A stretch of 64,000 nt of DNA from Nitrosopumilus sp. (lineage in GTDB: Archaea > Thermoproteota > Nitrososphaeria > Nitrososphaerales > Nitrosopumilaceae): assembly GCA_965205215.1 (NCBI GenBank), contig OZ242041.1:1536001-1600000 (forward strand), read 5' to 3'. Below the pieces are notes generated by a model. It was not told where the DNA came from. It saw only the letters and a list, made by a program, of their open reading frames with translations, and did no database searches. Below are positions 1 to 64,000 of this stretch, piece after piece. Both the position numbers and the translations under genes were made by a program. Position 1 is the stretch's first letter. Each line of letters opens with the position of its first letter.

Positions 1-559
1 CGGGGTGCTTGAACTGCCCCCTCGAGTCGTCCCACCACAGTATACGCCCCGGCGTGTCACGTATCTCGGCCCCGCTTACCAGCACCACGTCGGCAAGCCC
101 GGACGCGACGTGCGCGTATCCGGACACGATAGCGTTCGTCCCCGAACTACACAGGCTCTCCACCGTATGGGCCGCGCGGGGGTGCATACCTGCCAGTTCC
201 GCAAGTATGGGTGCCATGTATCCGGATCCCATCCTGGGCGCATGGCGGTCGCTGGCAGGCGGGCTTCCGGCGCTACCAGGACGGCCGCCGCCGCGGCTGT
301 CACTACCGCCATCTCTGCCCTCTCCATCATCATCACCACCACTATTGCCACCACCATAACTGTCATGGCCTGCGGATCCGGCTCCCGTATATCCGCCCGA
401 CGCGTTTGAGACGATTACAGCCTCCACGTCGCGCCTGTCGCACTCGGGAGTCGAGTCGAACAAATTTTTTACAGAGCGCAGCAGCACAGCCTCCAGGGCC
501 TCGGAGGTGTCGCTTGTGAACCTTGTCGTGCCGCAGCCCACTATGTATGCACGCCTCAT
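1..559 (-). CDS. Thiolase-family protein (acetyl-CoA C-acyltransferase-like), runs off the left window edge
   Basis: Not in the ORF track. Manual translation from ATG 559 (ATGA overlap with the LLM stop): MRRAYIVGCGTTRF...YMAPILAELAGMHPRAAHTVESLCSSGTNAIVSGYAHVASGLADVVLVSGAE, i.e. thiolase N-domain with the catalytic Cys motif. Confidence 0.85.
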   Translation of the reverse strand, partial: MRRAYIVGCGTTRFTSDTSEALEAVLLRSVKNLFDSTPECDRRDVEAVIVSNASGGYTGAGSAGHDSYGGGNSGGDDDGEGRDGGSDSRGGGRPGSAGSPPASDRHAPRMGSGYMAPILAELAGMHPRAAHTVESLCSSGTNAIVSGYAHVASGLADVVLVSGAEIRDTPGRILWWDDSRGQFKHP

Positions 560-1578
560 GGCATCCCACCATTATCATCATACTTTGTCGAGCCGGCGCC
601 GCCATAACCAAAGAACGTCTCTGCAAACAGGGCAAACGACCCCGCCACGTCCCCGACCGGGTTAAACTGCAGTATGGGCAGGTCCAACCCCGCGTCCCGG
701 AACGCGCCAAGCCGATTTTTGCAGGACTTGGGGGTGCCGCATACGGCAAGCGCGTCAAGCATCTCGTCGGAAACGTACCGGTGCACGCCTGCAAGTCCGC
801 TGCTGCGGTACTCGCCATATATCGACGCGGTCTCGTCTGCAAACCCGTTGGCCGACAGAAAGTTTCTGTAAACGTCGCCGACTGCCACATAGAACGCGAT
901 CGTACGCCTTGCCCTCTCCACCGCGGCCTCCCCGCCGTCGTCGTCCGATACGCAGGTTATCAGCTGGCATGCAACGTCGATGCGCCTGCCCGACTCTTTG
1001 TGCATTGCGCGTATAGTGCGCCTCATCTCGTCGACGGGCCTCAGGTAGAAGATTACGCCGTCCCCCACATCCCACGCAAGGCGGACCATTCCCCTGTTGA
1101 CGGCGGCCAGGTATACCGGAATGCTGTCCTGTACGGGCCTCACGAGAAGCCTGAACCCGTTCAGCGAGAACAGCTCGCCCTCGTAGTCGACTCGCCTGCC
1201 GGATGTGGCCAGCCGCACTACTTCTACAGTCTCGCGCACGCGTTTGAGCGGGTTCTCGTACCGCACGCCGTGCAGTCCCTCCACGATGGCGGGGCTGCTT
1301 GCGCCGATTCCAAGCAGAAGCCTGCCGCCGGAGAGGGTGTCGACGGTAGCGGCCCCCATTGCGATTGCGGCAGGGCTGCGCGAATACACGTTGACAATGG
1401 ACGAGCCTATGCGCGGCGACGGCGCGGCGGCGGACACCGCGCCCAGCATCGCAAAGGACTCCATGCCCCACGTCTCCGGCACCCAGATTGCGCCAACGTC
1501 GGTTTTCGACAGCGTCTTGGCGCACGACAGGATCTCGTTTATGGACAGCAGCGAGCCGAGGCTGCATGACAGTCTCAT
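556..1578 (-). CDS. LLM-class (luciferase-like, probably F420-dependent) oxidoreductase
   Basis: WVPETWG, YSRSPAAIAMGAATVDTLSGGRLLLGIGAS, IPVYLAA motifs; start taken at MRLSCSLG. Confidence 0.9.
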   Translation of the reverse strand: MRLSCSLGSLLSINEILSCAKTLSKTDVGAIWVPETWGMESFAMLGAVSAAAPSPRIGSSIVNVYSRSPAAIAMGAATVDTLSGGRLLLGIGASSPAIVEGLHGVRYENPLKRVRETVEVVRLATSGRRVDYEGELFSLNGFRLLVRPVQDSIPVYLAAVNRGMVRLAWDVGDGVIFYLRPVDEMRRTIRAMHKESGRRIDVACQLITCVSDDDGGEAAVERARRTIAFYVAVGDVYRNFLSANGFADETASIYGEYRSSGLAGVHRYVSDEMLDALAVCGTPKSCKNRLGAFRDAGLDLPILQFNPVGDVAGSFALFAETFFGYGGAGSTKYDDNGGMP

Positions 1579-1799
1579 GCCGTGACATCCCCCCATCTTG
1601 TAATATTTAGCATGTGATGCGACGGCCATGCTGCAGGCAGACGCCTTCGCGTACGGGGGCTTCGGCCGTCCCGTGCGCCGCGGCATGCGCCCCCGATGCA
1701 GCTGCCGGAGTGCCGGGGAGTTTAGCGTTCAAAAATTTGAGCAATAGGTTTGATATGGTTGAGGTGGCATGTTATCAATCCGCTCGGCCAGTCCGCACT

Positions 1800-1943
1800 A
1801 TGAGCAGTCAACTCATGGAGGATCCCAAGAGGGGGAGCGGTTTTTGGGACGACGCCACAAGGTATGCGGCGGCCAGCAACGACGAGTCCTTCGTCGACGA
1901 GGTGGCATATATGATGGTCACGCTGCACAGGACGGGCAACTGA
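1800..1943 (+). CDS. Small hypothetical protein (47 aa)
   Basis: MSSQLMEDPKRGSGFWDD...; protein-like composition, AT-rich promoter-like upstream region. Confidence 0.45.
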   Translation: MSSQLMEDPKRGSGFWDDATRYAAASNDESFVDEVAYMMVTLHRTGN

Positions 1944-2028
1944 GCCGGCCCTGTCGCGCTAGGTCTGCGGGGAAGCGACGGTGCGTTAGAGACGCAGCCC
2001 AATCAATAGGTCCGGGGCACGGCGCCCG

Positions 2029-2796
2029 TCATCCGGCCCTACCGGTACCGGAGCCGCGTTCTCGCAGCATGGACTCGCACGCCTCGAGATCCTTGAACGA
2101 GTCCACCGACTGCCACATGGCCGGCGCACTGCCCCCTGTTGCGGGCCCTCCGAACGTGACGGTCCTCAGCCTGCCAGACTCGGCATATTTTGGAAACAGC
2201 GTCTTCTCAATGTCGCCCACCTCTGGAAGATCGGCAAGCACCTCGCGGCCCAGGTGGTACAGGCCGGCGTTCATCCACAGGCCGGGCACGTCGCGCTTCT
2301 CATCAAACTTGGCAATCGTGCGAGGATCATGGCCTGCTCCTGTGCCGCCTTTGCTGGCGGCGCCGTCGTCGTCATCGTCATTTAGTATCATCACACCGTA
2401 GTTTGTGCGCAGCGGTATGGCGGCGACCGAATTTCTGACTTCCATGAGGGCCCCGATGTCGATGTCCGTTATGACGTCCCCGTTCATCACCACAAACGAG
2501 TCGTCGCGCCCTATGTAGCCCGTGGCGCGCCTTATGGCGCCCCCGGTCCCAAGGGGGGTCTCCTCTTCGGATATCTCCACCCTGGCTCCGTAGGATTTTG
2601 CGCTTATCATGTCGCGTATCATGCCGGTCTTGTATCCGGTGCAGACTATAACGTCCCGTATGCCGAACTTTAGGAGGTGCCTTATCTGCCATTCCAGTAT
2701 GGGCACGTTGCAGACCGGCACAAGAGGCTTTGGCACATAGTCCGTAACAGGCCTCATCCTCTTGCCCCTTCCCCCCGCCAGTATGACAGCCTTCAA
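2029..2796 (-). CDS. Sugar-phosphate nucleotidyltransferase (NDP-sugar synthase family)
   Basis: MKAVILAGGRGKRMRPVTDYVPKPL, EETPLGTGGAI, VMNGDVI, NAGLY motifs. Confidence 0.93.
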   Translation of the reverse strand: MKAVILAGGRGKRMRPVTDYVPKPLVPVCNVPILEWQIRHLLKFGIRDVIVCTGYKTGMIRDMISAKSYGARVEISEEETPLGTGGAIRRATGYIGRDDSFVVMNGDVITDIDIGALMEVRNSVAAIPLRTNYGVMILNDDDDDGAASKGGTGAGHDPRTIAKFDEKRDVPGLWMNAGLYHLGREVLADLPEVGDIEKTLFPKYAESGRLRTVTFGGPATGGSAPAMWQSVDSFKDLEACESMLRERGSGTGRAG

Positions 2797-2955
2797 CTAC
2801 TTGAGGCTGCACCATGTATAATGTAAATTTAGGGCAGCGGCAGGGTGCGGGCCTGCAGGCGTACGCAAGCAGGCGCGCGCCCGTCGCAGGATTCGCGTAG
2901 CGGCCGGTAGCAAGGCATACTGAATCCGTCCCTGCTGCTGCTGTTGCTGCCAGCA

Positions 2956-3144
2956 TCAGGGCACGTCGTCACTGTCACCGCTCGCCCCCTGCGCATCCTG
3001 TCCCTGCCCGGGTTCGGTAAGATAGTAGTGCAGTTCCGTATAGCACTCCGTGCAGTACTCTGCATAGTCCGTATGGTCGCAGTTGTACGTCTTTTTTGCG
3101 CCGTTGTGGCACTTTGCGCATATGACGGGAAGCGGGGCATCCAA
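2956..3144 (-). CDS. Small Cys/His-rich (zinc-binding) protein
   Basis: CAKC...CDH...CTEC spacing in 62 aa; directly downstream of the 3154-3561 gene. Confidence 0.7.
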   Translation of the reverse strand: MDAPLPVICAKCHNGAKKTYNCDHTDYAEYCTECYTELHYYLTEPGQGQDAQGASGDSDDVP

Positions 3145-3153
3145 CTGTCATCA

Positions 3154-3561
3154 TCACTGCCGTCTGCGCGAGCGGTACGCGCCAAAGGCGCCCATTGCGA
3201 TGTGGATGGCGCCCGCCCCAAGCAGCATCGCGCTCTCCACGACCACCGGCCTGCCGGTCTCCTCGGCCTCGGCCATGTCCGCGTTGGCAAGGACGAACCC
3301 GCCTCCGGCCATTATCAGTATGCCGGTTACGACTATCATGGCCCCCAGGACACCGGAGGGGCTCCTCCAGGTCATTCCGAACGCGATAAACGGGAGCACC
3401 AGCGCGGGGGCGCCCAAGGCCATTCCACGCACCTTTGCATCAAACGGCAGGAATCCCTGCTCCGCGTCACCAGATGCCTGGATTGCTGCCACGTCGGCCC
3501 CGTATACCACAAGCAGTACAATCGATATTCCCGTGATGCCGATTGCTATCCCGGTCAGCAT
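3154..3561 (-). CDS. Hypothetical membrane protein (about 4 TM)
   Basis: Four hydrophobic segments; TTTATTA-like box upstream. Confidence 0.75.
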   Translation of the reverse strand: MLTGIAIGITGISIVLLVVYGADVAAIQASGDAEQGFLPFDAKVRGMALGAPALVLPFIAFGMTWRSPSGVLGAMIVVTGILIMAGGGFVLANADMAEAEETGRPVVVESAMLLGAGAIHIAMGAFGAYRSRRRQ

Positions 3562-3632
3562 GAACCAGTTTCGAGGGAACTTCTAATAAACCGTTGCCGA
3601 CGCCGTGCGGTGGGTTCCGGGCCCCGAGGGCA

Positions 3633-3671
3633 GCATATCAGGCAGGCATATCAGGCAGGCATATCAGGCAG
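3633..3671. repeat. Tandem repeat GCATATCAGGCAG x3
   Basis: Three perfect 13-bp units at 3633, 3646, 3659 in the intergenic gap after purK. Confidence 0.95.
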
Positions 3672-3704
3672 GCAGCCGCCGCGGCCGACCGGGTGTTTGA
3701 TGAT

Positions 3705-4865
3705 CTACTGCGGGTCGCGCGCGGGCAGCGCCACGGCCCCTGCCCTTATCGATTCAAGCCTCTCAAGCACGTGCTCTGCCCCCTGCCCCTCCCTGCCCGT
3801 CAGGTTCAGATGTCCCAGCTTGCGGAGGGGCTTGGAGGTCTTCTTGCCGTACATCTTCAGGAACGTGTGCCCGTCGTCCTGCGGCACCTCGGGGCTGCGG
3901 TAGGGCCCCTCGTATCCATGTATCCCCAGTATGTTATACATGACTGCGCTCGTCCTCAGCGCGGTGCCGCCGAGACTCATGCCGAGGATGGCGCGCAGGT
4001 GCTGCTCAAACTGCGACGTCTCGCTTGACTGCAGCGAGTGGTGTCCGGAATTGTGGACGCGCGGCGCAATCTCGTTTATCATCACGCCGCCGTCGCCGGT
4101 GACAAACATCTCTATCCCAAACACGCCGGCGCCCTTCAGCACCCCCATGGTCTGCTCCGCTATGTGCCTGGCGCGCGCCGCCACGCCGTCGGACACCCTT
4201 GCAGGGGCTATCGTCGTCCGCAGGATGTTCTCCTCGTGCACGTTCTCCACGAGCGGGTACGTCCCGATCTCGCCGCGCGTGCTCCTTGCGGCGATTACGG
4301 ACACCTCCTTGACAAACGGCACAAACCTCTCAAGCATCATGGGCCTTCCCTCGAACCTCCCGTATGCGCCGCGCACCTCGCCGGGGGAGTCTATCTTGCA
4401 GTTCCCTCTGCCGTCGTACGCGTCCCTGCGCGCCTTTAGCAGCGCGGGGTATCCAAACTCCTCCAGCGCCCCCCGGAGGCCGTCCAGCCCGTCTATGGCC
4501 ACAAAGTCCGGTACCGGAATCCCGTTCTCCGCGAGGAACGACTTTTGCGCGTGCTTGTCCTGTATGATCCGGAGCGTCGCAGGCGAAGGCTCTATCCTGG
4601 CGCGGTCGGCAACTGACTCCAGCACGTCGCTGTCGCCGGACTCTATCTCGTACGTTATCACGTCGGCGCGCCTCGACAGCTCCACTATGGCGTCCCTGTC
4701 CTTGAAGTCGGCCACGATCTGCTCGGCCCCGGCCAGGGATGCGGGGCACCCCTCGGTGGGATCAAGCACCACGACCTTTGATATGCGGTCGGGCATCGCC
4801 GAGGCGGCCTCTGTCAGCATCATGCCAAGCTGCCCTCCGCCGATTATTCCCAGTACCTGCGCCAT
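3705..4865 (-). CDS. purK: N5-carboxyaminoimidazole ribonucleotide synthase
   Basis: LGIIGGGQLGMM, DVITYEIE, YDGRGN, NEIAPRVHNSGH, RKLGH; divergent from purE. Confidence 0.97.
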   Translation of the reverse strand: MAQVLGIIGGGQLGMMLTEAASAMPDRISKVVVLDPTEGCPASLAGAEQIVADFKDRDAIVELSRRADVITYEIESGDSDVLESVADRARIEPSPATLRIIQDKHAQKSFLAENGIPVPDFVAIDGLDGLRGALEEFGYPALLKARRDAYDGRGNCKIDSPGEVRGAYGRFEGRPMMLERFVPFVKEVSVIAARSTRGEIGTYPLVENVHEENILRTTIAPARVSDGVAARARHIAEQTMGVLKGAGVFGIEMFVTGDGGVMINEIAPRVHNSGHHSLQSSETSQFEQHLRAILGMSLGGTALRTSAVMYNILGIHGYEGPYRSPEVPQDDGHTFLKMYGKKTSKPLRKLGHLNLTGREGQGAEHVLERLESIRAGAVALPARDPQ

Positions 4866-5056
4866 TGCAGGCACGCTGCACTCCAAATAAAAAAACCAAT
4901 CTAATGCCGGCAAAGCGCCCCTGCGCACGGCCGCGTGGAGGCGGCAACGGCAGCAAAGGCAGAAGCAACAATGGCAGAAGCAGCGGCGCCTCCGCCCATG
5001 GTGGCGTCGCCGTGACGCAACGCTATCGTTAATTACCCTCGCCGCGCACCAACTGC

Positions 5057-5599
5057 ATGACGGACGCGGCGCGGATAGGCATCATAATGGGGTCCAGCTC
5101 GGACGCGGCAGTAATGGCGGACGCGGCCCGCATACTGGACTCACTTGGCATCCCGCACGAGGATCAGATAGTCTCGGCGCACCGCACCCCGGACAGGCTT
5201 GCCACGTACGCCAGGCACGCCGAGTCGTCGGGCTTTGCGGCAATCATAGCCGGCGCCGGCGGGGCCGCCCACCTGCCGGGCATGATCGCGTCCCACACCG
5301 TGATACCGGTCATAGGGGTGCCCATAATGGCGTACAACAACAAGAACCAGACGGGGGACGAGACGCTCCGCCTCTCCGCATTCGGCGGCCTCGACTCCCT
5401 GCTCTCCATAACCGAGATGCCCGCAGGGGCTCCCGTGGTATCAGTGGGCGTCAACAAGGCAAAGAATGCGGGCATGTACGCCGCAATGATTCTTGCGGTT
5501 ACCGACGACTCGGTACGCGGGGCCCTTGCAGACATGAAGCGTTCGCAGCACGACGCCGTCCTCAAAGAGTCCGAGGAGCTGCAGTCAAGGGGGCTCTAG
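5057..5599 (+). CDS. purE: N5-CAIR mutase
   Basis: IIMGSSSD, SAHRTPD, IAGAGGAAHLPGMIAS, GLDSLLSITEMP. Confidence 0.97.
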   Translation: MTDAARIGIIMGSSSDAAVMADAARILDSLGIPHEDQIVSAHRTPDRLATYARHAESSGFAAIIAGAGGAAHLPGMIASHTVIPVIGVPIMAYNNKNQTGDETLRLSAFGGLDSLLSITEMPAGAPVVSVGVNKAKNAGMYAAMILAVTDDSVRGALADMKRSQHDAVLKESEELQSRGL

Positions 5600-5628
5600 A
5601 TTCCTCCCGCCAGCGCGTCCTGGCCGCG

Positions 5629-6843
5629 TCAGGTCAGCAGCCGGAACTGGACATGCTTTGCCCTGAGGCTCTCGATCAGCTTGTCGGCCTGCTTCTGGCC
5701 CTCCGTCTCCAGGCTCATCGTGACGCCGGCCGAGCCCGCCCTGATGTCCGAGCTCAGCCTGTCGTGCACCACCTCTACGATGTTTGCGTTTGCGGCGGTA
5801 ATCTCGTCTACGATCTCCTTGAACGCGCCGGGCCTGTCGGGAAGCAGCACGGATATCTTCAGCAGCCTTTTCATGGCGGCAAGCCCCTTGTCGACGATCT
5901 GCCCCAGCAGGTACATGTCCACGTTGCCCCCGGCCAATACCGCGGCAATCTTCTTTCCTGGGGCCGGCTTGTTCTCAAGAACGTACGCCAGGCTTGCGGC
6001 CCCCGCGGGCTCCACCACGAACTTCATGCGCTCCATCAGCAGGAACATCGTCTTTGCGATCGCGGTGTCGTCCACCAGCACCACGTCGTCTATCAGGCGC
6101 CTGACCACGTCAAACGTGATCTCCCCGGGCATCCGGACCGAGATGCCGTCGGCGATGGTCCGGGGCCCGCCTGCGACCGGCGTCCTGGCCGAGCTGCGCA
6201 CGGAGAGGTGCATCGAGGGGAACGAGTCGGACTGCACGCCGACCACCCGCACGTGGGGGTGGGTCTCCTTTATGGCAATCAGCATGCCGGCGGCAAGGCC
6301 GCCCCCGCCCACTGGGACGTACACCTCCTCCACATCCGGCAGCTCGTCGAGAATCTCAAGCCCTATCACGCCTTGGGCCGCTATCACGTCAGGATCATCA
6401 AAGGCGTGTATGACGGTGGCCCCGGTCTCCTCTGCAATGCGCGTGGCCCTCTCAAACGACTCGTCGTAGTTTGAGCCCTCAAGCACCACCTCCGCACCGT
6501 ATCCGCGGGTTGCCGCAATCTTTGCCGGCGATGCGTTCTTTGGCATCACGATGGTGCACTTGACGCCTTCAAGCGACGAGGCCAGCGCAACCCCCTGGGC
6601 ATGGTTCCCCGCAGAGGCGGCCACCACGCCCTTTGCCTTTTCACCGGGGGAGAGGGATCTCATCTTGTGGTACGCCCCGCGGATCTTAAACGAGCCGGTC
6701 TTCTGCCGGAACTCCGCCTTGAGGTAGACGTCAGAGCCGCACATGTCGGAAAGCGACGGCGAGCGCACCAGGGGCGTCCTCTTGATCTGCGAGCCCCTCA
6801 TCGAATCGGCCCTCTTCACATCCGCGTACGTAGGTATGATCAT
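5629..6843 (-). CDS. ilvA: Threonine ammonia-lyase with C-terminal ACT domain
   Basis: KTGSFKIRGA PLP-lysine, ASAGNHAQG, PVGGGGL, EPAGA, LPDRPG ACT start. Confidence 0.95.
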   Translation of the reverse strand: MIIPTYADVKRADSMRGSQIKRTPLVRSPSLSDMCGSDVYLKAEFRQKTGSFKIRGAYHKMRSLSPGEKAKGVVAASAGNHAQGVALASSLEGVKCTIVMPKNASPAKIAATRGYGAEVVLEGSNYDESFERATRIAEETGATVIHAFDDPDVIAAQGVIGLEILDELPDVEEVYVPVGGGGLAAGMLIAIKETHPHVRVVGVQSDSFPSMHLSVRSSARTPVAGGPRTIADGISVRMPGEITFDVVRRLIDDVVLVDDTAIAKTMFLLMERMKFVVEPAGAASLAYVLENKPAPGKKIAAVLAGGNVDMYLLGQIVDKGLAAMKRLLKISVLLPDRPGAFKEIVDEITAANANIVEVVHDRLSSDIRAGSAGVTMSLETEGQKQADKLIESLRAKHVQFRLLT

Positions 6844-7173
6844 CACAGACAGTCCCCCGACACCCCTACCTATTTGGGTTGTTATCGCAGCAGGGCGCGG
6901 ACGGAGCCGCTTTTCGAGGGGCGCTTGGCGCAGCCCTTCGAAGCTTTCCAGACAGGCAGGCCGCGGCACGCCGCGAGGCACTGACGGCAGTCACGTATCC
7001 GTCCCCTCTCGCCCAGCACGCGTCGCGGGCAGAACCCCTTCCCTCCCCCGAGCCAAAGACAGGAGTTATGCCGGCGGGGGGAGAGGGGCGCCAGACTTGC
7101 CAAAACCCACTTAAATGTACATAATGAAGAGCGCAGGACGCAAAAACGGGCTGCGTCCCCGCGATCAAAATGA

Positions 7174-7180
7174 TTAAATA
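7174..7180 (+). promoter_or_regulatory. Archaeal TATA-like box (TTAAATA) with no downstream ORF
   Basis: Preceded by A-rich CAAAATGA; about 24 nt upstream of the 7204 hairpin. Confidence 0.5.
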
Positions 7181-7203
7181 CTCTAGTTAGATCGCAAAAG
7201 CAT

Positions 7204-7265
7204 ATCGGGGGATCGGAGCTCCCCCATGAGAGAGACATCTCTACTCCGGTTCCTTGATTAATACA
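7204..7265 (+). ncRNA. Candidate structured small RNA
   Basis: 7204-7218 pairs with 7244-7258 as a continuous 15-bp helix with 4 G-U pairs; inner AGAGA/UCUCU hairpin; ACA at 7263-7265; begins at the expected distance from a TATA box. Confidence 0.45.
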
Positions 7266-7280
7266 ACCTACAAGACGGTT

Positions 7281-8150
7281 TTACCCGTCGATGGCGCCCG
7301 CCAGCTCCCCGAGCCGGGATACGAGAGCCTCCCGTGCATCCTTTGTGACGGTGTCGGGGTCAAAGCGGCCGTCCCTTGGAGCCTTAGCGGCGGGATCTGC
7401 TGCCACCTCCGCGATCTTCTCGACATCGGTGGTATAGAGAAAGCCGTCCTCCCCCGTGACCAGCCGCGCGTCGTCTATCATCAGGGCAGTGGTGCTGTAC
7501 ACCTCGATCAGGAGCGAGTCGAGCTCCGCAAACAGCGCGTCGCGCCTGTCGGCATGCACTGCGAGCCCCGCGTCGTCGACCGTTTTTTTTATTTCGGCCT
7601 CGATGCTTCCGGCAAGTGACTCGTCGCGGTACAGGGTCTCGAAGAGCTCCGCAGGGTCGGGTTCCGCGCACCCCGCGGCTTTCAGCCGCTCCGCGGCTAT
7701 CTTGTCGCCCGCGTCCGCGATCGACTCCCTGTCGCTTCTGGCAGACTCGTCGATCCTCCCAAGCTCCCTCTGGATCTGCTCGACCCTGGCGTCCGGCTTG
7801 TAGTAGAGCAGCGCCTTGTACTGGACTGACAGGTGCACGGACAGCGCGTACCCGGACGCCTCGGACTCGAGCTTGGTGAATATGCGGCGAACGTCATCGT
7901 CGCGCGTCTCGGTCACCTCGCGCGCGTGCCAGGACGGGCCCAGGCGCGCGATTACCTTCTGCATGTACGCCTTGATGCCGCCCGCATCAAACGTGGTCTG
8001 GTCAGTGACCGTGGTGTCGCCCAGCATCACCTTTATCGGCGTCTCGGCCACCAGTGCGGTCATCTGCTTCAGGTACGCCTCCCTTATCCGAGCGTCGGCG
8101 GGCAGGAGTGCGCGCGCAAGCTCGGATTCGGGCATCGACGCGATTCTCAT
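7281..8150 (-). CDS. Conserved-looking hypothetical protein with coiled-coil region
   Basis: 289-aa ORF with typical codon usage; TTTAAA box upstream. Confidence 0.8.
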   Translation of the reverse strand: MRIASMPESELARALLPADARIREAYLKQMTALVAETPIKVMLGDTTVTDQTTFDAGGIKAYMQKVIARLGPSWHAREVTETRDDDVRRIFTKLESEASGYALSVHLSVQYKALLYYKPDARVEQIQRELGRIDESARSDRESIADAGDKIAAERLKAAGCAEPDPAELFETLYRDESLAGSIEAEIKKTVDDAGLAVHADRRDALFAELDSLLIEVYSTTALMIDDARLVTGEDGFLYTTDVEKIAEVAADPAAKAPRDGRFDPDTVTKDAREALVSRLGELAGAIDG

Positions 8151-8363
8151 TGCAAGGCGTCCGTTATCGGCGCTTTAAAGCCTGTATGATCGGGGCGGGC
8201 CCGGGAGATCCGCATGGGTATGACTGGGAGGGGCAGGAAAGCCGGGCAGTCCTGCAGCCGATCGCAGCACAGGCCAGGCCGCCGGCCCCGTGCACGGGGA
8301 TCCCCGCAGGCAGACGTCTGCCGGGCCAGGCCGCATGCGTACGGAGGCGGGCGCGCCGCGCTG

Positions 8364-9272
8364 TCAGTCCGCACAGTCAATCCTGCACTGGTCCCCGTCG
8401 GCCTCGTCCCTCAGGCGCCTTGCCATCAGGTATGGCGTGGCCAGCAGTACCGGTATGCACACGGCTATCAGGAGGGTCTGCACCTGCACGAGCGCCGCGG
8501 ACGCCGCGATGCCGCCTGCTGTGCCCACGAACAGGGACAGGAACGTGCCCGCGCACGTCGGGCACGCGACGAACAGGCCGGTGGCGGCCCCGACGGTCCC
8601 AAGCCCGCGGCGCTTCTTTGATACAGAGTACGCCCCCGCCGCAACCGACGCGTTGAGCCCCACCAAATACGACACCACGACCTGCAGCACGATGTTGACG
8701 GGCACCACCTGCAGCCCCACGGTCTCAGTCATGTACACGATTATCTTTGGCATGTAACCCGGCGCGTCGCAGCACGGCGAGACGAATCCGGACGGTATCT
8801 CGGCGCCATAATGCGTGGCAAAGTTGATGCCCGGCTGGTACACCAGGGTGCCAGATGCTAGGGAGAAGAACAGTCCGTATCCGACAAAGACCGCTGCAAA
8901 TATCCTCCGGGACCTCTTGTTCCACGTGTGTATTGCAATGACGGAGCCCAGATCACGCACCCCTGCGCGCCACTCCTCCACCTTGGACGCGTGGTAACGG
9001 TACAGCCCGTACGCGACTGCCCCCAGCGAGGCCAGCAGGGCAACGTAGAACCCGTACGCAAGCCTCTGCACCACGTGTATTGCGTCAGGCGTAAGGCTGG
9101 CAGGATCCTGGTACCTGCCGTATATGAGAAACAGGGCGGCCATCATCACAAAGCCGGCCGCGACCAGGCGCGTTCCGCCGGCCGCGCGGCGGCGGTGCCC
9201 GCCACCGTCTCCCATGCGCACGTCCTCTGTCTCTTCCATGGACGGAGGGGGCGCATCTCGATTAAATTCCAT
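8364..9272 (-). CDS. Hypothetical multi-pass membrane protein with CC and CxxC motifs
   Basis: About 6 TM segments; SPCCD and ACPTCAG. Confidence 0.8.
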   Translation of the reverse strand: MEFNRDAPPPSMEETEDVRMGDGGGHRRRAAGGTRLVAAGFVMMAALFLIYGRYQDPASLTPDAIHVVQRLAYGFYVALLASLGAVAYGLYRYHASKVEEWRAGVRDLGSVIAIHTWNKRSRRIFAAVFVGYGLFFSLASGTLVYQPGINFATHYGAEIPSGFVSPCCDAPGYMPKIIVYMTETVGLQVVPVNIVLQVVVSYLVGLNASVAAGAYSVSKKRRGLGTVGAATGLFVACPTCAGTFLSLFVGTAGGIAASAALVQVQTLLIAVCIPVLLATPYLMARRLRDEADGDQCRIDCAD

Positions 9273-9700
9273 GCGTTCTACATGGATATTGTGGTATTTT
9301 TAGGATTCTGGGCAGGGCGGCGGGCGCAAGGCGGGCGGCCCATTGATGCTGACGGGCCGCAGCCACCTTAAAAACACCATGCAGTCTGCCGGGCATGGGC
9401 AACGCGTGCGAAAGGTGCTACGGGGACGACTGGAGGCTCACGATCCTGCGTGCGCGCCAGGCGGCCAGCACCAGTCGTGAGTGCAGTGCGGCGGGTGCGG
9501 GCATATTACGAACCAACGGACGCATCTGCGCAATGACATGCATTGTGATGCCCACAGCAGCAACAGCACGCGGCGAGCATTGTAATCGTGAAGACTATTG
9601 GCTTCAGGCCGGGGTTGGTCCACATTTACAACAGTGCCAAATCACAAGTATGTTTAAATATTATTACCTTCCCGATTAAAGCAAATGGTGATTTTCTTTA

Positions 9701-10906
9701 ATGTCAGCTAGAATCATTAAAGATAGGTATAACGAACCATCGTGGAACAACATAGGCCAGTTCACCAAGCCCAACGGCAGATTCGAGGCCAACTCGGATG
9801 GTCAGTCGACGTTTGTCCCCCGTGAACTACCACCCGCAGTACGCTATGACCGCGAACTCATTGCGTTGCTTGTAAAAGCCGAACGAAAAGTTGGAGAGCT
9901 AAAGGGAAAGGGAAGCGAGCTAGAAAATCCACACATCTTGATAAGGGCGTACCTGAAGAAGGAAGCCGTGCTGAGCTCCAAGATCGAGGGAACCCTGGCA
10001 TCCCTCAAGGACCTGAACAGGCAGGAGGTTGTCGGCAACGTTAGCAGAAAGGACGCAGACAATTTGAGACTGAGAGAGGTCATCAACTACGTGAACGCGT
10101 TGGAAAGTTCGCTGAAAGCCATGCGGGAAACAGGACAGCGCACAAACATGGACATTCTGAAAGCGGCGCACAAGATCCTGATGGATGGCGTCAGGGGTTA
10201 CGACAAGGAACCCGGGAAGTTTCGCGACCAGCAGAACTGGATTATACGCACGCGGGGAAGAAGACGCGAGATTGTCTACACTCCGCCCCCACCAGAAAAA
10301 ATTTTGGCACTGCTTGAGAATCTCGAGGAGTTTATTCAGACAGATGATGAAAGCCTGTCCGTGCTGATCCGGTGTGCCGTACTTCACTATCAGTTTGAGG
10401 CAATACACCCATTCATTGACGGGAACGGGAGGATCGGGAGGCTGTTGATTCCACTGGTGTTGTACGAGAAGAGAATCATGCCCGAACCCTTGTTGTATTT
10501 GAGCGCCTATTTTGACAAGCATCGTGAGCGGTATTACAGCAACCTGCTGGCCGTGAGTCAAAAATCCAGATGGCCCGAATGGATAAAGTTCTTCCTCATG
10601 GCATTTATAGAGCAGGCAGACGAGGCAGTGGAGAATATTCAGAGGCTAATGACGCTGATGAGGAAGTACAAAGACACCCTTCGCAAAAGGGGCTCCAGTG
10701 GCAATGTAATCTTCCTAATGGAATCTCTGTTTTCGAACCCGTACGTTACCATTCCAAAGGCCGCGCGTCTTCTTGAAGTCACGTACCCGTCTGCAAAGAA
10801 TGCGGTCATGACGCTGGTGGACGCGGGCATACTGCAACCTACTGACATACTCTACAAGAGCAAGGTTTTCGTCGCAAGGGAGATCGAAGATGCCCTCAGC
10901 GCCTGA
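9701..10906 (+). CDS. Fic family protein (AMPylase) with N-terminal autoinhibitory motif and C-terminal HTH
   Basis: HPFIDGNGRIGR signature; SSKIEG inhibitory motif; PYVTIPKAARLLEVTYPSAK HTH; TTTAAATA at 9653; more AT-rich than flanks. Confidence 0.95.
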   Translation: MSARIIKDRYNEPSWNNIGQFTKPNGRFEANSDGQSTFVPRELPPAVRYDRELIALLVKAERKVGELKGKGSELENPHILIRAYLKKEAVLSSKIEGTLASLKDLNRQEVVGNVSRKDADNLRLREVINYVNALESSLKAMRETGQRTNMDILKAAHKILMDGVRGYDKEPGKFRDQQNWIIRTRGRRREIVYTPPPPEKILALLENLEEFIQTDDESLSVLIRCAVLHYQFEAIHPFIDGNGRIGRLLIPLVLYEKRIMPEPLLYLSAYFDKHRERYYSNLLAVSQKSRWPEWIKFFLMAFIEQADEAVENIQRLMTLMRKYKDTLRKRGSSGNVIFLMESLFSNPYVTIPKAARLLEVTYPSAKNAVMTLVDAGILQPTDILYKSKVFVAREIEDALSA

Positions 10907-10944
10907 GTCGCAAGGGGCCATGCCCATTGCGTGCAGATGGCGTA

Positions 10945-11647
10945 CCTGCGACCGTGTCGAACCTGTCAATTTGCCCGCCGGTCAGTTTGGAAAAATCCAG
11001 CACGCGGAATGTCTCTCTGAAGATTGTCGGGCTCATCCTACCGCGTCCGAGCTGCTAGGAGCCGGCGAACGACCAGTACGTCACTGCCAAACGCGGAGTT
11101 GCACCATACCATGAACGCCCCCTCATGCCGCTCATCATTCAACGACACGTTCGACCAGCCGCTGCCGCCAAGCGTCGTTTTGGTGGTGTATGCGGCAGTC
11201 AGGCGCTGTGACGTGTAGCGGGCCTGCAGGCTTAGATGTGTCCGAGTTGCCGTGCCCCATACCCGTCTGACGTGCTTCTCAGCGGCGCGCGGGTTCTTCT
11301 CAAGGCCGCAATCCGGGTTCACAGACATGCTGCGCTACGCCTCCGCGTTGTTGTTCCACAGAGCCGCGTATTTCTGGCCCGACAGCGGTTTCTTGCAGAC
11401 CGGCGCGCGCGGCTTTGTGGATTCTTTTGAAAACCGGTATTCGGCGATGGCGCGCGCCGAAACCAATGTCGGCCAAATCCGCGAGGTTTACCATTGGGAT
11501 GTTCATGGCATTATAGGCCAGGCTGTATGCGAACTGCAGCAATCTCAGATTCGAGGTGCGCCTAGCCCACCACATGCCGTCGTCAATCGGGCAGTCCAAC
11601 ACCTGCCTGATTACATCCCTGCCCGTCCTGATCGACGTAGACCCCAT
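10945..11647 (-). pseudogene. Degraded C-terminal fragment of a large Type IIG/IIL-like restriction-modification (DNA methyltransferase/TRD) protein
   Basis: Pieces in several frames: YAALWNNNAEA*RSMSVNPDC, RYTSQRLTAAYT..TLGGSGWSNV, AFMVWCNSAFG, YWSFAGS*QLGRGRM..VLDFSKL; in-frame TAG at 11335-11337 and 11055-11057 plus frameshifts; family call from recalled similarity. Confidence 0.55.
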
Positions 11648-11740
11648 GCGATTTGCAGCCCCGGCGCAGTCGGCGGCCAGCGCGCAGGGGGAGGGAGAAG
11701 AGCGAGGTTGTGTGTATAGGGGGGACGGTAGAGATGCGTA

Positions 11741-13558
11741 CTACGACGGCCCCAGCCTCGGCAAAAATATGTAGATTATGGCAATTATCTCGAGGCGCCC
11801 AAATATCATGAGAAAGCCGAGCATCATCTTGGTGGCCGGATCCGTCTCAAAGTCTATCACCCCGGCCGAGAGCCCGCCCGTGGTAATCACCCCGCTGGCC
11901 TCAAAGAAGGACTCCGTATACGGTGCCCCCGTAACCGACGCGAGGTGGGCGCCGGCGACAGCCGCGATTATCGGGAACAGGGCAACGATGATCAGCGTGC
12001 TTATCACCTCCTTTTTGACCTCCGGCGCCATGGCCTTGCGGGCAGAGGAGCGCAGAAAGCTCACAAGGTTGCGCAGGGCCATGAGCCGGAATATCTTCAT
12101 GCCGCCCGCGGTGGAGAACCCGCAGCCGCCGGCGAACATCAGCACCACCAGTATCCCGTACGCGGCCCCGTTGAGCCCCGATATGCTCTCGTGCTGCAGC
12201 CCCGCAGTGGTACTGGCCGAGACCGCGTAGAACGTCGCAAGCAGAAAGTCCGTGCCGCTTATCGCGATGAATATGGCGACGCCGGCGCCGAGTATCACAA
12301 AGTATGCCACAACCTCGCGGCCCAGCTTTCGGACGCGGAACCTCTTGCTTACAAAGCTGTAGTGGAACGTGAACGGGAGCGCCCCCATTATCATTGCTAT
12401 CATCAGCAGCGTATAGTCGTACCACATCAGGTCGTCAAGGATGGTCGAGGAGGGGAGGAACCCTCCCGTCGCGAGGGTGCTCATGGACAGCGAAAAGTTG
12501 TCAAGCAGGTCGCGCTTGCCCAGCACGAACAGCAGCAGGGCAAGCGTCGAGATGTAGAGCATGAATATCACGGTGATCGACAGGAAGAGCTCCTTGAGGT
12601 GGAGCGCCCTTCCGGTGATAAAGCCGCGCATGGACTTTAGGTGGGCCTCCGAGTAGAACGCGGTAATTACGAGGTATATGAAACTCATGCCGCCCACGAG
12701 CTGCGTGTAGCTCCGGAAGAAGGTAAAGCTGTGTCCCAGGTCCTCCGGCGTGTCAAACAGCGACAGGCCGCCTGTGGTAAAGCCCGCGGCGCTCGAGAAG
12801 AAAGAGTTTGCAAAGACCTCATCGAAGGGCATGTCCTCGGGCATGACGTAAAAGTACGGGATTGAGCCGAACAGGGACATGAGAAACAGGCTTGCAAAGA
12901 CCAGTATCGACGCCTGCCGCATGTTGAGCCCGGCCTTTTCGCCGTAGGAGTTGAGGGCAAAGCCCGTTGCCAGGAGCAGTACCGTGCTGAGGTAGATGCC
13001 GGTGGCAGTCGTGGTGTCCTCAAGTATGGTGGCCACGATCGCGGGCACGAACAGCAGCACGCCTGCAAACTGGAGCACGAACCCCAGGTTTCCGAGCACC
13101 GCCCTGACAGGCGGGCTTAGCAGGCGCGGGGGGCTGCCGACGGCCTCCTTTATCGCGGTAGATATCGAGGTCTGCCGTATCACCCCGACCACGGCGTTGT
13201 TGGATATTACCGGAAGCTTGTGGACGCCCTCGTCCTTCATCTGGACGGCGGCGTCTGCAAGCGTGGCCCTCTCAGTGGTGGTGATCAGGGGCGAGCTCAT
13301 TATCTGGTCAAGACGGGTCTTCTCCACGTTCACCTCCGGGTTGCTGACGGTCTCAAGTATGTCCACGTCCGTTACTATGCCGACCGGGCGCGCGCGGACG
13401 TCCGTCACGATGACGGTGTCTGTGTTGTTGTCGCTCATCCTCTGCGCCGCGTTCCGTGTGCTGTCCCACACGCGCATTATGGTAAAGTCCTTGCGCATGT
13501 ACTCCCTGACGCGCTTTGCCCGGATGTACTTTAGGGAGCGCTGGTGCTCTGAGGACAT
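11741..13558 (-). CDS. trkH: TrkH-family potassium uptake protein with N-terminal CBS-domain pair
   Basis: GIVTDVDIL and HKLPVI CBS motifs; pore loops GFTTGGLS, LATGGF, STTAGL, ITTGGLS; GGCGFSTAGGMK, FGRLEI. Confidence 0.9.
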   Translation of the reverse strand: MSSEHQRSLKYIRAKRVREYMRKDFTIMRVWDSTRNAAQRMSDNNTDTVIVTDVRARPVGIVTDVDILETVSNPEVNVEKTRLDQIMSSPLITTTERATLADAAVQMKDEGVHKLPVISNNAVVGVIRQTSISTAIKEAVGSPPRLLSPPVRAVLGNLGFVLQFAGVLLFVPAIVATILEDTTTATGIYLSTVLLLATGFALNSYGEKAGLNMRQASILVFASLFLMSLFGSIPYFYVMPEDMPFDEVFANSFFSSAAGFTTGGLSLFDTPEDLGHSFTFFRSYTQLVGGMSFIYLVITAFYSEAHLKSMRGFITGRALHLKELFLSITVIFMLYISTLALLLFVLGKRDLLDNFSLSMSTLATGGFLPSSTILDDLMWYDYTLLMIAMIMGALPFTFHYSFVSKRFRVRKLGREVVAYFVILGAGVAIFIAISGTDFLLATFYAVSASTTAGLQHESISGLNGAAYGILVVLMFAGGCGFSTAGGMKIFRLMALRNLVSFLRSSARKAMAPEVKKEVISTLIIVALFPIIAAVAGAHLASVTGAPYTESFFEASGVITTGGLSAGVIDFETDPATKMMLGFLMIFGRLEIIAIIYIFLPRLGPS

Positions 13559-13700
13559 GTTCAAACAGCGGCGATTGGCCGTTAAATAAATGCGCATGGC
13601 AGGTGCGCAGGCTCGTGGCATGCACTAGGTGTACGTACTAACCGGGGGCGCTGCGCTGCCTCCTTGTATCTTTATAAGCACTACAGCACCTCGTAGCGTC

Positions 13701-14165
13701 GTGGACATCGCCGAGGAGCAGGAGCCGGACTACCAGTCTACCAGGATCGAGACGGTGGGGTTTCTTGACCCTTACGGGATGGAGGGGCTGGCAGTCCTGC
13801 GCTCTGAAGACGGGAAAGAGTTCCACGTCAGGGCTTTTTCAGGCGAGGTGGCAAAGCACATCGTGTGCATGTCAGATGCCGACGCGGCTCCGATCCAGAT
13901 TCCCTCGGTATACAGCATGATATCGGACATATGCGAGGAGAACGAGATCGTGCTGGTAAAGGTCAAGGTGTACCAGAGCGGCAGCGTCCTGCGCGCAAAC
14001 CTGTACCTCACGGGCAAGAAGGACATAGTCCTGAAAAACTACCGCGCGTCGGACGCGATAGCCCTGGCGTCGCTCTACAAGATCCCAATCCTGGTACGGA
14101 AAAACCTGCTCAGGGACCAGGACGGCACGGGGGACGGGCAGGGCGCAGGGGCGCAGGGGCGCTGA
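13701..14165 (+). CDS. Bifunctional nuclease (DUF151) domain protein
   Basis: RASDAIALA...IPILV motif; GTG start downstream of TTTATAA. Confidence 0.8.
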   Translation: MDIAEEQEPDYQSTRIETVGFLDPYGMEGLAVLRSEDGKEFHVRAFSGEVAKHIVCMSDADAAPIQIPSVYSMISDICEENEIVLVKVKVYQSGSVLRANLYLTGKKDIVLKNYRASDAIALASLYKIPILVRKNLLRDQDGTGDGQGAGAQGR

Positions 14166-14192
14166 TACGGGCAGGTGCGTTCGCGCGCATAG

Positions 14193-14471
14193 TCATTTGC
14201 CGAGGCGCTCAAGCTCGGAGACTGCATGTTCGAAGAGCGCGTCGTCGTCCAGCGCCACATACAGGATGTTATTCTCTTGGCACCCCAATATGTTCTCCTT
14301 GTCCTTTGTTACTAGTACCATCTTGTTAGACTCTGCGTGCTTCAGTACGGAAAAATCAGACCGGAGAGCCATGCCACTGTTTATGAGCTTCTTGACGCTT
14401 TGCGCCTCGAACCCCCGCTCGCGGAGCCTCTCGTCCAATCCGTCAGAGTGCTCGTCGACCAAGACCTTCAT
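14193..14471 (-). CDS. PIN-like protein (DUF5615/Mut7-C N-terminal type)
   Basis: MKVLVDEH...SDFSVL...VLVTKD pattern. Confidence 0.8.
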   Translation of the reverse strand: MKVLVDEHSDGLDERLRERGFEAQSVKKLINSGMALRSDFSVLKHAESNKMVLVTKDKENILGCQENNILYVALDDDALFEHAVSELERLGK

Positions 14472-14588
14472 GACGTCTCATGTACCGGTGTTCATTATAT
14501 CGTTTTCTGAGGCGGTCAGAACGGGTGAGAGGCGCCAGAGTAGACGCGTCGTTAGTCCGCGAAAACGCTCAAAATAGAACGCCTACGA

Positions 14589-14966
14589 TCATATGGTGCT
14601 CGTAATCTTTTTCACCTTTTCGACGATCCGGATCTTCTTCTGAATGGGCATGTCGCGCTCAATCGTGAAATAGATCGTGTTTCGGCTCGTATACACGACC
14701 ATCTGGGAGACCTTTTCGCGCTCAACATGCACGTACGTCACCTTGCCAAGCGACCGGTCAAACTCCTTTCGCATCTTCCTTCTCTGGGACACTTGCTGGC
14801 AGAAGTGTTCCTCTTCCTTTTGTGATTTGAGGCTGGTCTTTCCCGTCTTCATTATGGCCTCCCGTATCTTTCCCTGTAGGTTGATTATGGCCGCAAATCT
14901 CATCTTGGGATCAAGATCCAGAATTTTCTGTACGACGTCAATAAGATCGACCGTGGCAGATGCCAT
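14589..14966 (-). CDS. Thaumarchaeal roadblock-like hypothetical protein (DUF6659-like)
   Basis: ILDLDPKMRFAAII...RKEFDRSLGKVTYVHVEREKV. Confidence 0.75.
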   Translation of the reverse strand: MASATVDLIDVVQKILDLDPKMRFAAIINLQGKIREAIMKTGKTSLKSQKEEEHFCQQVSQRRKMRKEFDRSLGKVTYVHVEREKVSQMVVYTSRNTIYFTIERDMPIQKKIRIVEKVKKITSTI

Positions 14967-15261
14967 TAGCAGAGAAAAAATCTGAGGGACATATAAGCTA
15001 GATCATGCGACGCCGGCCACGCTACTCGGTCCGGCTTGGGCTGCGACGCGAACGCCTCACATACGCGCACGGCCGAGGGCGGAGTGGGGGAAGGGGAGCC
15101 GAATCGGCGTGGGGGCAAGGCAGGCACAAGGAGACTGCCCGTACCGCAGGCGCCCGCATTATGGGACGCATCATAGAGGGATGTACCAACAGGCAGTGAC
15201 AGCGGCGCCAGGCCACACACGCACGCCCATGAGATTAATAGCAGCGGTACCCACACAATGC

Positions 15262-15471
15262 GTGAAGAACTCCGCCGTGACCATGATAATCGGGATGATT
15301 ATGTTCGTGGCCGGACTGGGTATGTTCTACTCAATCGAGATGGGCCAGTTCGAACCCGAGTACAGGCTCGTAAAGAACACAGGAATCTTTGTTGGGCTGG
15401 CCGGAATAGGCGCCACGATGGCGGGCGTGTTGCTGACATTGTTCAACAGGAGCGAGCCGGTGGAGAGATGA
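15262..15471 (+). CDS. Small two-TM hypothetical protein
   Basis: GTG start about 25 nt after ATTAATA; two hydrophobic helices. Confidence 0.7.
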   Translation: MKNSAVTMIIGMIMFVAGLGMFYSIEMGQFEPEYRLVKNTGIFVGLAGIGATMAGVLLTLFNRSEPVER

Positions 15472-15683
15472 GCGTCGCGCGGCAGGCGCTACCCGCAGGT
15501 TTGGCGTCTTCATACTCGGGGCCCAAGCGTCGCATCTTCGGCGCCACAGCGCGCTAGCATCATATCCGCGCACGATCAGAGCAGCGCATGATCTGAGGGG
15601 GAAATTTCCATGCAGGGATGACGAATTCATTCCGCAGACATGGAACAATCCTTTAATATTTTACAGAATTTTTATAATCAGAT

Positions 15684-16823
15684 TTGAATCCTAAAACGGC
15701 CGCCGGTGCAGCCGGAGCTGCCGCAATAGTCCTGGGCGTAGTCATACTCTATGCATATGACGCGGACAGTCCGGCAGGGTCCGTAGCAGACAGTATGGCG
15801 CCCGGCCCTGAATCCGACGCGCTTCCGACCGACTACTCAAGCGTCGCCGTAACAAACGGCCAAAAGCATACGGTCCCGCTTGACAAGATAATCAGCGGCG
15901 GCCCGCCGCCGGACGGGATCCCTTCAATAGACGACCCGAGGTTCGCGCATGCAGAGGAGGCAGGATTCATGTCCGGCTCCGATGTCGTGATAGGGCTCGA
16001 GATCGGGGGGGAGGCAAAGGCGTATCCGCTCCGCATACTGGTATGGCACGAGATCGTAAACGACGTGGTCGGGGGCGTCCCGGTCGCCGTAACGTACTGC
16101 CCGCTGTGCTATACGAGTCAGGTCTTTGAGAGAACGCTTGGAGACCGGGCAGTAGAGTTCGGAACGTCTGGAAAGCTGTACAACAGCAACCTGGTGATGT
16201 ACGACAGGGCAACCGGGACGTACTGGAGCCAGGCCCTGGGGGCCGCCATCAAGGGGGAACTTGCAGGGCAGAGGCTCGACACCGTACCGTTTGACGTAAT
16301 CAGGTGGGACGACTGGAGGGAGATGCACCGGGATACCGTGGTGCTGACCACCGAGACCGGCCATGTGCGGGCATACGACGTGGACCCCTACGGCGGATAC
16401 TATACGGACTACAGCATAATATTCCCGGTGGACAATACGGGAGCGTCGTCAGGCGTCATGCACCCGAAGGAGGTCATACTGGGATTTGAGAACGGCGGGT
16501 CATACAAGGCGTACAAGCAGGGTGACGCGGAGGACTCGGGGGCAATAAACGACGTGGTCGGCGGCCTGCCCGTCTTGATCGTATCCGAGTTCGAGGGAAG
16601 CGCTCGGGGGTTTGAGAGGCCGGTAGTGGACGGGCAGCTGCTGGAGTTCGAGTACGAGGGCCCCACACTGACAGACGCGCAGACGGGATCCTCGTGGGAC
16701 TATGGCGGCCTGGCAGTGTCAGGCCCTCTTGAGGGGCGCAGCATGGAGCGCCTTGCACTCAGCCCCGGATTCTGGTTTGAGTGGGTCGCATTCCATCCGG
16801 ATACGGAGGTGTACGAGCCATAA
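15684..16823 (+). CDS. DUF3179 domain protein, N-terminally anchored
   Basis: SGGPPPDGIPSIDDP, AYPLRILVWHEIVND, TYCPLC, FGTSGKLYNSNLVMYD, FWFEWVAFHP. Confidence 0.9.
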   Translation: MNPKTAAGAAGAAAIVLGVVILYAYDADSPAGSVADSMAPGPESDALPTDYSSVAVTNGQKHTVPLDKIISGGPPPDGIPSIDDPRFAHAEEAGFMSGSDVVIGLEIGGEAKAYPLRILVWHEIVNDVVGGVPVAVTYCPLCYTSQVFERTLGDRAVEFGTSGKLYNSNLVMYDRATGTYWSQALGAAIKGELAGQRLDTVPFDVIRWDDWREMHRDTVVLTTETGHVRAYDVDPYGGYYTDYSIIFPVDNTGASSGVMHPKEVILGFENGGSYKAYKQGDAEDSGAINDVVGGLPVLIVSEFEGSARGFERPVVDGQLLEFEYEGPTLTDAQTGSSWDYGGLAVSGPLEGRSMERLALSPGFWFEWVAFHPDTEVYEP

Positions 16824-17353
16824 CCACGCCTTCAGTTCCTGTAAGGCCTGTCCTGTTCGGAGGGCTGGCCGTCCTGGCGTACGCGGTCGTGGTGGTTGCA
16901 ACAACCCCGTCGCTTCCTGCAGAGTCCGCCCTGTACGTGACCCTGGTGACAAACCCGGCCATAATAGTCGGGATAGGAGTAGGGACCGGACTCCAAGCGC
17001 ATCTTGCAGAGAAGAGGCGGAGGCTCGCAGGATGCAGGGTCGCGCCAGGCCCCGGAAGAGGCGAAGTGGAGGCAGGCGCCGGGGATCAAGGCAGGGGGAC
17101 GGGAGGAGTGGCAGCGTCGTCTGCGGCGGCCTCGTTCTTTTCGTTCTTTGCGCTGGTGCCGCTTGGGTGCTGCGGATGGTGGCTCTACGTCCTGTCGCTG
17201 CTGCCAAGCGTGCTTGGAGCGGGGGTCTCGGGCGCGCTCATAGAGAACAGCCAGATCCTGGCATATGCAGGGCTGGCGGTGGTTTTTGGATTAAACGGGC
17301 TGACGGCCTACAAGGTGCGGCGCATGTCGCGCGCGATAGGTCTGCGGAACTAG
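16781..17353 (+). CDS. Hypothetical membrane protein with CC motif (true start uncertain, probably near 16810)
   Basis: 4-5 hydrophobic segments, LGCCGWW; overlaps the end of the DUF3179 gene. Confidence 0.7.
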   Translation: MGRIPSGYGGVRAITTPSVPVRPVLFGGLAVLAYAVVVVATTPSLPAESALYVTLVTNPAIIVGIGVGTGLQAHLAEKRRRLAGCRVAPGPGRGEVEAGAGDQGRGTGGVAASSAAASFFSFFALVPLGCCGWWLYVLSLLPSVLGAGVSGALIENSQILAYAGLAVVFGLNGLTAYKVRRMSRAIGLRN

Positions 17354-17560
17354 GCGAACGCACCGGGCGCGGCGGGGATGCACGGGCGGTTGCGGCGACG
17401 CGGAGGGGCAACGGGGGCATGCCGCGAGTAATTACGTGCAGGCTCAGGCCCCCTGCCCGCGAGATACGGGGGTGCGGAGCGGCAGGCACAAGTCCTTAAT
17501 GGTTGGCGCATGCGCACCTGCCGCAACAACCTATTAACGACGCCGCGGCAGACTGGGCGC

Positions 17561-18049
17561 ATGGCGGACAGGATCTGGCTGGGCGGCATATACCTAAAAG
17601 AAGAGGGAGGATACAAGATCACACTAAAGTCACTAAACCATTACAAGAAGAGGCTAAGCACGCTGTCAGAAAGCCCGGAGCTAAAGGGCGCGGCCGGCAT
17701 GTTCGCGTCGGTCCTGCAACAGCAAGCGGCCAAGACGATACCCGAGATTGACGCCGTATCGCGCAGGATACTCGAGTGTCTTGGCGGTAGCGGGAGCGGC
17801 GCAGAGAGCGGCGGCAGCGGCAAAGGAGGTCTCGGCGGCCTTGCCGACGACGTGCCGTTCATGAAAAAGGCGCTTGCGTGCTACAAATCCGACATAGCCA
17901 AAGCACAAGATACGGGATACGAGTATTTTGTAAAGATGATAGGAGACATGGAGGCCGCAGTGGGGGACAAGGACGAGATCGAGCGGGCGCTCCAGAACAT
18001 AGGGGTGTTTGAAGGCGGCGGCCGACAGGCGGCAGGAACGGAAGAGTAA
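17561..18049 (+). CDS. Hypothetical protein
   Basis: MADRIWLGGIYLKEEGGY...; TATTAA box upstream. Confidence 0.8.
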   Translation: MADRIWLGGIYLKEEGGYKITLKSLNHYKKRLSTLSESPELKGAAGMFASVLQQQAAKTIPEIDAVSRRILECLGGSGSGAESGGSGKGGLGGLADDVPFMKKALACYKSDIAKAQDTGYEYFVKMIGDMEAAVGDKDEIERALQNIGVFEGGGRQAAGTEE

Positions 18050-18315
18050 GCGGGCAGGACGGTCATGCGGCAGGCGCAGACTGCAGGATATCCGAGCGCC
18101 CGGACTCTGCCCGACAGGAAATGAAAAAACAACGCCCGCGCCGCCGCCACCATTGCAGGCGTCCTCCGGTCCCGTAGGATAGGACTAGCTCCCGCACGGC
18201 CCCGAGCGGTGCGAAGATCATTCGGAGCAGGGCGCGGGCAGCATCTGACTGCGCGACGGTTGCGGCCACAAGCATGCAGGAAAAGCGGTTTTGCCGCCCC
18301 ACGGTGTGAAATGCG

Positions 18316-18552
18316 TTATTTCTGCAGCCCCTGCAGGTACCAGTCCACGTAGGGCCTTAGCGCGGCGCACTTTGCGCGGCGCGCCGACTCGTCAGTCTCA
18401 CTCTTCAGCCCGTCCAGTTTTTTCTGCAGATAAGAGGCGACAGATTCGCTCCGAAGCAGCGGGATCACCCCTTCAAGTACCGACAGAACGTCCCGGACAG
18501 GTGCGTTATCAAAATCCGCGGCCAAACTGCGGGCGCCATCCTCAAGATTCAC
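18316..18552 (-). CDS. Small hypothetical protein
   Basis: GTG start (VNLEDGARSL...) downstream of AAAATAAAA; helical composition. Confidence 0.7.
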   Translation of the reverse strand: MNLEDGARSLAADFDNAPVRDVLSVLEGVIPLLRSESVASYLQKKLDGLKSETDESARRAKCAALRPYVDWYLQGLQK

Positions 18553-18800
18553 GACACGGACGCCTAGCGGCCCCCTTTTATTTTCTGGCGCCGGGAGCAT
18601 TTCGGGGCAAAGATACGCAAGGCGCGGGAGAGAGTCCGGGCGGGCTGCCGGGAGGGCGGCACCCGACATGGCGCACGCCGTTTTTGCGCAGTCGCGCTGC
18701 TTGCCGTGACGTCAGGGCCAGAAACAGCAAGTTTTCCCCCACAGACAGGACACGCATGCGGCAGTCGCGGCAACTCCTGCCGCGGCCGCTGCTGCTGCTG

Positions 18801-19040
18801 CTACTGACGCTGCACAGACGCGTCGCCGTCATCCCACAAGATGCGGTACTTGCCTGTGACGCGCATTATCGAGACCCTGCCGCCCTCCTTGAACACGAGC
18901 CGGTAGGGCTTGTGGGACGTGTCCTCCACGTCAAGCGTGACCCCTTCTGCGCGGGTCCTAAACGACACCGGATCGCTTGCAACCTGCTCCCACTGTCCGG
19001 GGTCAAAGTCAATGTACAGCTTTGTGTACAGCAGTCCCAT
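18801..19040 (-). CDS. Small hypothetical protein
   Basis: MGLLYTKLYIDFD...; TTTTTATT box upstream. Confidence 0.75.
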   Translation of the reverse strand: MGLLYTKLYIDFDPGQWEQVASDPVSFRTRAEGVTLDVEDTSHKPYRLVFKEGGRVSIMRVTGKYRILWDDGDASVQRQ

Positions 19041-19188
19041 GGGGGCCGCAACGTGCCCCCGAATAAAAAACTAGGCGGGGCCGGCAGCAGGGCCAAAGCA
19101 GGATTGGACGTCTAATTTTTGGCTCCAGATACAACACGTCTCAAGGGTGCCTGCGCGAATAGATGCGCAAGAGGACATTATGACGGGG

Positions 19189-21330
19189 TTATTTTGCAGG
19201 CCGTGCCGCGAGCACCCTTTTTTTGTCAGGCCTGATCTTGCCTGCCGCCTCGACCAAGTCCTTCTGGGTGATCTTGATCTCCTCGAGGCCCCCATGCTTG
19301 CCGCTGACGTACCTCTTCAATGCGGCAGTTGCCGCAGCGTTGGCCACTGCCGCAATCTCTGCGCCGCTAAAGCCGTCCGTCAGTTCCACCAGCTCCGGCA
19401 TGCTGACGTCGCCTGCAAGCGGTCTCTTTTTTGTGTGGATCTTGAGGATCTGCTCCCTTCCCTTGGGATCTGGATGAGGCACCTCTATGACGCGATCAAA
19501 CCTTCCGGGCCTCAGCAGGGCCTCGTCTACGATGTCCAGCCTGTTCGTGGCGCCGATTATCAGCACGTCGTGCAGCTCCTCAAGCCCGTCAATCTCAGTC
19601 AGGATCTGGGACACCACGCTCTCGGTTACATGCGAGTCGGAGCCGGAACTGCCCCGCCGCGGGACCAGCGCGTCCACCTCATCAAGGAATATTATGCACG
19701 GGGCGGCCTGCCGGGCTTTTCTGAATATCTCCCTTACGCCCTTTTCAGACTCACCTACCCACTTTGAGAGCAGTTCCGGCCCCTTGATGCTGATAAAGTT
19801 GGAGTCAGTCGTCTTTGCCAGCGCCTTGGCAATCAGGGTCTTGCCGGTCCCCGGGGGGCCGTGCAGGAGGATCCCCTTTGGCGCCTCGACACCCGCGTAG
19901 TCGTAGGCCTCCCTGTGCTTGACCGGCCACTCCACGGCCTGGCGCAGCTCCTCCTTGAGATCCCCGAGGCCCCCCACGTCGTCCCACTCCACGTCAGGGA
20001 CCTGGACCTGGACCTCGCGCAGCGCGCTTGGCCTTACCTCCTTTAGCGCGCTCCCAAAGTCCTCCTCGGTGATCTGGATCTTTTGCAGCAGTGCCGGGGG
20101 GATCTTTTCCTGGTCAAGGTCAATCTCGGGCAGGACCCTCCGCAGGGACCTCATTGCGGCCTCCTTTGAGAGGACCTCGAGGTCCGCCCCGACAAAGCCG
20201 TGCGTGATCTTTGAGATCCTCTTCAAGTCCACCTTCTCGTCTATCGGCATTCCGCGCGTGTGGATTGAGAGGATCTCAAGCCGCCCGTCGTCGTCGGGAA
20301 TTCCGATCTCGATCTCCCTGTCAAGCCGCCCGGGCCTCCTCAGGGCCGGATCAATCGAGTCGGGCCTGTTCGTGGCTGCGATGACCACCACCTTGCCCCT
20401 GCTCTCCATCCCGTCCATCAGGGTCAGGAGCTGGGAGACGATCCTTTTTTCCACCTCCCCCGACACCTCGTCGCGCTTTGGCGCAATGGAGTCGATCTCG
20501 TCAATGAATACTATGCTCGGCGAGTTCTCTTCTGCCTGCTTGAATATCTCCCGGATCCTCTCCTCGCTCTCCCCGTAGTACTTGCCCATGATTTCGGGCC
20601 CGCTCAACGAGATGAAGTGGGCGTTGGTCTCCCCTGCCACCGCCTTTGCCAGCAGCGTCTTGCCGGTCCCGGGCGGGCCGTACAGGAGAACGCCCTTCGG
20701 GGCCTCTACGCCTATCTTCTCAAACAGTTCGGGGTGTCTCATCGGCAGCTCGACCATCTCGCGGATCTTCTGAACCTCGCCCCTGAGCCCGCCCAGCTCG
20801 TCGTAGGTAATCCTGGAGACCGTGGCGTCCACCGCCTTGGTCATGGAACCCAGCCTGAAAGAGGTGCCCTCCGTGACGATCACGGGTTTTGCAGGCTTTG
20901 TGCTCGTGACGACAAACTGGACCCTCCCGCCCAGCTGCGTGCCAAGGGTGATAGTGTCGCCGGTCGTAAAGACGTGGTTGAGGTAGTTGTATGTCATGTA
21001 GTCTTCCAGCCCCTCCGCGCGGACCTTTTCAGTCGGCGACAATACGATCTGCTCGGCGTCCGCGGCCTCCACGGGCCTTATCGAGATCCTGTCCCCTATT
21101 CCGGCCCCGATGTTCTGCCTGGTAACCCCGTCAATTCTGATCAGCCCGGCCCCGTACTCTTCGGGGGGGCCCGGCCACAGCCTCACGTGGGTCTTCTTGT
21201 TGTAGGACAGTTCCAGGATCTGCCCGGTACCCCAGTCTGTGTCCTCGAGTACCTTGGGATCGACGATTGCCTTGCCCCCGCCGACATACTGCTGCGGGAT
21301 TTCGTCGACCTTCAGGACGATCTCGTTCAT
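19189..21330 (-). CDS. cdc48: CDC48/VCP-family AAA+ ATPase
   Basis: Two Walker A motifs [16 protein letters not shown] Walker B, RPGRLDR/RPGRFDR SRH; N-domain. Confidence 0.97.
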
Positions 21331-21663
21331 GGTATCCCCCCAATAGTTTTGGGCGGTCCAGCTTCTGCCGTCCCGAGGATGCCGTTCTTGCAGGAAGATC
21401 CTGCAAAGATTCCGCCGGGCGCGCATCTGAAGATTCCCTCAAACCCATAATCTAGGAACGTTGTCATATTTCTCAATATTATGTAATATACATGACATAA
21501 TATAAGTATTATTACAGACGGCGGCGTGGAGGGGTCTAAGGACAGGTCACTTTCCGCCCTTTCACATCCTCCGGGCCCCACGTGCGCAAGGCTTGCTTAT
21601 GCCTGAATAAAACAGAGGGCACTGATTTCGAGCGGATCCTATGCGTAGCAGCGACAGGGGCGG

Positions 21664-23856
21664 TTATTCCTTGTCGATGAACTCGTCGGCCCTGGGCGGT
21701 TCCGGCGAGAGTCCCTTGCGCTTTCTAATCTCCGATATGGTGCTGGCAAGCATGGACTTTGGCACCTCGCTCCATTCCTTGAACGACGTGTTCCACGTGG
21801 CCCTGCCGGCAGTCTGCCCCCTCATCTCCTCGGACAGTGTAAACGTCTCGGAGGCGGGTATCTCGCCGGTCACTATGCTTGACGCGCCCATCTGCGACAT
21901 GTCGAGCACCTTGCCGCGCTTGCCGGACAGGACGGTCGCGACGTTCCCGACCAAGTCGGTCGGGACGCGCACCTCTATTGCAAGCATCGGCTCCAGTATG
22001 GCGGTGCCGGCAGTCAGCAGGGCTCCCATGCACGCGCGCCGCGACGCGGGCCCCAGCTGCGAGAGCCCGCGGTGCGCCGTATCCTCGTGCGGCACAAAGT
22101 GCGTAAACGTGAACTTGCAGTCGCGCATCTGCTCCCTGCACAGAGGCCCCTCCTTCATCACCTCGTCAAACCCGGAGTTTATGGAGTCAGTCGACTCCTG
22201 GACGAACTGCACGCCCTTGGTGCCGTTTATCAGCACGTTTCCGCGCGAGTCGAGCCTCATCACCCTCTTTATGGTGTCCGTGTCCCAGCCGGCCCCCTTT
22301 AGCAGGTCAGATACTGTCTTCTTGTCCTTCATCTCGCTGATCTCGCCCGTGCGGAGCATCTCGGCAATCTCGGGCTCCAGCGGCTCGACCCTCATGAAGA
22401 TCTTGTTGTGCCGGTTGGGGGACTTTGCCATGACGGCCTCGCAGGACGAGCGCACGGTCTCTCGGTAGTTTATCAGCGGCTCGGACGTGACGATCTCGAG
22501 CTTTGCGTCCTGTATGCGGTGCGTCGCGACGTCGAGGTGCAGCACCCCCATCCCCGCGACTATGGTCTCGCCGCTCTCCTCGTCTATCTTCACCACGAGG
22601 TTCGGATCCTCTATGGTAAGCTGCTTTAGTATGTCGACCAGCTTTGGCAGGTCCTTTGGGTGCTTTGGCTCTATCGCCACCTGGACGACGGGTTCGGAGA
22701 CGTACTTTACCCCCTCAAACACGGGCATCTCCTTGACCGCGGACACGGTGTTCCCGGCCCTGGCCTCCGTGAGCCCGAGCAGCGCGGGTATGTTCCCGGC
22801 ACCCAGCTCGCCGACCTGCTCGCGCTGGTTTCCCATGAAGAAGTTGACAGACTGGATACGCCCCTCGCGCTTTTCGTCTATTATGTGGATGGTCTGGCCG
22901 TCCCTGACGGTACCGGAGAACAGCCTGCCGATGGCGACCGGTCCGGCGGCCGGGTCGAGCACCATGTTTACGACCATCATTATTGTGGGCCCGTCGTCGC
23001 TGCACGCCAGCAGCGCCTTGCCGACGTCCGAGTCGAGCTCGCCCTTCCATATCTGGGGTATCCTGTACTTTACTGCCTCGTGCGGCGGGGGGTGGTGCTT
23101 TACCACCATGCCGAGTACTGCGTCGGCAAGGGGGGCCTTCTCCACCAGTTCCGGCACCTTCTCGCCCTCGTAGGCGTCGATGACGTCCTTGAAGGTGATT
23201 CCGCGCTCCTTCATCATGTCTATGTTGATGGCCCACCTGTCCTTTGCGGAGCCGAACGTGACGCTTGCATCCTGTATGGAGACCTTCCACTTCTCCTTGT
23301 ACTCGGGCTCCGCGTACGTGTCTATAAGCCGGTTAAAGTTGGACACCACGTCTGCGAGCTGCTGCTGCATCTTCTCGGGGGTGAGTCGGAGCTCCTTTAT
23401 CAGGCGGTCCACCTTGTTTATGAACAGGACGGGGCGCACCCGCTCCTCGAGGGCCATGCGCGTGACCGTCTCAGTCTGCGTCATTATGCCCTCGACCGCG
23501 TCGCATACAACCACCGCGCCGTCTATGGCGCGCAGGCTCCTGATCACCCTGCCGCTAAAGTCCACGTGCCCGGGGGTGTCTATCATGTTTATCACGTACT
23601 CCTTGCCGGCCTGCGAAAAGTGCAGCGTGACGTTTGCCTGGTATATGGTGATTCCCCTCTGCTGCTCCTCCTTGTCAAAGTCCATGGCAAGCGCCTTTCC
23701 TGCAGCCGACGGGGCTATGATGCCGGAGTATGCAAGGAGGCTGTCGCTCATCGTCGTCTTGCCGTGGTCGACGTGGGCGATGACGCCAAAGTTGCGGATC
23801 TGCTCCTTGTTCTTGATTATCTTGAGGACCTCGCCGGTCGACTTGAACTTTACCAT
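21664..23856 (-). CDS. fusA: Translation elongation factor EF-2
   Basis: AHVDHGKTT, RGITI, DTPGHVDF, NKVD; diphthamide loop HEDTAHRG. Confidence 0.98.
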   Translation of the reverse strand: MVKFKSTGEVLKIIKNKEQIRNFGVIAHVDHGKTTMSDSLLAYSGIIAPSAAGKALAMDFDKEEQQRGITIYQANVTLHFSQAGKEYVINMIDTPGHVDFSGRVIRSLRAIDGAVVVCDAVEGIMTQTETVTRMALEERVRPVLFINKVDRLIKELRLTPEKMQQQLADVVSNFNRLIDTYAEPEYKEKWKVSIQDASVTFGSAKDRWAINIDMMKERGITFKDVIDAYEGEKVPELVEKAPLADAVLGMVVKHHPPPHEAVKYRIPQIWKGELDSDVGKALLACSDDGPTIMMVVNMVLDPAAGPVAIGRLFSGTVRDGQTIHIIDEKREGRIQSVNFFMGNQREQVGELGAGNIPALLGLTEARAGNTVSAVKEMPVFEGVKYVSEPVVQVAIEPKHPKDLPKLVDILKQLTIEDPNLVVKIDEESGETIVAGMGVLHLDVATHRIQDAKLEIVTSEPLINYRETVRSSCEAVMAKSPNRHNKIFMRVEPLEPEIAEMLRTGEISEMKDKKTVSDLLKGAGWDTDTIKRVMRLDSRGNVLINGTKGVQFVQESTDSINSGFDEVMKEGPLCREQMRDCKFTFTHFVPHEDTAHRGLSQLGPASRRACMGALLTAGTAILEPMLAIEVRVPTDLVGNVATVLSGKRGKVLDMSQMGASSIVTGEIPASETFTLSEEMRGQTAGRATWNTSFKEWSEVPKSMLASTISEIRKRKGLSPEPPRADEFIDKE

Positions 23857-23932
23857 AGCCGGACGCTCTGAGATCATCTATTAAATCTTGGCTTGAAAGA
23901 CGAGCGCAGACGAGGGCGAGATCGCGGCGCCG

Positions 23933-24871
23933 TCAGTATATCGCCGCGTTGCTTGCCCCTCGCAGCCGCGCGGCGGATACGTAGTGGCACTCTGAAATGC
24001 CCGACTCGTCTGCAATCCTGAGCGTCAGCAGTTGTGACAAAAACGCATAGTACAGCACGCGCGAGGTGGCCGAATCCAAAGGAGAGGCGCAGAACGCATG
24101 CAGCCCCGCCTCCCCAAGCGAGCCGACCAGGTCCGATATGCGCCCCCGGGGCTCCTCGAATAACACGACGGTGTCACCCTCGTGCGCGGAGAAGACCTCC
24201 ATGTGGGAAAACTGTTCGGTGCGGGCGTACCTGGCGTCGTATCCGAGGACCTCGTAGAACTTTGCCGCCGCATACATTGCAAGCGGGTACGTCATCACGC
24301 CGCCCAGTATGTAGAGGGAGCCGCGAATCCTGATCCGGGCGGCGTCACGTTCCGCACGCTCAAACGTGGAGCGCGCGTGCCTCATGAGCGGCCGGAGCGC
24401 GCCCGGGTTCACAAGGGAGAGGCACGCAAGCACGCTTGACGTAAACGAGATGCTTCCGGCAGTGGACACGCCGGTGCGGGGAAAGTCAAGAGGAATGATG
24501 CGGCCTGTCGCGAGGGCGGCAAGCCGGCTGTCCGGGTTTGCGGTTACCGCTACCGCGTTGCGACACGCGCTGGCCGCCCTGACGTTGGCGGCAGTCTCGC
24601 CGGATACGGATATCAGGTACGGAACCTTGAGCTCAGGCGGCAAGGACGCAGGCCAAGATCCCCCTGCCAGGTCGCTTGGATCCGCCGCCTTTGAGCGCCA
24701 GCCCGAAAAATACTCGGCGAGCATCGCGGCCGCAAGCGAGTCGCCGCAGCCGGCAAATATTGCGCCGCTCAGGGCGCCGTTTGGGATGGGCCGTATCGGC
24801 GATGGATCATACTCCTGCACGTACGGCACCTGCATCCGGATCTCCTTCCTGTACGCGTCGATGCTGTCCAA
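23933..24871 (-). CDS. SIS-domain sugar isomerase-like protein
   Basis: FAGCGDS, ISVSGET, VTANPDSRLA, AAKFYE, EQFSHM; TTG start inferred. Confidence 0.85.
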   Translation of the reverse strand: MDSIDAYRKEIRMQVPYVQEYDPSPIRPIPNGALSGAIFAGCGDSLAAAMLAEYFSGWRSKAADPSDLAGGSWPASLPPELKVPYLISVSGETAANVRAASACRNAVAVTANPDSRLAALATGRIIPLDFPRTGVSTAGSISFTSSVLACLSLVNPGALRPLMRHARSTFERAERDAARIRIRGSLYILGGVMTYPLAMYAAAKFYEVLGYDARYARTEQFSHMEVFSAHEGDTVVLFEEPRGRISDLVGSLGEAGLHAFCASPLDSATSRVLYYAFLSQLLTLRIADESGISECHYVSAARLRGASNAAIY

Positions 24872-24998
24872 ACACTGCCCATGGCATGTGGCGCTATATA
24901 CGGGGCGCCCCGGTACCGGGGCGGCGGCGCCCGGGCGCGTCCGCGGCCAGAATGCCCCGGGATTTTGGTTTTTATTACGACATTGCACGCGCGATTCA

Positions 24999-25841
24999 TT
25001 GAGGTTAACTGTCGGACACACGCCGGACTCGGATGACGCGTTCATGTTTTACGGGATGCTGGAGGGCGGCGTTCCGTCGCCCGGGTTCAGCGTCGAGCAC
25101 GTGGTGGAGGACATAGAGGCGCTCAACAAGAGGGCCGCCTCGCCGCAGCTGGACGTGACTGCCGTCTCGGTCCACGCGTGCGCGTACATTCCGGGATACA
25201 CCATACTCAGAAGCGGCGGAAGCTTTGGGCTCGGGTACGGTCCAATAGTGACCGCCACGGACGGGACGGGCCTGGACGGCCTCAGGGGCGCCAAGATCGC
25301 CATACCCGGCAGGATGACGTCGGCGTTCCTCCTGCTGCAGCTTGCCATAGGGGAGTTCGAGTACGTGGAGACCGAGTTTTCCCGCGTTCCGGAAATGGTC
25401 AGGTCGGGCAGGGCCGACGCCGGCCTCGTCATACACGAGACCCAGCTGTCGTACGAGGACGAGGGCCTCGCAAAGGTGGCGGACCTCGGCAAGTGGTGGG
25501 ACGAGGCCACGGGCGGGCTGCCGGTGCCGCTCGGGGTCAACGTAATGCGCACGGACATCGGGACTGAAACCATTGCAAAGTTTGACAGGTACCTGCACGA
25601 CTCGATACTCCACGGGAAGGAGAACGAGGAGAAGGCCCTGCAGTACGCCATGAGGTACTCGAGGGGCAAGCCCAGGGACATGATCAAGGAGTTTGTCCGC
25701 ATGTACGTCAACGAGAAGACCGTAGACATGGGGGACGCGGGGGAGAAGGCGATCAACACGATGTTTGAGATGGCGTCGCAGAAGGGGCTGCTGCCAAAAC
25801 CGTTTAGGCCCAGCATAGCCCCGAAACTGCAGGCGGCATAA
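24999..25841 (+). CDS. mqnD: 1,4-dihydroxy-6-naphthoate synthase (MqnA/MqnD family)
   Basis: VGHTPDSDDAFMFY, DIEALN, GYGPIV, IAIPGRMTSA, LVIHE, PVPLG, MYVNE. Confidence 0.88.
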   Translation: MRLTVGHTPDSDDAFMFYGMLEGGVPSPGFSVEHVVEDIEALNKRAASPQLDVTAVSVHACAYIPGYTILRSGGSFGLGYGPIVTATDGTGLDGLRGAKIAIPGRMTSAFLLLQLAIGEFEYVETEFSRVPEMVRSGRADAGLVIHETQLSYEDEGLAKVADLGKWWDEATGGLPVPLGVNVMRTDIGTETIAKFDRYLHDSILHGKENEEKALQYAMRYSRGKPRDMIKEFVRMYVNEKTVDMGDAGEKAINTMFEMASQKGLLPKPFRPSIAPKLQAA

Positions 25842-25960
25842 AGGACAGAGTCCGGAGCCGGCGCACACGGCAGGCGAGCTCGGCGGCAAGGAGGGGCAAC
25901 GCCGCTACACACGCCGGCAACCAGGCTAACATTATATTTCCAAGACTGCACATACACATC

Positions 25961-26227
25961 ATGGCATGGCTTGTCGACAAGAGGATACTTGCAGGGGGCG
26001 TGGCCATGCTCGCGGTCGGAGTCGCGCTATCCGCCCTGTTCAGCTCGTCGATGCCGGCAGGGCAGTCCGGGATGACGGAGGAGGAGACGCTGGATCTCCT
26101 GATTGCGCAGCAGGAGCTGCAGGACTATAGCATACTGTCCGGAATACTGATTGCAGTTGGATTCATGCTGGTGCTCATAAGCTTCGGAGCCATCAAGAGG
26201 AGAAAAAAGGGAAGCAAGGTACAGTGA
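25961..26227 (+). CDS. Small two-TM hypothetical protein
   Basis: Two hydrophobic helices and a basic C-terminal tail. Confidence 0.75.
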   Translation: MAWLVDKRILAGGVAMLAVGVALSALFSSSMPAGQSGMTEEETLDLLIAQQELQDYSILSGILIAVGFMLVLISFGAIKRRKKGSKVQ

Positions 26228-26290
26228 GGCGCCTGGCGGCAGTTCCGGCACGCGCGCCATCTTTTAATCACCCCGCCGCGCAGGAGCCGT

Positions 26291-26608
26291 GTGATCCATG
26301 CAGAGGTCAGCGTGTACCCGATGGCCACCAAGACCACCAGCGCCAGCTTTTACATTGCAAGGGCCATAGAGTCCATACAGGGCATTGAGGGCATCAAGTA
26401 CCAGCTCAACCCGATGGGAACCGTGCTAGAGTCCACCGATATGAGTAAGATATACGAGGCAGTCGTGCGCATGACAGAGACCGTCCACAACCTGGGCGTC
26501 GGCAGGGTCGGCGTCGTGATAAAGGTGGACTCGAGGCGCGACCGCGACACCACAATGAGCCAGAAGATCGAGTCGGTCAAAAGGCACATGTCGGCTCCCC
26601 CCGAGTAG
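26291..26608 (+). CDS. MTH1187/YkoF-family thiamine-binding protein
   Basis: AEVSVYPM, YQLNPMGTVLE, IKVDSRRD. Confidence 0.9.
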   Translation: MIHAEVSVYPMATKTTSASFYIARAIESIQGIEGIKYQLNPMGTVLESTDMSKIYEAVVRMTETVHNLGVGRVGVVIKVDSRRDRDTTMSQKIESVKRHMSAPPE

Positions 26609-26687
26609 AGCCGGCGGAACGCGTGTCCGCAAAAGAGACCGCAGGCGACCACGGTGGCGGCGCGGCAAAGGCATCCCAGGTGAGATC

Positions 26688-27785
26688 TCAGAGCCTGCGT
26701 ATCGCCCCGAAGTGGGTGTTTCGCTGCACGGGGCTCCGCCCTATCTCCCGCGCCATCTCGGCCAGCTCGTCAAGCGACGAGGACGTAGGCCTGCCGGCCG
26801 CCCTGTATATCTCCTCGGAGAACGCGGTGCCGACCAGGTCGTTTCCGCCGTTGCACAAAGCGACCTGGGCGAGCTTTTTGCCGTACGCGACCCAGTACAC
26901 CGATATGTTGTCAAGGACCCCCGCAAGCATCAGCCTGGATATGGCGATTATTCGCATGTCGTACAGGGACGAGCACTCGTGCCGGACCAGTCCGTCCTGC
27001 TCCAGCTCCGTGTTCTCCAGGCTGAACTTTAGTGGTATGAGGGTCAGAAATCCGCCCGTCTTTTTCTGAAGGTCGCGTATCTTCACCAGGTGGTCTATCA
27101 CGTGCTCCGGCCTCTCGATGTGGCCGTACAGCATAGTAACGTTGCTCTTGATGCCCATCCCGTGCGCCTGCTCGATCACGTCGAGCCACTCCTGCCCGGT
27201 GCACTTGCCGCGCACTATCTTGCGCCGCACGTCGGGATGAAACAGCTCGGCGCCCCCGCCCGGCATCGAGTCAAGCCCCGCGCCTTTCAGCCGGGAGAGG
27301 ATCTCGCCAGTCGAGTTCTTTGTGAGCTTTGAGAGGTAAAAAATCTCGGCCGCGGTGAGCGCCTTTACGTTCATCTCCGGGTGCTTTTCTTTTATGGTTC
27401 TGATCATGTCCTCGTAATACTCAAGCGGCAGGCTGGGATGAAACCCGCCCACTATGTGCACCTCAGTTGCGCCCATCTGCTTTGCAATGCCGACGCGCTT
27501 TTCAATCTCCCCGGGGGCAAGCGTGTACGCGTCGTCGGCGCCGTCCTTGCGGTAGAACGCGCACATCTGGCAGCTGGCGGCGCACACGTTGGTGTAGTTC
27601 ATGTAGTATGATGCGACGAACGAGACGTCGTCCCCGGCAAGCTGCCTCCTTGCAGAGTCCGCCGCCGCCCCTAGCGCGTGTATGTTTTCCATGTTCAGCA
27701 AGTCCATGCCGTCCTTGGCCGAGAGTTCCTCGCCGGACATTGCGCGCCCCAGAGCGTCGGGACAGTCCACAAGCTGCTGAGGCAT
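26688..27785 (-). CDS. mqnE: Radical SAM protein of the CofH/MqnC/MqnE family, most like aminofutalosine synthase
   Basis: NYTNVCAASCQMCAF, EVHIVGG, SMPGGGAELF, SNVTMLYGHIE; near mqnD. Confidence 0.8.
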   Translation of the reverse strand: MPQQLVDCPDALGRAMSGEELSAKDGMDLLNMENIHALGAAADSARRQLAGDDVSFVASYYMNYTNVCAASCQMCAFYRKDGADDAYTLAPGEIEKRVGIAKQMGATEVHIVGGFHPSLPLEYYEDMIRTIKEKHPEMNVKALTAAEIFYLSKLTKNSTGEILSRLKGAGLDSMPGGGAELFHPDVRRKIVRGKCTGQEWLDVIEQAHGMGIKSNVTMLYGHIERPEHVIDHLVKIRDLQKKTGGFLTLIPLKFSLENTELEQDGLVRHECSSLYDMRIIAISRLMLAGVLDNISVYWVAYGKKLAQVALCNGGNDLVGTAFSEEIYRAAGRPTSSSLDELAEMAREIGRSPVQRNTHFGAIRRL

Positions 27786-28029
27786 GCGCGCCCAAGCCCC
27801 GTGTGGAATATATGCCTTGATAGGCGTGGATTCCCGCGCAAAGTCGCGTGTCGGAGGCCGGTATGATGCCCTGGCCTCGGTTGCAGTGCCCAAACGCGGC
27901 GCTGCCAGCTCTTGCAGCATAGTCGCAGGCGCACGGACACGCAGGGGTCCGGTACGGGCCGCGTCCGGGGCGGGGGGGACGGCCACACCTTGCAAAAGAG
28001 ATAATTGAAGACCATGGCTGTTCCCGCAT

Positions 28030-28206
28030 ATGGTGCTTCCAATCGTAGACGAGGCCAAGCCAAAGTGCCACGCGTGCCACGAGGGGTTCGACGACATAGA
28101 CGGCCTCAGGGAGCACCAGCTCCGGGCGCACAAAGAAGAGTACGAGAGGGATGATCAGGCCTCAAGCAAGAGGGGTCCCGCTCCGGGCGACGTTTCGGTG
28201 TTCTAG
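28030..28206 (+). CDS. Small C2H2 zinc-finger protein (58 aa)
   Basis: Below the ORF-track cut-off; MVLPIVDEAKPKCHACHEGFDDIDGLREHQLRAH...GDVSVF (Cx2Cx12Hx4H). Confidence 0.85.
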   Translation: MVLPIVDEAKPKCHACHEGFDDIDGLREHQLRAHKEEYERDDQASSKRGPAPGDVSVF

Positions 28207-28305
28207 AAGGGCGCAAGGGCTCATCCCAGATGCGGGGCGCGCGACGGGAGGTAGAGGGAATGACGTGCCGCGGCCAATGCAGTGGCAGCAGGCCCGTGCC
28301 ACCCG

Positions 28306-28800
28306 TCACGGTGCGCCGTGCGGATCTGTCTTTTCTTCGAGCATCTTCATGGCCATGTCGCGGGATATGCGGGCGAGTTCCAGCTCGGGGTCTCCGCCCA
28401 GAGCATCATCAAAGTGCCTTATTGCATCCTCCAGCTCGCCCAGCTCGGCAAGCGACAGGCCCTTGTAGAGGAGGGCGAGCGTGGACGCTTTGCCGCCGCG
28501 CAGCAGGAGGTCGTAGCACGCGATCGCGTCCCTGTAGTCCCCTTCGGCATGCAGGGCAGAGCCCTTGTTGAGCAGGGCGTCGGGGTTGCCGGGCTCGGCG
28601 CGCAGCGCCTTGTCATAGCATGCGACCGCACGCCTCATGTGGCCCAGGTTCTGAAGGACTGCCCCCTTGTTTAGCAGCGCGCCGACGTTGCGGGGATCCT
28701 GCTTTAACAGCTCGTCAAGCAGCTGCATTGCGCCATAGAGATCCTCATCCTCTATCAGATACGAGGCGTCACGGATCAGTTTCTCCGCGGCCGAATCCAT
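28306..28800 (-). CDS. Tetratricopeptide repeat protein
   Basis: Repeated ALLNKG...A..CYD.AL units. Confidence 0.9.
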   Translation of the reverse strand: MDSAAEKLIRDASYLIEDEDLYGAMQLLDELLKQDPRNVGALLNKGAVLQNLGHMRRAVACYDKALRAEPGNPDALLNKGSALHAEGDYRDAIACYDLLLRGGKASTLALLYKGLSLAELGELEDAIRHFDDALGGDPELELARISRDMAMKMLEEKTDPHGAP

Positions 28801-28883
28801 GCCGTACGTTGCAGAGTATTGAATATACGAGCTTTGATCGCGCGCCCCGGCGACGAGAGGGAAAAGGCAGGTGCGCGCATAAA

Positions 28884-29117
28884 TCAAGAAGAGTCGCGGT
28901 CACGCGGATCTATCCGGAGCGACCGCTCAAAGTATTCCACCGACTCGGTGTACCTGCCGAGGCTCCGGAGGGCCACACCGGCGCGGTTCCACAGGTCCGG
29001 GTCCCCGCCGTCCAGTTTTAGGGCCTCCTCAAACAGGGCCAACGCCTCCTCAAACCTGCCCTCCTGCATGAGCGAATCGCCCCTCGCAACGAGGCCGTCC
29101 TTTGCAGTCCCAGCCAT
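28884..29117 (-). CDS. Small TPR protein
   Basis: GRFEEALALFEEALKLD, LWNRAGVALRSLGRYTESVEYFERSL. Confidence 0.85.
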   Translation of the reverse strand: MAGTAKDGLVARGDSLMQEGRFEEALALFEEALKLDGGDPDLWNRAGVALRSLGRYTESVEYFERSLRIDPRDRDSS

Positions 29118-29375
29118 GTGTATGAGACGGCGCGCGCATTAAAAACCGTTTAACGGGACAGAGGGACGCGCATGCGCGCGGCATGGCGGCCCTCGACGCG
29201 GCTGCCCCGGTCATGGGCGCGCCCAAAGATGCAGGAGGCATGGTGCCAAGGCCGCGATGCCGCCGGCTCCTGTCAGGTGGCGCCCACGGAAGGAGAGCGG
29301 TGCCCCCGCGCAGGTGCTTGCGCGCCGAGAAGCCACTCCAAATAAGATTATAAGTAATTCCCGCCCATTCTGTTT

Positions 29376-29861
29376 GTGACCAAACCCATAGAACCCCCAG
29401 AAGAGGCGCGACAGCACGAAAGATACGACCACAAGGACGAGCTTATAATGAAGAACCTCATGAGCGACGCCAGGCGCTCCGCGCGCCAACTGTCCCTCGC
29501 GGTAGGGCTGTCGACCGTAACGGTACTGAGCAGAATAAAGCGGCTTGAGAAGACGGGAGTCATACAGGGATACCACGCCAGCATCAACCACGAAAAGGTC
29601 GGATACGGGCTGACTGCAATCATAGAGGTTGTTGCAGAAAAGAACAAGATCAGTCACATCGAGGGGTCGATATCCAAGTATGAAAACGTCTGCGCCGTGT
29701 ACGACATGACGGGCGCAACGGACATGCTCATAATTGCAAAATTCAGGTCGAGGCAGGAACTGAGCGCGTTTGTCAAGGGACTGGGGGACATAACGCACGT
29801 GAAGAATACGATAACCCACGTGGTACTGAACACGGTAAAAGAAGACTTTAGGCTGATGTGA
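29376..29861 (+). CDS. Lrp/AsnC transcriptional regulator
   Basis: DARRSARQLS...TVLSRIKRLEKTGVIQGY HTH; YDMTGATD ligand domain. Confidence 0.93.
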   Translation: MTKPIEPPEEARQHERYDHKDELIMKNLMSDARRSARQLSLAVGLSTVTVLSRIKRLEKTGVIQGYHASINHEKVGYGLTAIIEVVAEKNKISHIEGSISKYENVCAVYDMTGATDMLIIAKFRSRQELSAFVKGLGDITHVKNTITHVVLNTVKEDFRLM

Positions 29862-29888
29862 ATGGCATAAATAATCACAGAGCGTATT

Positions 29889-30620
29889 TTGCCCGTGTCA
29901 TACTGGATTTTCGCGCACGCCGGGCTTGCGGCGGGGGTCCTGGCGTTGGCCGTGGCGGCGTCCGCAGCGGCGACTGCAGAGGCGACTGCAGCGGAGACGC
30001 TGCCGGCACCGACGGGGGAGATGGAAGCGTCGCTTGTTCACGCCGTTGTACTGGCGCCGCCCCCGCTGCAGCAGCACGCATACGCGCAGGAGCCGGGGCT
30101 CAACATGGAGCTGGAGGTGTCAGACGAGGAGACCGTTGCGGTGCTTGTGGGGTTTGCCGCCGCGGTGATCGGGATCTTTTTGTTCCTTGCAAGGGACACA
30201 ATCCTGCGAAGGAGAAACGACTACGACAACTCAGAGGAGTACGCCTCAAAAAAGGAGCGCACGTATGAAAAGTACCACTCGTCATGGACAGACGACTACG
30301 AGGAGGTGGGAACGAGGAGGAAGAAGGGCCGGCAGGATGCCGCAAGAGAGTTCTTCGAGGACGCAAGTGGCGGCCGGCTTCCCGACTATTACGGGATTCT
30401 GGGCGTCAGCCACGACGCGACCAAGCCCGAGATAAAGGAAGCGTTCAGGAGGCTTGCAAAGGAGGCACATCCGGACAGGGCCGGACAGGCGGGCGGCAGA
30501 AAGGGCGGCGGCAGCGACGCGCCCGATCCCGACATTACAATGGCGGAGATCAACAAGGCGTACGAGGTGCTGTCCGACGACGATCTGAGAAAAGAGTACG
30601 ACACGCATATGGGCAGATAA
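29889..30620 (+). CDS. Membrane-anchored J-domain (DnaJ-like) protein; start uncertain
   Basis: DYYGILGV...[16 protein letters not shown]...[11 protein letters not shown]; TM segment upstream. Confidence 0.88.
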
Positions 30621-30791
30621 ACTAGCCGCCCTGCAGAAGGGAGGCGCATCCTCACGCCGTGCCCGGCCTGCAAGTGTACTGCCATTGCCAAGGAAAAAAG
30701 CAAGTCCGCGTCCGAAGAGTGCGACGCTTGGATGAAAAGAAGCTCCTACGGAGTGCACGACCGGCAAGCGCTGCGCACAGGGGATAACTTG

Positions 30792-31346
30792 TCAGGGGTT
30801 TTTCGGCCCTGTTCTGGAAATACGCCGCAGCTCGTCGTGTCTCATGCTGGAGCCGAGCCGGGGATCTACCACGTCCACCACCACAAGTACGAGCTGCACG
30901 CGCGACTCCGACGGCTCCTCCACGCTGCCCGTAACGTTTGCCACAAGGCTGACCGTCACGCTTCCGGGGGCGGCGCGGATGTCCACCCGCACTGCCGCAA
31001 AGTCCGTTCCGGGCCCCAGCATCCTGGGCGTGACCTTGTCAAGTATGGATGCGTCACGCGCGAAACAGTTTATGCGGCATATCGGACTCTTCGTGAAATA
31101 GGTCCGGTTGTCATCACCAGAGCCGCGCGCCGGGACGTCCCGCTCCGGGGGCGGCCCGCTTACAGTCACGTCGCGCAGGACGTACGTGGCGGGCCCGTCG
31201 TCGGCGTCGCCGTCTCTGCTGGCATCGCCGCCAAAGCGTGCGACAAACTCAAAAGAGCCCAGGGAGGCAAGCCTGGACAGCTCCGTGCGCAGCTGCAGGT
31301 TGTGGTCCTGCTTGGCGCCGCGCGTGTGGTCATCCTCCCCGCTCAC
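30792..31346 (-). CDS. Hypothetical beta-rich protein
   Basis: GTG start after TTCAATA; YF...MLGPGTDF core resembles a recalled thaumarchaeal hypothetical family. Confidence 0.6.
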   Translation of the reverse strand: MSGEDDHTRGAKQDHNLQLRTELSRLASLGSFEFVARFGGDASRDGDADDGPATYVLRDVTVSGPPPERDVPARGSGDDNRTYFTKSPICRINCFARDASILDKVTPRMLGPGTDFAAVRVDIRAAPGSVTVSLVANVTGSVEEPSESRVQLVLVVVDVVDPRLGSSMRHDELRRISRTGPKNP

Positions 31347-31573
31347 GCGGGTACGTCCAAGGCCAGGAGTATTGAACCTTGTGCATGCGGCGCCCCCGTG
31401 ATCTGACGCGGTGCCAAGGGGAGGCCTGCGTGCCAAGTGGGGTTAACCGGCCAGCCGCGTCCAGCTTCCAGCAAAAAAACTGCCCTTCGCGCCCAGAGCC
31501 ACGCCTGCCGCAAGGCCGCCGCCCCCGGCCGCGCGCGGTGATCTTTAAAAGCACGCCACGAAACCAATATGAT

Positions 31574-32893
31574 ATGCAGGTGACTGCAGCATACACGCAC
31601 GCAACAAAGGAGACAATACTGGACCTTATGAGGCGGCGTGGCATCGACAAGGAGTGCTACAGAGAGATGCTAGACTATACTATAAACCTCTTTGAAACCA
31701 AGGGGCTTGGCACCAAGTACTACGGATACCACAACATCAGGCACGAGCTGGAGGTCACGTACATGACCCTGCTTGCCATGGATCAGGACATGATCAACAT
31801 TACGCAGAGCGACATAGAACACCTGTATGTCGCGGCGCTCTTTCACGACTTGGATCCGCTAAAGAACGTGGACAAGCCGCACGAGGAGAGCGTTCTGAAC
31901 TTCATATCCAGAGACGAGAACCTGCAGAAACAGATCCGGGCGGCCGGAATAGACTTTGAGATTGTAAAGGTGCTGATACTGCGCACCACGTATCCTTGGA
32001 ACGGCGAGATGAAGAAAAGTGCAGAGGAGAGGGCGCTCCAATGCTTTGAGTGCTCCGACATGGCCAGGGACGACCAGGAATTCAGGAGTCACGTGATGGA
32101 GATGGGCAGGTACCTGTCCGTCGTTGACCGCATGAGCGGATACGCCCTGGGCGACTTTACAAAGGCCATGGAGATGGCAAAGATGAACGCCCACGCCCTT
32201 GGATGGAGCCCCTCGCTGATAGTGCGCAGGGCGGTCACATACTTTGAGGACCTGCTGAATAACGAGGACGACATGATAGGGGCCATAATGCAGATACTTC
32301 CAAAGCAGATGAGGGTGAACTTTTACAGCACCGTGCTGTCGTTCTTCCAGACCAGGCAGGAAGAGATCAAAATACAGGCCGAACACGCGTACGAGAACCT
32401 AAAGCTGATACCGACAATCGAGTCGATAAACACCAGGGCCGATCCGGAGTTTATCAGCGCGCTGTACAGCATATTTGAGCAGCTGCCCTCCCCGCTCCAG
32501 TTCAAGCACGCTGCATTTGGCGAGTCGGTGATGGATCCGGGCACCGTACTGACTACGCTGCGCGTAAACGGCCGGAACGGCAAGATTGTCGGGTATGCAA
32601 AGGGAGGGCCGCTTGAGAGATACAATCTCAGAGAGGAGATACACGACGAGAACCACGGCATGTCCAACACCATATTCCTGGAGCCAATGGGACTCAGCAT
32701 AGGGTACTGGGGGCTGGGCGGCGGAAGCGGCATGCGCAACATGTTCATCATGCAGGCGAGCGCCAAGAAATACACGTACCTCACAAGCTTTGCGCTGCGG
32801 GACGTGGTCAGCGCCAGAGTGAGCAAGGAGGAGGCCGAGTTCGTGGCCCGGTTTGATCCCGAGAGGTGGGACTATTACCGCATAGGTCTGTGA
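31574..32893 (+). CDS. HD-domain protein with GNAT-like C-terminal region
   Basis: YHNIRHELEV, AALFHD; C-terminal IVGYAKG...GYWGLGGG. Confidence 0.85.
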   Translation: MQVTAAYTHATKETILDLMRRRGIDKECYREMLDYTINLFETKGLGTKYYGYHNIRHELEVTYMTLLAMDQDMINITQSDIEHLYVAALFHDLDPLKNVDKPHEESVLNFISRDENLQKQIRAAGIDFEIVKVLILRTTYPWNGEMKKSAEERALQCFECSDMARDDQEFRSHVMEMGRYLSVVDRMSGYALGDFTKAMEMAKMNAHALGWSPSLIVRRAVTYFEDLLNNEDDMIGAIMQILPKQMRVNFYSTVLSFFQTRQEEIKIQAEHAYENLKLIPTIESINTRADPEFISALYSIFEQLPSPLQFKHAAFGESVMDPGTVLTTLRVNGRNGKIVGYAKGGPLERYNLREEIHDENHGMSNTIFLEPMGLSIGYWGLGGGSGMRNMFIMQASAKKYTYLTSFALRDVVSARVSKEEAEFVARFDPERWDYYRIGL

Positions 32894-33084
32894 CGGATAC
32901 GGGCGGCAACTGAGCAGGGTGCAGGCAGGAACGCACGGGACGGGCAGGACGCGGGGCGGCCGATACGATCAAGGGGGTTTATGACGGTGAGAGGGACGGA
33001 GCATGGCACGAGGGAAGCGGCAGCCGCACGGGCGGCGGGGACGGGAAAGCGCGCCGGCGCCCCGAAACGCGGGGCGCGGTTGCA

Positions 33085-34647
33085 ATGACCACGTATGACG
33101 CGGCGCGCCTCGTCTCAAAACTAGAGTCTGCCATATCAGGCGATGTGGGCTCATCCCCGCACCACATAAGATACTATTCAGTCGACTCGAGCTCGTATGC
33201 AGTCAGGCCCGACGTCGTCGTGATACCGCGGGACGTGGAGGACGTGTCGGCCGCCGTAAGGGTCGCAGCCGAGATGGGAGCCCCCATAACGGCAAGGGGC
33301 GGAGGGACGGGGCTCGTCGGAGGGGCGCTCAACTGCGGGATAATACTTGACATGAGAAACATAAGCGGGATCAGGATCGTGCGGCTCGGCCCGGCAGGCG
33401 GCTCGGTCGAGGCCGGGGCCGGCGCCACTAGGGGAAGGCTTGATGACGTTTTGCGAGCCGCAGGCATGATGTTCGGGCCAAACCCGTCGGTGGGCCCATT
33501 TTGCACGGTAGGCGGCATGGTTGCAAACAACGCGGCCGGCAGCAGGAGCCTAAAGTACGGAGCCACCATAGACAACGTGTCTGGAATCACAATCGTAGAC
33601 GGGACGGGCGGCCTCACAAGGCTGCCGGAGGACGCCGACGCGGCGGCCGGGATATGGGACATTGCAAGGCGAATAGACCGGTCCAGGTATCCCGACGTTC
33701 CAAAGAACTCGTCTGGATACAGGCTTGACGCCGTATCGTCGGCCGCGGACGCCCACAGGGCCATAGTCGGCTCCGAGGGCACGCTCGGCGTCATCGTATC
33801 GGCCACAATCGACGCAGTAAGGCGTCCCGAATCAAGGACGCTGCACATCCTAGAGTACGAGACGGAGCAGGACGCGGCGGCCGATTGCATGGAGCTTGTA
33901 GGCGCCACGAGGCCGTCGGCAGCAGAGTTTGTCGACAGGACGGTACTGGACAACATAGGCGGCGGCTTTGGCAGCAGTGCGCAGTGCCTCCTGTTCGTCG
34001 AGTACGAAGGCGGGGATCTCGCACCGGCAGGCATGTCGCGCGAGGGGGGCTCCGGCAGCGACGCGCGGGGGGCAGAGGGCAATGGCGGGAAGGGCGTAGC
34101 CTCGCTGGCGCGCAAGGCCACAGGGCAGACTGTCATAACCGACGAGCTTGAGATAGCAAGGTGGTGGGGGTACAGGGACTCGGCCCTGCACTATAGCCTC
34201 ATATCAATAGACGACGACACCGAAGAGGTGGTACCCCACGTGATAGAGGACGCGGTCGTCCCGCTCGGCGCCCTGCCGGAGCTCTTCGCGTCGCTGAGCC
34301 GCATACGGCGGAGGTACGGCGCTAGGATAGTTACGTACGGGCACGCAGGCAGCGGGAACATACATGCGCGCCTCGTACTAAAAAAGGGAGAAGTGGGGCG
34401 TCTGGGAAGGATAGCGGCAGAATACTTCGAGAGGGTAATTGCGCTGGGGGGCAGCACGACCGCAGAGCACGGGGACGGGCTGGCCCGCTCGGAGTTTGTT
34501 GAAATGCAGTACGGTCAGGAAAACGTAAGGCTGTTTGCAGAGCTCAAGAGCCTGCTTGATCCCTCGAACGTGATGAACCCGGGCAAGATCCTCGCCGGCG
34601 GTAACGGTGTAACGGACGTTTTATCTGAAAACTTCCAAGTCAGCTAG
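33085..34647 (+). CDS. FAD-linked oxidase (GlcD/D-lactate dehydrogenase family)
   Basis: ARGGGTGLVG, GGMVANNAAG, GSEGTLGVI, GHAGSGNIH, AEHGDG, MNPGKI. Confidence 0.93.
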   Translation: MTTYDAARLVSKLESAISGDVGSSPHHIRYYSVDSSSYAVRPDVVVIPRDVEDVSAAVRVAAEMGAPITARGGGTGLVGGALNCGIILDMRNISGIRIVRLGPAGGSVEAGAGATRGRLDDVLRAAGMMFGPNPSVGPFCTVGGMVANNAAGSRSLKYGATIDNVSGITIVDGTGGLTRLPEDADAAAGIWDIARRIDRSRYPDVPKNSSGYRLDAVSSAADAHRAIVGSEGTLGVIVSATIDAVRRPESRTLHILEYETEQDAAADCMELVGATRPSAAEFVDRTVLDNIGGGFGSSAQCLLFVEYEGGDLAPAGMSREGGSGSDARGAEGNGGKGVASLARKATGQTVITDELEIARWWGYRDSALHYSLISIDDDTEEVVPHVIEDAVVPLGALPELFASLSRIRRRYGARIVTYGHAGSGNIHARLVLKKGEVGRLGRIAAEYFERVIALGGSTTAEHGDGLARSEFVEMQYGQENVRLFAELKSLLDPSNVMNPGKILAGGNGVTDVLSENFQVS

Positions 34648-34704
34648 GCGGCGCCAATGGCGCGCGACACATGCGAAAACAGGGGACGGCGCCGAGACGA
34701 TGCA

Positions 34705-35058
34705 CTATCGCAGGCGCCTGTAGATCTCCTTGAACTCCAGCGAGAGGTTAAACGAGAGGTTGAGAAGGTGTGCAAGCTCGTTCATAGAGGTCTTGTCATG
34801 GCCAAGCTGGCGCAGCAGCGTCAGCGCCTTTTGCGGCGAGCTTGGCACAAGGGGCGCGTCACCGGTCCACGTCCTGAACGCCTCTTCAACGTCCAGGCTA
34901 AAGTTGAGGACAAACTCGCGCCAGTTGGGCATGGACTCGAGAGCCTTCTCGGACAGGAGCTCCTCTGAGAGTGTCCGGAACTCGTGTCTGCGGTCCACGT
35001 ACAGCATCTCAAGCGCCTGCTCCACCTTTTCCTCGTCGTACCTGCTGGTGTTGAGCAT
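34705..35058 (-). CDS. Hypothetical protein
   Basis: MLNTSRYDEEKVEQ...; very AT-rich upstream region 35095-35165. Confidence 0.8.
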   Translation of the reverse strand: MLNTSRYDEEKVEQALEMLYVDRRHEFRTLSEELLSEKALESMPNWREFVLNFSLDVEEAFRTWTGDAPLVPSSPQKALTLLRQLGHDKTSMNELAHLLNLSFNLSLEFKEIYRRLR

Positions 35059-35192
35059 GTACATTCCTGCTATGCTCATGTGCCATATACGCGGCAATAA
35101 TTAATAAACAAAACCACATTATTACTTAAAATATTTTTAAATATTGAACATTTTAGATTACATTTGTATGGCGCGCTCCGCACCGTCAGTCA

Positions 35193-37475
35193 TTACTGGA
35201 ACGGATCGATAAATGGGCAGTTGACAATGTGATCGCTGTCCATCGGACGGGCCAGACTGGCAGTTATCAGCCCCTCATCCAGGAATGCTCTGATGTCGCC
35301 CGTAGTCTCAAGCAGCCTTGCGTCTGCAGGATCCTTCCACTCTATGATATAGATGCGCCACATGGGCGAATACCCCGCATCGCCAAGGGCGGAGCTTGCA
35401 ATGCCGGGCTGGAAGCCCAGAGGACCTGAACCGGCAATGCCGTTTGCAAACTGGTACAGGTCAACTGCGGCAGAGTTTGCAATGAGTGCGGCAGAGGTGT
35501 CTGCAGAGACGACCCCCATCATGTTGGCAGGCCCGCTCGGCGTGGCGTCTGTCACTATATAGTATATGGTACGACCGTCAGGGCCCCATCCGCGGTGGGC
35601 AACAAACGTTACGGTCATCTCCTCGGTGTCGATTTCAAGTATCTGTCCCCCTCCGTATGGCGTGTCGTCGTTTATGGATGCGTCCTCCTTTACCACCATC
35701 TGTCCGCCCGGCCATACGATGTGTGGCATGTTGATCACCACGCCGATGTCGTCAAGCGATACCTCGCCGGCGTCGGCAGCCTCCATTATGGCGGCCTCCG
35801 AATCAAGTATGCGCGGGGAGGCCGAGTCGGCCCACGTCACATGCGTCTGGGCGGCAAGTGCGCTGTACGTATCTGCCTGCTCCGGGGTGCTTGTAAACAC
35901 CTGGTTCTGGAATCCGTGTATGCCGTCACCCTCGACCCCGTTTGTAAACATGTACGTCGTGGAGAGCGCCGCATCGGGGGCGTTCCCAAGGAATGGTGCC
36001 ATCTCGACCCTCCAGTCTTGGAGTTCGGTGATTATGCCGGCATGGATCTCGTCATTAGTGTCCGTGATGACATAGTACACATCCTGTCCCTCATGGTATC
36101 CCATGTGCAATGGAATGTCTACGGCAACGTTGGCCCTCGAAAGCCTCAGCTCCATCTCTTTTGGCTCCTCCATCATTGCTTCCTCTTCCTGCGCCATCAT
36201 TGCTTCCTCCTCTTGTGGCATCATCTCCTCTTCTTCCTGCGCCATCATTGCTTCCTCCTCTTGTGGCATCATCTCCTCTTCTTCCTGCGCCATCATTGCT
36301 TCCTCCTCTTGTGGCATCATCTCCCCTTCTTCCTGCGCCATGGGTTCCATCGCGGCATCGTATGGGGCAAAGTTCTTTGGAAGCTCCATAATCTGCTCTG
36401 CGTCAAGCGGCAGCAACGGCATGCTGATTACAATAGGAATCTCAGTCAGAAGCACGTCGCCGGATCCCTCTGCGGCCATGATCGAGTCCTCGGACGTCAG
36501 GAGTCGCGGATCCGCGTCGTTGGTCCACGTCACGTGCACGTGCGTGGAGAGCGGACTATACGCCTCGTCGCCCGGAACCGACGTGAACACCTGCCTCTGG
36601 AATCCGTGCACGCCGGGTCCCTCTATGCCGTTCGTGAAGAAATACACCTTTGAGACGGAGGCGGCACCGACGTCTGCAAGCATTGGCACGTGCACAGAGT
36701 CAAGTCCCTGCAGCCTTGTCACCAGTTCGGAGTGCGTCTTGTCGCTGGATTCCAGTATCGTATTGTACACCTTCTGTCCGTCGTAAAATCCATAGTGGAG
36801 CGGCACCCGCAGTATCTTCTCAGGCGTCCTGTCCAGCGTTTCTGACTGCACCAGTGACATTGTGAATCGAGGCATGTTGATCACGACGTCAAGCTCGGTC
36901 AGTTCCAAGTCACCCGCCTCGGCGGCCGACAGTATGGCCTGCTCGGATGTCAATATCCTTGGAAGCACGCCCTCGTACCACGTCACGTGTATGTGTCCGG
37001 CCAGCGGCGAATAGTTGTCCTGTCCCGGAACCGACGTAAAGACCTCGCTCTGGAATCCGTGCACGCCGCTGCCGCGCACGCCGTTTGTAAACATGTATGT
37101 GACAGAGCGCACGTCCTCCGGGACCGACGCCAAGGACGGCACGTACTCGACAGTCCAACCCTGGGCCTGGGTGATCACGTCGGCATGCACGCGCTCACTT
37201 GCCTCCGTTATGATGTAATATGCGGACTGGCCGTCATAATACCCCTTGTGAAGGGGCACCGTGATGCCAGCAACGTCAACGTCCGGGGCGTCCTCGGCCG
37301 ACTCGCCTGCCTGCGCCGCAACCCATGCGTCGCGGCCGCCCTCAATCTCGGAGCAGAGCTGCAGTCCGCACACGTCGTTGTTTGCGCCAAAAGCCTCGGT
37401 CAAGGGACTTGGGCCGGAACCCGTCACTAGAAGAGGGGCCACGGATATTGCGGCAATAATGAAAAGGTAATTCAT
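35193..37475 (-). CDS. Secreted protein with four repeated DUF7482-like domains and a Met/Glu-rich tandem-repeat linker
   Basis: Signal peptide; VCGLQLCSE motif; four units H.G...G..Y.....S/T...F.NG..G.G..GFQ...YS...W...(N/S)(M/C)P. Confidence 0.85.
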   Translation of the reverse strand: MNYLFIIAAISVAPLLVTGSGPSPLTEAFGANNDVCGLQLCSEIEGGRDAWVAAQAGESAEDAPDVDVAGITVPLHKGYYDGQSAYYIITEASERVHADVITQAQGWTVEYVPSLASVPEDVRSVTYMFTNGVRGSGVHGFQSEVFTSVPGQDNYSPLAGHIHVTWYEGVLPRILTSEQAILSAAEAGDLELTELDVVINMPRFTMSLVQSETLDRTPEKILRVPLHYGFYDGQKVYNTILESSDKTHSELVTRLQGLDSVHVPMLADVGAASVSKVYFFTNGIEGPGVHGFQRQVFTSVPGDEAYSPLSTHVHVTWTNDADPRLLTSEDSIMAAEGSGDVLLTEIPIVISMPLLPLDAEQIMELPKNFAPYDAAMEPMAQEEGEMMPQEEEAMMAQEEEEMMPQEEEAMMAQEEEEMMPQEEEAMMAQEEEAMMEEPKEMELRLSRANVAVDIPLHMGYHEGQDVYYVITDTNDEIHAGIITELQDWRVEMAPFLGNAPDAALSTTYMFTNGVEGDGIHGFQNQVFTSTPEQADTYSALAAQTHVTWADSASPRILDSEAAIMEAADAGEVSLDDIGVVINMPHIVWPGGQMVVKEDASINDDTPYGGGQILEIDTEEMTVTFVAHRGWGPDGRTIYYIVTDATPSGPANMMGVVSADTSAALIANSAAVDLYQFANGIAGSGPLGFQPGIASSALGDAGYSPMWRIYIIEWKDPADARLLETTGDIRAFLDEGLITASLARPMDSDHIVNCPFIDPFQ
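36171..36341. repeat. Coding 24-bp (higher-order 48-bp) tandem repeat x7
   Basis: Encodes alternating MAQEEEEM/MPQEEEAM units. Confidence 0.95.
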
Positions 37476-37772
37476 ATGAGGATCACAGCAGTCCTAGGTT
37501 TAAAAGCATTTGTCCGTTTTTGGGGACGCCCCGCAGACGGGGGTATGCCAACTGCAGGCAATATAATCTAAGCATATTGAAATCGCACTACCGCCCCGCG
37601 ACAAACTCTCCTGCATGCGCCGCTTCCAAGGTCACCAATGGCGCACACTCCGAGCTGCAGTGGCAGGGGAGGGGGATCAGCCCGTATGGCGCCACGCCGC
37701 CAGTCCCGGCGTCGCCACCGCGGAGCACGGGCGGTTGCAAATTGATATACACGGCATGCCGCAACCACATGC

Positions 37773-38435
37773 ATGAGAACGCTCGGCACCATAGACCTGG
37801 AGGTACTGCAGCTTGCGGCGGCGTCAGGCGGCAGCATCAACGAGTCGGCAATCGAGCACTCTGCGCTCAGCAGGCTCGGAGTGGGCAGAATACTTGACGC
37901 CCTGGCGTCGCTCAGAGACAGGGACCTTTTGCGGCTTGACAAGGACAGCGGCTCGTTCAGCATGACAGACGCCGCACGCGCCATACTGTGGTCAGACTCG
38001 ATACCGCTCTGGGCAAGGATACTGCGCCTGCTTGAGATACGTTCGTGCGGCATCGTAGACATGATGGCCATATTGCGGATCGGCCGGAACGGCCCGCTTG
38101 AGGAGGCGCTCGGGGGCCTCCAGAGGGAGGGGTTTGTAATGGTGGCCCCACAGGTACGCGACGGCAGCCCTCAAAAGGTGTACGAGATACTCCCAGAGGG
38201 GATCGAGAGGATAGACGCCACATCAAAGGAGGGGGGCGGCGCGTACGCGAGTCAGATCCCAAAGGGTCCGGGCACGTACAACCTCATAAACGAGATAGAG
38301 CGCATCGTATCCGCGTCGAGTACGATGTCAGCAGACGAGCGGCGCGCCGTATTACAAAAGATATCGGGCCTCCGCGACATGATAGGGGCGTCGCATGCAG
38401 AGTCCGAGACGGGTGCGGCGCCAGGCGAGTCATAG
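37773..38435 (+). CDS. Hypothetical winged-helix-like protein
   Basis: Two wHTH-like segments (ILDALASLRDRDLL; LQREGFV...YEILPEG). Confidence 0.7.
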   Translation: MRTLGTIDLEVLQLAAASGGSINESAIEHSALSRLGVGRILDALASLRDRDLLRLDKDSGSFSMTDAARAILWSDSIPLWARILRLLEIRSCGIVDMMAILRIGRNGPLEEALGGLQREGFVMVAPQVRDGSPQKVYEILPEGIERIDATSKEGGGAYASQIPKGPGTYNLINEIERIVSASSTMSADERRAVLQKISGLRDMIGASHAESETGAAPGES

Positions 38436-38467
38436 CGGCGCAGCGTGTGTGGGGGCGGCCCCCCGGC

Positions 38468-40198
38468 TTACCGCCCGCCCGTCTTCAGCCTGTCCTGTAT
38501 CTGGGCCAGTATGAACTCCGACTTGTTCCTGTTCTCAAAGTTGTCCGCAGTCGCGTCCATTATCTCGTCAATCTCATAGCTCTTATCCACAAGCACGCCG
38601 GCCACCTGGTCGTCAAGCGTTCCGCTTCCTATCAGATAGTACGCAAACACGGTGTTCTTCTGCCCTATGCGGTGCAGCCTGTCCTCGGCCTGCCTGTGGA
38701 CGGCCGGACTCCAGTCGAGCTCTGCAAATATCACGTATTTTGCAACGGTCAGGTTTATCCCCACGTTGCCGGCCCTGATCCCGGCGATCATCAGCTTTGA
38801 ATCGCCGCGCTGGAATTTCGAGATCTGATCGTTGCGCACCGCGTCAGTCTGTCCCCCGATTATGGAGACCGGCGAGAACTCTTTGAGGCTGTCGTTGAGC
38901 ATCTTGTGAATTATCTTGTGGTGGCAGAACACCACCACGCTCTCCTCGATCTCCATGATGTTCTTGACGAAGTTTATGACGTGCGACAGCTTGGCAATGC
39001 CTGCAACCTGCCGCTCGCTCTTGATTGCACGCTGGTACGAGGCCGAACGCTCAAACTCGTCCTTTGCGACCTTCTGCTCGGCCGTAAGCTTTGCCCATAT
39101 CTTGTCAAGTTCCTCCAAGTAGTAGTCCGAGTTTGACGCCACCATCTCCTTGTACCGCACCTTGTCCTTCAGCTCCTTGAGCACGTCGGACTTTTTGCGG
39201 CGCAGCATGACGTGTTTTTGCAGCTCGTTCCGGAGCGAGGCCCGCTTGCTCTCGAGGACGATCGCCTTTCCCTTCGTGTCGACGTAGCAGAAGTACTCGC
39301 AGAACTCCTTGAAGCTGCCAAGCAGCCCGGGCTTTATGATGTTGACAATCGGCCATATCTCCGAACCGTGGTTGTATATCGGGGTGCCGGAGAGCCCTAT
39401 GCGGTACTTGACAGAGTCGAGCGCCGCAAGCTCCTTGACGGCCTTGTATTTCTGGGTGGTCTTTGAGCGCAGGTTGTGCACCTCGTCGCATACTATCATG
39501 CGCAGCCCCGTCTCGGCAAGGTCGGCGCGCCGCTTGTAGAGGAGCTCATAGTTTATCAGATAAATGTCGGATCTCGGAAGCGCGTCACGTTTGCCCGTCC
39601 TTATCATTGCAACAGAGGGCGAGTCGCCGTCTACAATCCGGCCGTTCCGGCTCTTCCTCTTTAGGAACTTTGCAATCTCGGCCTCCCAGTTGTTGAGCGT
39701 GACCAGGGGGGCCACCACCAGCACCGGAAACGACTGCTTTTCAGTTGCCGCGTATGCCAGCGTCTGGACTGTCTTGCCGAGCCCCATCTCGTCGGCAAGG
39801 AGCGCGTTTCCCGATGATTTTAGCAGAAAGTCCAGCCCCTCCTTTTGAAAGTTCAGCAGCTTGCCCCGGAACTGCTGGCCTGCTTTTGCACGCTTGAGCT
39901 TGTGCGAGATGGGCTTCAGCACGGGGCGCGGAGACAGGGTACGCGTCAGCTTTCGCTGCCATGCGGACTTTGACCGTATGACAAGAGGGTACCTGTCAAG
40001 CATCATCTTGATGTGGCGTACGCTCTCGGCCGTATCGGGTATGATCACCTCGCTTGCGTTTTCGCCATACCACGCGTTTGGAACAAGCCTTGAGATCATG
40101 TTGACGGCCCTGTCGCCTGTGACCTTCCACGTCCAGTCTTTGGAGTACCGATCAAGCACATACTCCAAGGTGCCGATGGATTCCAAAGACGTTTTCAT
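38468..40198 (-). CDS. SNF2-family helicase/ATPase
   Basis: LLADEMGLGKTVQ, DEVH, LSGTPIYN, GINLT, QAEDRLHRIGQ. Confidence 0.95.
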   Translation of the reverse strand: MKTSLESIGTLEYVLDRYSKDWTWKVTGDRAVNMISRLVPNAWYGENASEVIIPDTAESVRHIKMMLDRYPLVIRSKSAWQRKLTRTLSPRPVLKPISHKLKRAKAGQQFRGKLLNFQKEGLDFLLKSSGNALLADEMGLGKTVQTLAYAATEKQSFPVLVVAPLVTLNNWEAEIAKFLKRKSRNGRIVDGDSPSVAMIRTGKRDALPRSDIYLINYELLYKRRADLAETGLRMIVCDEVHNLRSKTTQKYKAVKELAALDSVKYRIGLSGTPIYNHGSEIWPIVNIIKPGLLGSFKEFCEYFCYVDTKGKAIVLESKRASLRNELQKHVMLRRKKSDVLKELKDKVRYKEMVASNSDYYLEELDKIWAKLTAEQKVAKDEFERSASYQRAIKSERQVAGIAKLSHVINFVKNIMEIEESVVVFCHHKIIHKMLNDSLKEFSPVSIIGGQTDAVRNDQISKFQRGDSKLMIAGIRAGNVGINLTVAKYVIFAELDWSPAVHRQAEDRLHRIGQKNTVFAYYLIGSGTLDDQVAGVLVDKSYEIDEIMDATADNFENRNKSEFILAQIQDRLKTGGR

Positions 40199-40238
40199 AG
40201 TTTGGAGAATGGAAGAATTATTGCCTTATGAATCTTGA

Positions 40239-40824
40239 CATAAAAGTTCGGGCTAAGCCCCTGCCCGGACGCCCATGGTAACACCGGAGCGTGCCTACCG
40301 GTTTTTCCAATCTTGCATCCGGTTCACGCCTAGGCTGGGCTGGGTGTTGCTTACATCTAGCGCCGGGGTCAGTCCGTACATGTGCACGCGCAGTGGCCAG
40401 TCCTTGTCCCGGTGCCTTTTTTGCATCCCGGACAGCTTGCGCCTGTACAGATCCTCGCTTTGGACGGCTTCGGCATCCATCTGCTTGTCAACCTCCACAA
40501 TCTCGCCTGTAGTGCCTTATCCTTCTGACGCACTGCCTCGGCACAAGATCGTCTTGCGCGTCGCCGGGACTGAGCGCGTCCATCCGGGGCAGCACCTTGT
40601 GCGGGTACACGTTGGCCGCGCGCACCGCCTTGCGTCCGCTTGCGTGTTAAGGCACTGTCCCCGCCCCAAGACCCTTCCCCTTCCGTCTGCTATGCAGTAA
40701 TCACGTACTATCTTTTCAATGTCGATTCCCATGCTCACCTTCATCCTTTCTTCTCACCTCCCTTGCGGATGTCTCTAATGAAACGGAAGCTGCGTGAATC
40801 ATCAAAGCGCGCAGCCCAGTCATA
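40239..40824 (-). mobile_element. Internally deleted IS110-family remnant
   Basis: MKVSMGIDIEKIVRDYCIADGRGRVLGRGQCLNT (start 40744) resembles a DEDD transposase N-terminus; later frameshifted fragments (RQCVRRIRHY; IVEVDKQMDAEA; LYRRKLS); CATA at both 40239 and 40821. Confidence 0.55.
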
Positions 40825-41104
40825 CAACAGCTCGGACTTTCCCATTCTGTCCCAGAGGCGCTTGGCCCACAGTACCCCAAGGGTCGCTCCATCGCGGCGC
40901 GCACTGAGCAGGCGCCATCATGCATTCTGTCGCGAATTCGGAATCTGCCAAGCGACAGAGCTGCATTATTGTACACATGCAGATCAATGCGCCCGGACAC
41001 TGTTATTATGATGTTTGTTATTTGTGCCATTATGTCGGCCCCCCGAATTCGCAACAGAACCAGAATTCTGAATATTAATATACACAGCATATAAGACCAT
41101 ATCG

Positions 41105-43894
41105 TTGAAAATAACTGCCATATCTCTTCTTGCGGCCATGCTGGCCGTTGGCGTCTTAAGCGTGACATTTTCAAGCTCGTCAGCAGCATACGCCGCCGCC
41201 GATTACCTCCCTCCTGCAAAGCAGGTTGAGATGGATGTGGACCCAGAAGACGTGACATGCCAGGGTGAGCGCGTGCTGTTGCTCAGGACAAACGGTGCGC
41301 CGATTTGCGCACTCCCGGGATCCGTGGACATGATCGTCGAGCGCGGCATTGCAACGGTAGTGGAGCGTGATCCGGCAGACGAGGCGCCTGCCGAATCCGA
41401 CCCGTTAGCCTCCGACCTGCGGGTCTCGATGACCGTATTCTCAGACCGGTTTGCCGTAATGAAAGAGGACGTAGTCAAGATCACGCGCGACGCCATTGCG
41501 GCGTACGAGTCAGACGGTGACGCGTCCCTGGATGCAATGACCGCGGGCTCATCGATGTATGACGGCAGCGGCCCGTATCCGTTTGTGGTAGACTCCGAGA
41601 CCATGATCATTGTGGCCCACGGGTTCATGCCCGAAAGGGTCGGGATGGTCGCCGAGCCGTTCCTAACCAGCGGAATGACGTTTGACGAGCTGAGGTCCGA
41701 GCTGGAATCCGAGGGCAGCCTCTGGCTGATGTACACGTTCATAGACCCCGAGTCCTCGCACAACGCGACCAAAAAGGCATACCTTGAGCTGCACGACGGA
41801 CTGATCTTTGGCAGCGGGATTTACCCCGATGGCCTAGAGGTGCAGATGATGAAGGCCATGTGGGTTGTCAGCAATGCCGTTGAGATGTACGACGAGTCCG
41901 GCATTGACGCGTTTGGTATGATAAACGATGCCGCCGCCGACTACGTGCCCGGCGACATCTATCCGTTTGCGTCCAGCCTCACTACGATGAACGTGGTTGC
42001 GCACGGGGCGGATCCGAGCCGCGTCGGGGACAAGTCCGTGGTGCTGACTGGCGCCAACAAGGATCTTGAGCGCATACTGCTGGAGTCTGAGATGAATGGC
42101 GGGACGTGGGTGGCGTATACCTTTAACAACTTTGAGACAGGCGCCGAGGAGACGAAGCTTTCCTGGGTTGTGGCCCGGGATGACTATATCCTTGGAGCCG
42201 GCTTCTACCCAGACGGGTACCAGACCTCCAAGGTACACGCCATAATGTCGACGGACAACGCCCTCTTCCTGTACGCGCAGTACGGCGAGGACGCATTCCC
42301 AAAGATCACCGCCCTGAACGTGACGGAGGAATGGTACCCGTTTGTCAGTGATGGCGAAATCGGACTTGAGATAGCAGACGGCTCGATTCTGGACAGGACC
42401 GGCGTCCTGTACTGGGAGGCGCACGAGTTTAACGCGGCATACGGGCCCGTGATGGACGTACTGGAATCCGGACACGGGGCGTACATATCGTACGTGTTCC
42501 TAAACCCCGAAACCGGCATGCAGCAGGCCAAAAAGGCCTGGATCGTCCTTCACGACGGGTACATCTTTGGGGCCGGTTTCTACCTTACAGGCGTGCACGG
42601 GGATGTCACGGCCGTAAAGTGGTCGATAGACACTTCAGTCGAGCTGTACAAGCTACAAGGCGCGGAGGACACGTTTGCGGCCATAACCTCGGCGGAGCCT
42701 GCCTCTGAATCATATCCGTTCGTCATAGACTCGGACAGCTTTGATCTGACGGCCCACGGGGCAGACCCGGGCCTGGTCGGCTCCAACTTCTTTGACCTGG
42801 TCACCCCGGACAAGGACGAGGAGCAGATCATGGCCGACCTGTCAGACGGTGACGGCGCCACGACATGGGTAAAGTACGTGTTTGTCAACCCGGAGACCGG
42901 CATGGACGCGGAAAAGACCGTGCTACTAAAGATGCATGACGGCTACATATTCGCTGCAGGGTATTATCAGGACGACGACGATATGACCTCGACAGACGGC
43001 GCAGCCGAGGCGGCGGTAGTAAAGCTCAAGTGGACCGACTCGGCTCAGTTTGCCGGCATCTACACGGCAGACCAGAACGGGTACTATCTGGACAACGGCA
43101 TGACAGTCGCCATAGAGCCGTTTGGATTTGAGAGCACGTCCATAGAGGACGTGGTTTCCGGCGCGGCAGACTTTGGCATTACGGGCGCCGACGAGCTCTT
43201 GGTAGCGCAGTCCAACGGAGCAGATGTGCGCGCCTTGGCAGTCATATACCAGCAGAGCCCGCTTGTGGCGATGGCGCTGGAGGAGTCCGGAATCACAGAG
43301 CCAAGGGACTTTGTGGGAATGAAGTTCGGGGCGCCCGGAGGCGAGTTCATCATAAGGAGCATGCTGGCCAGCCAGGACGTAGACTATGACAGCGACATAA
43401 CCGTTGTCCCCCTGGAGTTTGACATATCGCCTCTGCTAGACGGCGAACTGGACGTCATGGCAGCGTACCTGATCGACCAGCCGCTCATTGCAGAGGATCT
43501 CGGACATAAGACCGTCACAATACACCCGGCCGAGTACGGGGTGAACTTTTACGGCGACGTCCTGTTCACGAGCAACGGCCTGATCCAAGACGATCCGGAG
43601 CTGGTGCAGGGATTCGTCGATGCGACGCTGGCCGGGTGGGAGTACGCACTGGAAAACGTCGACGAGTCTGTACGCCACACGCTGCTCTATGTGGAGGACG
43701 ATGTCGGCATTTCCGAATCCTACCAGCAAAGGATTCTACAGGCCTCCATCCCGCTGATCAAGCCCGATGGAACGGAGGTCGGGCAGATGAGCCACGACAA
43801 ATGGATGCAGTCGTACGAGCTCCTGCTGGACTTCGGCATTATAGACTCTGAGCTTGACGTAGGCGAGTCGTACACGACGGAGTTTCTAAACTAG
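41105..43894 (+). CDS. Secreted protein: 4 tandem single-Cache-like domains plus C-terminal NMT1/THI5-type ABC substrate-binding domain
   Basis: Signal peptide; PPAKQ..C..C surface-protein motif; four YPF...W..Y.F.NP..G....K......HDG.IF..G.Y units; LKWTDSAQFAGIY, YQQSP, YGVNFYGDVLF, GWEYALEN. Confidence 0.85.
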   Translation: MKITAISLLAAMLAVGVLSVTFSSSSAAYAAADYLPPAKQVEMDVDPEDVTCQGERVLLLRTNGAPICALPGSVDMIVERGIATVVERDPADEAPAESDPLASDLRVSMTVFSDRFAVMKEDVVKITRDAIAAYESDGDASLDAMTAGSSMYDGSGPYPFVVDSETMIIVAHGFMPERVGMVAEPFLTSGMTFDELRSELESEGSLWLMYTFIDPESSHNATKKAYLELHDGLIFGSGIYPDGLEVQMMKAMWVVSNAVEMYDESGIDAFGMINDAAADYVPGDIYPFASSLTTMNVVAHGADPSRVGDKSVVLTGANKDLERILLESEMNGGTWVAYTFNNFETGAEETKLSWVVARDDYILGAGFYPDGYQTSKVHAIMSTDNALFLYAQYGEDAFPKITALNVTEEWYPFVSDGEIGLEIADGSILDRTGVLYWEAHEFNAAYGPVMDVLESGHGAYISYVFLNPETGMQQAKKAWIVLHDGYIFGAGFYLTGVHGDVTAVKWSIDTSVELYKLQGAEDTFAAITSAEPASESYPFVIDSDSFDLTAHGADPGLVGSNFFDLVTPDKDEEQIMADLSDGDGATTWVKYVFVNPETGMDAEKTVLLKMHDGYIFAAGYYQDDDDMTSTDGAAEAAVVKLKWTDSAQFAGIYTADQNGYYLDNGMTVAIEPFGFESTSIEDVVSGAADFGITGADELLVAQSNGADVRALAVIYQQSPLVAMALEESGITEPRDFVGMKFGAPGGEFIIRSMLASQDVDYDSDITVVPLEFDISPLLDGELDVMAAYLIDQPLIAEDLGHKTVTIHPAEYGVNFYGDVLFTSNGLIQDDPELVQGFVDATLAGWEYALENVDESVRHTLLYVEDDVGISESYQQRILQASIPLIKPDGTEVGQMSHDKWMQSYELLLDFGIIDSELDVGESYTTEFLN

Positions 43895-44331
43895 TGTTGC
43901 ACTGGCACGGGCAGGGCCCTGTGCCGGGGTTATGCGCCCGTACCCGTACCGTGTCCGGTCAAGCCGTGCCCGGGCGGAGCCCCCGGCAAACCGGCACGTC
44001 ATGCCCTCGATTGCAGGGCCGCGGCAGCACACGATGTGACCTCCGCACACGACGCGGCCCCATGATGCCGAGCACAGGCCTTGCGCCACCCTCGCTTTTT
44101 ACAAGGCATTCCGGCGGCGACAGGGCCCCGGTCTGAAATCTCAAAATGCAGACTGGCAGGCGCGGGTTTTCAAGGAACACGTGACCATGCAGCGGCGCGG
44201 GTCGGCGGACAAGTGCGTGCGCCAACGGGGCTCATGCGAGGCATGCGGCACATCCATGAGACCCCCGCTCTGCGGCATCCCGTACGGATGGCAGGCATGC
44301 CAGATCAGGACGCGTGCGGGGAGTGTCCGCG

Positions 44332-44460
44332 TCACTCTACCGTATCGTGCGGCTTTGTGTTCTCATCATGGCAGTCGCATGAGCACAGGTAGGTGGAGTG
44401 GTTGTTCTTGCAGTCTATGCATTCGTAGTGTTTGCGGGCCTCACATGCGGCGCAGATCAT
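44332..44460 (-). CDS. Cys/His-rich microprotein (42 aa)
   Basis: MICAACEARKHYECIDCKNNHSTYLCSCDCH; AT-rich promoter-like sequence upstream. Confidence 0.65.
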   Translation of the reverse strand: MICAACEARKHYECIDCKNNHSTYLCSCDCHDENTKPHDTVE

Positions 44461-44644
44461 TGCTTGCTCTATGCACGCTTTGAATTTTAGCTTTTCTAGG
44501 GTAGGTGCGCGGCACGTATTGCGCCTTGTGCTTGTTGAAGACATACCTGACCCCCCATCTTTCCAGTTTCAGTCCGTAACCTCTCCACTTTTGGCCAGGC
44601 CGGCGCCTCTTTCCAGCGGCCGCGGCGGCAGAACAGCGACATCA

Positions 44645-47600
44645 TTAGCGGCAATAAAGCGTCGGCGGATCCGCGGAGGGCAGAACGCCGCCCGGGACAA
44701 GTATGTCAGACAGATAGTATCCGGACCCAAACACCAGGCCGTCATACATGACAAGCCATGCGCGCTTGGTCTCCTCCTGTCCCGTTACGGGGTTCGTGTG
44801 CGTGTAGTCGACCCACGTGCCGACCCCGCGGCTTGTCTTATCCAATATATCCCGCGCCGGGAGCGCCCCGACGATGGCATCCCAGTCCGGCGTGCCGCCT
44901 ATCCGGCCCGGATCCGCGCTCTGCGCCAGCGTGCTTCCGGTCTGCGGGTCGACTACAAAGCCGTACGTGGAGACCGGCGCAGGCGGGACTGCGTTTATCG
45001 AGGCGAGGGCCGAGATCTGCCCGTCGCGCTGGTACTGTAATATGTTGCCGTACACTATCGACTGCACGCTAGAGTCCACCGTGTAATAGCCGGAGCCAAA
45101 GACCAGCCCGTCGCGCATCTGGAGGTAGCTGCGCTTGATCTGCTCCACGTCCGTGGCCGGGTTGTGGAATATGTACGTGACCCACAGGCTGCCCTCCCGC
45201 CTGAGCTCTGCAAGGACGTCGGCGACGGACCTGCTGGAGGTGTCCAGGATGGTCTCGGGCTGCCCCACCCTGGCGGGCACGACGCCGTCGGCCAGCCTCG
45301 TCCAAGTTGCCGCATCAATCACGAACGGGTACAGGGCGTCGGTGGTGATTGGCGCGTCAGGCGTGATTATGTCCACCCACGCGTCGTTGGCCTTGTTGGC
45401 CTCGTAGACGCGTATTGCGTTGCTTACGGCAAACTTGACGTCGGACTCTGATACGTCAGACGAATAGTGCCCCACCCCGAATACCAGGCCCCGGTGCAGG
45501 ACCAGCCATGCGTGCTTGATCTCCTCCTGGCCCGTTATGGGATTAGTGTGCGTGTATGCAACCCATGTGCCGGCTCCGCGGCTTATTTTATCCACCACAT
45601 ATTGTGACGAGAGTACGGATGTGATGGCACTCCAGTCGGCTGTACCGCCTATCAGGCCCGGGTTCACGTTCTGCGCCAGCGTGCTTCCGGTCTGCGGGTC
45701 GACTACAAAGGCGTACGAGGTGAACGGTTCGGGCGGTATGGAGTTTATCGAGGCCAGGGCCGCGTCCTGCCCGTCGCGCTCATACGACAGTATGTGGCCG
45801 TGCAGTGTAGACTGCACCTGGGAGTCCAGCGTATAATAGCCGGAGCCGAAGACCAGCCCGTCGTGCAGCTCAAGGTAGCTGCGCTTGATCTGTTCTATGC
45901 CCGTGGCCGGGTTGTGGAACGTGTACGTGACCCACAGGCTGCCCTCCCGCCTGAGCTCTGCAAGGACGTCGGCGACGGACCTGCTGGAGGTGTCCAGGAT
46001 GGTCTCGGGCTGCCCCACCCTGGCGGGCACGACGCCGTCGGCCAGCCTCGTCCAAGTTGCCGCATCAATCACGAACGGGTACAGGGCGTCGGTGGTGATT
46101 GGCGCGTCAGGCGTGATTATGTCCACCCACGCGTCGTTGGCCTTGTTGGCCTCGTAGACGCGTATTGCGTTGCTTACGGCAAACTTGACGTCGGCCTCTG
46201 GTATGTTGGATGAATAGTACCCCGATCCAAATATCAAGCCCCGGTGCAGGACAAGCCACGTGCGTTTTGCCTCTTCTTGTCCTGTTATCGGCTCCGTATG
46301 CGTGTAGCTGACCCACATGCCGGGCTCGCGGTTCAGTTCACCCAGGATGTCCTGCACGGAGAGCACTTGGAGAATGGCACTCCAGTCGGTTGTGCTGCCT
46401 ATCAGGCCCGGATCCACGTTCTGCGCCAGCGTGCTTCCGGTCTGCGGATCGACTACAAAGCCGTACGTGGAGGTCGGCTCCTCGGGGACGGCATTTATGA
46501 GGGCGATGGCAGCGTTCCTGCCCTGGTTGTCGTGTTCCAATATGTTGGTATACGCTATGCCCTGCACCTGGGAGTCCAGCAGGTAGTAGCCTGAACCGAA
46601 GACCAGCCCGTCGCGCATCTGGAGATAGGTGCGCTTGAGCTGCTCCACGCCGGTGGCAGGGTTGTGGAACGTGTACGTCAGCCACGTTCTGCCGTTCTGC
46701 TCAAGATCTGCAAGGACGTCGGCAACGGACCTACCGGAGGTCTCCAGGATGGTCTCGGACTGACCCACCCTGGTGGGCACGACGCCGTCGGCCAGCCTAG
46801 TCCAAGTTGCCGCGTCTATAACGAACGGGTACAGGTCGTCAGTCACGACGGGTTCGTCAGGCGTGATGATGTCCATCCACGCGTCGTTCTCACGGTTGGA
46901 CTCGTAGATAAACCGGGCATAATCGGTCACCGACTGGGTGTCGGCGTCTGCAATAGTATATGGAGATATGAAGGCGTAACCGTCGTGAATGGTAACCCAG
47001 GCGCGCTTGATCTGGTGTATGCCGGTATATGAGTCAAAAAACGAATACTGCGACCAGTACGAGTCCCCATCCTCAAAGCCGCTCAAATCGTAGCTGCCGA
47101 TTGCCAGTGCCACATCTGGAAGTGGTCCGACTAGACCAGGCACCGTGCCATGGGCAAGTATGTGCGTGCTGCTTCTCACCAGCGGATAGAGATCTATTCT
47201 GTTGAGCGCTCCGGAATTAATCAGGTCAAAGGCGGTTGTGGGATCGTTTCTGTACGTATAGATGGCGCCGTCTACCACAGACTGGGACCGAAGGTCCGGC
47301 AGCGAGTAGCTTGCGCCAAATATGTAACCGCCATGCAATATGATGTAAGTGCGGGTGAGTTGGTTCGTCTGGGTTGCGGGGTTTAGATCCATGTGCCATA
47401 TCCAGACGCCGCCGTCCCGTAGTTCCGCCAGGATGGTCGCCAGGGGCTTGTCGGCCTCCTCAAGGTGCGTGCTGGTGGTCCCCACCAAGTTGGGCGTCCT
47501 GGCATGGGCCACCACCTCGAAGGTTGCCGCATCCAATACAAAGGACGACTTTGTTGACCGCGGATCAGGCGCATCCGGCGTTATCATCCCAAAGGCACTC

Positions 47601-48556
47601 GTGCCGTGGGCCGTATACAGGATTCTGGCCGAGTCCGCCTGTGCCTGCGCCCGGGAGTCGCTTGGGTAGTAGCCGGTGCCAAACACATAGCCGTCGTGCA
47701 GGTATAGCCAGGTGCGCTTGATCTGGCCCATGTCGGTGCCAGGGTTGTGGAACGTATATGTCGCCCACGTGCCCTCGTTTGCCCCGAGATCCGCACGGAC
47801 GTCGGCGACGGACCTGCTGGAGGTGTCAAGGATGGCATCCGGCTGCCCCACCCTGCTAGGCACCACCTCGTCGGCCACCCGCATCCAAGACGAGTAGTCT
47901 ATCACAAACAGGTAGAGTTCGTCCGTAAGGACGGGATCATCAGGAGTAATACTGTCAAAAAAGGCCTGCGCATTACCGTACGATTCGTACTGCCTTACCT
48001 TTTCCTCTATGAACAGCTGGACCTCGGTGTCCGGCAGGTAGTGCCCCGCGGCAAATATGTAACCGTCGTGCAGGTACAGCAGCGCGCGTGTCGTCTGATC
48101 CTCCAGGTTGGCAGGGTTTTTGTCTATGTACGTGACCCACACCCGGTCATTTTGCGCCAGATCGGCACGGATTTGGCTGATGGACCTGTCTGCCGCCTCC
48201 AAGGCTTCCGCCCGCTGGCCCACCTGTCCGGCATCCGCACTATGCGCCACTATCCTCAGGGTATTGAGATCCGCCACGAACGAGACCGGTGCGCCGGCGC
48301 CCGCCGATCCTGCAGACGTGATTGCGGTAAACGCGGCCTGTCCTTGCGCCGCGTATAGCGCCTGGATCCTGTCCACCTCTGTACCGATCCGACTGTCAAT
48401 GCTGCTTTGATCATACAGCGTACGTCCTTGCTGGGATTGGCCATGGGCGTCCGCTGCGGGAGCAAGGCATGCTACAAGCGCGATCAGCACCACTGCGGTG
48501 ACGGCAGTCGACACTGGGGTTGTACTTGAGCGTAACAAGGATTTGGGCATCTCCAC
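44645..48556 (-). CDS. Secreted protein of 10 tandem single-Cache-like domains, no output domain
   Basis: Signal peptide ending ADA-H; ten units of about 125 aa each ending K/R..(W/Y)....(H/R)DG..FG.G.Y; no TM after the signal. Confidence 0.85.
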   Translation of the reverse strand: MEMPKSLLRSSTTPVSTAVTAVVLIALVACLAPAADAHGQSQQGRTLYDQSSIDSRIGTEVDRIQALYAAQGQAAFTAITSAGSAGAGAPVSFVADLNTLRIVAHSADAGQVGQRAEALEAADRSISQIRADLAQNDRVWVTYIDKNPANLEDQTTRALLYLHDGYIFAAGHYLPDTEVQLFIEEKVRQYESYGNAQAFFDSITPDDPVLTDELYLFVIDYSSWMRVADEVVPSRVGQPDAILDTSSRSVADVRADLGANEGTWATYTFHNPGTDMGQIKRTWLYLHDGYVFGTGYYPSDSRAQAQADSARILYTAHGTSAFGMITPDAPDPRSTKSSFVLDAATFEVVAHARTPNLVGTTSTHLEEADKPLATILAELRDGGVWIWHMDLNPATQTNQLTRTYIILHGGYIFGASYSLPDLRSQSVVDGAIYTYRNDPTTAFDLINSGALNRIDLYPLVRSSTHILAHGTVPGLVGPLPDVALAIGSYDLSGFEDGDSYWSQYSFFDSYTGIHQIKRAWVTIHDGYAFISPYTIADADTQSVTDYARFIYESNRENDAWMDIITPDEPVVTDDLYPFVIDAATWTRLADGVVPTRVGQSETILETSGRSVADVLADLEQNGRTWLTYTFHNPATGVEQLKRTYLQMRDGLVFGSGYYLLDSQVQGIAYTNILEHDNQGRNAAIALINAVPEEPTSTYGFVVDPQTGSTLAQNVDPGLIGSTTDWSAILQVLSVQDILGELNREPGMWVSYTHTEPITGQEEAKRTWLVLHRGLIFGSGYYSSNIPEADVKFAVSNAIRVYEANKANDAWVDIITPDAPITTDALYPFVIDAATWTRLADGVVPARVGQPETILDTSSRSVADVLAELRREGSLWVTYTFHNPATGIEQIKRSYLELHDGLVFGSGYYTLDSQVQSTLHGHILSYERDGQDAALASINSIPPEPFTSYAFVVDPQTGSTLAQNVNPGLIGGTADWSAITSVLSSQYVVDKISRGAGTWVAYTHTNPITGQEEIKHAWLVLHRGLVFGVGHYSSDVSESDVKFAVSNAIRVYEANKANDAWVDIITPDAPITTDALYPFVIDAATWTRLADGVVPARVGQPETILDTSSRSVADVLAELRREGSLWVTYIFHNPATDVEQIKRSYLQMRDGLVFGSGYYTVDSSVQSIVYGNILQYQRDGQISALASINAVPPAPVSTYGFVVDPQTGSTLAQSADPGRIGGTPDWDAIVGALPARDILDKTSRGVGTWVDYTHTNPVTGQEETKRAWLVMYDGLVFGSGYYLSDILVPGGVLPSADPPTLYCR
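45172..46194. repeat. Exact 273-bp direct repeat (45172-45444 = 45922-46194) within a 750-bp period
   Basis: Line-by-line identity; a third, diverged copy begins near 46672. Confidence 0.95.
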
Positions 48557-48579
48557 CTGTCGGAGGAGGGAATTGCGAA

Positions 48580-48587
48580 CTATAAAG
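48580..48587 (-). promoter_or_regulatory. TATA box of the 10xCache gene (CTTTATAG)
   Basis: About 25 nt upstream of GTG 48556. Confidence 0.6.
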
Positions 48588-48602
48588 CAGTTGTGCCATG
48601 AG

Positions 48603-50095
48603 AACTTTGTTTCCTAATTCCCCCCGTGCACGCCGGCCAAGTCCAAGTCGGGCGGCGGCGTGGCCGTCATGCCGTCATGCCGTCCCCCTCCCGCCTCCCG
48701 GGCAATCGACTCGTCCCTCCACCTGTTGTACAGGGCCACCTTGAGCCTCACCTCCTGCACGATGTTCTCCCACTTGAGGGCCATCAGATGCTCTCCGAAC
48801 AGGCGCTTGAATGCTGAAAACACGCTCTCCGCGAGCCACCTTTGGCCGTAGCCTATCCGGGTCTTCCAGTATGTCTGGTTCTCCTTCTTCTCCTCCCTGC
48901 TCATCAGGTCCAGGCGCGTCGCGTCTGGGCTTCCCCCCAGCTGGTCCCTTACGGACTCGCCCCACGCGTCGCCGGATCCCTTGCCGCGCGCCGTCACGTT
49001 GATTTTGTGCAGGATGCCGGGGACCATCTGGGCCCGCGCGCACGCGGCCGCGTTCTCCCTCGAGCCGTACGCGGCATCGCCGAGCACGACGTCGGGCGCG
49101 TCATGGGCGCCGCGGGGGGCGCCGCCTGCGCGCAACGACGCGAGAGGGGGGACGCCGGACGCGAGAAGGTTCTCGTATCCCGTGACGCTGCTGCTGCCGG
49201 CGGCTCCGGGAGGGGGTGCGGCCGGCGGCTCCAGACTGTCCCCCGCGCCGTCCCCGGCCCCCGCGACCTGCCCGAGCAGCGCGCCGAACATGGCCGAGTC
49301 ACCCACGGAGTCGTCTGTGACCTCCAGGGCCAGTATCTTCTTGGTCTCCGTGTCTACCAGAATGTGCATCTTTACAAAGCCCCGCCTCTTCTTCCACTTG
49401 GCCCTCATCCACTCGCCCCTGTTGTGCTGCTTGAGGCCGCTCGCGTCGAGCGCCAGTATCCTCCGGCTCTTCCTGTCCGATACCGTCACCACGCCGCCGG
49501 AACCCCGGCTTATGTCCGCGTCAAGCCCGGTGATCCGCTTGTACAGCTGGCTGTACGCGGGGGTGTTGGACCTGCCTGCCATCCTCCCGACCATCCCCTC
49601 GAGCTGCCTGTACTTGACCCCCAGCGCGGACCTGAGGGCGGCGGCCATCATTACGAGCGTCTCCGCGTACTGGTACGGGGCGCCCACCTTGCCCTCGTTT
49701 GCGCGCCTTACGTCGTCCTCCCACTCGGGATTGTACTCTATGACGAGGTCCGCCCCGCGCCTGACGTACTTTTCGTTGTCCGTCTTTGCGGCTGCGCCGT
49801 TACGCGCCTGGCTCATGGGTAGCGCCCCTCCACGCTCCTGCCTCCCCTGTGGCCGCGCCGCGCCCTCGGGAAAAGGGCCGGATCATGATTAAATACGGAC
49901 TCTGCGAACCGATGTTGACGTCTGTATAGGCACACCGATGTTGGATGCATCGTGTCTATCTTTCGTCATATACACTTCAAGGCGTGCATGAACGTTCCTT
50001 GCCCGTTTGGCCAGATTTTATTGATCAAATTGGAGACTGCGCCGCCGCAAGGCCGCCGTAGCAGGTGCCTACAGGCAGAATTAGGAAACAAAGTT
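48603..50095 (-). mobile_element. Intact IS5-family (IS903-group-like) insertion sequence, 1493 bp
   Basis: Perfect 18-bp TIR AACTTTGTTTCCTAATTC (48603-48620; inverse at 50078-50095); TSD GCCATGAG at 48595-48602 and 50096-50103. Confidence 0.95.
48614..49816 (-). CDS. IS5-family DDE transposase
   Basis: LALDASG..RGEW..RRGFVKMHILVD, LGDAAYGS, YGQRWLAESVFSAFKRLFG; stop codon lies inside the TIR. Confidence 0.93.
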   Translation of the reverse strand: MSQARNGAAAKTDNEKYVRRGADLVIEYNPEWEDDVRRANEGKVGAPYQYAETLVMMAAALRSALGVKYRQLEGMVGRMAGRSNTPAYSQLYKRITGLDADISRGSGGVVTVSDRKSRRILALDASGLKQHNRGEWMRAKWKKRRGFVKMHILVDTETKKILALEVTDDSVGDSAMFGALLGQVAGAGDGAGDSLEPPAAPPPGAAGSSSVTGYENLLASGVPPLASLRAGGAPRGAHDAPDVVLGDAAYGSRENAAACARAQMVPGILHKINVTARGKGSGDAWGESVRDQLGGSPDATRLDLMSREEKKENQTYWKTRIGYGQRWLAESVFSAFKRLFGEHLMALKWENIVQEVRLKVALYNRWRDESIAREAGGGRHDGMTATPPPDLDLAGVHGGN

Positions 50096-50427
50096 GCCAT
50101 GAGCAGTCTTCCCAATGGTACGTCAAAAACAGGGCCACGCAGTAAGAGATCAAAAAAATGGCGGCCCCGTCGGCGTCCTGTGACCAAGAGTAGGCAGGCC
50201 AAGGCGCGACCTGTAACAACCCGGCTGAGCAGAAGCTCAGGATGCCGGCCCCAGAGAACCGACGCGCCGGGATCAGGCCGTCCCGGCGAGTGCGCCGCGC
50301 GCCGCACCGCGTCCTTGTACGGCATGCGGTTTTGCGCGCACCGTGCAGGAGGCCCGGCAAGCGTGCAACCGGCCGCGGGCGCCTCCGCACCGAGACTGTT
50401 ATTATATACAGGCGCCGCACCGCGTGC

Positions 50428-51483
50428 ATGGGCCTCAAGAGATACGCCGCCACCAGGGTTGCCACCATGTTCGGTGTGCTGATGATAACGCTGCTCATCA
50501 CAATCGCGCTTGTAGGCTCCAATATGGACAGCATACTAAAGCAGGGGATTGCATTCCAAGTGAGAAGCCAGATTACGGAGAACCCGGCCACTGCAGAGAG
50601 GTTCACGTCAGTGGAGGAGTTCGAGTTGTTCGTGCAGGAGCAGATAGAGGCCAGGACGGCCCTGCTAGGGCTTGACGAGCCGTGGTACTCGCCGCAGCGC
50701 ATAGGGATCACAATGTACAAGATAATGCTGCTTGACTTTGGACAGGCCACCTTCATCACAAGCGACTCGGGCTCCTCGGACGTCAGGGAGATAATACTTG
50801 AAAAGCTCCCAAGGACCATACTCCTGTTCACGACGGCCACTGTTGTAATCTCAATCGTGGGCATATTCCTAGGGGCCCTTGCTGGAAGCAGGACGGGCTC
50901 CGCAATAGACAAGCTGACCTCCAGCTTTGCCGTCGTCAGCTCGAGCTTTCCGGTATGGTGGGTGGGGATGATCATGATATTCCTGTTTGCATTCACATAC
51001 CAGGTGTTTCCGGCAAGGGCGACGCCGGAGATCCTGCCAGACGAGCCGGGATACGCCGCGGCCCTGCTGTACCACATGACGCTTCCCCTCATCACCATAG
51101 TGCTGATAGGGTTCGGGGCGTGGGCGTACCTTGTCAGGAACTTTATGGCGGGGATAATGCAGGAGGACTTCATATCGGCAAAGAGGGCCATCGGCATAAG
51201 GCGCAAGAAGATCATATACGCGCACGCCCTGAAGAACGCCGCCCCGCCCATAGTCACCATACTGGCCCTCAGCCTGTCCGGCTCGCTTGGCGGCGCCATC
51301 ATAACGGAGGCGGTGTTTGACTGGCCTGGCATGGGGCGGCTCTACTTTGAGGCCATAACGGTAATGGATCTGCCCGTAATCATAGGGGCCACGTACATGC
51401 TCACGGTGTTCTTTCTTGCCAGCATATTTACCGCAGACATACTGTACGGCTATTTCGATCCCAGGGTGAGGACGTCGAGTTGA
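50428..51483 (+). CDS. Peptide/nickel ABC transporter permease (DppB/OppB-like)
   Basis: LGLDEP, LDFGQ, SFPVWW, EDFISAKRAIG, HALKNA, ITEAVFDWPGMG, DPRVR. Confidence 0.93.
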   Translation: MGLKRYAATRVATMFGVLMITLLITIALVGSNMDSILKQGIAFQVRSQITENPATAERFTSVEEFELFVQEQIEARTALLGLDEPWYSPQRIGITMYKIMLLDFGQATFITSDSGSSDVREIILEKLPRTILLFTTATVVISIVGIFLGALAGSRTGSAIDKLTSSFAVVSSSFPVWWVGMIMIFLFAFTYQVFPARATPEILPDEPGYAAALLYHMTLPLITIVLIGFGAWAYLVRNFMAGIMQEDFISAKRAIGIRRKKIIYAHALKNAAPPIVTILALSLSGSLGGAIITEAVFDWPGMGRLYFEAITVMDLPVIIGATYMLTVFFLASIFTADILYGYFDPRVRTSS

Positions 51484-53084
51484 GCGCGGGTGACAGCGGG
51501 GCGGCGGGGCCTCCGGGAAAGGAGGGGCCGCACGAAAAAAAAGAAGGGGAGGTAGAGTACGCGGCACCTGCGCCGGCCGCGGGGCCGCGGCCGTCTCCTA
51601 CGTCACCGTCACACCCGACGCCGCCGTCGCCGCCGAGGACACCGGATGCGGTAGCTGACGCGGGAGGGTTGCGCGACACGTGGCGCGAGATCTTGTCAAG
51701 CCGCATGGGGGCGGCAGGCGTTGTAATACTCGCGGCCCTGATAATTACATCGGCGGCCACCATAGTTGCCATCCCAGTCGAGACCCTCCAGGAATGGAAC
51801 AATCCAAAGAGCTGGATATCATATCCAAAGGCCGCCGTCCCCGCGTGGACCAACGCCATCCTGCCGCAAAAGATACCCGAACACATGATGTTTGACGACC
51901 CCGCAGTGTCAGAACGCGCCGTGGCCGTGGACGGCGCCGCAGGTGCGATAACTGTCACCGAGCACGAATTCACGGTGGACTACGAGTACGACGACTTTCC
52001 AAGCGACTTCATCTACAGCTTTTCGGCAGGGTATGAGGGATCCCCGCTCCTAGAGGTGTCGGCGGACAGGCCGGACGGGAGCACGATCCTGCTGCTCTCA
52101 AAAGCCCTGCCGCGCCTTGCGGCGGATCGTGGAAGTGAGGGGGGGCTGGCAGACTATAGCGGCGGCCCCGCGACGCATTCGGAGCGCATATTCTCGACGG
52201 ACAGCACGATACGGAAGAACATTGCGATGCAGGCGCCCTCCATATTCAGGCACGACACGTCGGGCGCGTCGGCCGAAGATGTGCTGTTCTCTGACGCCGC
52301 GGACGGCTCCGTGCTGCGGGGCGTGTACACGTTCCGCGTAACCGTGTCTAGTTTGGAGGGGTTCGACATGCTCGAGTCACGGCTCGTGGTAGGCGGCAAG
52401 GCGTTTGGAATAATGGGCACCGACGAGCTGAGGCGCGACCTTGCAATAGGGCTGCTGTGGGGAACGCCGCTTGCCCTGTTCATCGGAATCACGGTGGCCG
52501 TGGCGTCGGTGGTTGCGGGGCTCCTGTACGGGGTCTACGCCGGATACCGCGGCAAGAAGACCGACGAGGCCATGATGAGGTTCAACGACGTGATATACGC
52601 GTTGCCGGCGCTGCCGTTTCTAATCATACTCTCGGTTACGATCAGCAACAGTATACTGCTCATGGTCGGGTTCCTTGCCATGTTCGGATGGGTCGGGGTC
52701 GCAAAGGTGGCGCGCAGCATGTCGCTCCAGATAAAGACCAGGGGATACGTGGACGCGGCCGAGACGATGGGCCAGAGCCGCTCCAAAATAATAACAAGGC
52801 ACATAGTCCCGCAGCTGCTGCCGTACGCGTTTGCAAGCATAGCGATATCGGTTCCGGCCGCCATCACGACGGAGGCGGGCCTGAGCTTCCTGGGGCTGGG
52901 CGACCCGAGCTTCCCCACATGGGGGCAGATACTGCACGATGCAAACACGTTTGGCGCCGCGGCGAGGGGGTTGTGGTGGTGGATGGTGCCGCCTGGCGTC
53001 ATGATAGCGATAACGGGGCTCGCCTTTGTGTTTATAGGAAACGCCCTAGACAGCATAGTAAACCCGCGGCTCAGGCGGCATTAG
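51480..53084 (+). CDS. Peptide/nickel ABC transporter permease (DppC/OppC-like) with large extracellular loop
   Basis: MGTDELRRD, YVDAAETMG, RHIVPQ, EAGLSFLGLG, TWGQIL, NPRLR. Confidence 0.93.
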   Translation: MSAGDSGAAGPPGKEGPHEKKEGEVEYAAPAPAAGPRPSPTSPSHPTPPSPPRTPDAVADAGGLRDTWREILSSRMGAAGVVILAALIITSAATIVAIPVETLQEWNNPKSWISYPKAAVPAWTNAILPQKIPEHMMFDDPAVSERAVAVDGAAGAITVTEHEFTVDYEYDDFPSDFIYSFSAGYEGSPLLEVSADRPDGSTILLLSKALPRLAADRGSEGGLADYSGGPATHSERIFSTDSTIRKNIAMQAPSIFRHDTSGASAEDVLFSDAADGSVLRGVYTFRVTVSSLEGFDMLESRLVVGGKAFGIMGTDELRRDLAIGLLWGTPLALFIGITVAVASVVAGLLYGVYAGYRGKKTDEAMMRFNDVIYALPALPFLIILSVTISNSILLMVGFLAMFGWVGVAKVARSMSLQIKTRGYVDAAETMGQSRSKIITRHIVPQLLPYAFASIAISVPAAITTEAGLSFLGLGDPSFPTWGQILHDANTFGAAARGLWWWMVPPGVMIAITGLAFVFIGNALDSIVNPRLRRH

Positions 53085-53091
53085 CGCCGGA

Positions 53092-53409
53092 TCAGCAGTT
53101 GCGATACGCGCGTATGGCAGAGATTGCGGAGCTGCTGAGTCGTATCGTATAGTTCCCAGAGTTGGGATCCGAGTCCTTTGACTGGGCAAGGGTCTCGACA
53201 AACTGCGTCTTCTTCTCGTCGACTGCCCCCGCCTCATGGGCGCACAGGTTGAACGCCTTGAGGTTGAGTCCCTTCTCCAGCAGGTACGCGATGAATTTCT
53301 TGTACCCCTCGGGGTCGTCCCATTCCTCTCCGCGCTCCCCACATGCAGCTATCCAGACGTCGACTGAATTATGAAACGCCACCTTTTGGCGCAGGTCGTC
53401 AAGGGACAT
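53092..53409 (-). CDS. Hypothetical protein
   Basis: MSLDDLRQKVAFHNSVDVWI...; start abuts the upstream stop. Confidence 0.8.
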   Translation of the reverse strand: MSLDDLRQKVAFHNSVDVWIAACGERGEEWDDPEGYKKFIAYLLEKGLNLKAFNLCAHEAGAVDEKKTQFVETLAQSKDSDPNSGNYTIRLSSSAISAIRAYRNC

Positions 53410-53747
53410 CAGAAATCGGCTCGCTGCATCTTGGAGCCGCACCGGGGGCAGGATCCTCCCTTGTGCTTGTTGTTGCACACGAGGCAGACATACCTCACGC
53501 CGCCGGAGCCACCCTGTGAGCCCAGTCCAAAGAATCCGCCGGCGCGGCTTCCCGTACCGGACGGGCCGCCCCCGCCGTAGCCCCCGCGCATACGGTTGAG
53601 ATACTGCCTCCGGAGCAGCAGCGGAAACGCGATGAACAGGCCGATGGCCGCCACAAGCCCGTACGGAAACGGAAGCACCATCTGCAGCCCTATGCTGACA
53701 CCCAGCGACACGAACAGGAATATCAGGTACGTCTTATAGTTGAACAC
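53409..53747 (-). CDS. Two-TM protein with C-terminal zinc ribbon
   Basis: Hydrophobic N-terminus; CLVC...CPRCGSK. Confidence 0.8.
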   Translation of the reverse strand: MFNYKTYLIFLFVSLGVSIGLQMVLPFPYGLVAAIGLFIAFPLLLRRQYLNRMRGGYGGGGPSGTGSRAGGFFGLGSQGGSGGVRYVCLVCNNKHKGGSCPRCGSKMQRADF

Positions 53748-53978
53748 AGATGTGACACGTCCAAAAAAGGTTATAAAGTTTTGTCAAACCCCGGCGGCAC
53801 CCAATCCCATACGCCATGCCCGAAATGTACCCATTTAACGAAGCCCTCTGGACTGCAAGAGTGACACCGCAAACACGGCGCGCGACGGCCGAGTCACGGC
53901 TTTGCCAACGGTGCGCAGAGGGGTTGCTGCCGAACATGCAAGGGCGTCGCGTATCGGCCCCGGCAGTTGTGAGGCACG

Positions 53979-54275
53979 TCATTCGGCGGTGGGCGCGTCC
54001 GACTCGTCGGGGATGTTCTTGGACTCCTCGGCCCAATTCGGATCGACTGAATCCCAGAGTGAGCTGAGCGCCGCAGGATCAAGCTTGGTCTCGCCCAGTA
54101 CCCTGTTTCGCACCGCAAAGAAAAAGTTCACCATGGCGTCAAGTCCCCCGTCGGAATGGATCTCGCGCCCAATCTCAGTTATGCGCAACTTTTGCGCGGC
54201 GGCATCCGCAGAATCCGGCGCCTGCAGGCACGACGTAAACAGATCCACAAGTTCCTCCTCAAGCATAAAGTCCAA
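53979..54275 (-). CDS. Hypothetical protein
   Basis: MDFMLEEELVDLFTSCLQ...; acidic, helical. Confidence 0.75.
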   Translation of the reverse strand: MDFMLEEELVDLFTSCLQAPDSADAAAQKLRITEIGREIHSDGGLDAMVNFFFAVRNRVLGETKLDPAALSSLWDSVDPNWAEESKNIPDESDAPTAE

Positions 54276-54467
54276 ACAAGTGTCGTACCATAGGTTTACT
54301 TTTTAGCGTTGCGGATTGGCCCAAGAACCGGATCCCGCGAGAGGCCACGCGTGCAGTCCGTCACGGGGGCCGCGACAGGGCCAGGATCAGGACAGTGCAC
54401 GGGCACATGCATGCCCGCCTCGTAGGCGCTGCAGGAGGGCGCAGGGGGCCGGGGCCAAAGTACGCAG

Positions 54468-54869
54468 TTACGGCCCTACCTCAAGTGGGATTTGCTTTCC
54501 ACCGCTGTCCCATGCAAACACCGACTTGTCCTCGTACGGAAAGCCCACAATCACGGAGACAAGCCCAAAAAAGTTGTGCAGGTCGGTCACGGACGGCGTG
54601 GCAGGCCCGCTTGGATGCGAGTGGACCATGCCTATATAGCTCATGTCAAACGGCAGAAAGGAGTGCGGAAACCCCGCAAACGTGGGCCCCGAGTGGCTGA
54701 ACGGAGGAATTACAAGTCCGTCCACTGTGATCACGCCGTTTTTTGACTTGCCCTTTAGTATCAGGACGCCCTCGTTTGGGTGCTTCATCTGGCAGTACGA
54801 CAGTATGCTGTCGAGTACCTCGCGGTGCAGCACCACGCGTCGCTCGTATTTCGTCCTCTTGAAGAACAT
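54468..54869 (-). CDS. JAB/MPN (Mov34) metalloprotease-domain protein
   Basis: HPNEG...VHSHPSG..PSVTD JAMM motif. Confidence 0.92.
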   Translation of the reverse strand: MFFKRTKYERRVVLHREVLDSILSYCQMKHPNEGVLILKGKSKNGVITVDGLVIPPFSHSGPTFAGFPHSFLPFDMSYIGMVHSHPSGPATPSVTDLHNFFGLVSVIVGFPYEDKSVFAWDSGGKQIPLEVGP

Positions 54870-55232
54870 GCAGGCAGTAGACGGTGCGCGTTTAAGAGTA
54901 TGGCGCTACAAGGATACATGCATATGGTTTGGAGCGGCACCACGAGCACGCCGTGCGCGACAACGCCGGGCCAAAATGGCGTCCCGCCGCCAATCACGCC
55001 GGCGCGGACGGAAGGCCACAGAACACCCCCAGAATCGAGGATATGGCAACCGTTGAGGAGTCACCAACGGCAGACGCAACATCCGCAGGCTTTCTGAGCA
55101 AGGCGAATCAATACGCGTGCAGCAAGCATCAGGCACCCTGCACACCTGCACCTCGGCGTTTGCAAGTGCGCGCCATGTCAGATTCATCAGGCCTTTTCAC
55201 CGTCAAACGCGCAGATTTCCAGCAGACAGGCA

Positions 55233-56612
55233 TCATGTGGGGGGGTCTATGCGCGGCGGATCGATCTCATACCTGACCCCGGTGTGCTGGCGGAGCCGCA
55301 TCTGGAGGTCGGCAGACATATCCAGGATGGCAGAGCCGTCGTCCTTGATCTGGGCCCGGAGGGCCTCCATCCTATGTCCCGTATCCTTGTGCTGCGAGGC
55401 GGCTTTTGACAGTTTGGCCTCGCATTCATCAAGGTCGGCCGGCTTTGCAGCGCGGGCCTTGCTTTCAAGATCCCCCCGGCGCCCGTCGCATTCGGCCACC
55501 CTGTCGGCAAGGGGCCCTACCATGTCGGCCGTCTCCGCGAGCATGGCAATCGTCTTTTCCACGTCCTTGGCCGAGATGGAGCCCGTTGCCACCGCGCGCC
55601 TTACGTTTGAGAATATTACGGATATGGTCTCCACGTTCTCAGGGTGCACGGTGCCGGCGGGGTCGGCCACAAGTCCGGCAAGTACTTTCTGCTGCGCCTT
55701 GTCAAGCGAGGAGCCGTACTCGTACCTGCCAAGCGGCCGGGATATCTTCGAGAACTGGGCGCCTATCTCGGCGCGTATCTGCGACATTTGGGCGTCGCAT
55801 TCTTCAGCGTCAGACAGCAGTCTCAGGTATTCGGCATGTTCCTTGGACGACTTTATCTTGGTGAGCTCTGATCTCGACTTAGAGACGCGTGACTCAAGCA
55901 GCTCAAACTCAGCAGACATGTCGCGTACCCTCTGTGTTTTCTTGCGCAGATCGTCGCGGCGCCTGGCCAGCCCGTCTGCAATCGCGACGATCTCGCCGGA
56001 TTCTGAGTCGGCCTCGCTGTGCCGGTCCAGGATGGCCCGCATCTCCGAGTGCCGGGAGTTCATCACCTCTAGGTTGCTCTTGAGTTGGTTTGCGTGTTTT
56101 TTTGCAAACAGGTGTATGACGCGCGTCTGCCGGCCAAGCACATCCCCCATCTTTTTCAAGAGCTGCCGGAGTTCGGACTCGGCCTTTGCGGCGCTCTCAA
56201 TCGAGGCCACCGCGGGAAGGGGGGCCACGCTGCGCCGTATCACGTCGATGACCTGCTTTTTTCCGCGCACCACTATAATGGCAAGGTGCCTGTCAATGGA
56301 GTCCACGTTGAGGTCGTCGTGCTCAAGGGCCCGTCCCATTCCCATGAGTTCCTCAACCATGGGCTCTACAGAGTCGCGTATGTCCCTGATCTCGGATACG
56401 GCCCGTTTTTGCCTGCGCCGACCATACTCGGATACAATCTCGGAGACCTTGTCAGGCGGAATGCGTAAGTCAGGAGCGTCGCCGCGGTTGTCGCTGCCGC
56501 CGCCGGCGGCGGCGTCATGGCCGAGGCCGTGCGGTTCGTTGCGCGGGGCTCGGCTGCCGTCGCGGGGGCGTCCGTCGTCCTTCTTTCTCTTTCTTCCAAA
56601 CCCGAATACCAT
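55233..56612 (-). CDS. Coiled-coil hypothetical protein
   Basis: Start MVFGFGRK; long heptad-rich helices; the upstream extension in the ORF track is the antisense of tnpB. Confidence 0.8.
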   Translation of the reverse strand: MVFGFGRKRKKDDGRPRDGSRAPRNEPHGLGHDAAAGGGSDNRGDAPDLRIPPDKVSEIVSEYGRRRQKRAVSEIRDIRDSVEPMVEELMGMGRALEHDDLNVDSIDRHLAIIVVRGKKQVIDVIRRSVAPLPAVASIESAAKAESELRQLLKKMGDVLGRQTRVIHLFAKKHANQLKSNLEVMNSRHSEMRAILDRHSEADSESGEIVAIADGLARRRDDLRKKTQRVRDMSAEFELLESRVSKSRSELTKIKSSKEHAEYLRLLSDAEECDAQMSQIRAEIGAQFSKISRPLGRYEYGSSLDKAQQKVLAGLVADPAGTVHPENVETISVIFSNVRRAVATGSISAKDVEKTIAMLAETADMVGPLADRVAECDGRRGDLESKARAAKPADLDECEAKLSKAASQHKDTGHRMEALRAQIKDDGSAILDMSADLQMRLRQHTGVRYEIDPPRIDPPT

Positions 56613-56744
56613 GTATGCCTCTGAGACACACATGATTAAAAATTGTCGCCAAGGGTTCCACTTCCAATCCATGATATGTCCGGACTGATGCTCCGGCCAA
56701 TGGACAGGGCGCAGCCGGCAGCCATACGGCGGCGCGCCTGTCAC

Positions 56745-58157
56745 GTTATAAACAAGGCATAATAACATGATCACCTTGCGTGTTACGTGTTGCATGCATA
56801 CCGCAAGTACCGGGTCGCCATATCGCTGGCGGCCGACCAGGTGCGCCTCATCGACTCGTACCGCGCTGCCCAGCGCCACGCGTACAACTGGTCCGTCGGG
56901 AGGATCATGTCGGGCGGTGCCGTAAGCGAGTACGGGCTGTACAAGGAGCTGACGGCCAGGCGCCGGGAACATGAGTGGATGCGCGCCGCTCCCGCGTGGA
57001 TACAGCGTGCGGGCATCCAAGACGCATGCACCGCGCACAAACTGGCAGCGAGGTCCGGCGGCGGCCTCAGGCACCGCACGAGGAAACGGCATTCCGCAAT
57101 CTCCGTGAGGTGCGCGCTCGCGCCGCGCACAGTCGACAGGCACGGCATCATGCTGCCGTCGTTTGGAACTGTCCGCGCGGCCGTACCCAACGAGGTCATG
57201 GAGCACGAACCAAGATCGTACGAGTTCACCAGGACGCGGAGCGGCCGGTACGTGCTGTACGTGTCGTGCCGCGTCGGGATGCCGCCGCAGCGGAGCGTGC
57301 CCGCGGACGCGACGGTCAAGGGGGTTGACCGCGGCGTCGCGGAGCCCACGGTGGTCGTGACCATGGACCGCGGGGGAAGTGCAGTCGCAAAGGACTCCTA
57401 CGGCACGGCCGCGCCGTTCAGGGACGGCCGCGCGGAATACCAAGAAATGCAGTCAAGGATGTCCAAGATGAACAGGCACTCCAACAGGTTCAGGAGGCTG
57501 CACGCGCGGCTCCGCAGGCGCCTGCAGAAGACCAGAAGCCGCCGCCAGTACGCGGAGTGCATCGCGGCCAAGCACGTGTGCGACGACCACGCACCCGGCG
57601 TGATCGTGCTCGAGGACCTCAAGGTATCAAGCATGACCCGCAGGGGGCGCGGCTCCCACAAGAGGGGGCTCAACCGCGAGATGCGCTTCGTGCGGCACCG
57701 CGCCGTCGAGCAGCGCATACGAAACCGCGCCGAGCTCGCGGGCATACAGATCATCACGGTCGACCCCAGGTACACGTCGCAGGAGTGCGCGAGGTGCGGG
57801 CACGTCGACAAGTCCTCGAGGGTGACGAGGGACATGTTCAGGTGCACCAAGTGCAGTTACGTTCAACAGGCCGACGTCAACGCGGCCATGGTAATCGGGG
57901 GATACGGCCTGCCGCCCACAGACCCCGGTGACACGACGAGAAAATGGCAGGCCACGGGGGCAGGAACGGCCCTCGTAAGACGCGAACTGGACGCGCGCCT
58001 CAACTGCTTCTCAGAGGCGGTCGGGGGCCCCGCGAGGGGGCACGAGAGCCAAGTGCCGGCGCGTTCCCTTTCCCGCAGCGGAATGAAGAAAGAACGTCAG
58101 AGTGCAGGCGTGGTGTTTGGCCGGGCTGCCGATTACGGCATGCCCAGCTAATATCAC
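56745..58157 (+). mobile_element. TnpB-only IS200/IS605-superfamily element (IS1341-like)
   Basis: TCACG at 56741-56745 and 58154-58158 flanks tnpB; no tnpA present; boundaries inferred. Confidence 0.6.
56787..58151 (+). CDS. tnpB: RNA-guided endonuclease TnpB
   Basis: RuvC I GVDRG, RuvC II VLEDL, Zn ribbon TSQECARCG...FRCTKC, RuvC III ADVNAA; GTTATAAA box upstream. Confidence 0.93.
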   Translation: MLHAYRKYRVAISLAADQVRLIDSYRAAQRHAYNWSVGRIMSGGAVSEYGLYKELTARRREHEWMRAAPAWIQRAGIQDACTAHKLAARSGGGLRHRTRKRHSAISVRCALAPRTVDRHGIMLPSFGTVRAAVPNEVMEHEPRSYEFTRTRSGRYVLYVSCRVGMPPQRSVPADATVKGVDRGVAEPTVVVTMDRGGSAVAKDSYGTAAPFRDGRAEYQEMQSRMSKMNRHSNRFRRLHARLRRRLQKTRSRRQYAECIAAKHVCDDHAPGVIVLEDLKVSSMTRRGRGSHKRGLNREMRFVRHRAVEQRIRNRAELAGIQIITVDPRYTSQECARCGHVDKSSRVTRDMFRCTKCSYVQQADVNAAMVIGGYGLPPTDPGDTTRKWQATGAGTALVRRELDARLNCFSEAVGGPARGHESQVPARSLSRSGMKKERQSAGVVFGRAADYGMPS

Positions 58158-58217
58158 GGACTGGAAGCAGTTCCTCGCCAAGCAAGGCATATAACCGGAC
58201 GGGTGACATTCACGCAA

Positions 58218-58709
58218 ATGCGGGGTTCCAAGACCCTCATAACGGCGGGCAGCGGCGCACACCACAGCGCCACCCTCAAGAGGAGGTCACCAAGGATAAG
58301 GGCAACCCCCCAAAAGGCATGGAGGATACTGGGAGACATCGCATCCATGCCGCGGTGGGCTCCGGGTGTCAGCAGGGTCACCATCACGTCAGGCTCCAAG
58401 AGGGGCGTGGGTGCGGTCAGGAACGTGGCGTTTGAGGACGGAAAAACCATAGAGGAGCACATAGTGTCATGGAGCGCCGGCAGGAGCTTCACGTACGTTG
58501 CGACGGACGGGCTCCCCCTGCGCGCGTACGTGGCCACAGTCGCCATCAGCTCAAACGAGAGGGACGGCACCATAACCATAACTTGGCAGTCATACATGAA
58601 CAGCGTCAGGATGCCAGAGGCGGAGTTCGCCCGGCTGCTGGACGACATGGGCAGGTTTTATGATGGATCCCTTGCCAACCTTGCGGAGATGCTCCAAGGC
58701 CGCAAGTGA
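58218..58709 (+). CDS. SRPBCC/polyketide cyclase-like protein
   Basis: AWRILGD...PRWAPGV...GVGAVRNV...IEEHIVSW. Confidence 0.85.
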   Translation: MRGSKTLITAGSGAHHSATLKRRSPRIRATPQKAWRILGDIASMPRWAPGVSRVTITSGSKRGVGAVRNVAFEDGKTIEEHIVSWSAGRSFTYVATDGLPLRAYVATVAISSNERDGTITITWQSYMNSVRMPEAEFARLLDDMGRFYDGSLANLAEMLQGRK

Positions 58710-58759
58710 CGCCCGGCGCAACTAGGCTAAATATGGCGTGTCGCATACAGGCTGTGGCG

Positions 58760-59194
58760 ATGGGCGACATCAGGTTTTCCATGATCGGCATAGGGCTGAT
58801 CTTTGCGGGGTTTGTCGTACTCGGCATATTTGGTGGGAACTACCAGTCGGCCTCCATCGAGTCGGAGGAATTTGGCACGTGCTACAGGTACTCTGAGGAC
58901 ATGGAGCCGGTCAGCGTGAGCTGCGCCGAGGCAATGGCCGAACAGGCCGGATTCCTCGGGGGGATAACGGCCCTTATCGCGGCAGGAGTTGCAGCCTTGG
59001 TAAAGGGCGTGAGGGGCGACTGGGACAGCAGGGTCAGGCCGGAAGACATGGTAGGCCCGAGCGGCGGAGGGGGCGGTGCGGCAGGGCACCATGAGGACAA
59101 AGACGGGGACAGAGGCTCCGGGAAAGAGAACGTCGGAGCGGGGGATGCCGGCGACAACGACGGAAAGAGACACGATGACGGCACCCGGGATTAG
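58760..59194 (+). CDS. Two-TM hypothetical protein
   Basis: MGDIRFSMIGIGLIF...; GDWDSRVRPEDMVGP; Gly/Asp-rich tail. Confidence 0.8.
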   Translation: MGDIRFSMIGIGLIFAGFVVLGIFGGNYQSASIESEEFGTCYRYSEDMEPVSVSCAEAMAEQAGFLGGITALIAAGVAALVKGVRGDWDSRVRPEDMVGPSGGGGGAAGHHEDKDGDRGSGKENVGAGDAGDNDGKRHDDGTRD

Positions 59195-59256
59195 ACGGAT
59201 GAGGGCTCCGGCTACGCGTCACCGGCCATAACATGCATGTGGAACTCCTGCGGCCG

Positions 59257-59317
59257 TCATCATCATCATCGTCATCATCGCCATCGCCATCGCCATCGCC
59301 ATCATCATCGTCACCAT
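59257..59317. repeat. Compound microsatellite (ATC)n/(GCCATC)n
   Basis: Visible directly between convergent genes. Confidence 0.9.
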
Positions 59318-59343
59318 TAACAACAATGCAATAATGGTGCGCG

Positions 59344-59577
59344 TCAGGCGTCTTTTTCAATAAGCGTGGTGGTGGAGCGCACCTTTGGCAGGTTCTTTAT
59401 GCTCCATGCCACGATTTCGCGTATCTTTTCAAAATTCTCCGCCTCCAGCTTGACCAGCATGTCGTGGGCCCCCATCGTCTCAGACACGTGCGACACGTTC
59501 TCCAGCTCGCGGAGTTTTTCCACAAGTTCGGCCTCGGCTCCAAGATCGCAGTTGAGCATGACGTACGCAACAGTCAT
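59344..59577 (-). CDS. Stand-alone Lrp/AsnC ligand-binding domain protein
   Basis: AYVMLNCDLGAE...MGAHDMLVKLE...VRSTTTL. Confidence 0.9.
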   Translation of the reverse strand: MTVAYVMLNCDLGAEAELVEKLRELENVSHVSETMGAHDMLVKLEAENFEKIREIVAWSIKNLPKVRSTTTLIEKDA

Positions 59578-59773
59578 GTCAGTACGACGGCCGATGGGCG
59601 TTTAAATATTTGGCAGCATCTCGTGTACAGGCCTGCCTTTTGGAATGACTCTCCCCGCACGGCTTCCTGTGGGCGCGGTCAAATCCGGCCGCCGATAGTA
59701 CCGCGCCCTCGATCCTTTGCCAATCACGGGCGTTACGCTCGACGTCGGATCCACGCGACGGCGGCAGGGGCCG

Positions 59774-59953
59774 TCATTCCGCCTCAAAGGACTCACAGCC
59801 AGAGTTGCACGGCTTGTTCATCACGCCCTCACAATACCCACCGGCGTCGTGCATTATGCGGTGGTGGCCGCACTCCCTGCACCGCTCCCTAAAGTGCGAG
59901 ATAAGCTCGGGCAGCCCTATGCCAGAGTCCCGGATTTTAGACTCAGTCGGCAT
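59774..59953 (-). CDS. Small Cys/His-rich protein
   Basis: CRECGHHRIMH...YCEG...PCNSGC; TTTAAA box upstream. Confidence 0.7.
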   Translation of the reverse strand: MPTESKIRDSGIGLPELISHFRERCRECGHHRIMHDAGGYCEGVMNKPCNSGCESFEAE

Positions 59954-60106
59954 GCCCATGGCCCGTGGCCGCGCGGGCATTCTTTAAAGATTTCCGGTCG
60001 CCCGGGCCAATCGGCGCGGCGCCCGCAGGTAGCCGGACCGCGCCAGATGCGAACGCAGCAAGGTATATTGCCGTCCAAAGGCTGGCAGGCGCAGGTATCA
60101 GGCCGC

Positions 60107-60592
60107 ATGGACAACAGCAAGAATAGCCGCAAAAAGATCATCTATCTTGCAAACCCGTACGGGTTCTCCAAGCAACAGAAAGCGGGCCCGCTGCAAGAGA
60201 TAGTCGGCGCCTTGAGGGGCATGAATCTGGAGGTATGGGAGCCGTTTGAGCGCAACAACCAAACAGACATGTCCAAGGACGGGGCCCCGTATACGGTCGG
60301 ACAGGCCGACATGCGAGACGTCAGGAATTCTGACGGCATATTTGCAATAGTCAACGGCACGCCGCCTGACGAGGGCGTCATGGTGGAACTCGGAATGGCA
60401 ATTGCGTGGGGCAAGAGGGTTTTCCTGTTCAGAGACGACTTTAGAAGGTGCACCGACAGCGCCGCCTACCCGCTCAACCTCATGCTGTTCACAGGGCTCG
60501 GATACGACGACTGGACCGACAGCTACTATACAAGCGTGGACGAGATAGGTAGTCCGGACAAGGCCCTAGCAAGATGGGCCTCGGGGAAATAA
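60107..60592 (+). CDS. Nucleoside 2-deoxyribosyltransferase family protein
   Basis: IYLANPYGFS, VWEPF, DEGVMVELGMA, LNLML. Confidence 0.9.
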   Translation: MDNSKNSRKKIIYLANPYGFSKQQKAGPLQEIVGALRGMNLEVWEPFERNNQTDMSKDGAPYTVGQADMRDVRNSDGIFAIVNGTPPDEGVMVELGMAIAWGKRVFLFRDDFRRCTDSAAYPLNLMLFTGLGYDDWTDSYYTSVDEIGSPDKALARWASGK

Positions 60593-60814
60593 GGGGCGCA
60601 GCAGGCAGGGCGCGCGAAGCGTAACGCGGACACAATGGGCGCCATTAGCAGCCAATGCCGCGCATATGCGCATGGGAACGCATCATCCTGATAACGGGGA
60701 GCCCATACAGGACGAAGACGCGCCGAATATGGCATCCGCACGGCATCAGGCGCCGGACTCGAACAGGAGCCCGGCGCCAAATCACATAATTACCGGTACG
60801 TCCCGAGCCAAGTC

Positions 60815-60943
60815 ATGAGCAAGCGATCAATGCCGGTCTGCTTTACAAAGGACCAGTACAGGGCGATCGAGGAATATGCAAGAAGGCACGGAATGCTCAA
60901 TGCAGGCCAAGCCCTCGAAAGGATTCTGGGCGACCGCGCTTAG
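60815..60943 (+). CDS. Ribbon-helix-helix-like microprotein (42 aa)
   Basis: Below the ORF-track cut-off; MSKRSMPVCFTKDQYRAIEEYARRHGMLNAGQALERILGDRA; ATAATTA box upstream. Confidence 0.7.
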   Translation: MSKRSMPVCFTKDQYRAIEEYARRHGMLNAGQALERILGDRA

Positions 60944-61121
60944 AATACCGCCGCTATTCCTTGGCTGCGTGTACGCGACATGTGGTGATTGCCGCCCCGC
61001 ACGGGCGCGGTGGCGACTCGGGCTGGCCCGCGTTGCATCCGGGCGTACGCAGGAGAGAGGCCGGAGCATATAGTCAGAACAATCCGCATTGAAATTTATA
61101 GAATCCGGCGCGTGACACGGC

Positions 61122-61544
61122 ATGGGAATCCTGTTTGATAGAAAGCCCACGTACTGCGCCGTGTGCAAGACGCAGCTCAAGCACAAGCACAAGCCGAAAC
61201 GCGAGTGGGGCATCAAGGGGCGCCTGTGCGGCAACTGCCACTATGAAAAGTCAGTAGAGTACTACGAGGGCAAGGTGCGCCAGCCGTGCACCGTGTGCGG
61301 CACCACCAGGCAGATCAACGACCTCTGGGAGCCCAGATGGCAGTGGGACATGGACGGGCTTCTGTGCAAAAAGTGCTTTGATAAAAAGGAGGAAGACCAC
61401 AAGAGAAAGAAGGGCCACTGCGCCATCTGCAACGCGGAACTGGGCTTCATAAGGCACAACCCAAAGAGCGGCTGGAAGATAGACGGCCAGCTGTGCCGCG
61501 ACTGCTGGGACGAAAAGGCAGGATATGGAAAGCGGCGGCAGTGA
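61122..61544 (+). CDS. Protein of three Cys-rich zinc-finger repeats
   Basis: Three CxxC...P...W...G.LCxxC units. Confidence 0.85.
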   Translation: MGILFDRKPTYCAVCKTQLKHKHKPKREWGIKGRLCGNCHYEKSVEYYEGKVRQPCTVCGTTRQINDLWEPRWQWDMDGLLCKKCFDKKEEDHKRKKGHCAICNAELGFIRHNPKSGWKIDGQLCRDCWDEKAGYGKRRQ

Positions 61545-61582
61545 CGTCACGCGCGGTGTTCAGACAGGAGGCAGACGGCAGA

Positions 61583-61807
61583 ATGATCGGCGACGTTTTC
61601 AAGATAAAGAAAGGAGGGAGGAAAAAGAAGAGGTGCGACGTATGTAACAGAACGTTTGCGACAGACGCGGACCTCATGAACCACAAACAGGTATTCCACG
61701 GCAAGGACCTAAAGTACGACTGCCGCAAGTGCGGCAAATACTTTGCAAGCATGGAGGAAATGAGAACCCACCTGCAGCGCGAGCACAAATACGAGGGTGG
61801 CAGATAG
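61583..61807 (+). CDS. Tandem C2H2 zinc-finger protein
   Basis: CDVCNRTF...HKQVFH and CRKCGKYF...HLQREH. Confidence 0.85.
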   Translation: MIGDVFKIKKGGRKKKRCDVCNRTFATDADLMNHKQVFHGKDLKYDCRKCGKYFASMEEMRTHLQREHKYEGGR

Positions 61808-61912
61808 CAGCATGTCTTGCACGGACGGCGTGCACCGCGTTCAGTCCGGGCGCAGCAACGTGCAGAGAGAGAGCAGAGGAGCGAAGAGAACAACGCAGGA
61901 CGCGCCGGCCGA

Positions 61913-62167
61913 TCAGATGGCTCGAATCGACTTTACTACCGGGGGGCGCACCTTTGTAAACACCTTGAACCCGCAGATGCACTTTATCTCGGGAAGCCGG
62001 GATATCTCGGTGCCGGACGTGACGGTCCCGCACCTCAGGCACGAGTAGTGTACGTCAAAGCGCTCCACGGCAGGATCGTCCGCGGCAGCCAGTACGTCGT
62101 CGCTGTCACTGTCGTCATCCGGCGCCTTTCTGGCAAACACTGCAGACTCTCCGGCGTTAAGGGTCAT
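61913..62167 (-). CDS. rpo12: RNA polymerase subunit P (Rpo12); start uncertain
   Basis: YSCLRCG...IKCICGFKVFTKVRPPVVK. Confidence 0.85.
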   Translation of the reverse strand: MTLNAGESAVFARKAPDDDSDSDDVLAAADDPAVERFDVHYSCLRCGTVTSGTEISRLPEIKCICGFKVFTKVRPPVVKSIRAI

Positions 62168-62209
62168 AATCAACACACCTTGTTTCAGTCATAATTTAAG
62201 AATTCCCAG

Positions 62210-62518
62210 TCATCCCGTAAGCGAGAGCTCTATGTACACGTCGTCGGGTATCTTGAGCCTCATAAGCTGGCGGATGGCCTTGTCGTCTGCGTTGATGTTG
62301 ATGATTCGCCGGTGCATCTTCATCTCCCACTTCTCATAGGTCTCGGTGCCGTTGCCGCACGGCGACTTGCGGGTCGCGACGTGGAGCCGCTTTACAGGAA
62401 GCGGGGTGGGCCCCTTTACCTTTATGCCGGTCTTTTTTATGCTCATTATCTCGTTGCAGACCCCGTCCAGTTTCGGGAGGCTAGTGGAGGTAAGCTTTAC
62501 ACGGGCAGTCTGCGTCAT
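62210..62518 (-). CDS. rps10: 30S ribosomal protein S10 (uS10)
   Basis: GPTPLP...TRKSPCGNG..TYEKWEMKMHRR; follows EF-1alpha. Confidence 0.97.
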   Translation of the reverse strand: MTQTARVKLTSTSLPKLDGVCNEIMSIKKTGIKVKGPTPLPVKRLHVATRKSPCGNGTETYEKWEMKMHRRIININADDKAIRQLMRLKIPDDVYIELSLTG

Positions 62519-62540
62519 AGCAACCAACAGCCACGCAAGT

Positions 62541-63839
62541 CTAGGGCTTGTATTCCTCTGTAATCTCTTTTACAATCCCCGCCGCAATGGTGGCGCCCAT
62601 GTCCCTGAGCGCGAACCTTCCCATCTCTGGAAATTCCTGGAACGTCTCAATGCACGTGGGCCTGACGGGTCTGATCTTTACGATTGCAGAGTCGCCGACC
62701 TTGAGGAACTTTGGGTTCTCCTCCTCTACGGCGCCCGTTGCGGGGTTTATCTTCTGAAGGAACTCCGTCACGGTTGCGGCGACCTGCGATGTGTGCGCGT
62801 GCATGACCGGGGTATACCCGGGCGCAATCGCAGTCGGGTGGTGTATGACGATAATCTGCGCCTTGAACTCCTTGGCGACCATCGGGGGCGCGTCGGGTGT
62901 GCCAAGGACGTCGCCCCGCTTGATGTCCTTCTTCTCTATGCCCCTGAGGTTGAATCCGATGTTGTCGCCGGCCTCGGCAGACGGCATCTCGGTGTGGTGC
63001 GTCTCGATGGACTTTATCTCGCCCGTGGCGCCCGCAGGCATTACTATGATCTTGTCGTTGGTCTTCATGGTACCGGTCTCAACCCTTCCGACTGGAACCG
63101 TGCCGACCCCGGTGATGGTGTAAACGTCCTGGATGGGCACGCGCAGGGGCTTTCCAACCGGCTTTTCTGGCACGGCAAAGTCGTCAAATGCCTCCAGCAG
63201 GGTCTTGCCCGCATACCACGACATGTTCTCGGACTTTTTCACCAGGTTGTCGCCCTTCCATCCCGACACTGGTATGAATGGGACTGAGTCTAGCTTGTAG
63301 CCTACCGAGCGGACGAGCTTTTCGCCCTTTTCCTTGGCCGCCTTGTATGCGTCCTCCGAATAGTTACTGTCGTCCATCTTGTTGATCGCAACAATGAGCT
63401 GGTTCACGCCGAGCGTCTTTAGCAGGAACGCGTGCTCCCTAGCCTGTCCGCCGGCTGCGACCGCAGTGTCAGTCTCGCCTTCCTTGGCGGAGAGCACCAG
63501 GATGGCGGCATCCGCCTCCGACGCGCCCGTGATCATGTTCTTGATAAAGTCCCGGTGTCCCGGGGCGTCAATCAGGGTAAAGAAGTACTTTGGTGACTCG
63601 AATTTTTGAAATGCAAGATCAATCGTAATGCCGCGCTCCCTCTCGTCCTTTATGTTGTCCATGACCCAGGCGTACTTGAAGGTGTCACCCTTGCCGGTCT
63701 TTTCAGACTCAGTCGCGTGGGCTGCGATGGTCCTCTCGTCGACCACCCCTAGGTCCATCAGAAAGTGTCCCATTGTGGTGGACTTGCCGTTGTCGATGTG
63801 CCCTGTCACTATCAGGTTCAGGTGGGGCTTGTCTGCCAT
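62541..63839 (-). CDS. tuf: Translation elongation factor EF-1alpha
   Basis: GHIDNGKST, RERGITID, DAPGHRDF, NKMD, GRFALRD. Confidence 0.98.
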   Translation of the reverse strand: MADKPHLNLIVTGHIDNGKSTTMGHFLMDLGVVDERTIAAHATESEKTGKGDTFKYAWVMDNIKDERERGITIDLAFQKFESPKYFFTLIDAPGHRDFIKNMITGASEADAAILVLSAKEGETDTAVAAGGQAREHAFLLKTLGVNQLIVAINKMDDSNYSEDAYKAAKEKGEKLVRSVGYKLDSVPFIPVSGWKGDNLVKKSENMSWYAGKTLLEAFDDFAVPEKPVGKPLRVPIQDVYTITGVGTVPVGRVETGTMKTNDKIIVMPAGATGEIKSIETHHTEMPSAEAGDNIGFNLRGIEKKDIKRGDVLGTPDAPPMVAKEFKAQIIVIHHPTAIAPGYTPVMHAHTSQVAATVTEFLQKINPATGAVEEENPKFLKVGDSAIVKIRPVRPTCIETFQEFPEMGRFALRDMGATIAAGIVKEITEEYKP

Positions 63840-64000
63840 ATTGGGAGTCCTCTTGGGGGGTATTTATTACTGTTATGAAAAAAACCGCGATTTCCAGGGC
63901 GGATTTTAGAAGATGCGGCATCGTAAAAAATTTCATTTCGTGCGGAATGCGGTTACATGTTATGGCGGCACATACCAAATATGCCAAAGAATCACACCAT

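Follow-up and report, generated by a model that had tools for sequence, protein, structure and literature searches.

The poly-Cache gene and its surroundings

Within the window (the whole stretch of DNA that was analysed, 64,000 nucleotides of a Nitrosopumilus sp. contig), the list of open reading frames and its translation place a poly-Cache gene (P0001) at 44645–48556 of the minus strand, encoding 1303 aa followed by a stop codon. The start codon is GTG at 48556 or, alternatively, ATG 6 nt further downstream at 48550. Features of the gene and of its convergent neighbour are as follows:

41105–43894, plus strand: convergent neighbour P0002 (929 aa), with an N-terminal hydrophobic segment, WING-49, four Cache units of the P0001 type and an NMT1/SsuA-like solute-binding domain
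44645–48556, minus strand: poly-Cache gene P0001, from the open reading frame list, translation and Pfam (sCache_2, 54.1 bits; dCache_2, 41.2 bits)
44648–44704, minus strand: C-terminal tail (aa 1285–1303, 19 aa), Pro-rich, ending ...LYCR, a candidate surface-anchoring tag
44705–46945, minus strand: units 5–10 (aa 538–1284), three tandem 750-nt two-unit modules
44705–45073, minus strand: unit 10, class B pocket YFQYHK
45074–45454, minus strand: unit 9, class A pocket YFDYFK
45455–45823, minus strand: unit 8, class B pocket YFQYHK
45824–46204, minus strand: unit 7, class A pocket YFDYFK
46205–46573, minus strand: unit 6, class B pocket YFQYHK
46574–46945, minus strand: unit 5, class A pocket YFDYFK
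46946–47293, minus strand: unit 4 (aa 422–537), pocket YLHYFK, with His retained at the PscD His103 position
47294–47656, minus strand: unit 3 (aa 301–421), degenerate pocket, signature SFHHDT
47657–48028, minus strand: unit 2 (aa 177–300), class A pocket YFDYFK
48029–48409, minus strand: unit 1 (aa 50–176), degenerate pocket, signature VFHYDT
48446–48556, minus strand: signal peptide (aa 1–37), from sequence and a hydrophobicity scan, with predicted cleavage
48581–48586, minus strand: TATA-like box TTTATA, read from the sequence about 27 nt upstream of the GTG start

The TATA-like box fits an archaeal promoter giving a leaderless or very short-leader mRNA, and would presumably function as such. 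The N-terminus of P0001 resembles a signal peptide: K5 and R9 make its n-region basic, the hydrophobic stretch reads AVTAVVLIALVACLAPA, the h-region contains Cys30, and A-D-A precedes H38; a Kyte-Doolittle scan of the whole protein found zero further hydrophobic 19-mers outside the N-terminus. Because of this signal-peptide-like N-terminus and the lack of any other hydrophobic segment in the scan, the protein is probably extracytoplasmic. Downstream, the stop codon is clean and is followed by no Cache-like reading frame.

Repeat anchors lie at aa 163, 287, 408, 524, 648, 771, 898, 1021, 1148 and 1271 (n = 10), spaced by 116–127 aa, and full-length alignment of the ten units gives pairwise identities of 25–92%. 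Translation, hydrophobicity scan and anchors thus recover the layout of the sequence-only reading, namely a signal peptide, ten units of about 125 aa and a short tail. Units 5–10 are three copies of a 750-nt A-B module, in which a class A unit is followed by a class B unit; copies 2 and 3 share an identical tract of 273 nt, and there has apparently been gene conversion between the module copies.

Predicted fold of the repeat units

Across the whole protein, Pfam reports sCache_2 (PF17200) at 54.1 bits (cut-off 25) and dCache_2 (PF08269) at 41.2 bits (cut-off 26.5), and an NCBIfam scan returned nothing significant beyond these matches. The available part of Upadhyay (2016; PMC4822843) describes dCache_2 as a duplicated sCache_2, so that tandem sCache_2 domains would be expected to give a dCache_2 match; the modelled units each match single Cache domains best. 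Scanned singly, none of the ten units reaches the sCache_2 cut-off of 25 bits (the highest, unit 5, scores 15.2 bits), and three of the ten give sub-threshold Cache matches. The proposed sCache_2 assignment therefore held in the profile scan for the protein as a whole but not for its separate units, and, because no single unit passes, the whole-protein score is a sum of weak repeat matches; the fold assignment consequently leans mainly on structure prediction and on a bridging alignment.

The AlphaFold2 model of units 7–8 has a pLDDT of 89.2 and a pTM of 0.66. Each modelled unit follows the order helix-helix-strand-strand-helix-strand-strand-strand, and the linker between them is about 1 residue (strand 117–124, then helix 126–144). 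The model thus shows the layout expected of sCache_2, in which a long N-terminal helix precedes a PAS-like alpha/beta core. In VIA-align, the closest structural match to the unit 7 model is 4K08 (Z 11.2, rmsd 2.8 Å over 117 residues), with further sCache_2 sensor matches to 4EXO (Z 10.5) and 3UB6 (Z 8.9), whilst the unit 8 model matches Cache/PDC-type sensor domains at Z 7–9.6. Foldseek gives target-normalised TM-scores of 0.59–0.65 against 4K08, 2QHK and 5G4Y, and the nearest Atlas clusters to P0001 are all Cache/sCache_2. The bridge is provided by P0177, which scores 135.9 bits for sCache_2 in Pfam: its final unit is matched by the P0001 unit profile (E 1.3e-20) and in turn matches 4K08 (E 1.1e-7) and PscD (5G4Y; E 1.2e-4). 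No direct match between the P0001 unit profile and any solved structure was found, and, since the units also fall singly below the Pfam cut-off, they appear to be a divergent Cache branch. Taken together, an sCache_2-type fold is predicted for the repeats with high confidence, in agreement with the earlier suggestion.

Conservation of the predicted ligand pocket

Pocket positions were mapped through chained alignments, from the P0001 unit profile to the P0177 unit and thence to PscD, giving the equivalences Y42 = Tyr90, F44 = Trp92, position 56 = His103, Y94 = Tyr143, position 96 = Trp145 and K107 = Lys156. This mapped set includes the carboxylate-binding residues Tyr90, His103, Tyr143 and Lys156 given for PscD in the available part of Brewster (2016; PMC5062169). 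The Tyr/Tyr/Lys triad (Y42, Y94, K107) is kept in eight of the ten units and lost in units 1 and 3. Units 1, 3 and 4 have His at the PscD His103 position, whilst Asp stands there in units 2, 5, 7 and 9 and Gln in units 6, 8 and 10, such that the eight triad-keeping units comprise three pocket variants (Asp, Gln or His). Because Asp or Gln replaces the His103 equivalent in seven of the ten units, the chemistry need not involve a carboxylate. The conserved Tyr, Phe and Lys could also serve stability or inter-domain contacts.

Among 876 units from 122 family proteins, 622 keep Y42, Y94 and K107 together, 250 of these with His, and the commonest signatures are YFHYFK (156), YFDYFK (153) and YFQYHK (86). 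The pocket classes are discrete and conserved by unit position across orthologues of 55–75% identity. Units with neither Y42 nor K107 (n = 103) keep the core (Y17 97%, A55 97%, W91 92%, F119 99%), and the triad is, as far as such conservation can indicate, dispensable for the fold.

Absence of signalling output and comparison with Cache sensors

Pfam detects no HAMP, kinase, MCP or other output family in P0001, and neither Pfam nor the hydrophobicity scan shows a TM helix after the sensor with a cytoplasmic output domain, confirming what had been read from the sequence. The possibility that the gene is a truncated receptor, whose homologues would carry TM and output domains, was rejected: a TM-plus-cytoplasmic-domain layout occurs in none of the 122 family proteins surveyed (117 have no hydrophobic segment past the N-terminus, and the other 5 have one internal segment with no domain after it), and no signalling domain was found in the 25 family representatives scanned with Pfam. 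The precomputed Pfam lists of 120 listed homologues likewise contain no output domain among the matches listed, as far as their accession numbers denote the families concerned.

The known sCache_2 sensors (PF17200) include Adeh_3718 (4K08, acetate), PscD (5G4Y, C2/C3 carboxylates), a Vibrio parahaemolyticus MCP (2QHK/4EXO, pyruvate) and TlpB (3UB6, urea). With these P0001 shares the predicted fold (Z up to 11.2), a probable extracytoplasmic location, the ligand triad in most units, and collinear motifs (Y-x-F/W in strand 1, Y-x-F/W-x-N/K-P, a Lys in the next strand, and a terminal G-x-G-Y-Y-x-x-D). In contrast to these sensors, in which a single domain lies between two TM helices and is linked to HAMP/MCP or kinase outputs, P0001 has ten tandem units with no TM or output, its single units score below the Pfam cut-off, and Asp or Gln stands for the pocket His in seven of ten.

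Proteins with more than one Cache module per extracellular polypeptide are also known. The metazoan alpha2-delta calcium-channel subunit, for example, is tethered at its C-terminus. Both this protein, with two dCache_1 domains, and the dCache sensors resemble P0001 in carrying several modules; according to the available part of PMC9901441, alpha2-delta lies outside the cell, is not a kinase, and binds amino acids and gabapentinoids through its Cache domains. Unlike dCache, a fixed two-module unit within a receptor, the modelled units of P0001 each have their own N-terminal helices, and arrays of the family contain 6–16 units; unlike alpha2-delta, P0001 has no VWA domain or channel partner.

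A C-terminal CR tag

The tail following unit 10 reads LVPGGVLPSADPPTLYCR, and its Cys1302 is the sole cysteine of P0001 outside the signal peptide. A C-terminal CR end occurs in 28 of 1859 open reading frames, as against about 2 expected; of the nine such proteins scanned, six are clearly solute-binding proteins and one is weakly so, and the tag is also borne by giant surface-type proteins of 1932–3896 aa. Poly-Cache and solute-binding proteins both carry it in genomes G000, G327 and G330, and both lack it in G328, G329 and G331. Judged by this distribution, the CR end is a lineage-specific tag common mainly to solute-binding proteins. Since the tail cysteine is usually the only mature one (in 17 of the 28 CR-ending proteins), the tag suggests covalent surface anchoring, which for P0001 would be via Cys1302. 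The sequence-only reading had left the protein either soluble or surface-located; because the tag is common to solute-binding proteins, a surface location is favoured and a soluble form is less likely.

Archaeosortase-type signals (PGF-CTERM, PEFG-CTERM) are C-terminal tags in which a motif is followed by a TM helix and a basic cluster. The CR tag is similar in being a C-terminal tag on many secreted proteins of one lineage, but the P0001 tail stops right after CR and contains no hydrophobic 19-mer; assignment of this Pro-rich ...LYCR end, which lacks a hydrophobic helix, to the archaeosortase type was accordingly rejected.

Family, fusion partners and distribution

A search for the same architecture, as had been proposed, revealed a family of 1792 representatives at 50% identity, with 6–16 units per array and a patchy distribution within Nitrosopumilaceae, where it is expanded in particular lineages. 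Array length varies by whole A-B modules, from 1 to 6 A-B pairs. Adhesins and variable surface proteins characteristically show both variable repeat number and gene conversion, an observation that speaks against a small-molecule binder.

Arrays without any other domain, as in P0001, make up 60 of 140 representatives. When 25 representatives were scanned for extra regions, ABC solute-binding domains were found in 12 (SBP_bac_3, Peripla_BP_6/ANF_receptor, SBP_bac_5) and exoenzyme-like domains in four; in some family members the array is joined to LVIVD, BspA-type LRR, Ig, Laminin_G or SdrD_B modules. The solute-binding domain lies N- or C-terminal to the Cache array, depending on the family member. 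In the genome of P0001 itself, the two 4-unit Cache genes are both fused to solute-binding domains, NMT1 in P0002 and SBP_bac_3 in a paralogue at L005, in each case after the four Cache units. P0002 and P0001 are related through the domains that they contain. P0002 is missing at the syntenic locus L009 and is hence not a conserved neighbour. Across 19 loci we found no conserved neighbouring transporter, kinase, receptor or other gene, with only transposases recurring (in 3 of 19). The lack of a conserved neighbouring transporter, and the LVIVD, BspA-type LRR, Ig and Laminin_G modules of some relatives, also speak against a binder.

Near-identical DNA to the P0001 gene is present in sponge metagenomes, and runs from four studies labelled as sponge metagenomes contain 35–50% of the sampled words of the gene. 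Sponge metatranscriptome contigs match parts of it with 0–4 differences per 100–400 nt; these come from one RNA library, in which DNA carry-over is possible.

Proposed role and alternatives

These results fit the earlier proposal that the protein binds small molecules multivalently, because the triad is present in most units, is apparently dispensable for the fold, and belongs to arrays often fused to ABC solute-binding domains. We give about even chances to the reading that P0001 is tethered at the surface and binds small anionic solutes multivalently, with no part in signalling. It would be exported from the cytoplasm by its N-terminal signal peptide and probably retained at the cell surface by the ...CR tag, and the ten sCache_2-type modules would capture and retain around the cell, without signalling, small anionic solutes with a carboxylate or similar group, derived from the host or the environment. 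P0001 may thereby assist the organism's many ABC solute-binding proteins, possibly handing over ligand to transporters.

Such a binder would resemble archaeal tethered ABC solute-binding proteins in being a non-signalling, extracytoplasmic binder of small solutes; P0001 shares a signal peptide and the CR tag with the solute-binding proteins of its own genome, and Cache arrays are physically fused to four solute-binding domain families. Unlike ABC solute-binding proteins, it has a different fold with no Pfam match to any solute-binding family, no conserved adjacent permease or ATPase at the 19 loci, and ten predicted sites rather than one.

An adhesin or host-recognition protein, in which a surface fibre has modules that bind acidic groups of host matrix polymers or host proteins, and so holds the symbiont in sponge tissue or marks it as 'self', seems unlikely. 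We know of no Cache domain that binds a polymer, which counts against it, as do the commonest fusion partners, which are solute-binding (12/25) and exoenzyme-like (4/25) rather than adhesion modules, and conserved residues that match those of a small buried ligand pocket. Several observations would nonetheless suit an adhesin: repeat number changes by whole A-B modules with gene conversion between copies, relatives carry BspA-type LRR, LVIVD, Ig, Laminin_G and SdrD_B modules, giant surface-type proteins also bear the tag, and the family is both expanded in particular lineages and represented by near-identical DNA in sponge metagenomes. Surface recognition has also been proposed for the enriched Cache domains in the available part of Haber et al. 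(2021; PMC7848895).

If instead the Cache fold served as a rigid repeat in a stalk or surface-layer scaffold, holding other domains away from the membrane or building a coat, with no specific ligand, the very short linkers of the model, the many unrelated functional domains that adjoin arrays, and the retention of units 1 and 3 despite loss of the triad would be accounted for. We consider this quite improbable, as 622 of 876 units keep the triad even though the fold can do without it, pocket classes are conserved by position, P0001 and 60 of 140 representatives have nothing to project, and solute-binding domains occur on either side of the array, so that it does not regularly separate an anchor from its cargo.

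Very unlikely, in our estimation, is an indirect sensor, in which the array binds ligands and then signals by docking on another membrane protein, either a receptor or a transporter, much as certain solute-binding proteins dock on chemoreceptors and kinases. Elsewhere Cache domains nearly always serve in sensing (Upadhyay 2016; PMC4822843, available part), and there is precedent for signalling by way of solute-binding proteins (review PMC8050422, available part). However, no kinase, receptor or other gene is conserved next to the 19 loci, ten binding modules fit poorly with a single docking event, and Cache-bearing histidine kinases of archaea are reported almost only in Methanomicrobia in the available part of PMC5847659. 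That P0001 is a repeat gene in decay or without expression, and owes its survival beside an insertion sequence to chance, is scarcely credible: an IS transposase lies directly upstream and the closest orthologue (L009) appears split over two frames, but the 3.9-kb frame is intact, as are two 10-unit paralogues in the same genome, a full-length orthologue of 97% identity exists, pocket residues are conserved, and contigs of the RNA library, allowing for DNA carry-over, match the gene.

On the reading as a surface-tethered binder, P0001, which is encoded by a sponge-associated ammonia-oxidising archaeon, belongs to a large and so far uncharacterised family in which a sensor fold seems to serve binding instead of signalling. 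We advance, as a tentative and somewhat doubtful extension, that ammonia-oxidising archaea associated with sponges have converted the Cache fold into a module that binds but does not signal (6–16-unit arrays; fusions to ABC solute-binding proteins and exoenzymes), forming an unrecognised extracytoplasmic solute-capture layer with several pocket specificities, and that in one sub-lineage arrays, solute-binding proteins and giant surface proteins would be fixed by a new archaeal sorting signal, a C-terminal [V/I/M]-Cys-Arg whose single Cys is covalently attached, for example lipid-linked. The statement that no protein with the poly-Cache architecture has been characterised agrees with our literature searches, which found none. 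Already in print is the enrichment of three Cache Pfams, two of them sponge-specific, in sponge-associated Thaumarchaeota (Haber et al. 2021; PMC7848895). That study shares lineage and habitat with ours and, in its available part, is a count of Pfam domains without the poly-Cache architecture, lack of output, pocket classes, solute-binding fusions or CR tag; the observations made here are the architecture, the predicted fold, the conservation of pocket residues, the fusion partners, the CR tag with its distribution, and the occurrence of the DNA in sponge metagenomes. The poly-Cache architecture is itself not rare, being present as hundreds of clusters in metagenomes.

Architecture of the P0001 gene

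The ORF list and translation place the poly-Cache gene at 44645..48556 on the minus strand, where the sequence-only reading of this DNA had put it; its product, P0001, is 1303 aa long. A TTTATA box precedes the GTG start codon by ~27 nt, and an ATG occurs 6 nt after the GTG. Residues 1-37 resemble the signal peptide proposed in that reading (K5 and R9, a hydrophobic core, and A-D-A before H38), and a hydrophobicity scan located no transmembrane (TM) segment besides this N-terminal one. Ten anchors, 116-127 aa apart, were recovered by motif scan, in agreement with the ten units claimed; the units align end to end with 25-92% identity and are followed by the expected short tail, of 19 aa, and a clean stop, with nothing Cache-like downstream.

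The repeats had been described as sCache_2-type sensor domains devoid of signalling output. Our Pfam scan returned zero output families, and P0001 as a whole scores 54.1 bits for sCache_2 (cut-off 25) and 41.2 bits for dCache_2. The family assignment held for the whole protein but not for its parts, since none of the ten single units reaches the cut-off (best 15.2 bits); the whole-protein score is cumulative over the units. A profile built from the P0001 units gave no meaningful match by sequence to PDB entries which, together with the sub-threshold unit scores, marks the repeats as a divergent branch.

Units 5-10 comprise three A-B modules, each of one class A and one class B unit, that form a 750-nt tandem repeat. 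Tandem Repeats Finder reported no repeat in this gene because the period exceeds its 500-nt limit; a separate repeat search recovered it. A-B copies 2 and 3 (44705-46204, minus strand) are 86% identical overall and share a perfect tract of 273 nt, outside which identity ranges from 64 to 96% (50-nt windows). This tract indicates recent intragenic gene conversion. Short-read assemblies break within these repeats, the metatranscriptome contigs being 100-900 nt in length.

Predicted fold of the repeats

Units 7-8 of P0001 were modelled with AlphaFold2 from an alignment of 30 two-unit modules, taken from the P0001 gene, two paralogues and the neighbouring protein P0002 (mean pLDDT 89.2, pTM 0.66). 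Each modelled unit consists of two helices, two strands, one helix and three strands. A structural search of unit 7 against representatives placed sCache_2 chemoreceptor sensors on top (4K08: Z 11.2, rmsd 2.8 A over 117 residues, 21% identity), followed by 4EXO (Z 10.5) and TlpB (3UB6, Z 8.9), and unit 8 matched Cache/PDC-type sensor domains (Z 7-9.6). Foldseek gave target-normalised TM-scores of 0.59-0.65 against 4K08, 2QHK and PscD (5G4Y), and in the protein Atlas the two-unit module falls among Cache/sCache_2 clusters, generic ones to which the taxa given there belong. The model and all three comparisons thus point to the Cache/PAS-like fold that had been proposed, and the predicted fold is that of the Cache superfamily, sCache_2 type.

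Conservation of the ligand pocket

In PscD, according to Brewster 2016 (PMC5062169), the ligand carboxylate is gripped by Tyr90, His103, Tyr143 and Lys156, and the ligand is sandwiched by Trp92 and Trp145. We mapped these positions onto the P0001 units by a two-step bridge, from the unit profile to the last unit of P0177, a more canonical member (E 1.3e-20), and from there to 4K08 (E 1.1e-7) and PscD (E 1.2e-4); P0209, as an alternative bridge, gave a weak TlpB match (E 0.042). With units numbered from I785=1, the chained alignments equate Y42 with Tyr90, F44 with Trp92, position 56 with His103, Y94 with Tyr143, position 96 with Trp145 and K107 with Lys156. On the basis of this alignment to PscD, the mapped residues would line a cavity.

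Pocket signatures of the P0001 units (residues at the six mapped positions)
Unit 1: VFHYDT
Unit 2: YFDYFK
Unit 3: SFHHDT
Unit 4: YLHYFK
Units 5, 7, 9: YFDYFK
Units 6, 8, 10: YFQYHK

Across 122 family proteins the Tyr/Tyr/Lys triad is kept in 622 of 876 units, with His (250), Gln (164), Asp (154) or Asn (34) at position 56. Signatures sort into a small number of discrete classes, each of which reappears at an equivalent unit position when orthologues of 55-75% identity are compared. The 103 units missing both Y42 and K107 nevertheless keep the core (Y17 97%, A55 97%, W91 92%, F119 99%), so the triad is dispensable for folding, and its retention in other units suggests functional constraint. TlpB carries Asp at the position of PscD His103 in the alignment with the last P0177 unit; urea is bound in TlpB by an Asp, which is a lead only, and no evidence, for urea as a ligand here.

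A family of Cache arrays with no output domain in the members examined

Amongst proteins of similar length we identified 152 homologues; the few named ones among the best 120 of these 152 are from Cenarchaeum or Thaumarchaeota MAGs. Their lengths group at about 800, 1050, 1300, 1550, 1800 and 2100 aa, and what sets the size classes apart is how many A-B pairs they contain (one to six). Most proteins contain 6 (60 proteins) or 8 (35) units, with smaller numbers having 7 (7), 10 (5), 12 (4), 14 (3) or 16 (2). The hydrophobic segment is solely N-terminal in 117/122 family proteins; the other five have one internal stretch with no domain behind it. Among the Pfam families precomputed for the homologues, PF27194 appears repeatedly.

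When 1.84 billion representatives (50% identity) were searched with a profile, 1792 matched at E<=0.001; at stricter thresholds the matches number 625 (E<=1e-10) and 202 (E<=1e-30). Almost every one of the 150 best has 2-16 matched stretches, and 60 of 140 new representatives consist of Cache units alone. Pfam scanning of 25 representatives, chosen for having extra regions, gave the following.

Extra domains in the 25 scanned representatives
Solute-binding domains (SBP_bac_3, Peripla_BP_6/ANF_receptor, SBP_bac_5): 12
Vanadium-haloperoxidase-like pair (DUF6851 + VCPO_2nd): 3
Full 5'-nucleotidase: 1
LVIVD, Ig or Laminin_G-type modules only: 3
No identifiable extra domain: 6

HAMP, kinase, MCP or cyclase domains were found in none of the 25. 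The possibility that P0001 is a truncated receptor, whose homologues would carry TM and output domains, was rejected: the gene has a clean stop with nothing Cache-like downstream, and the homologues examined have no TM-plus-output layout. Single-unit receptors may well occur among the weaker matches outside those listed. Fusions of Cache arrays to BspA-type LRR, cupredoxin, LVIVD, haloperoxidase-like and 5'-nucleotidase domains were also observed (P0087, P0088, P0103, P0108, P0111, P0129, P0156, P0196, P0177).

The genome itself (2.10 Mb, one contig) has five poly-Cache genes with 38 units in total; three encode 10-unit proteins, and the other two encode 4-unit proteins fused to solute-binding domains, NMT1 in P0002 and SBP_bac_3 in the other. 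Matches occur in 44 of the 301 Nitrosopumilaceae genomes sampled, from 8 of 25 genera; one genus matches in 10/10 genomes, a single genome holding as many as 115 first-look candidates, and large genera had no match among the genomes searched (0/47, 0/32, 0/20). All 16 related loci in named records are from MAGs of Nitrosopumilaceae, Nitrosopumilus sp. or Cenarchaeum sp. An array of a different kind is present outside the window (G000:C1:779223-783662, plus strand), in the form of a 1623-aa frame with four tandem ANF_receptor-type solute-binding repeats, and longer frames (2364-3463 aa) that hold several repeats of this kind are found in further genera of the family; these genomes generally seem inclined to polymerise binding modules.

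Sequencing runs were searched with the stretch encoding units 1-4 (46946-48556). At least 89% of its sampled words are present in four runs from two studies, and 35-50% in runs, from another four studies, that carry the label sponge metagenome; a coral metagenome run (word share 0.36) was left out of the habitat evidence. In a sponge metatranscriptome (X20), six contigs lie on the P0001 gene, four of them with 0-4 differences, giving weak support for its transcription; stretches of the gene lacking RNA contigs in X20 carry no meaning.

A C-terminal CR tag

According to the homologue survey, the closest poly-Cache subfamily ends in ...[V/I/Y/T]CR. A CR end is present on 28 of 1859 non-overlapping ORFs of this genome, compared with ~2 expected by composition and 6.3 by marginal frequencies; examples are:

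44648-44704 (-), in the window: tail of P0001
G000 C1:34462-46152: CR-tailed ORF
G000 C1:1934857-1944042: CR-tailed ORF
G000 C1:470584-471852: CR-tailed ORF

In 22 of the 28, position -3 is occupied by Val, Ile or Met. The sequence before it is rich in Pro, and a strongly hydrophobic N-terminal segment is present in 19/28 compared with 357/1859 overall. In 17 of the 28 proteins, including those of 3896, 3061 and 1932 aa, the tail Cys is the sole cysteine beyond the N-terminal segment, against a genome median of 1.4 Cys per 100 aa. P0001 contains two cysteines in all, Cys30 within its signal peptide and Cys1302. Nine CR-tailed proteins were scanned, of which six are clearly solute-binding, one weakly so, one has an Ig domain and one is without assignment. 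Solute-binding proteins and giant surface-type proteins make up most of the CR-tailed ORFs.

The tag was rejected as a family-wide feature: among solute-binding homologues in other genera, all 24 with a complete C-terminus lack it, and it is thus lineage-specific. Among five other genomes with poly-Cache relatives, solute-binding proteins carry it in G327 (3/3) and G330 (1/2) but not in G328, G329 and G331 (0/14); poly-Cache proteins divide along the same genome split (4/4 vs 0/9). Presence of the tag therefore follows the genome, not the protein family, which is how a sorting signal behaves. Archaeal solute-binding proteins have to remain cell-attached; from this need and the genome-tracking distribution we infer that the tail Cys may mediate covalent surface anchoring, the CR end being a candidate new archaeal anchoring signal. 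An archaeosortase-type signal was rejected, as the tail has no hydrophobic helix, and no account of the tag emerged from a narrow search of the open-access literature. Should the tag prove to serve anchoring, it would represent a new archaeal protein-sorting system and supply a simple sequence rule to predict the surface proteome of the lineage.

Gene neighbourhood

The P0001 gene is convergent with that of P0002, and an IS-type transposase gene separates it from two ABC permease genes:

41105-43894 (+): P0002, 929 aa; N-terminal hydrophobic segment, NCBIfam WING-49 (aa 37-84, 41.9 bits), four Cache units, NMT1/SsuA-like domain
48614-49816 (-): IS-type DDE transposase (DDE_Tnp_1, 71.8 bits)
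50242-51483 and 51480-53084: two ABC permease genes, divergent

Only the closest genome is syntenic (locus L009), where both the IS and P0002 are missing, and no neighbour family other than transposases (3/19) recurs in 19 poly-Cache loci. Adjacency of the permease genes is consequently without weight, and gene context is uninformative on the function of P0001. A WING-49-like, Cys-containing segment was noted by eye at the end of the 2135-aa homologue P0003.

Functional interpretation

Upadhyay 2016 (PMC4822843) describes Cache as the largest extracellular sensor-domain family in prokaryotes, serving signal transduction with the exception of one neofunctionalised family; archaeal kinases with Cache are, in Galperin 2018 (PMC5847659), almost only from Methanomicrobia. 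The TM-plus-output layout that defines Cache receptors was looked for in P0001 and is absent; P0001 is thus not a Cache receptor. We found no description of the poly-Cache architecture in open-access full texts, and rate P0001 as a widespread, non-signalling and as yet undescribed architecture built on a known fold.

The reading with most support, to which we give about an even chance, is that P0001 is tethered at the surface as an array of pockets for small ligands and takes up anionic solutes close to the cell without signalling. This reading is supported by the conservation of the pocket, by the occurrence of transporter binding domains from four families fused to Cache units, N- or C-terminal to the array, by the CR tag common to P0001 and solute-binding proteins, and by the polymerisation of true solute-binding domains in the same genomes, as in the 1623-aa frame.

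The variable repeat number, the gene conversion between copies and the fusion of relatives to adhesin-type modules would also suit an adhesin or host-recognition fibre, a rather unlikely alternative on our assessment; Haber et al. 2021 (PMC7848895) report Cache Pfams enriched in sponge Thaumarchaeota and propose surface recognition. An inert stalk or scaffold, to which the very short inter-unit linkers and the keeping of two degenerate units would correspond, is improbable, the triad being under apparent constraint in other units. That P0001 senses indirectly, by docking on a partner, draws on the almost invariably sensory role of the Cache fold elsewhere, and we consider it slightly more doubtful again. 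A dead or unexpressed gene is very improbable, for all that an IS adjoins and the closest orthologue seems split.

If solute capture is correct, this large output-free family, whose arrays reach 16 units, would extend the Cache fold to a second use, binding without signalling, an idea supported by the frequent fusion of these arrays with binding proteins of transporters. The dealings of archaeal sponge symbionts with host-derived metabolites, approached so far only via counts of enriched domains, would gain a molecular handle, and the pocket classes open the idea to direct ligand screening of single domains.

Other features of the window

Three further features of the window were recorded, the first encoding eight cysteines with CxxC-like spacing and giving zero Pfam matches:

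44335-44463 (-): small ORF of 42 codons just downstream of the P0001 gene, MICAACEARKHYEC...
56787-58151 (+): TnpB/Cas12f-like protein (Cas12f1-like_TNB, 68.9 bits)
35193-37475 (-): protein of 760 aa, DUF7482 in four stretches (541.8 bits)

Several mobile elements are present in the window.
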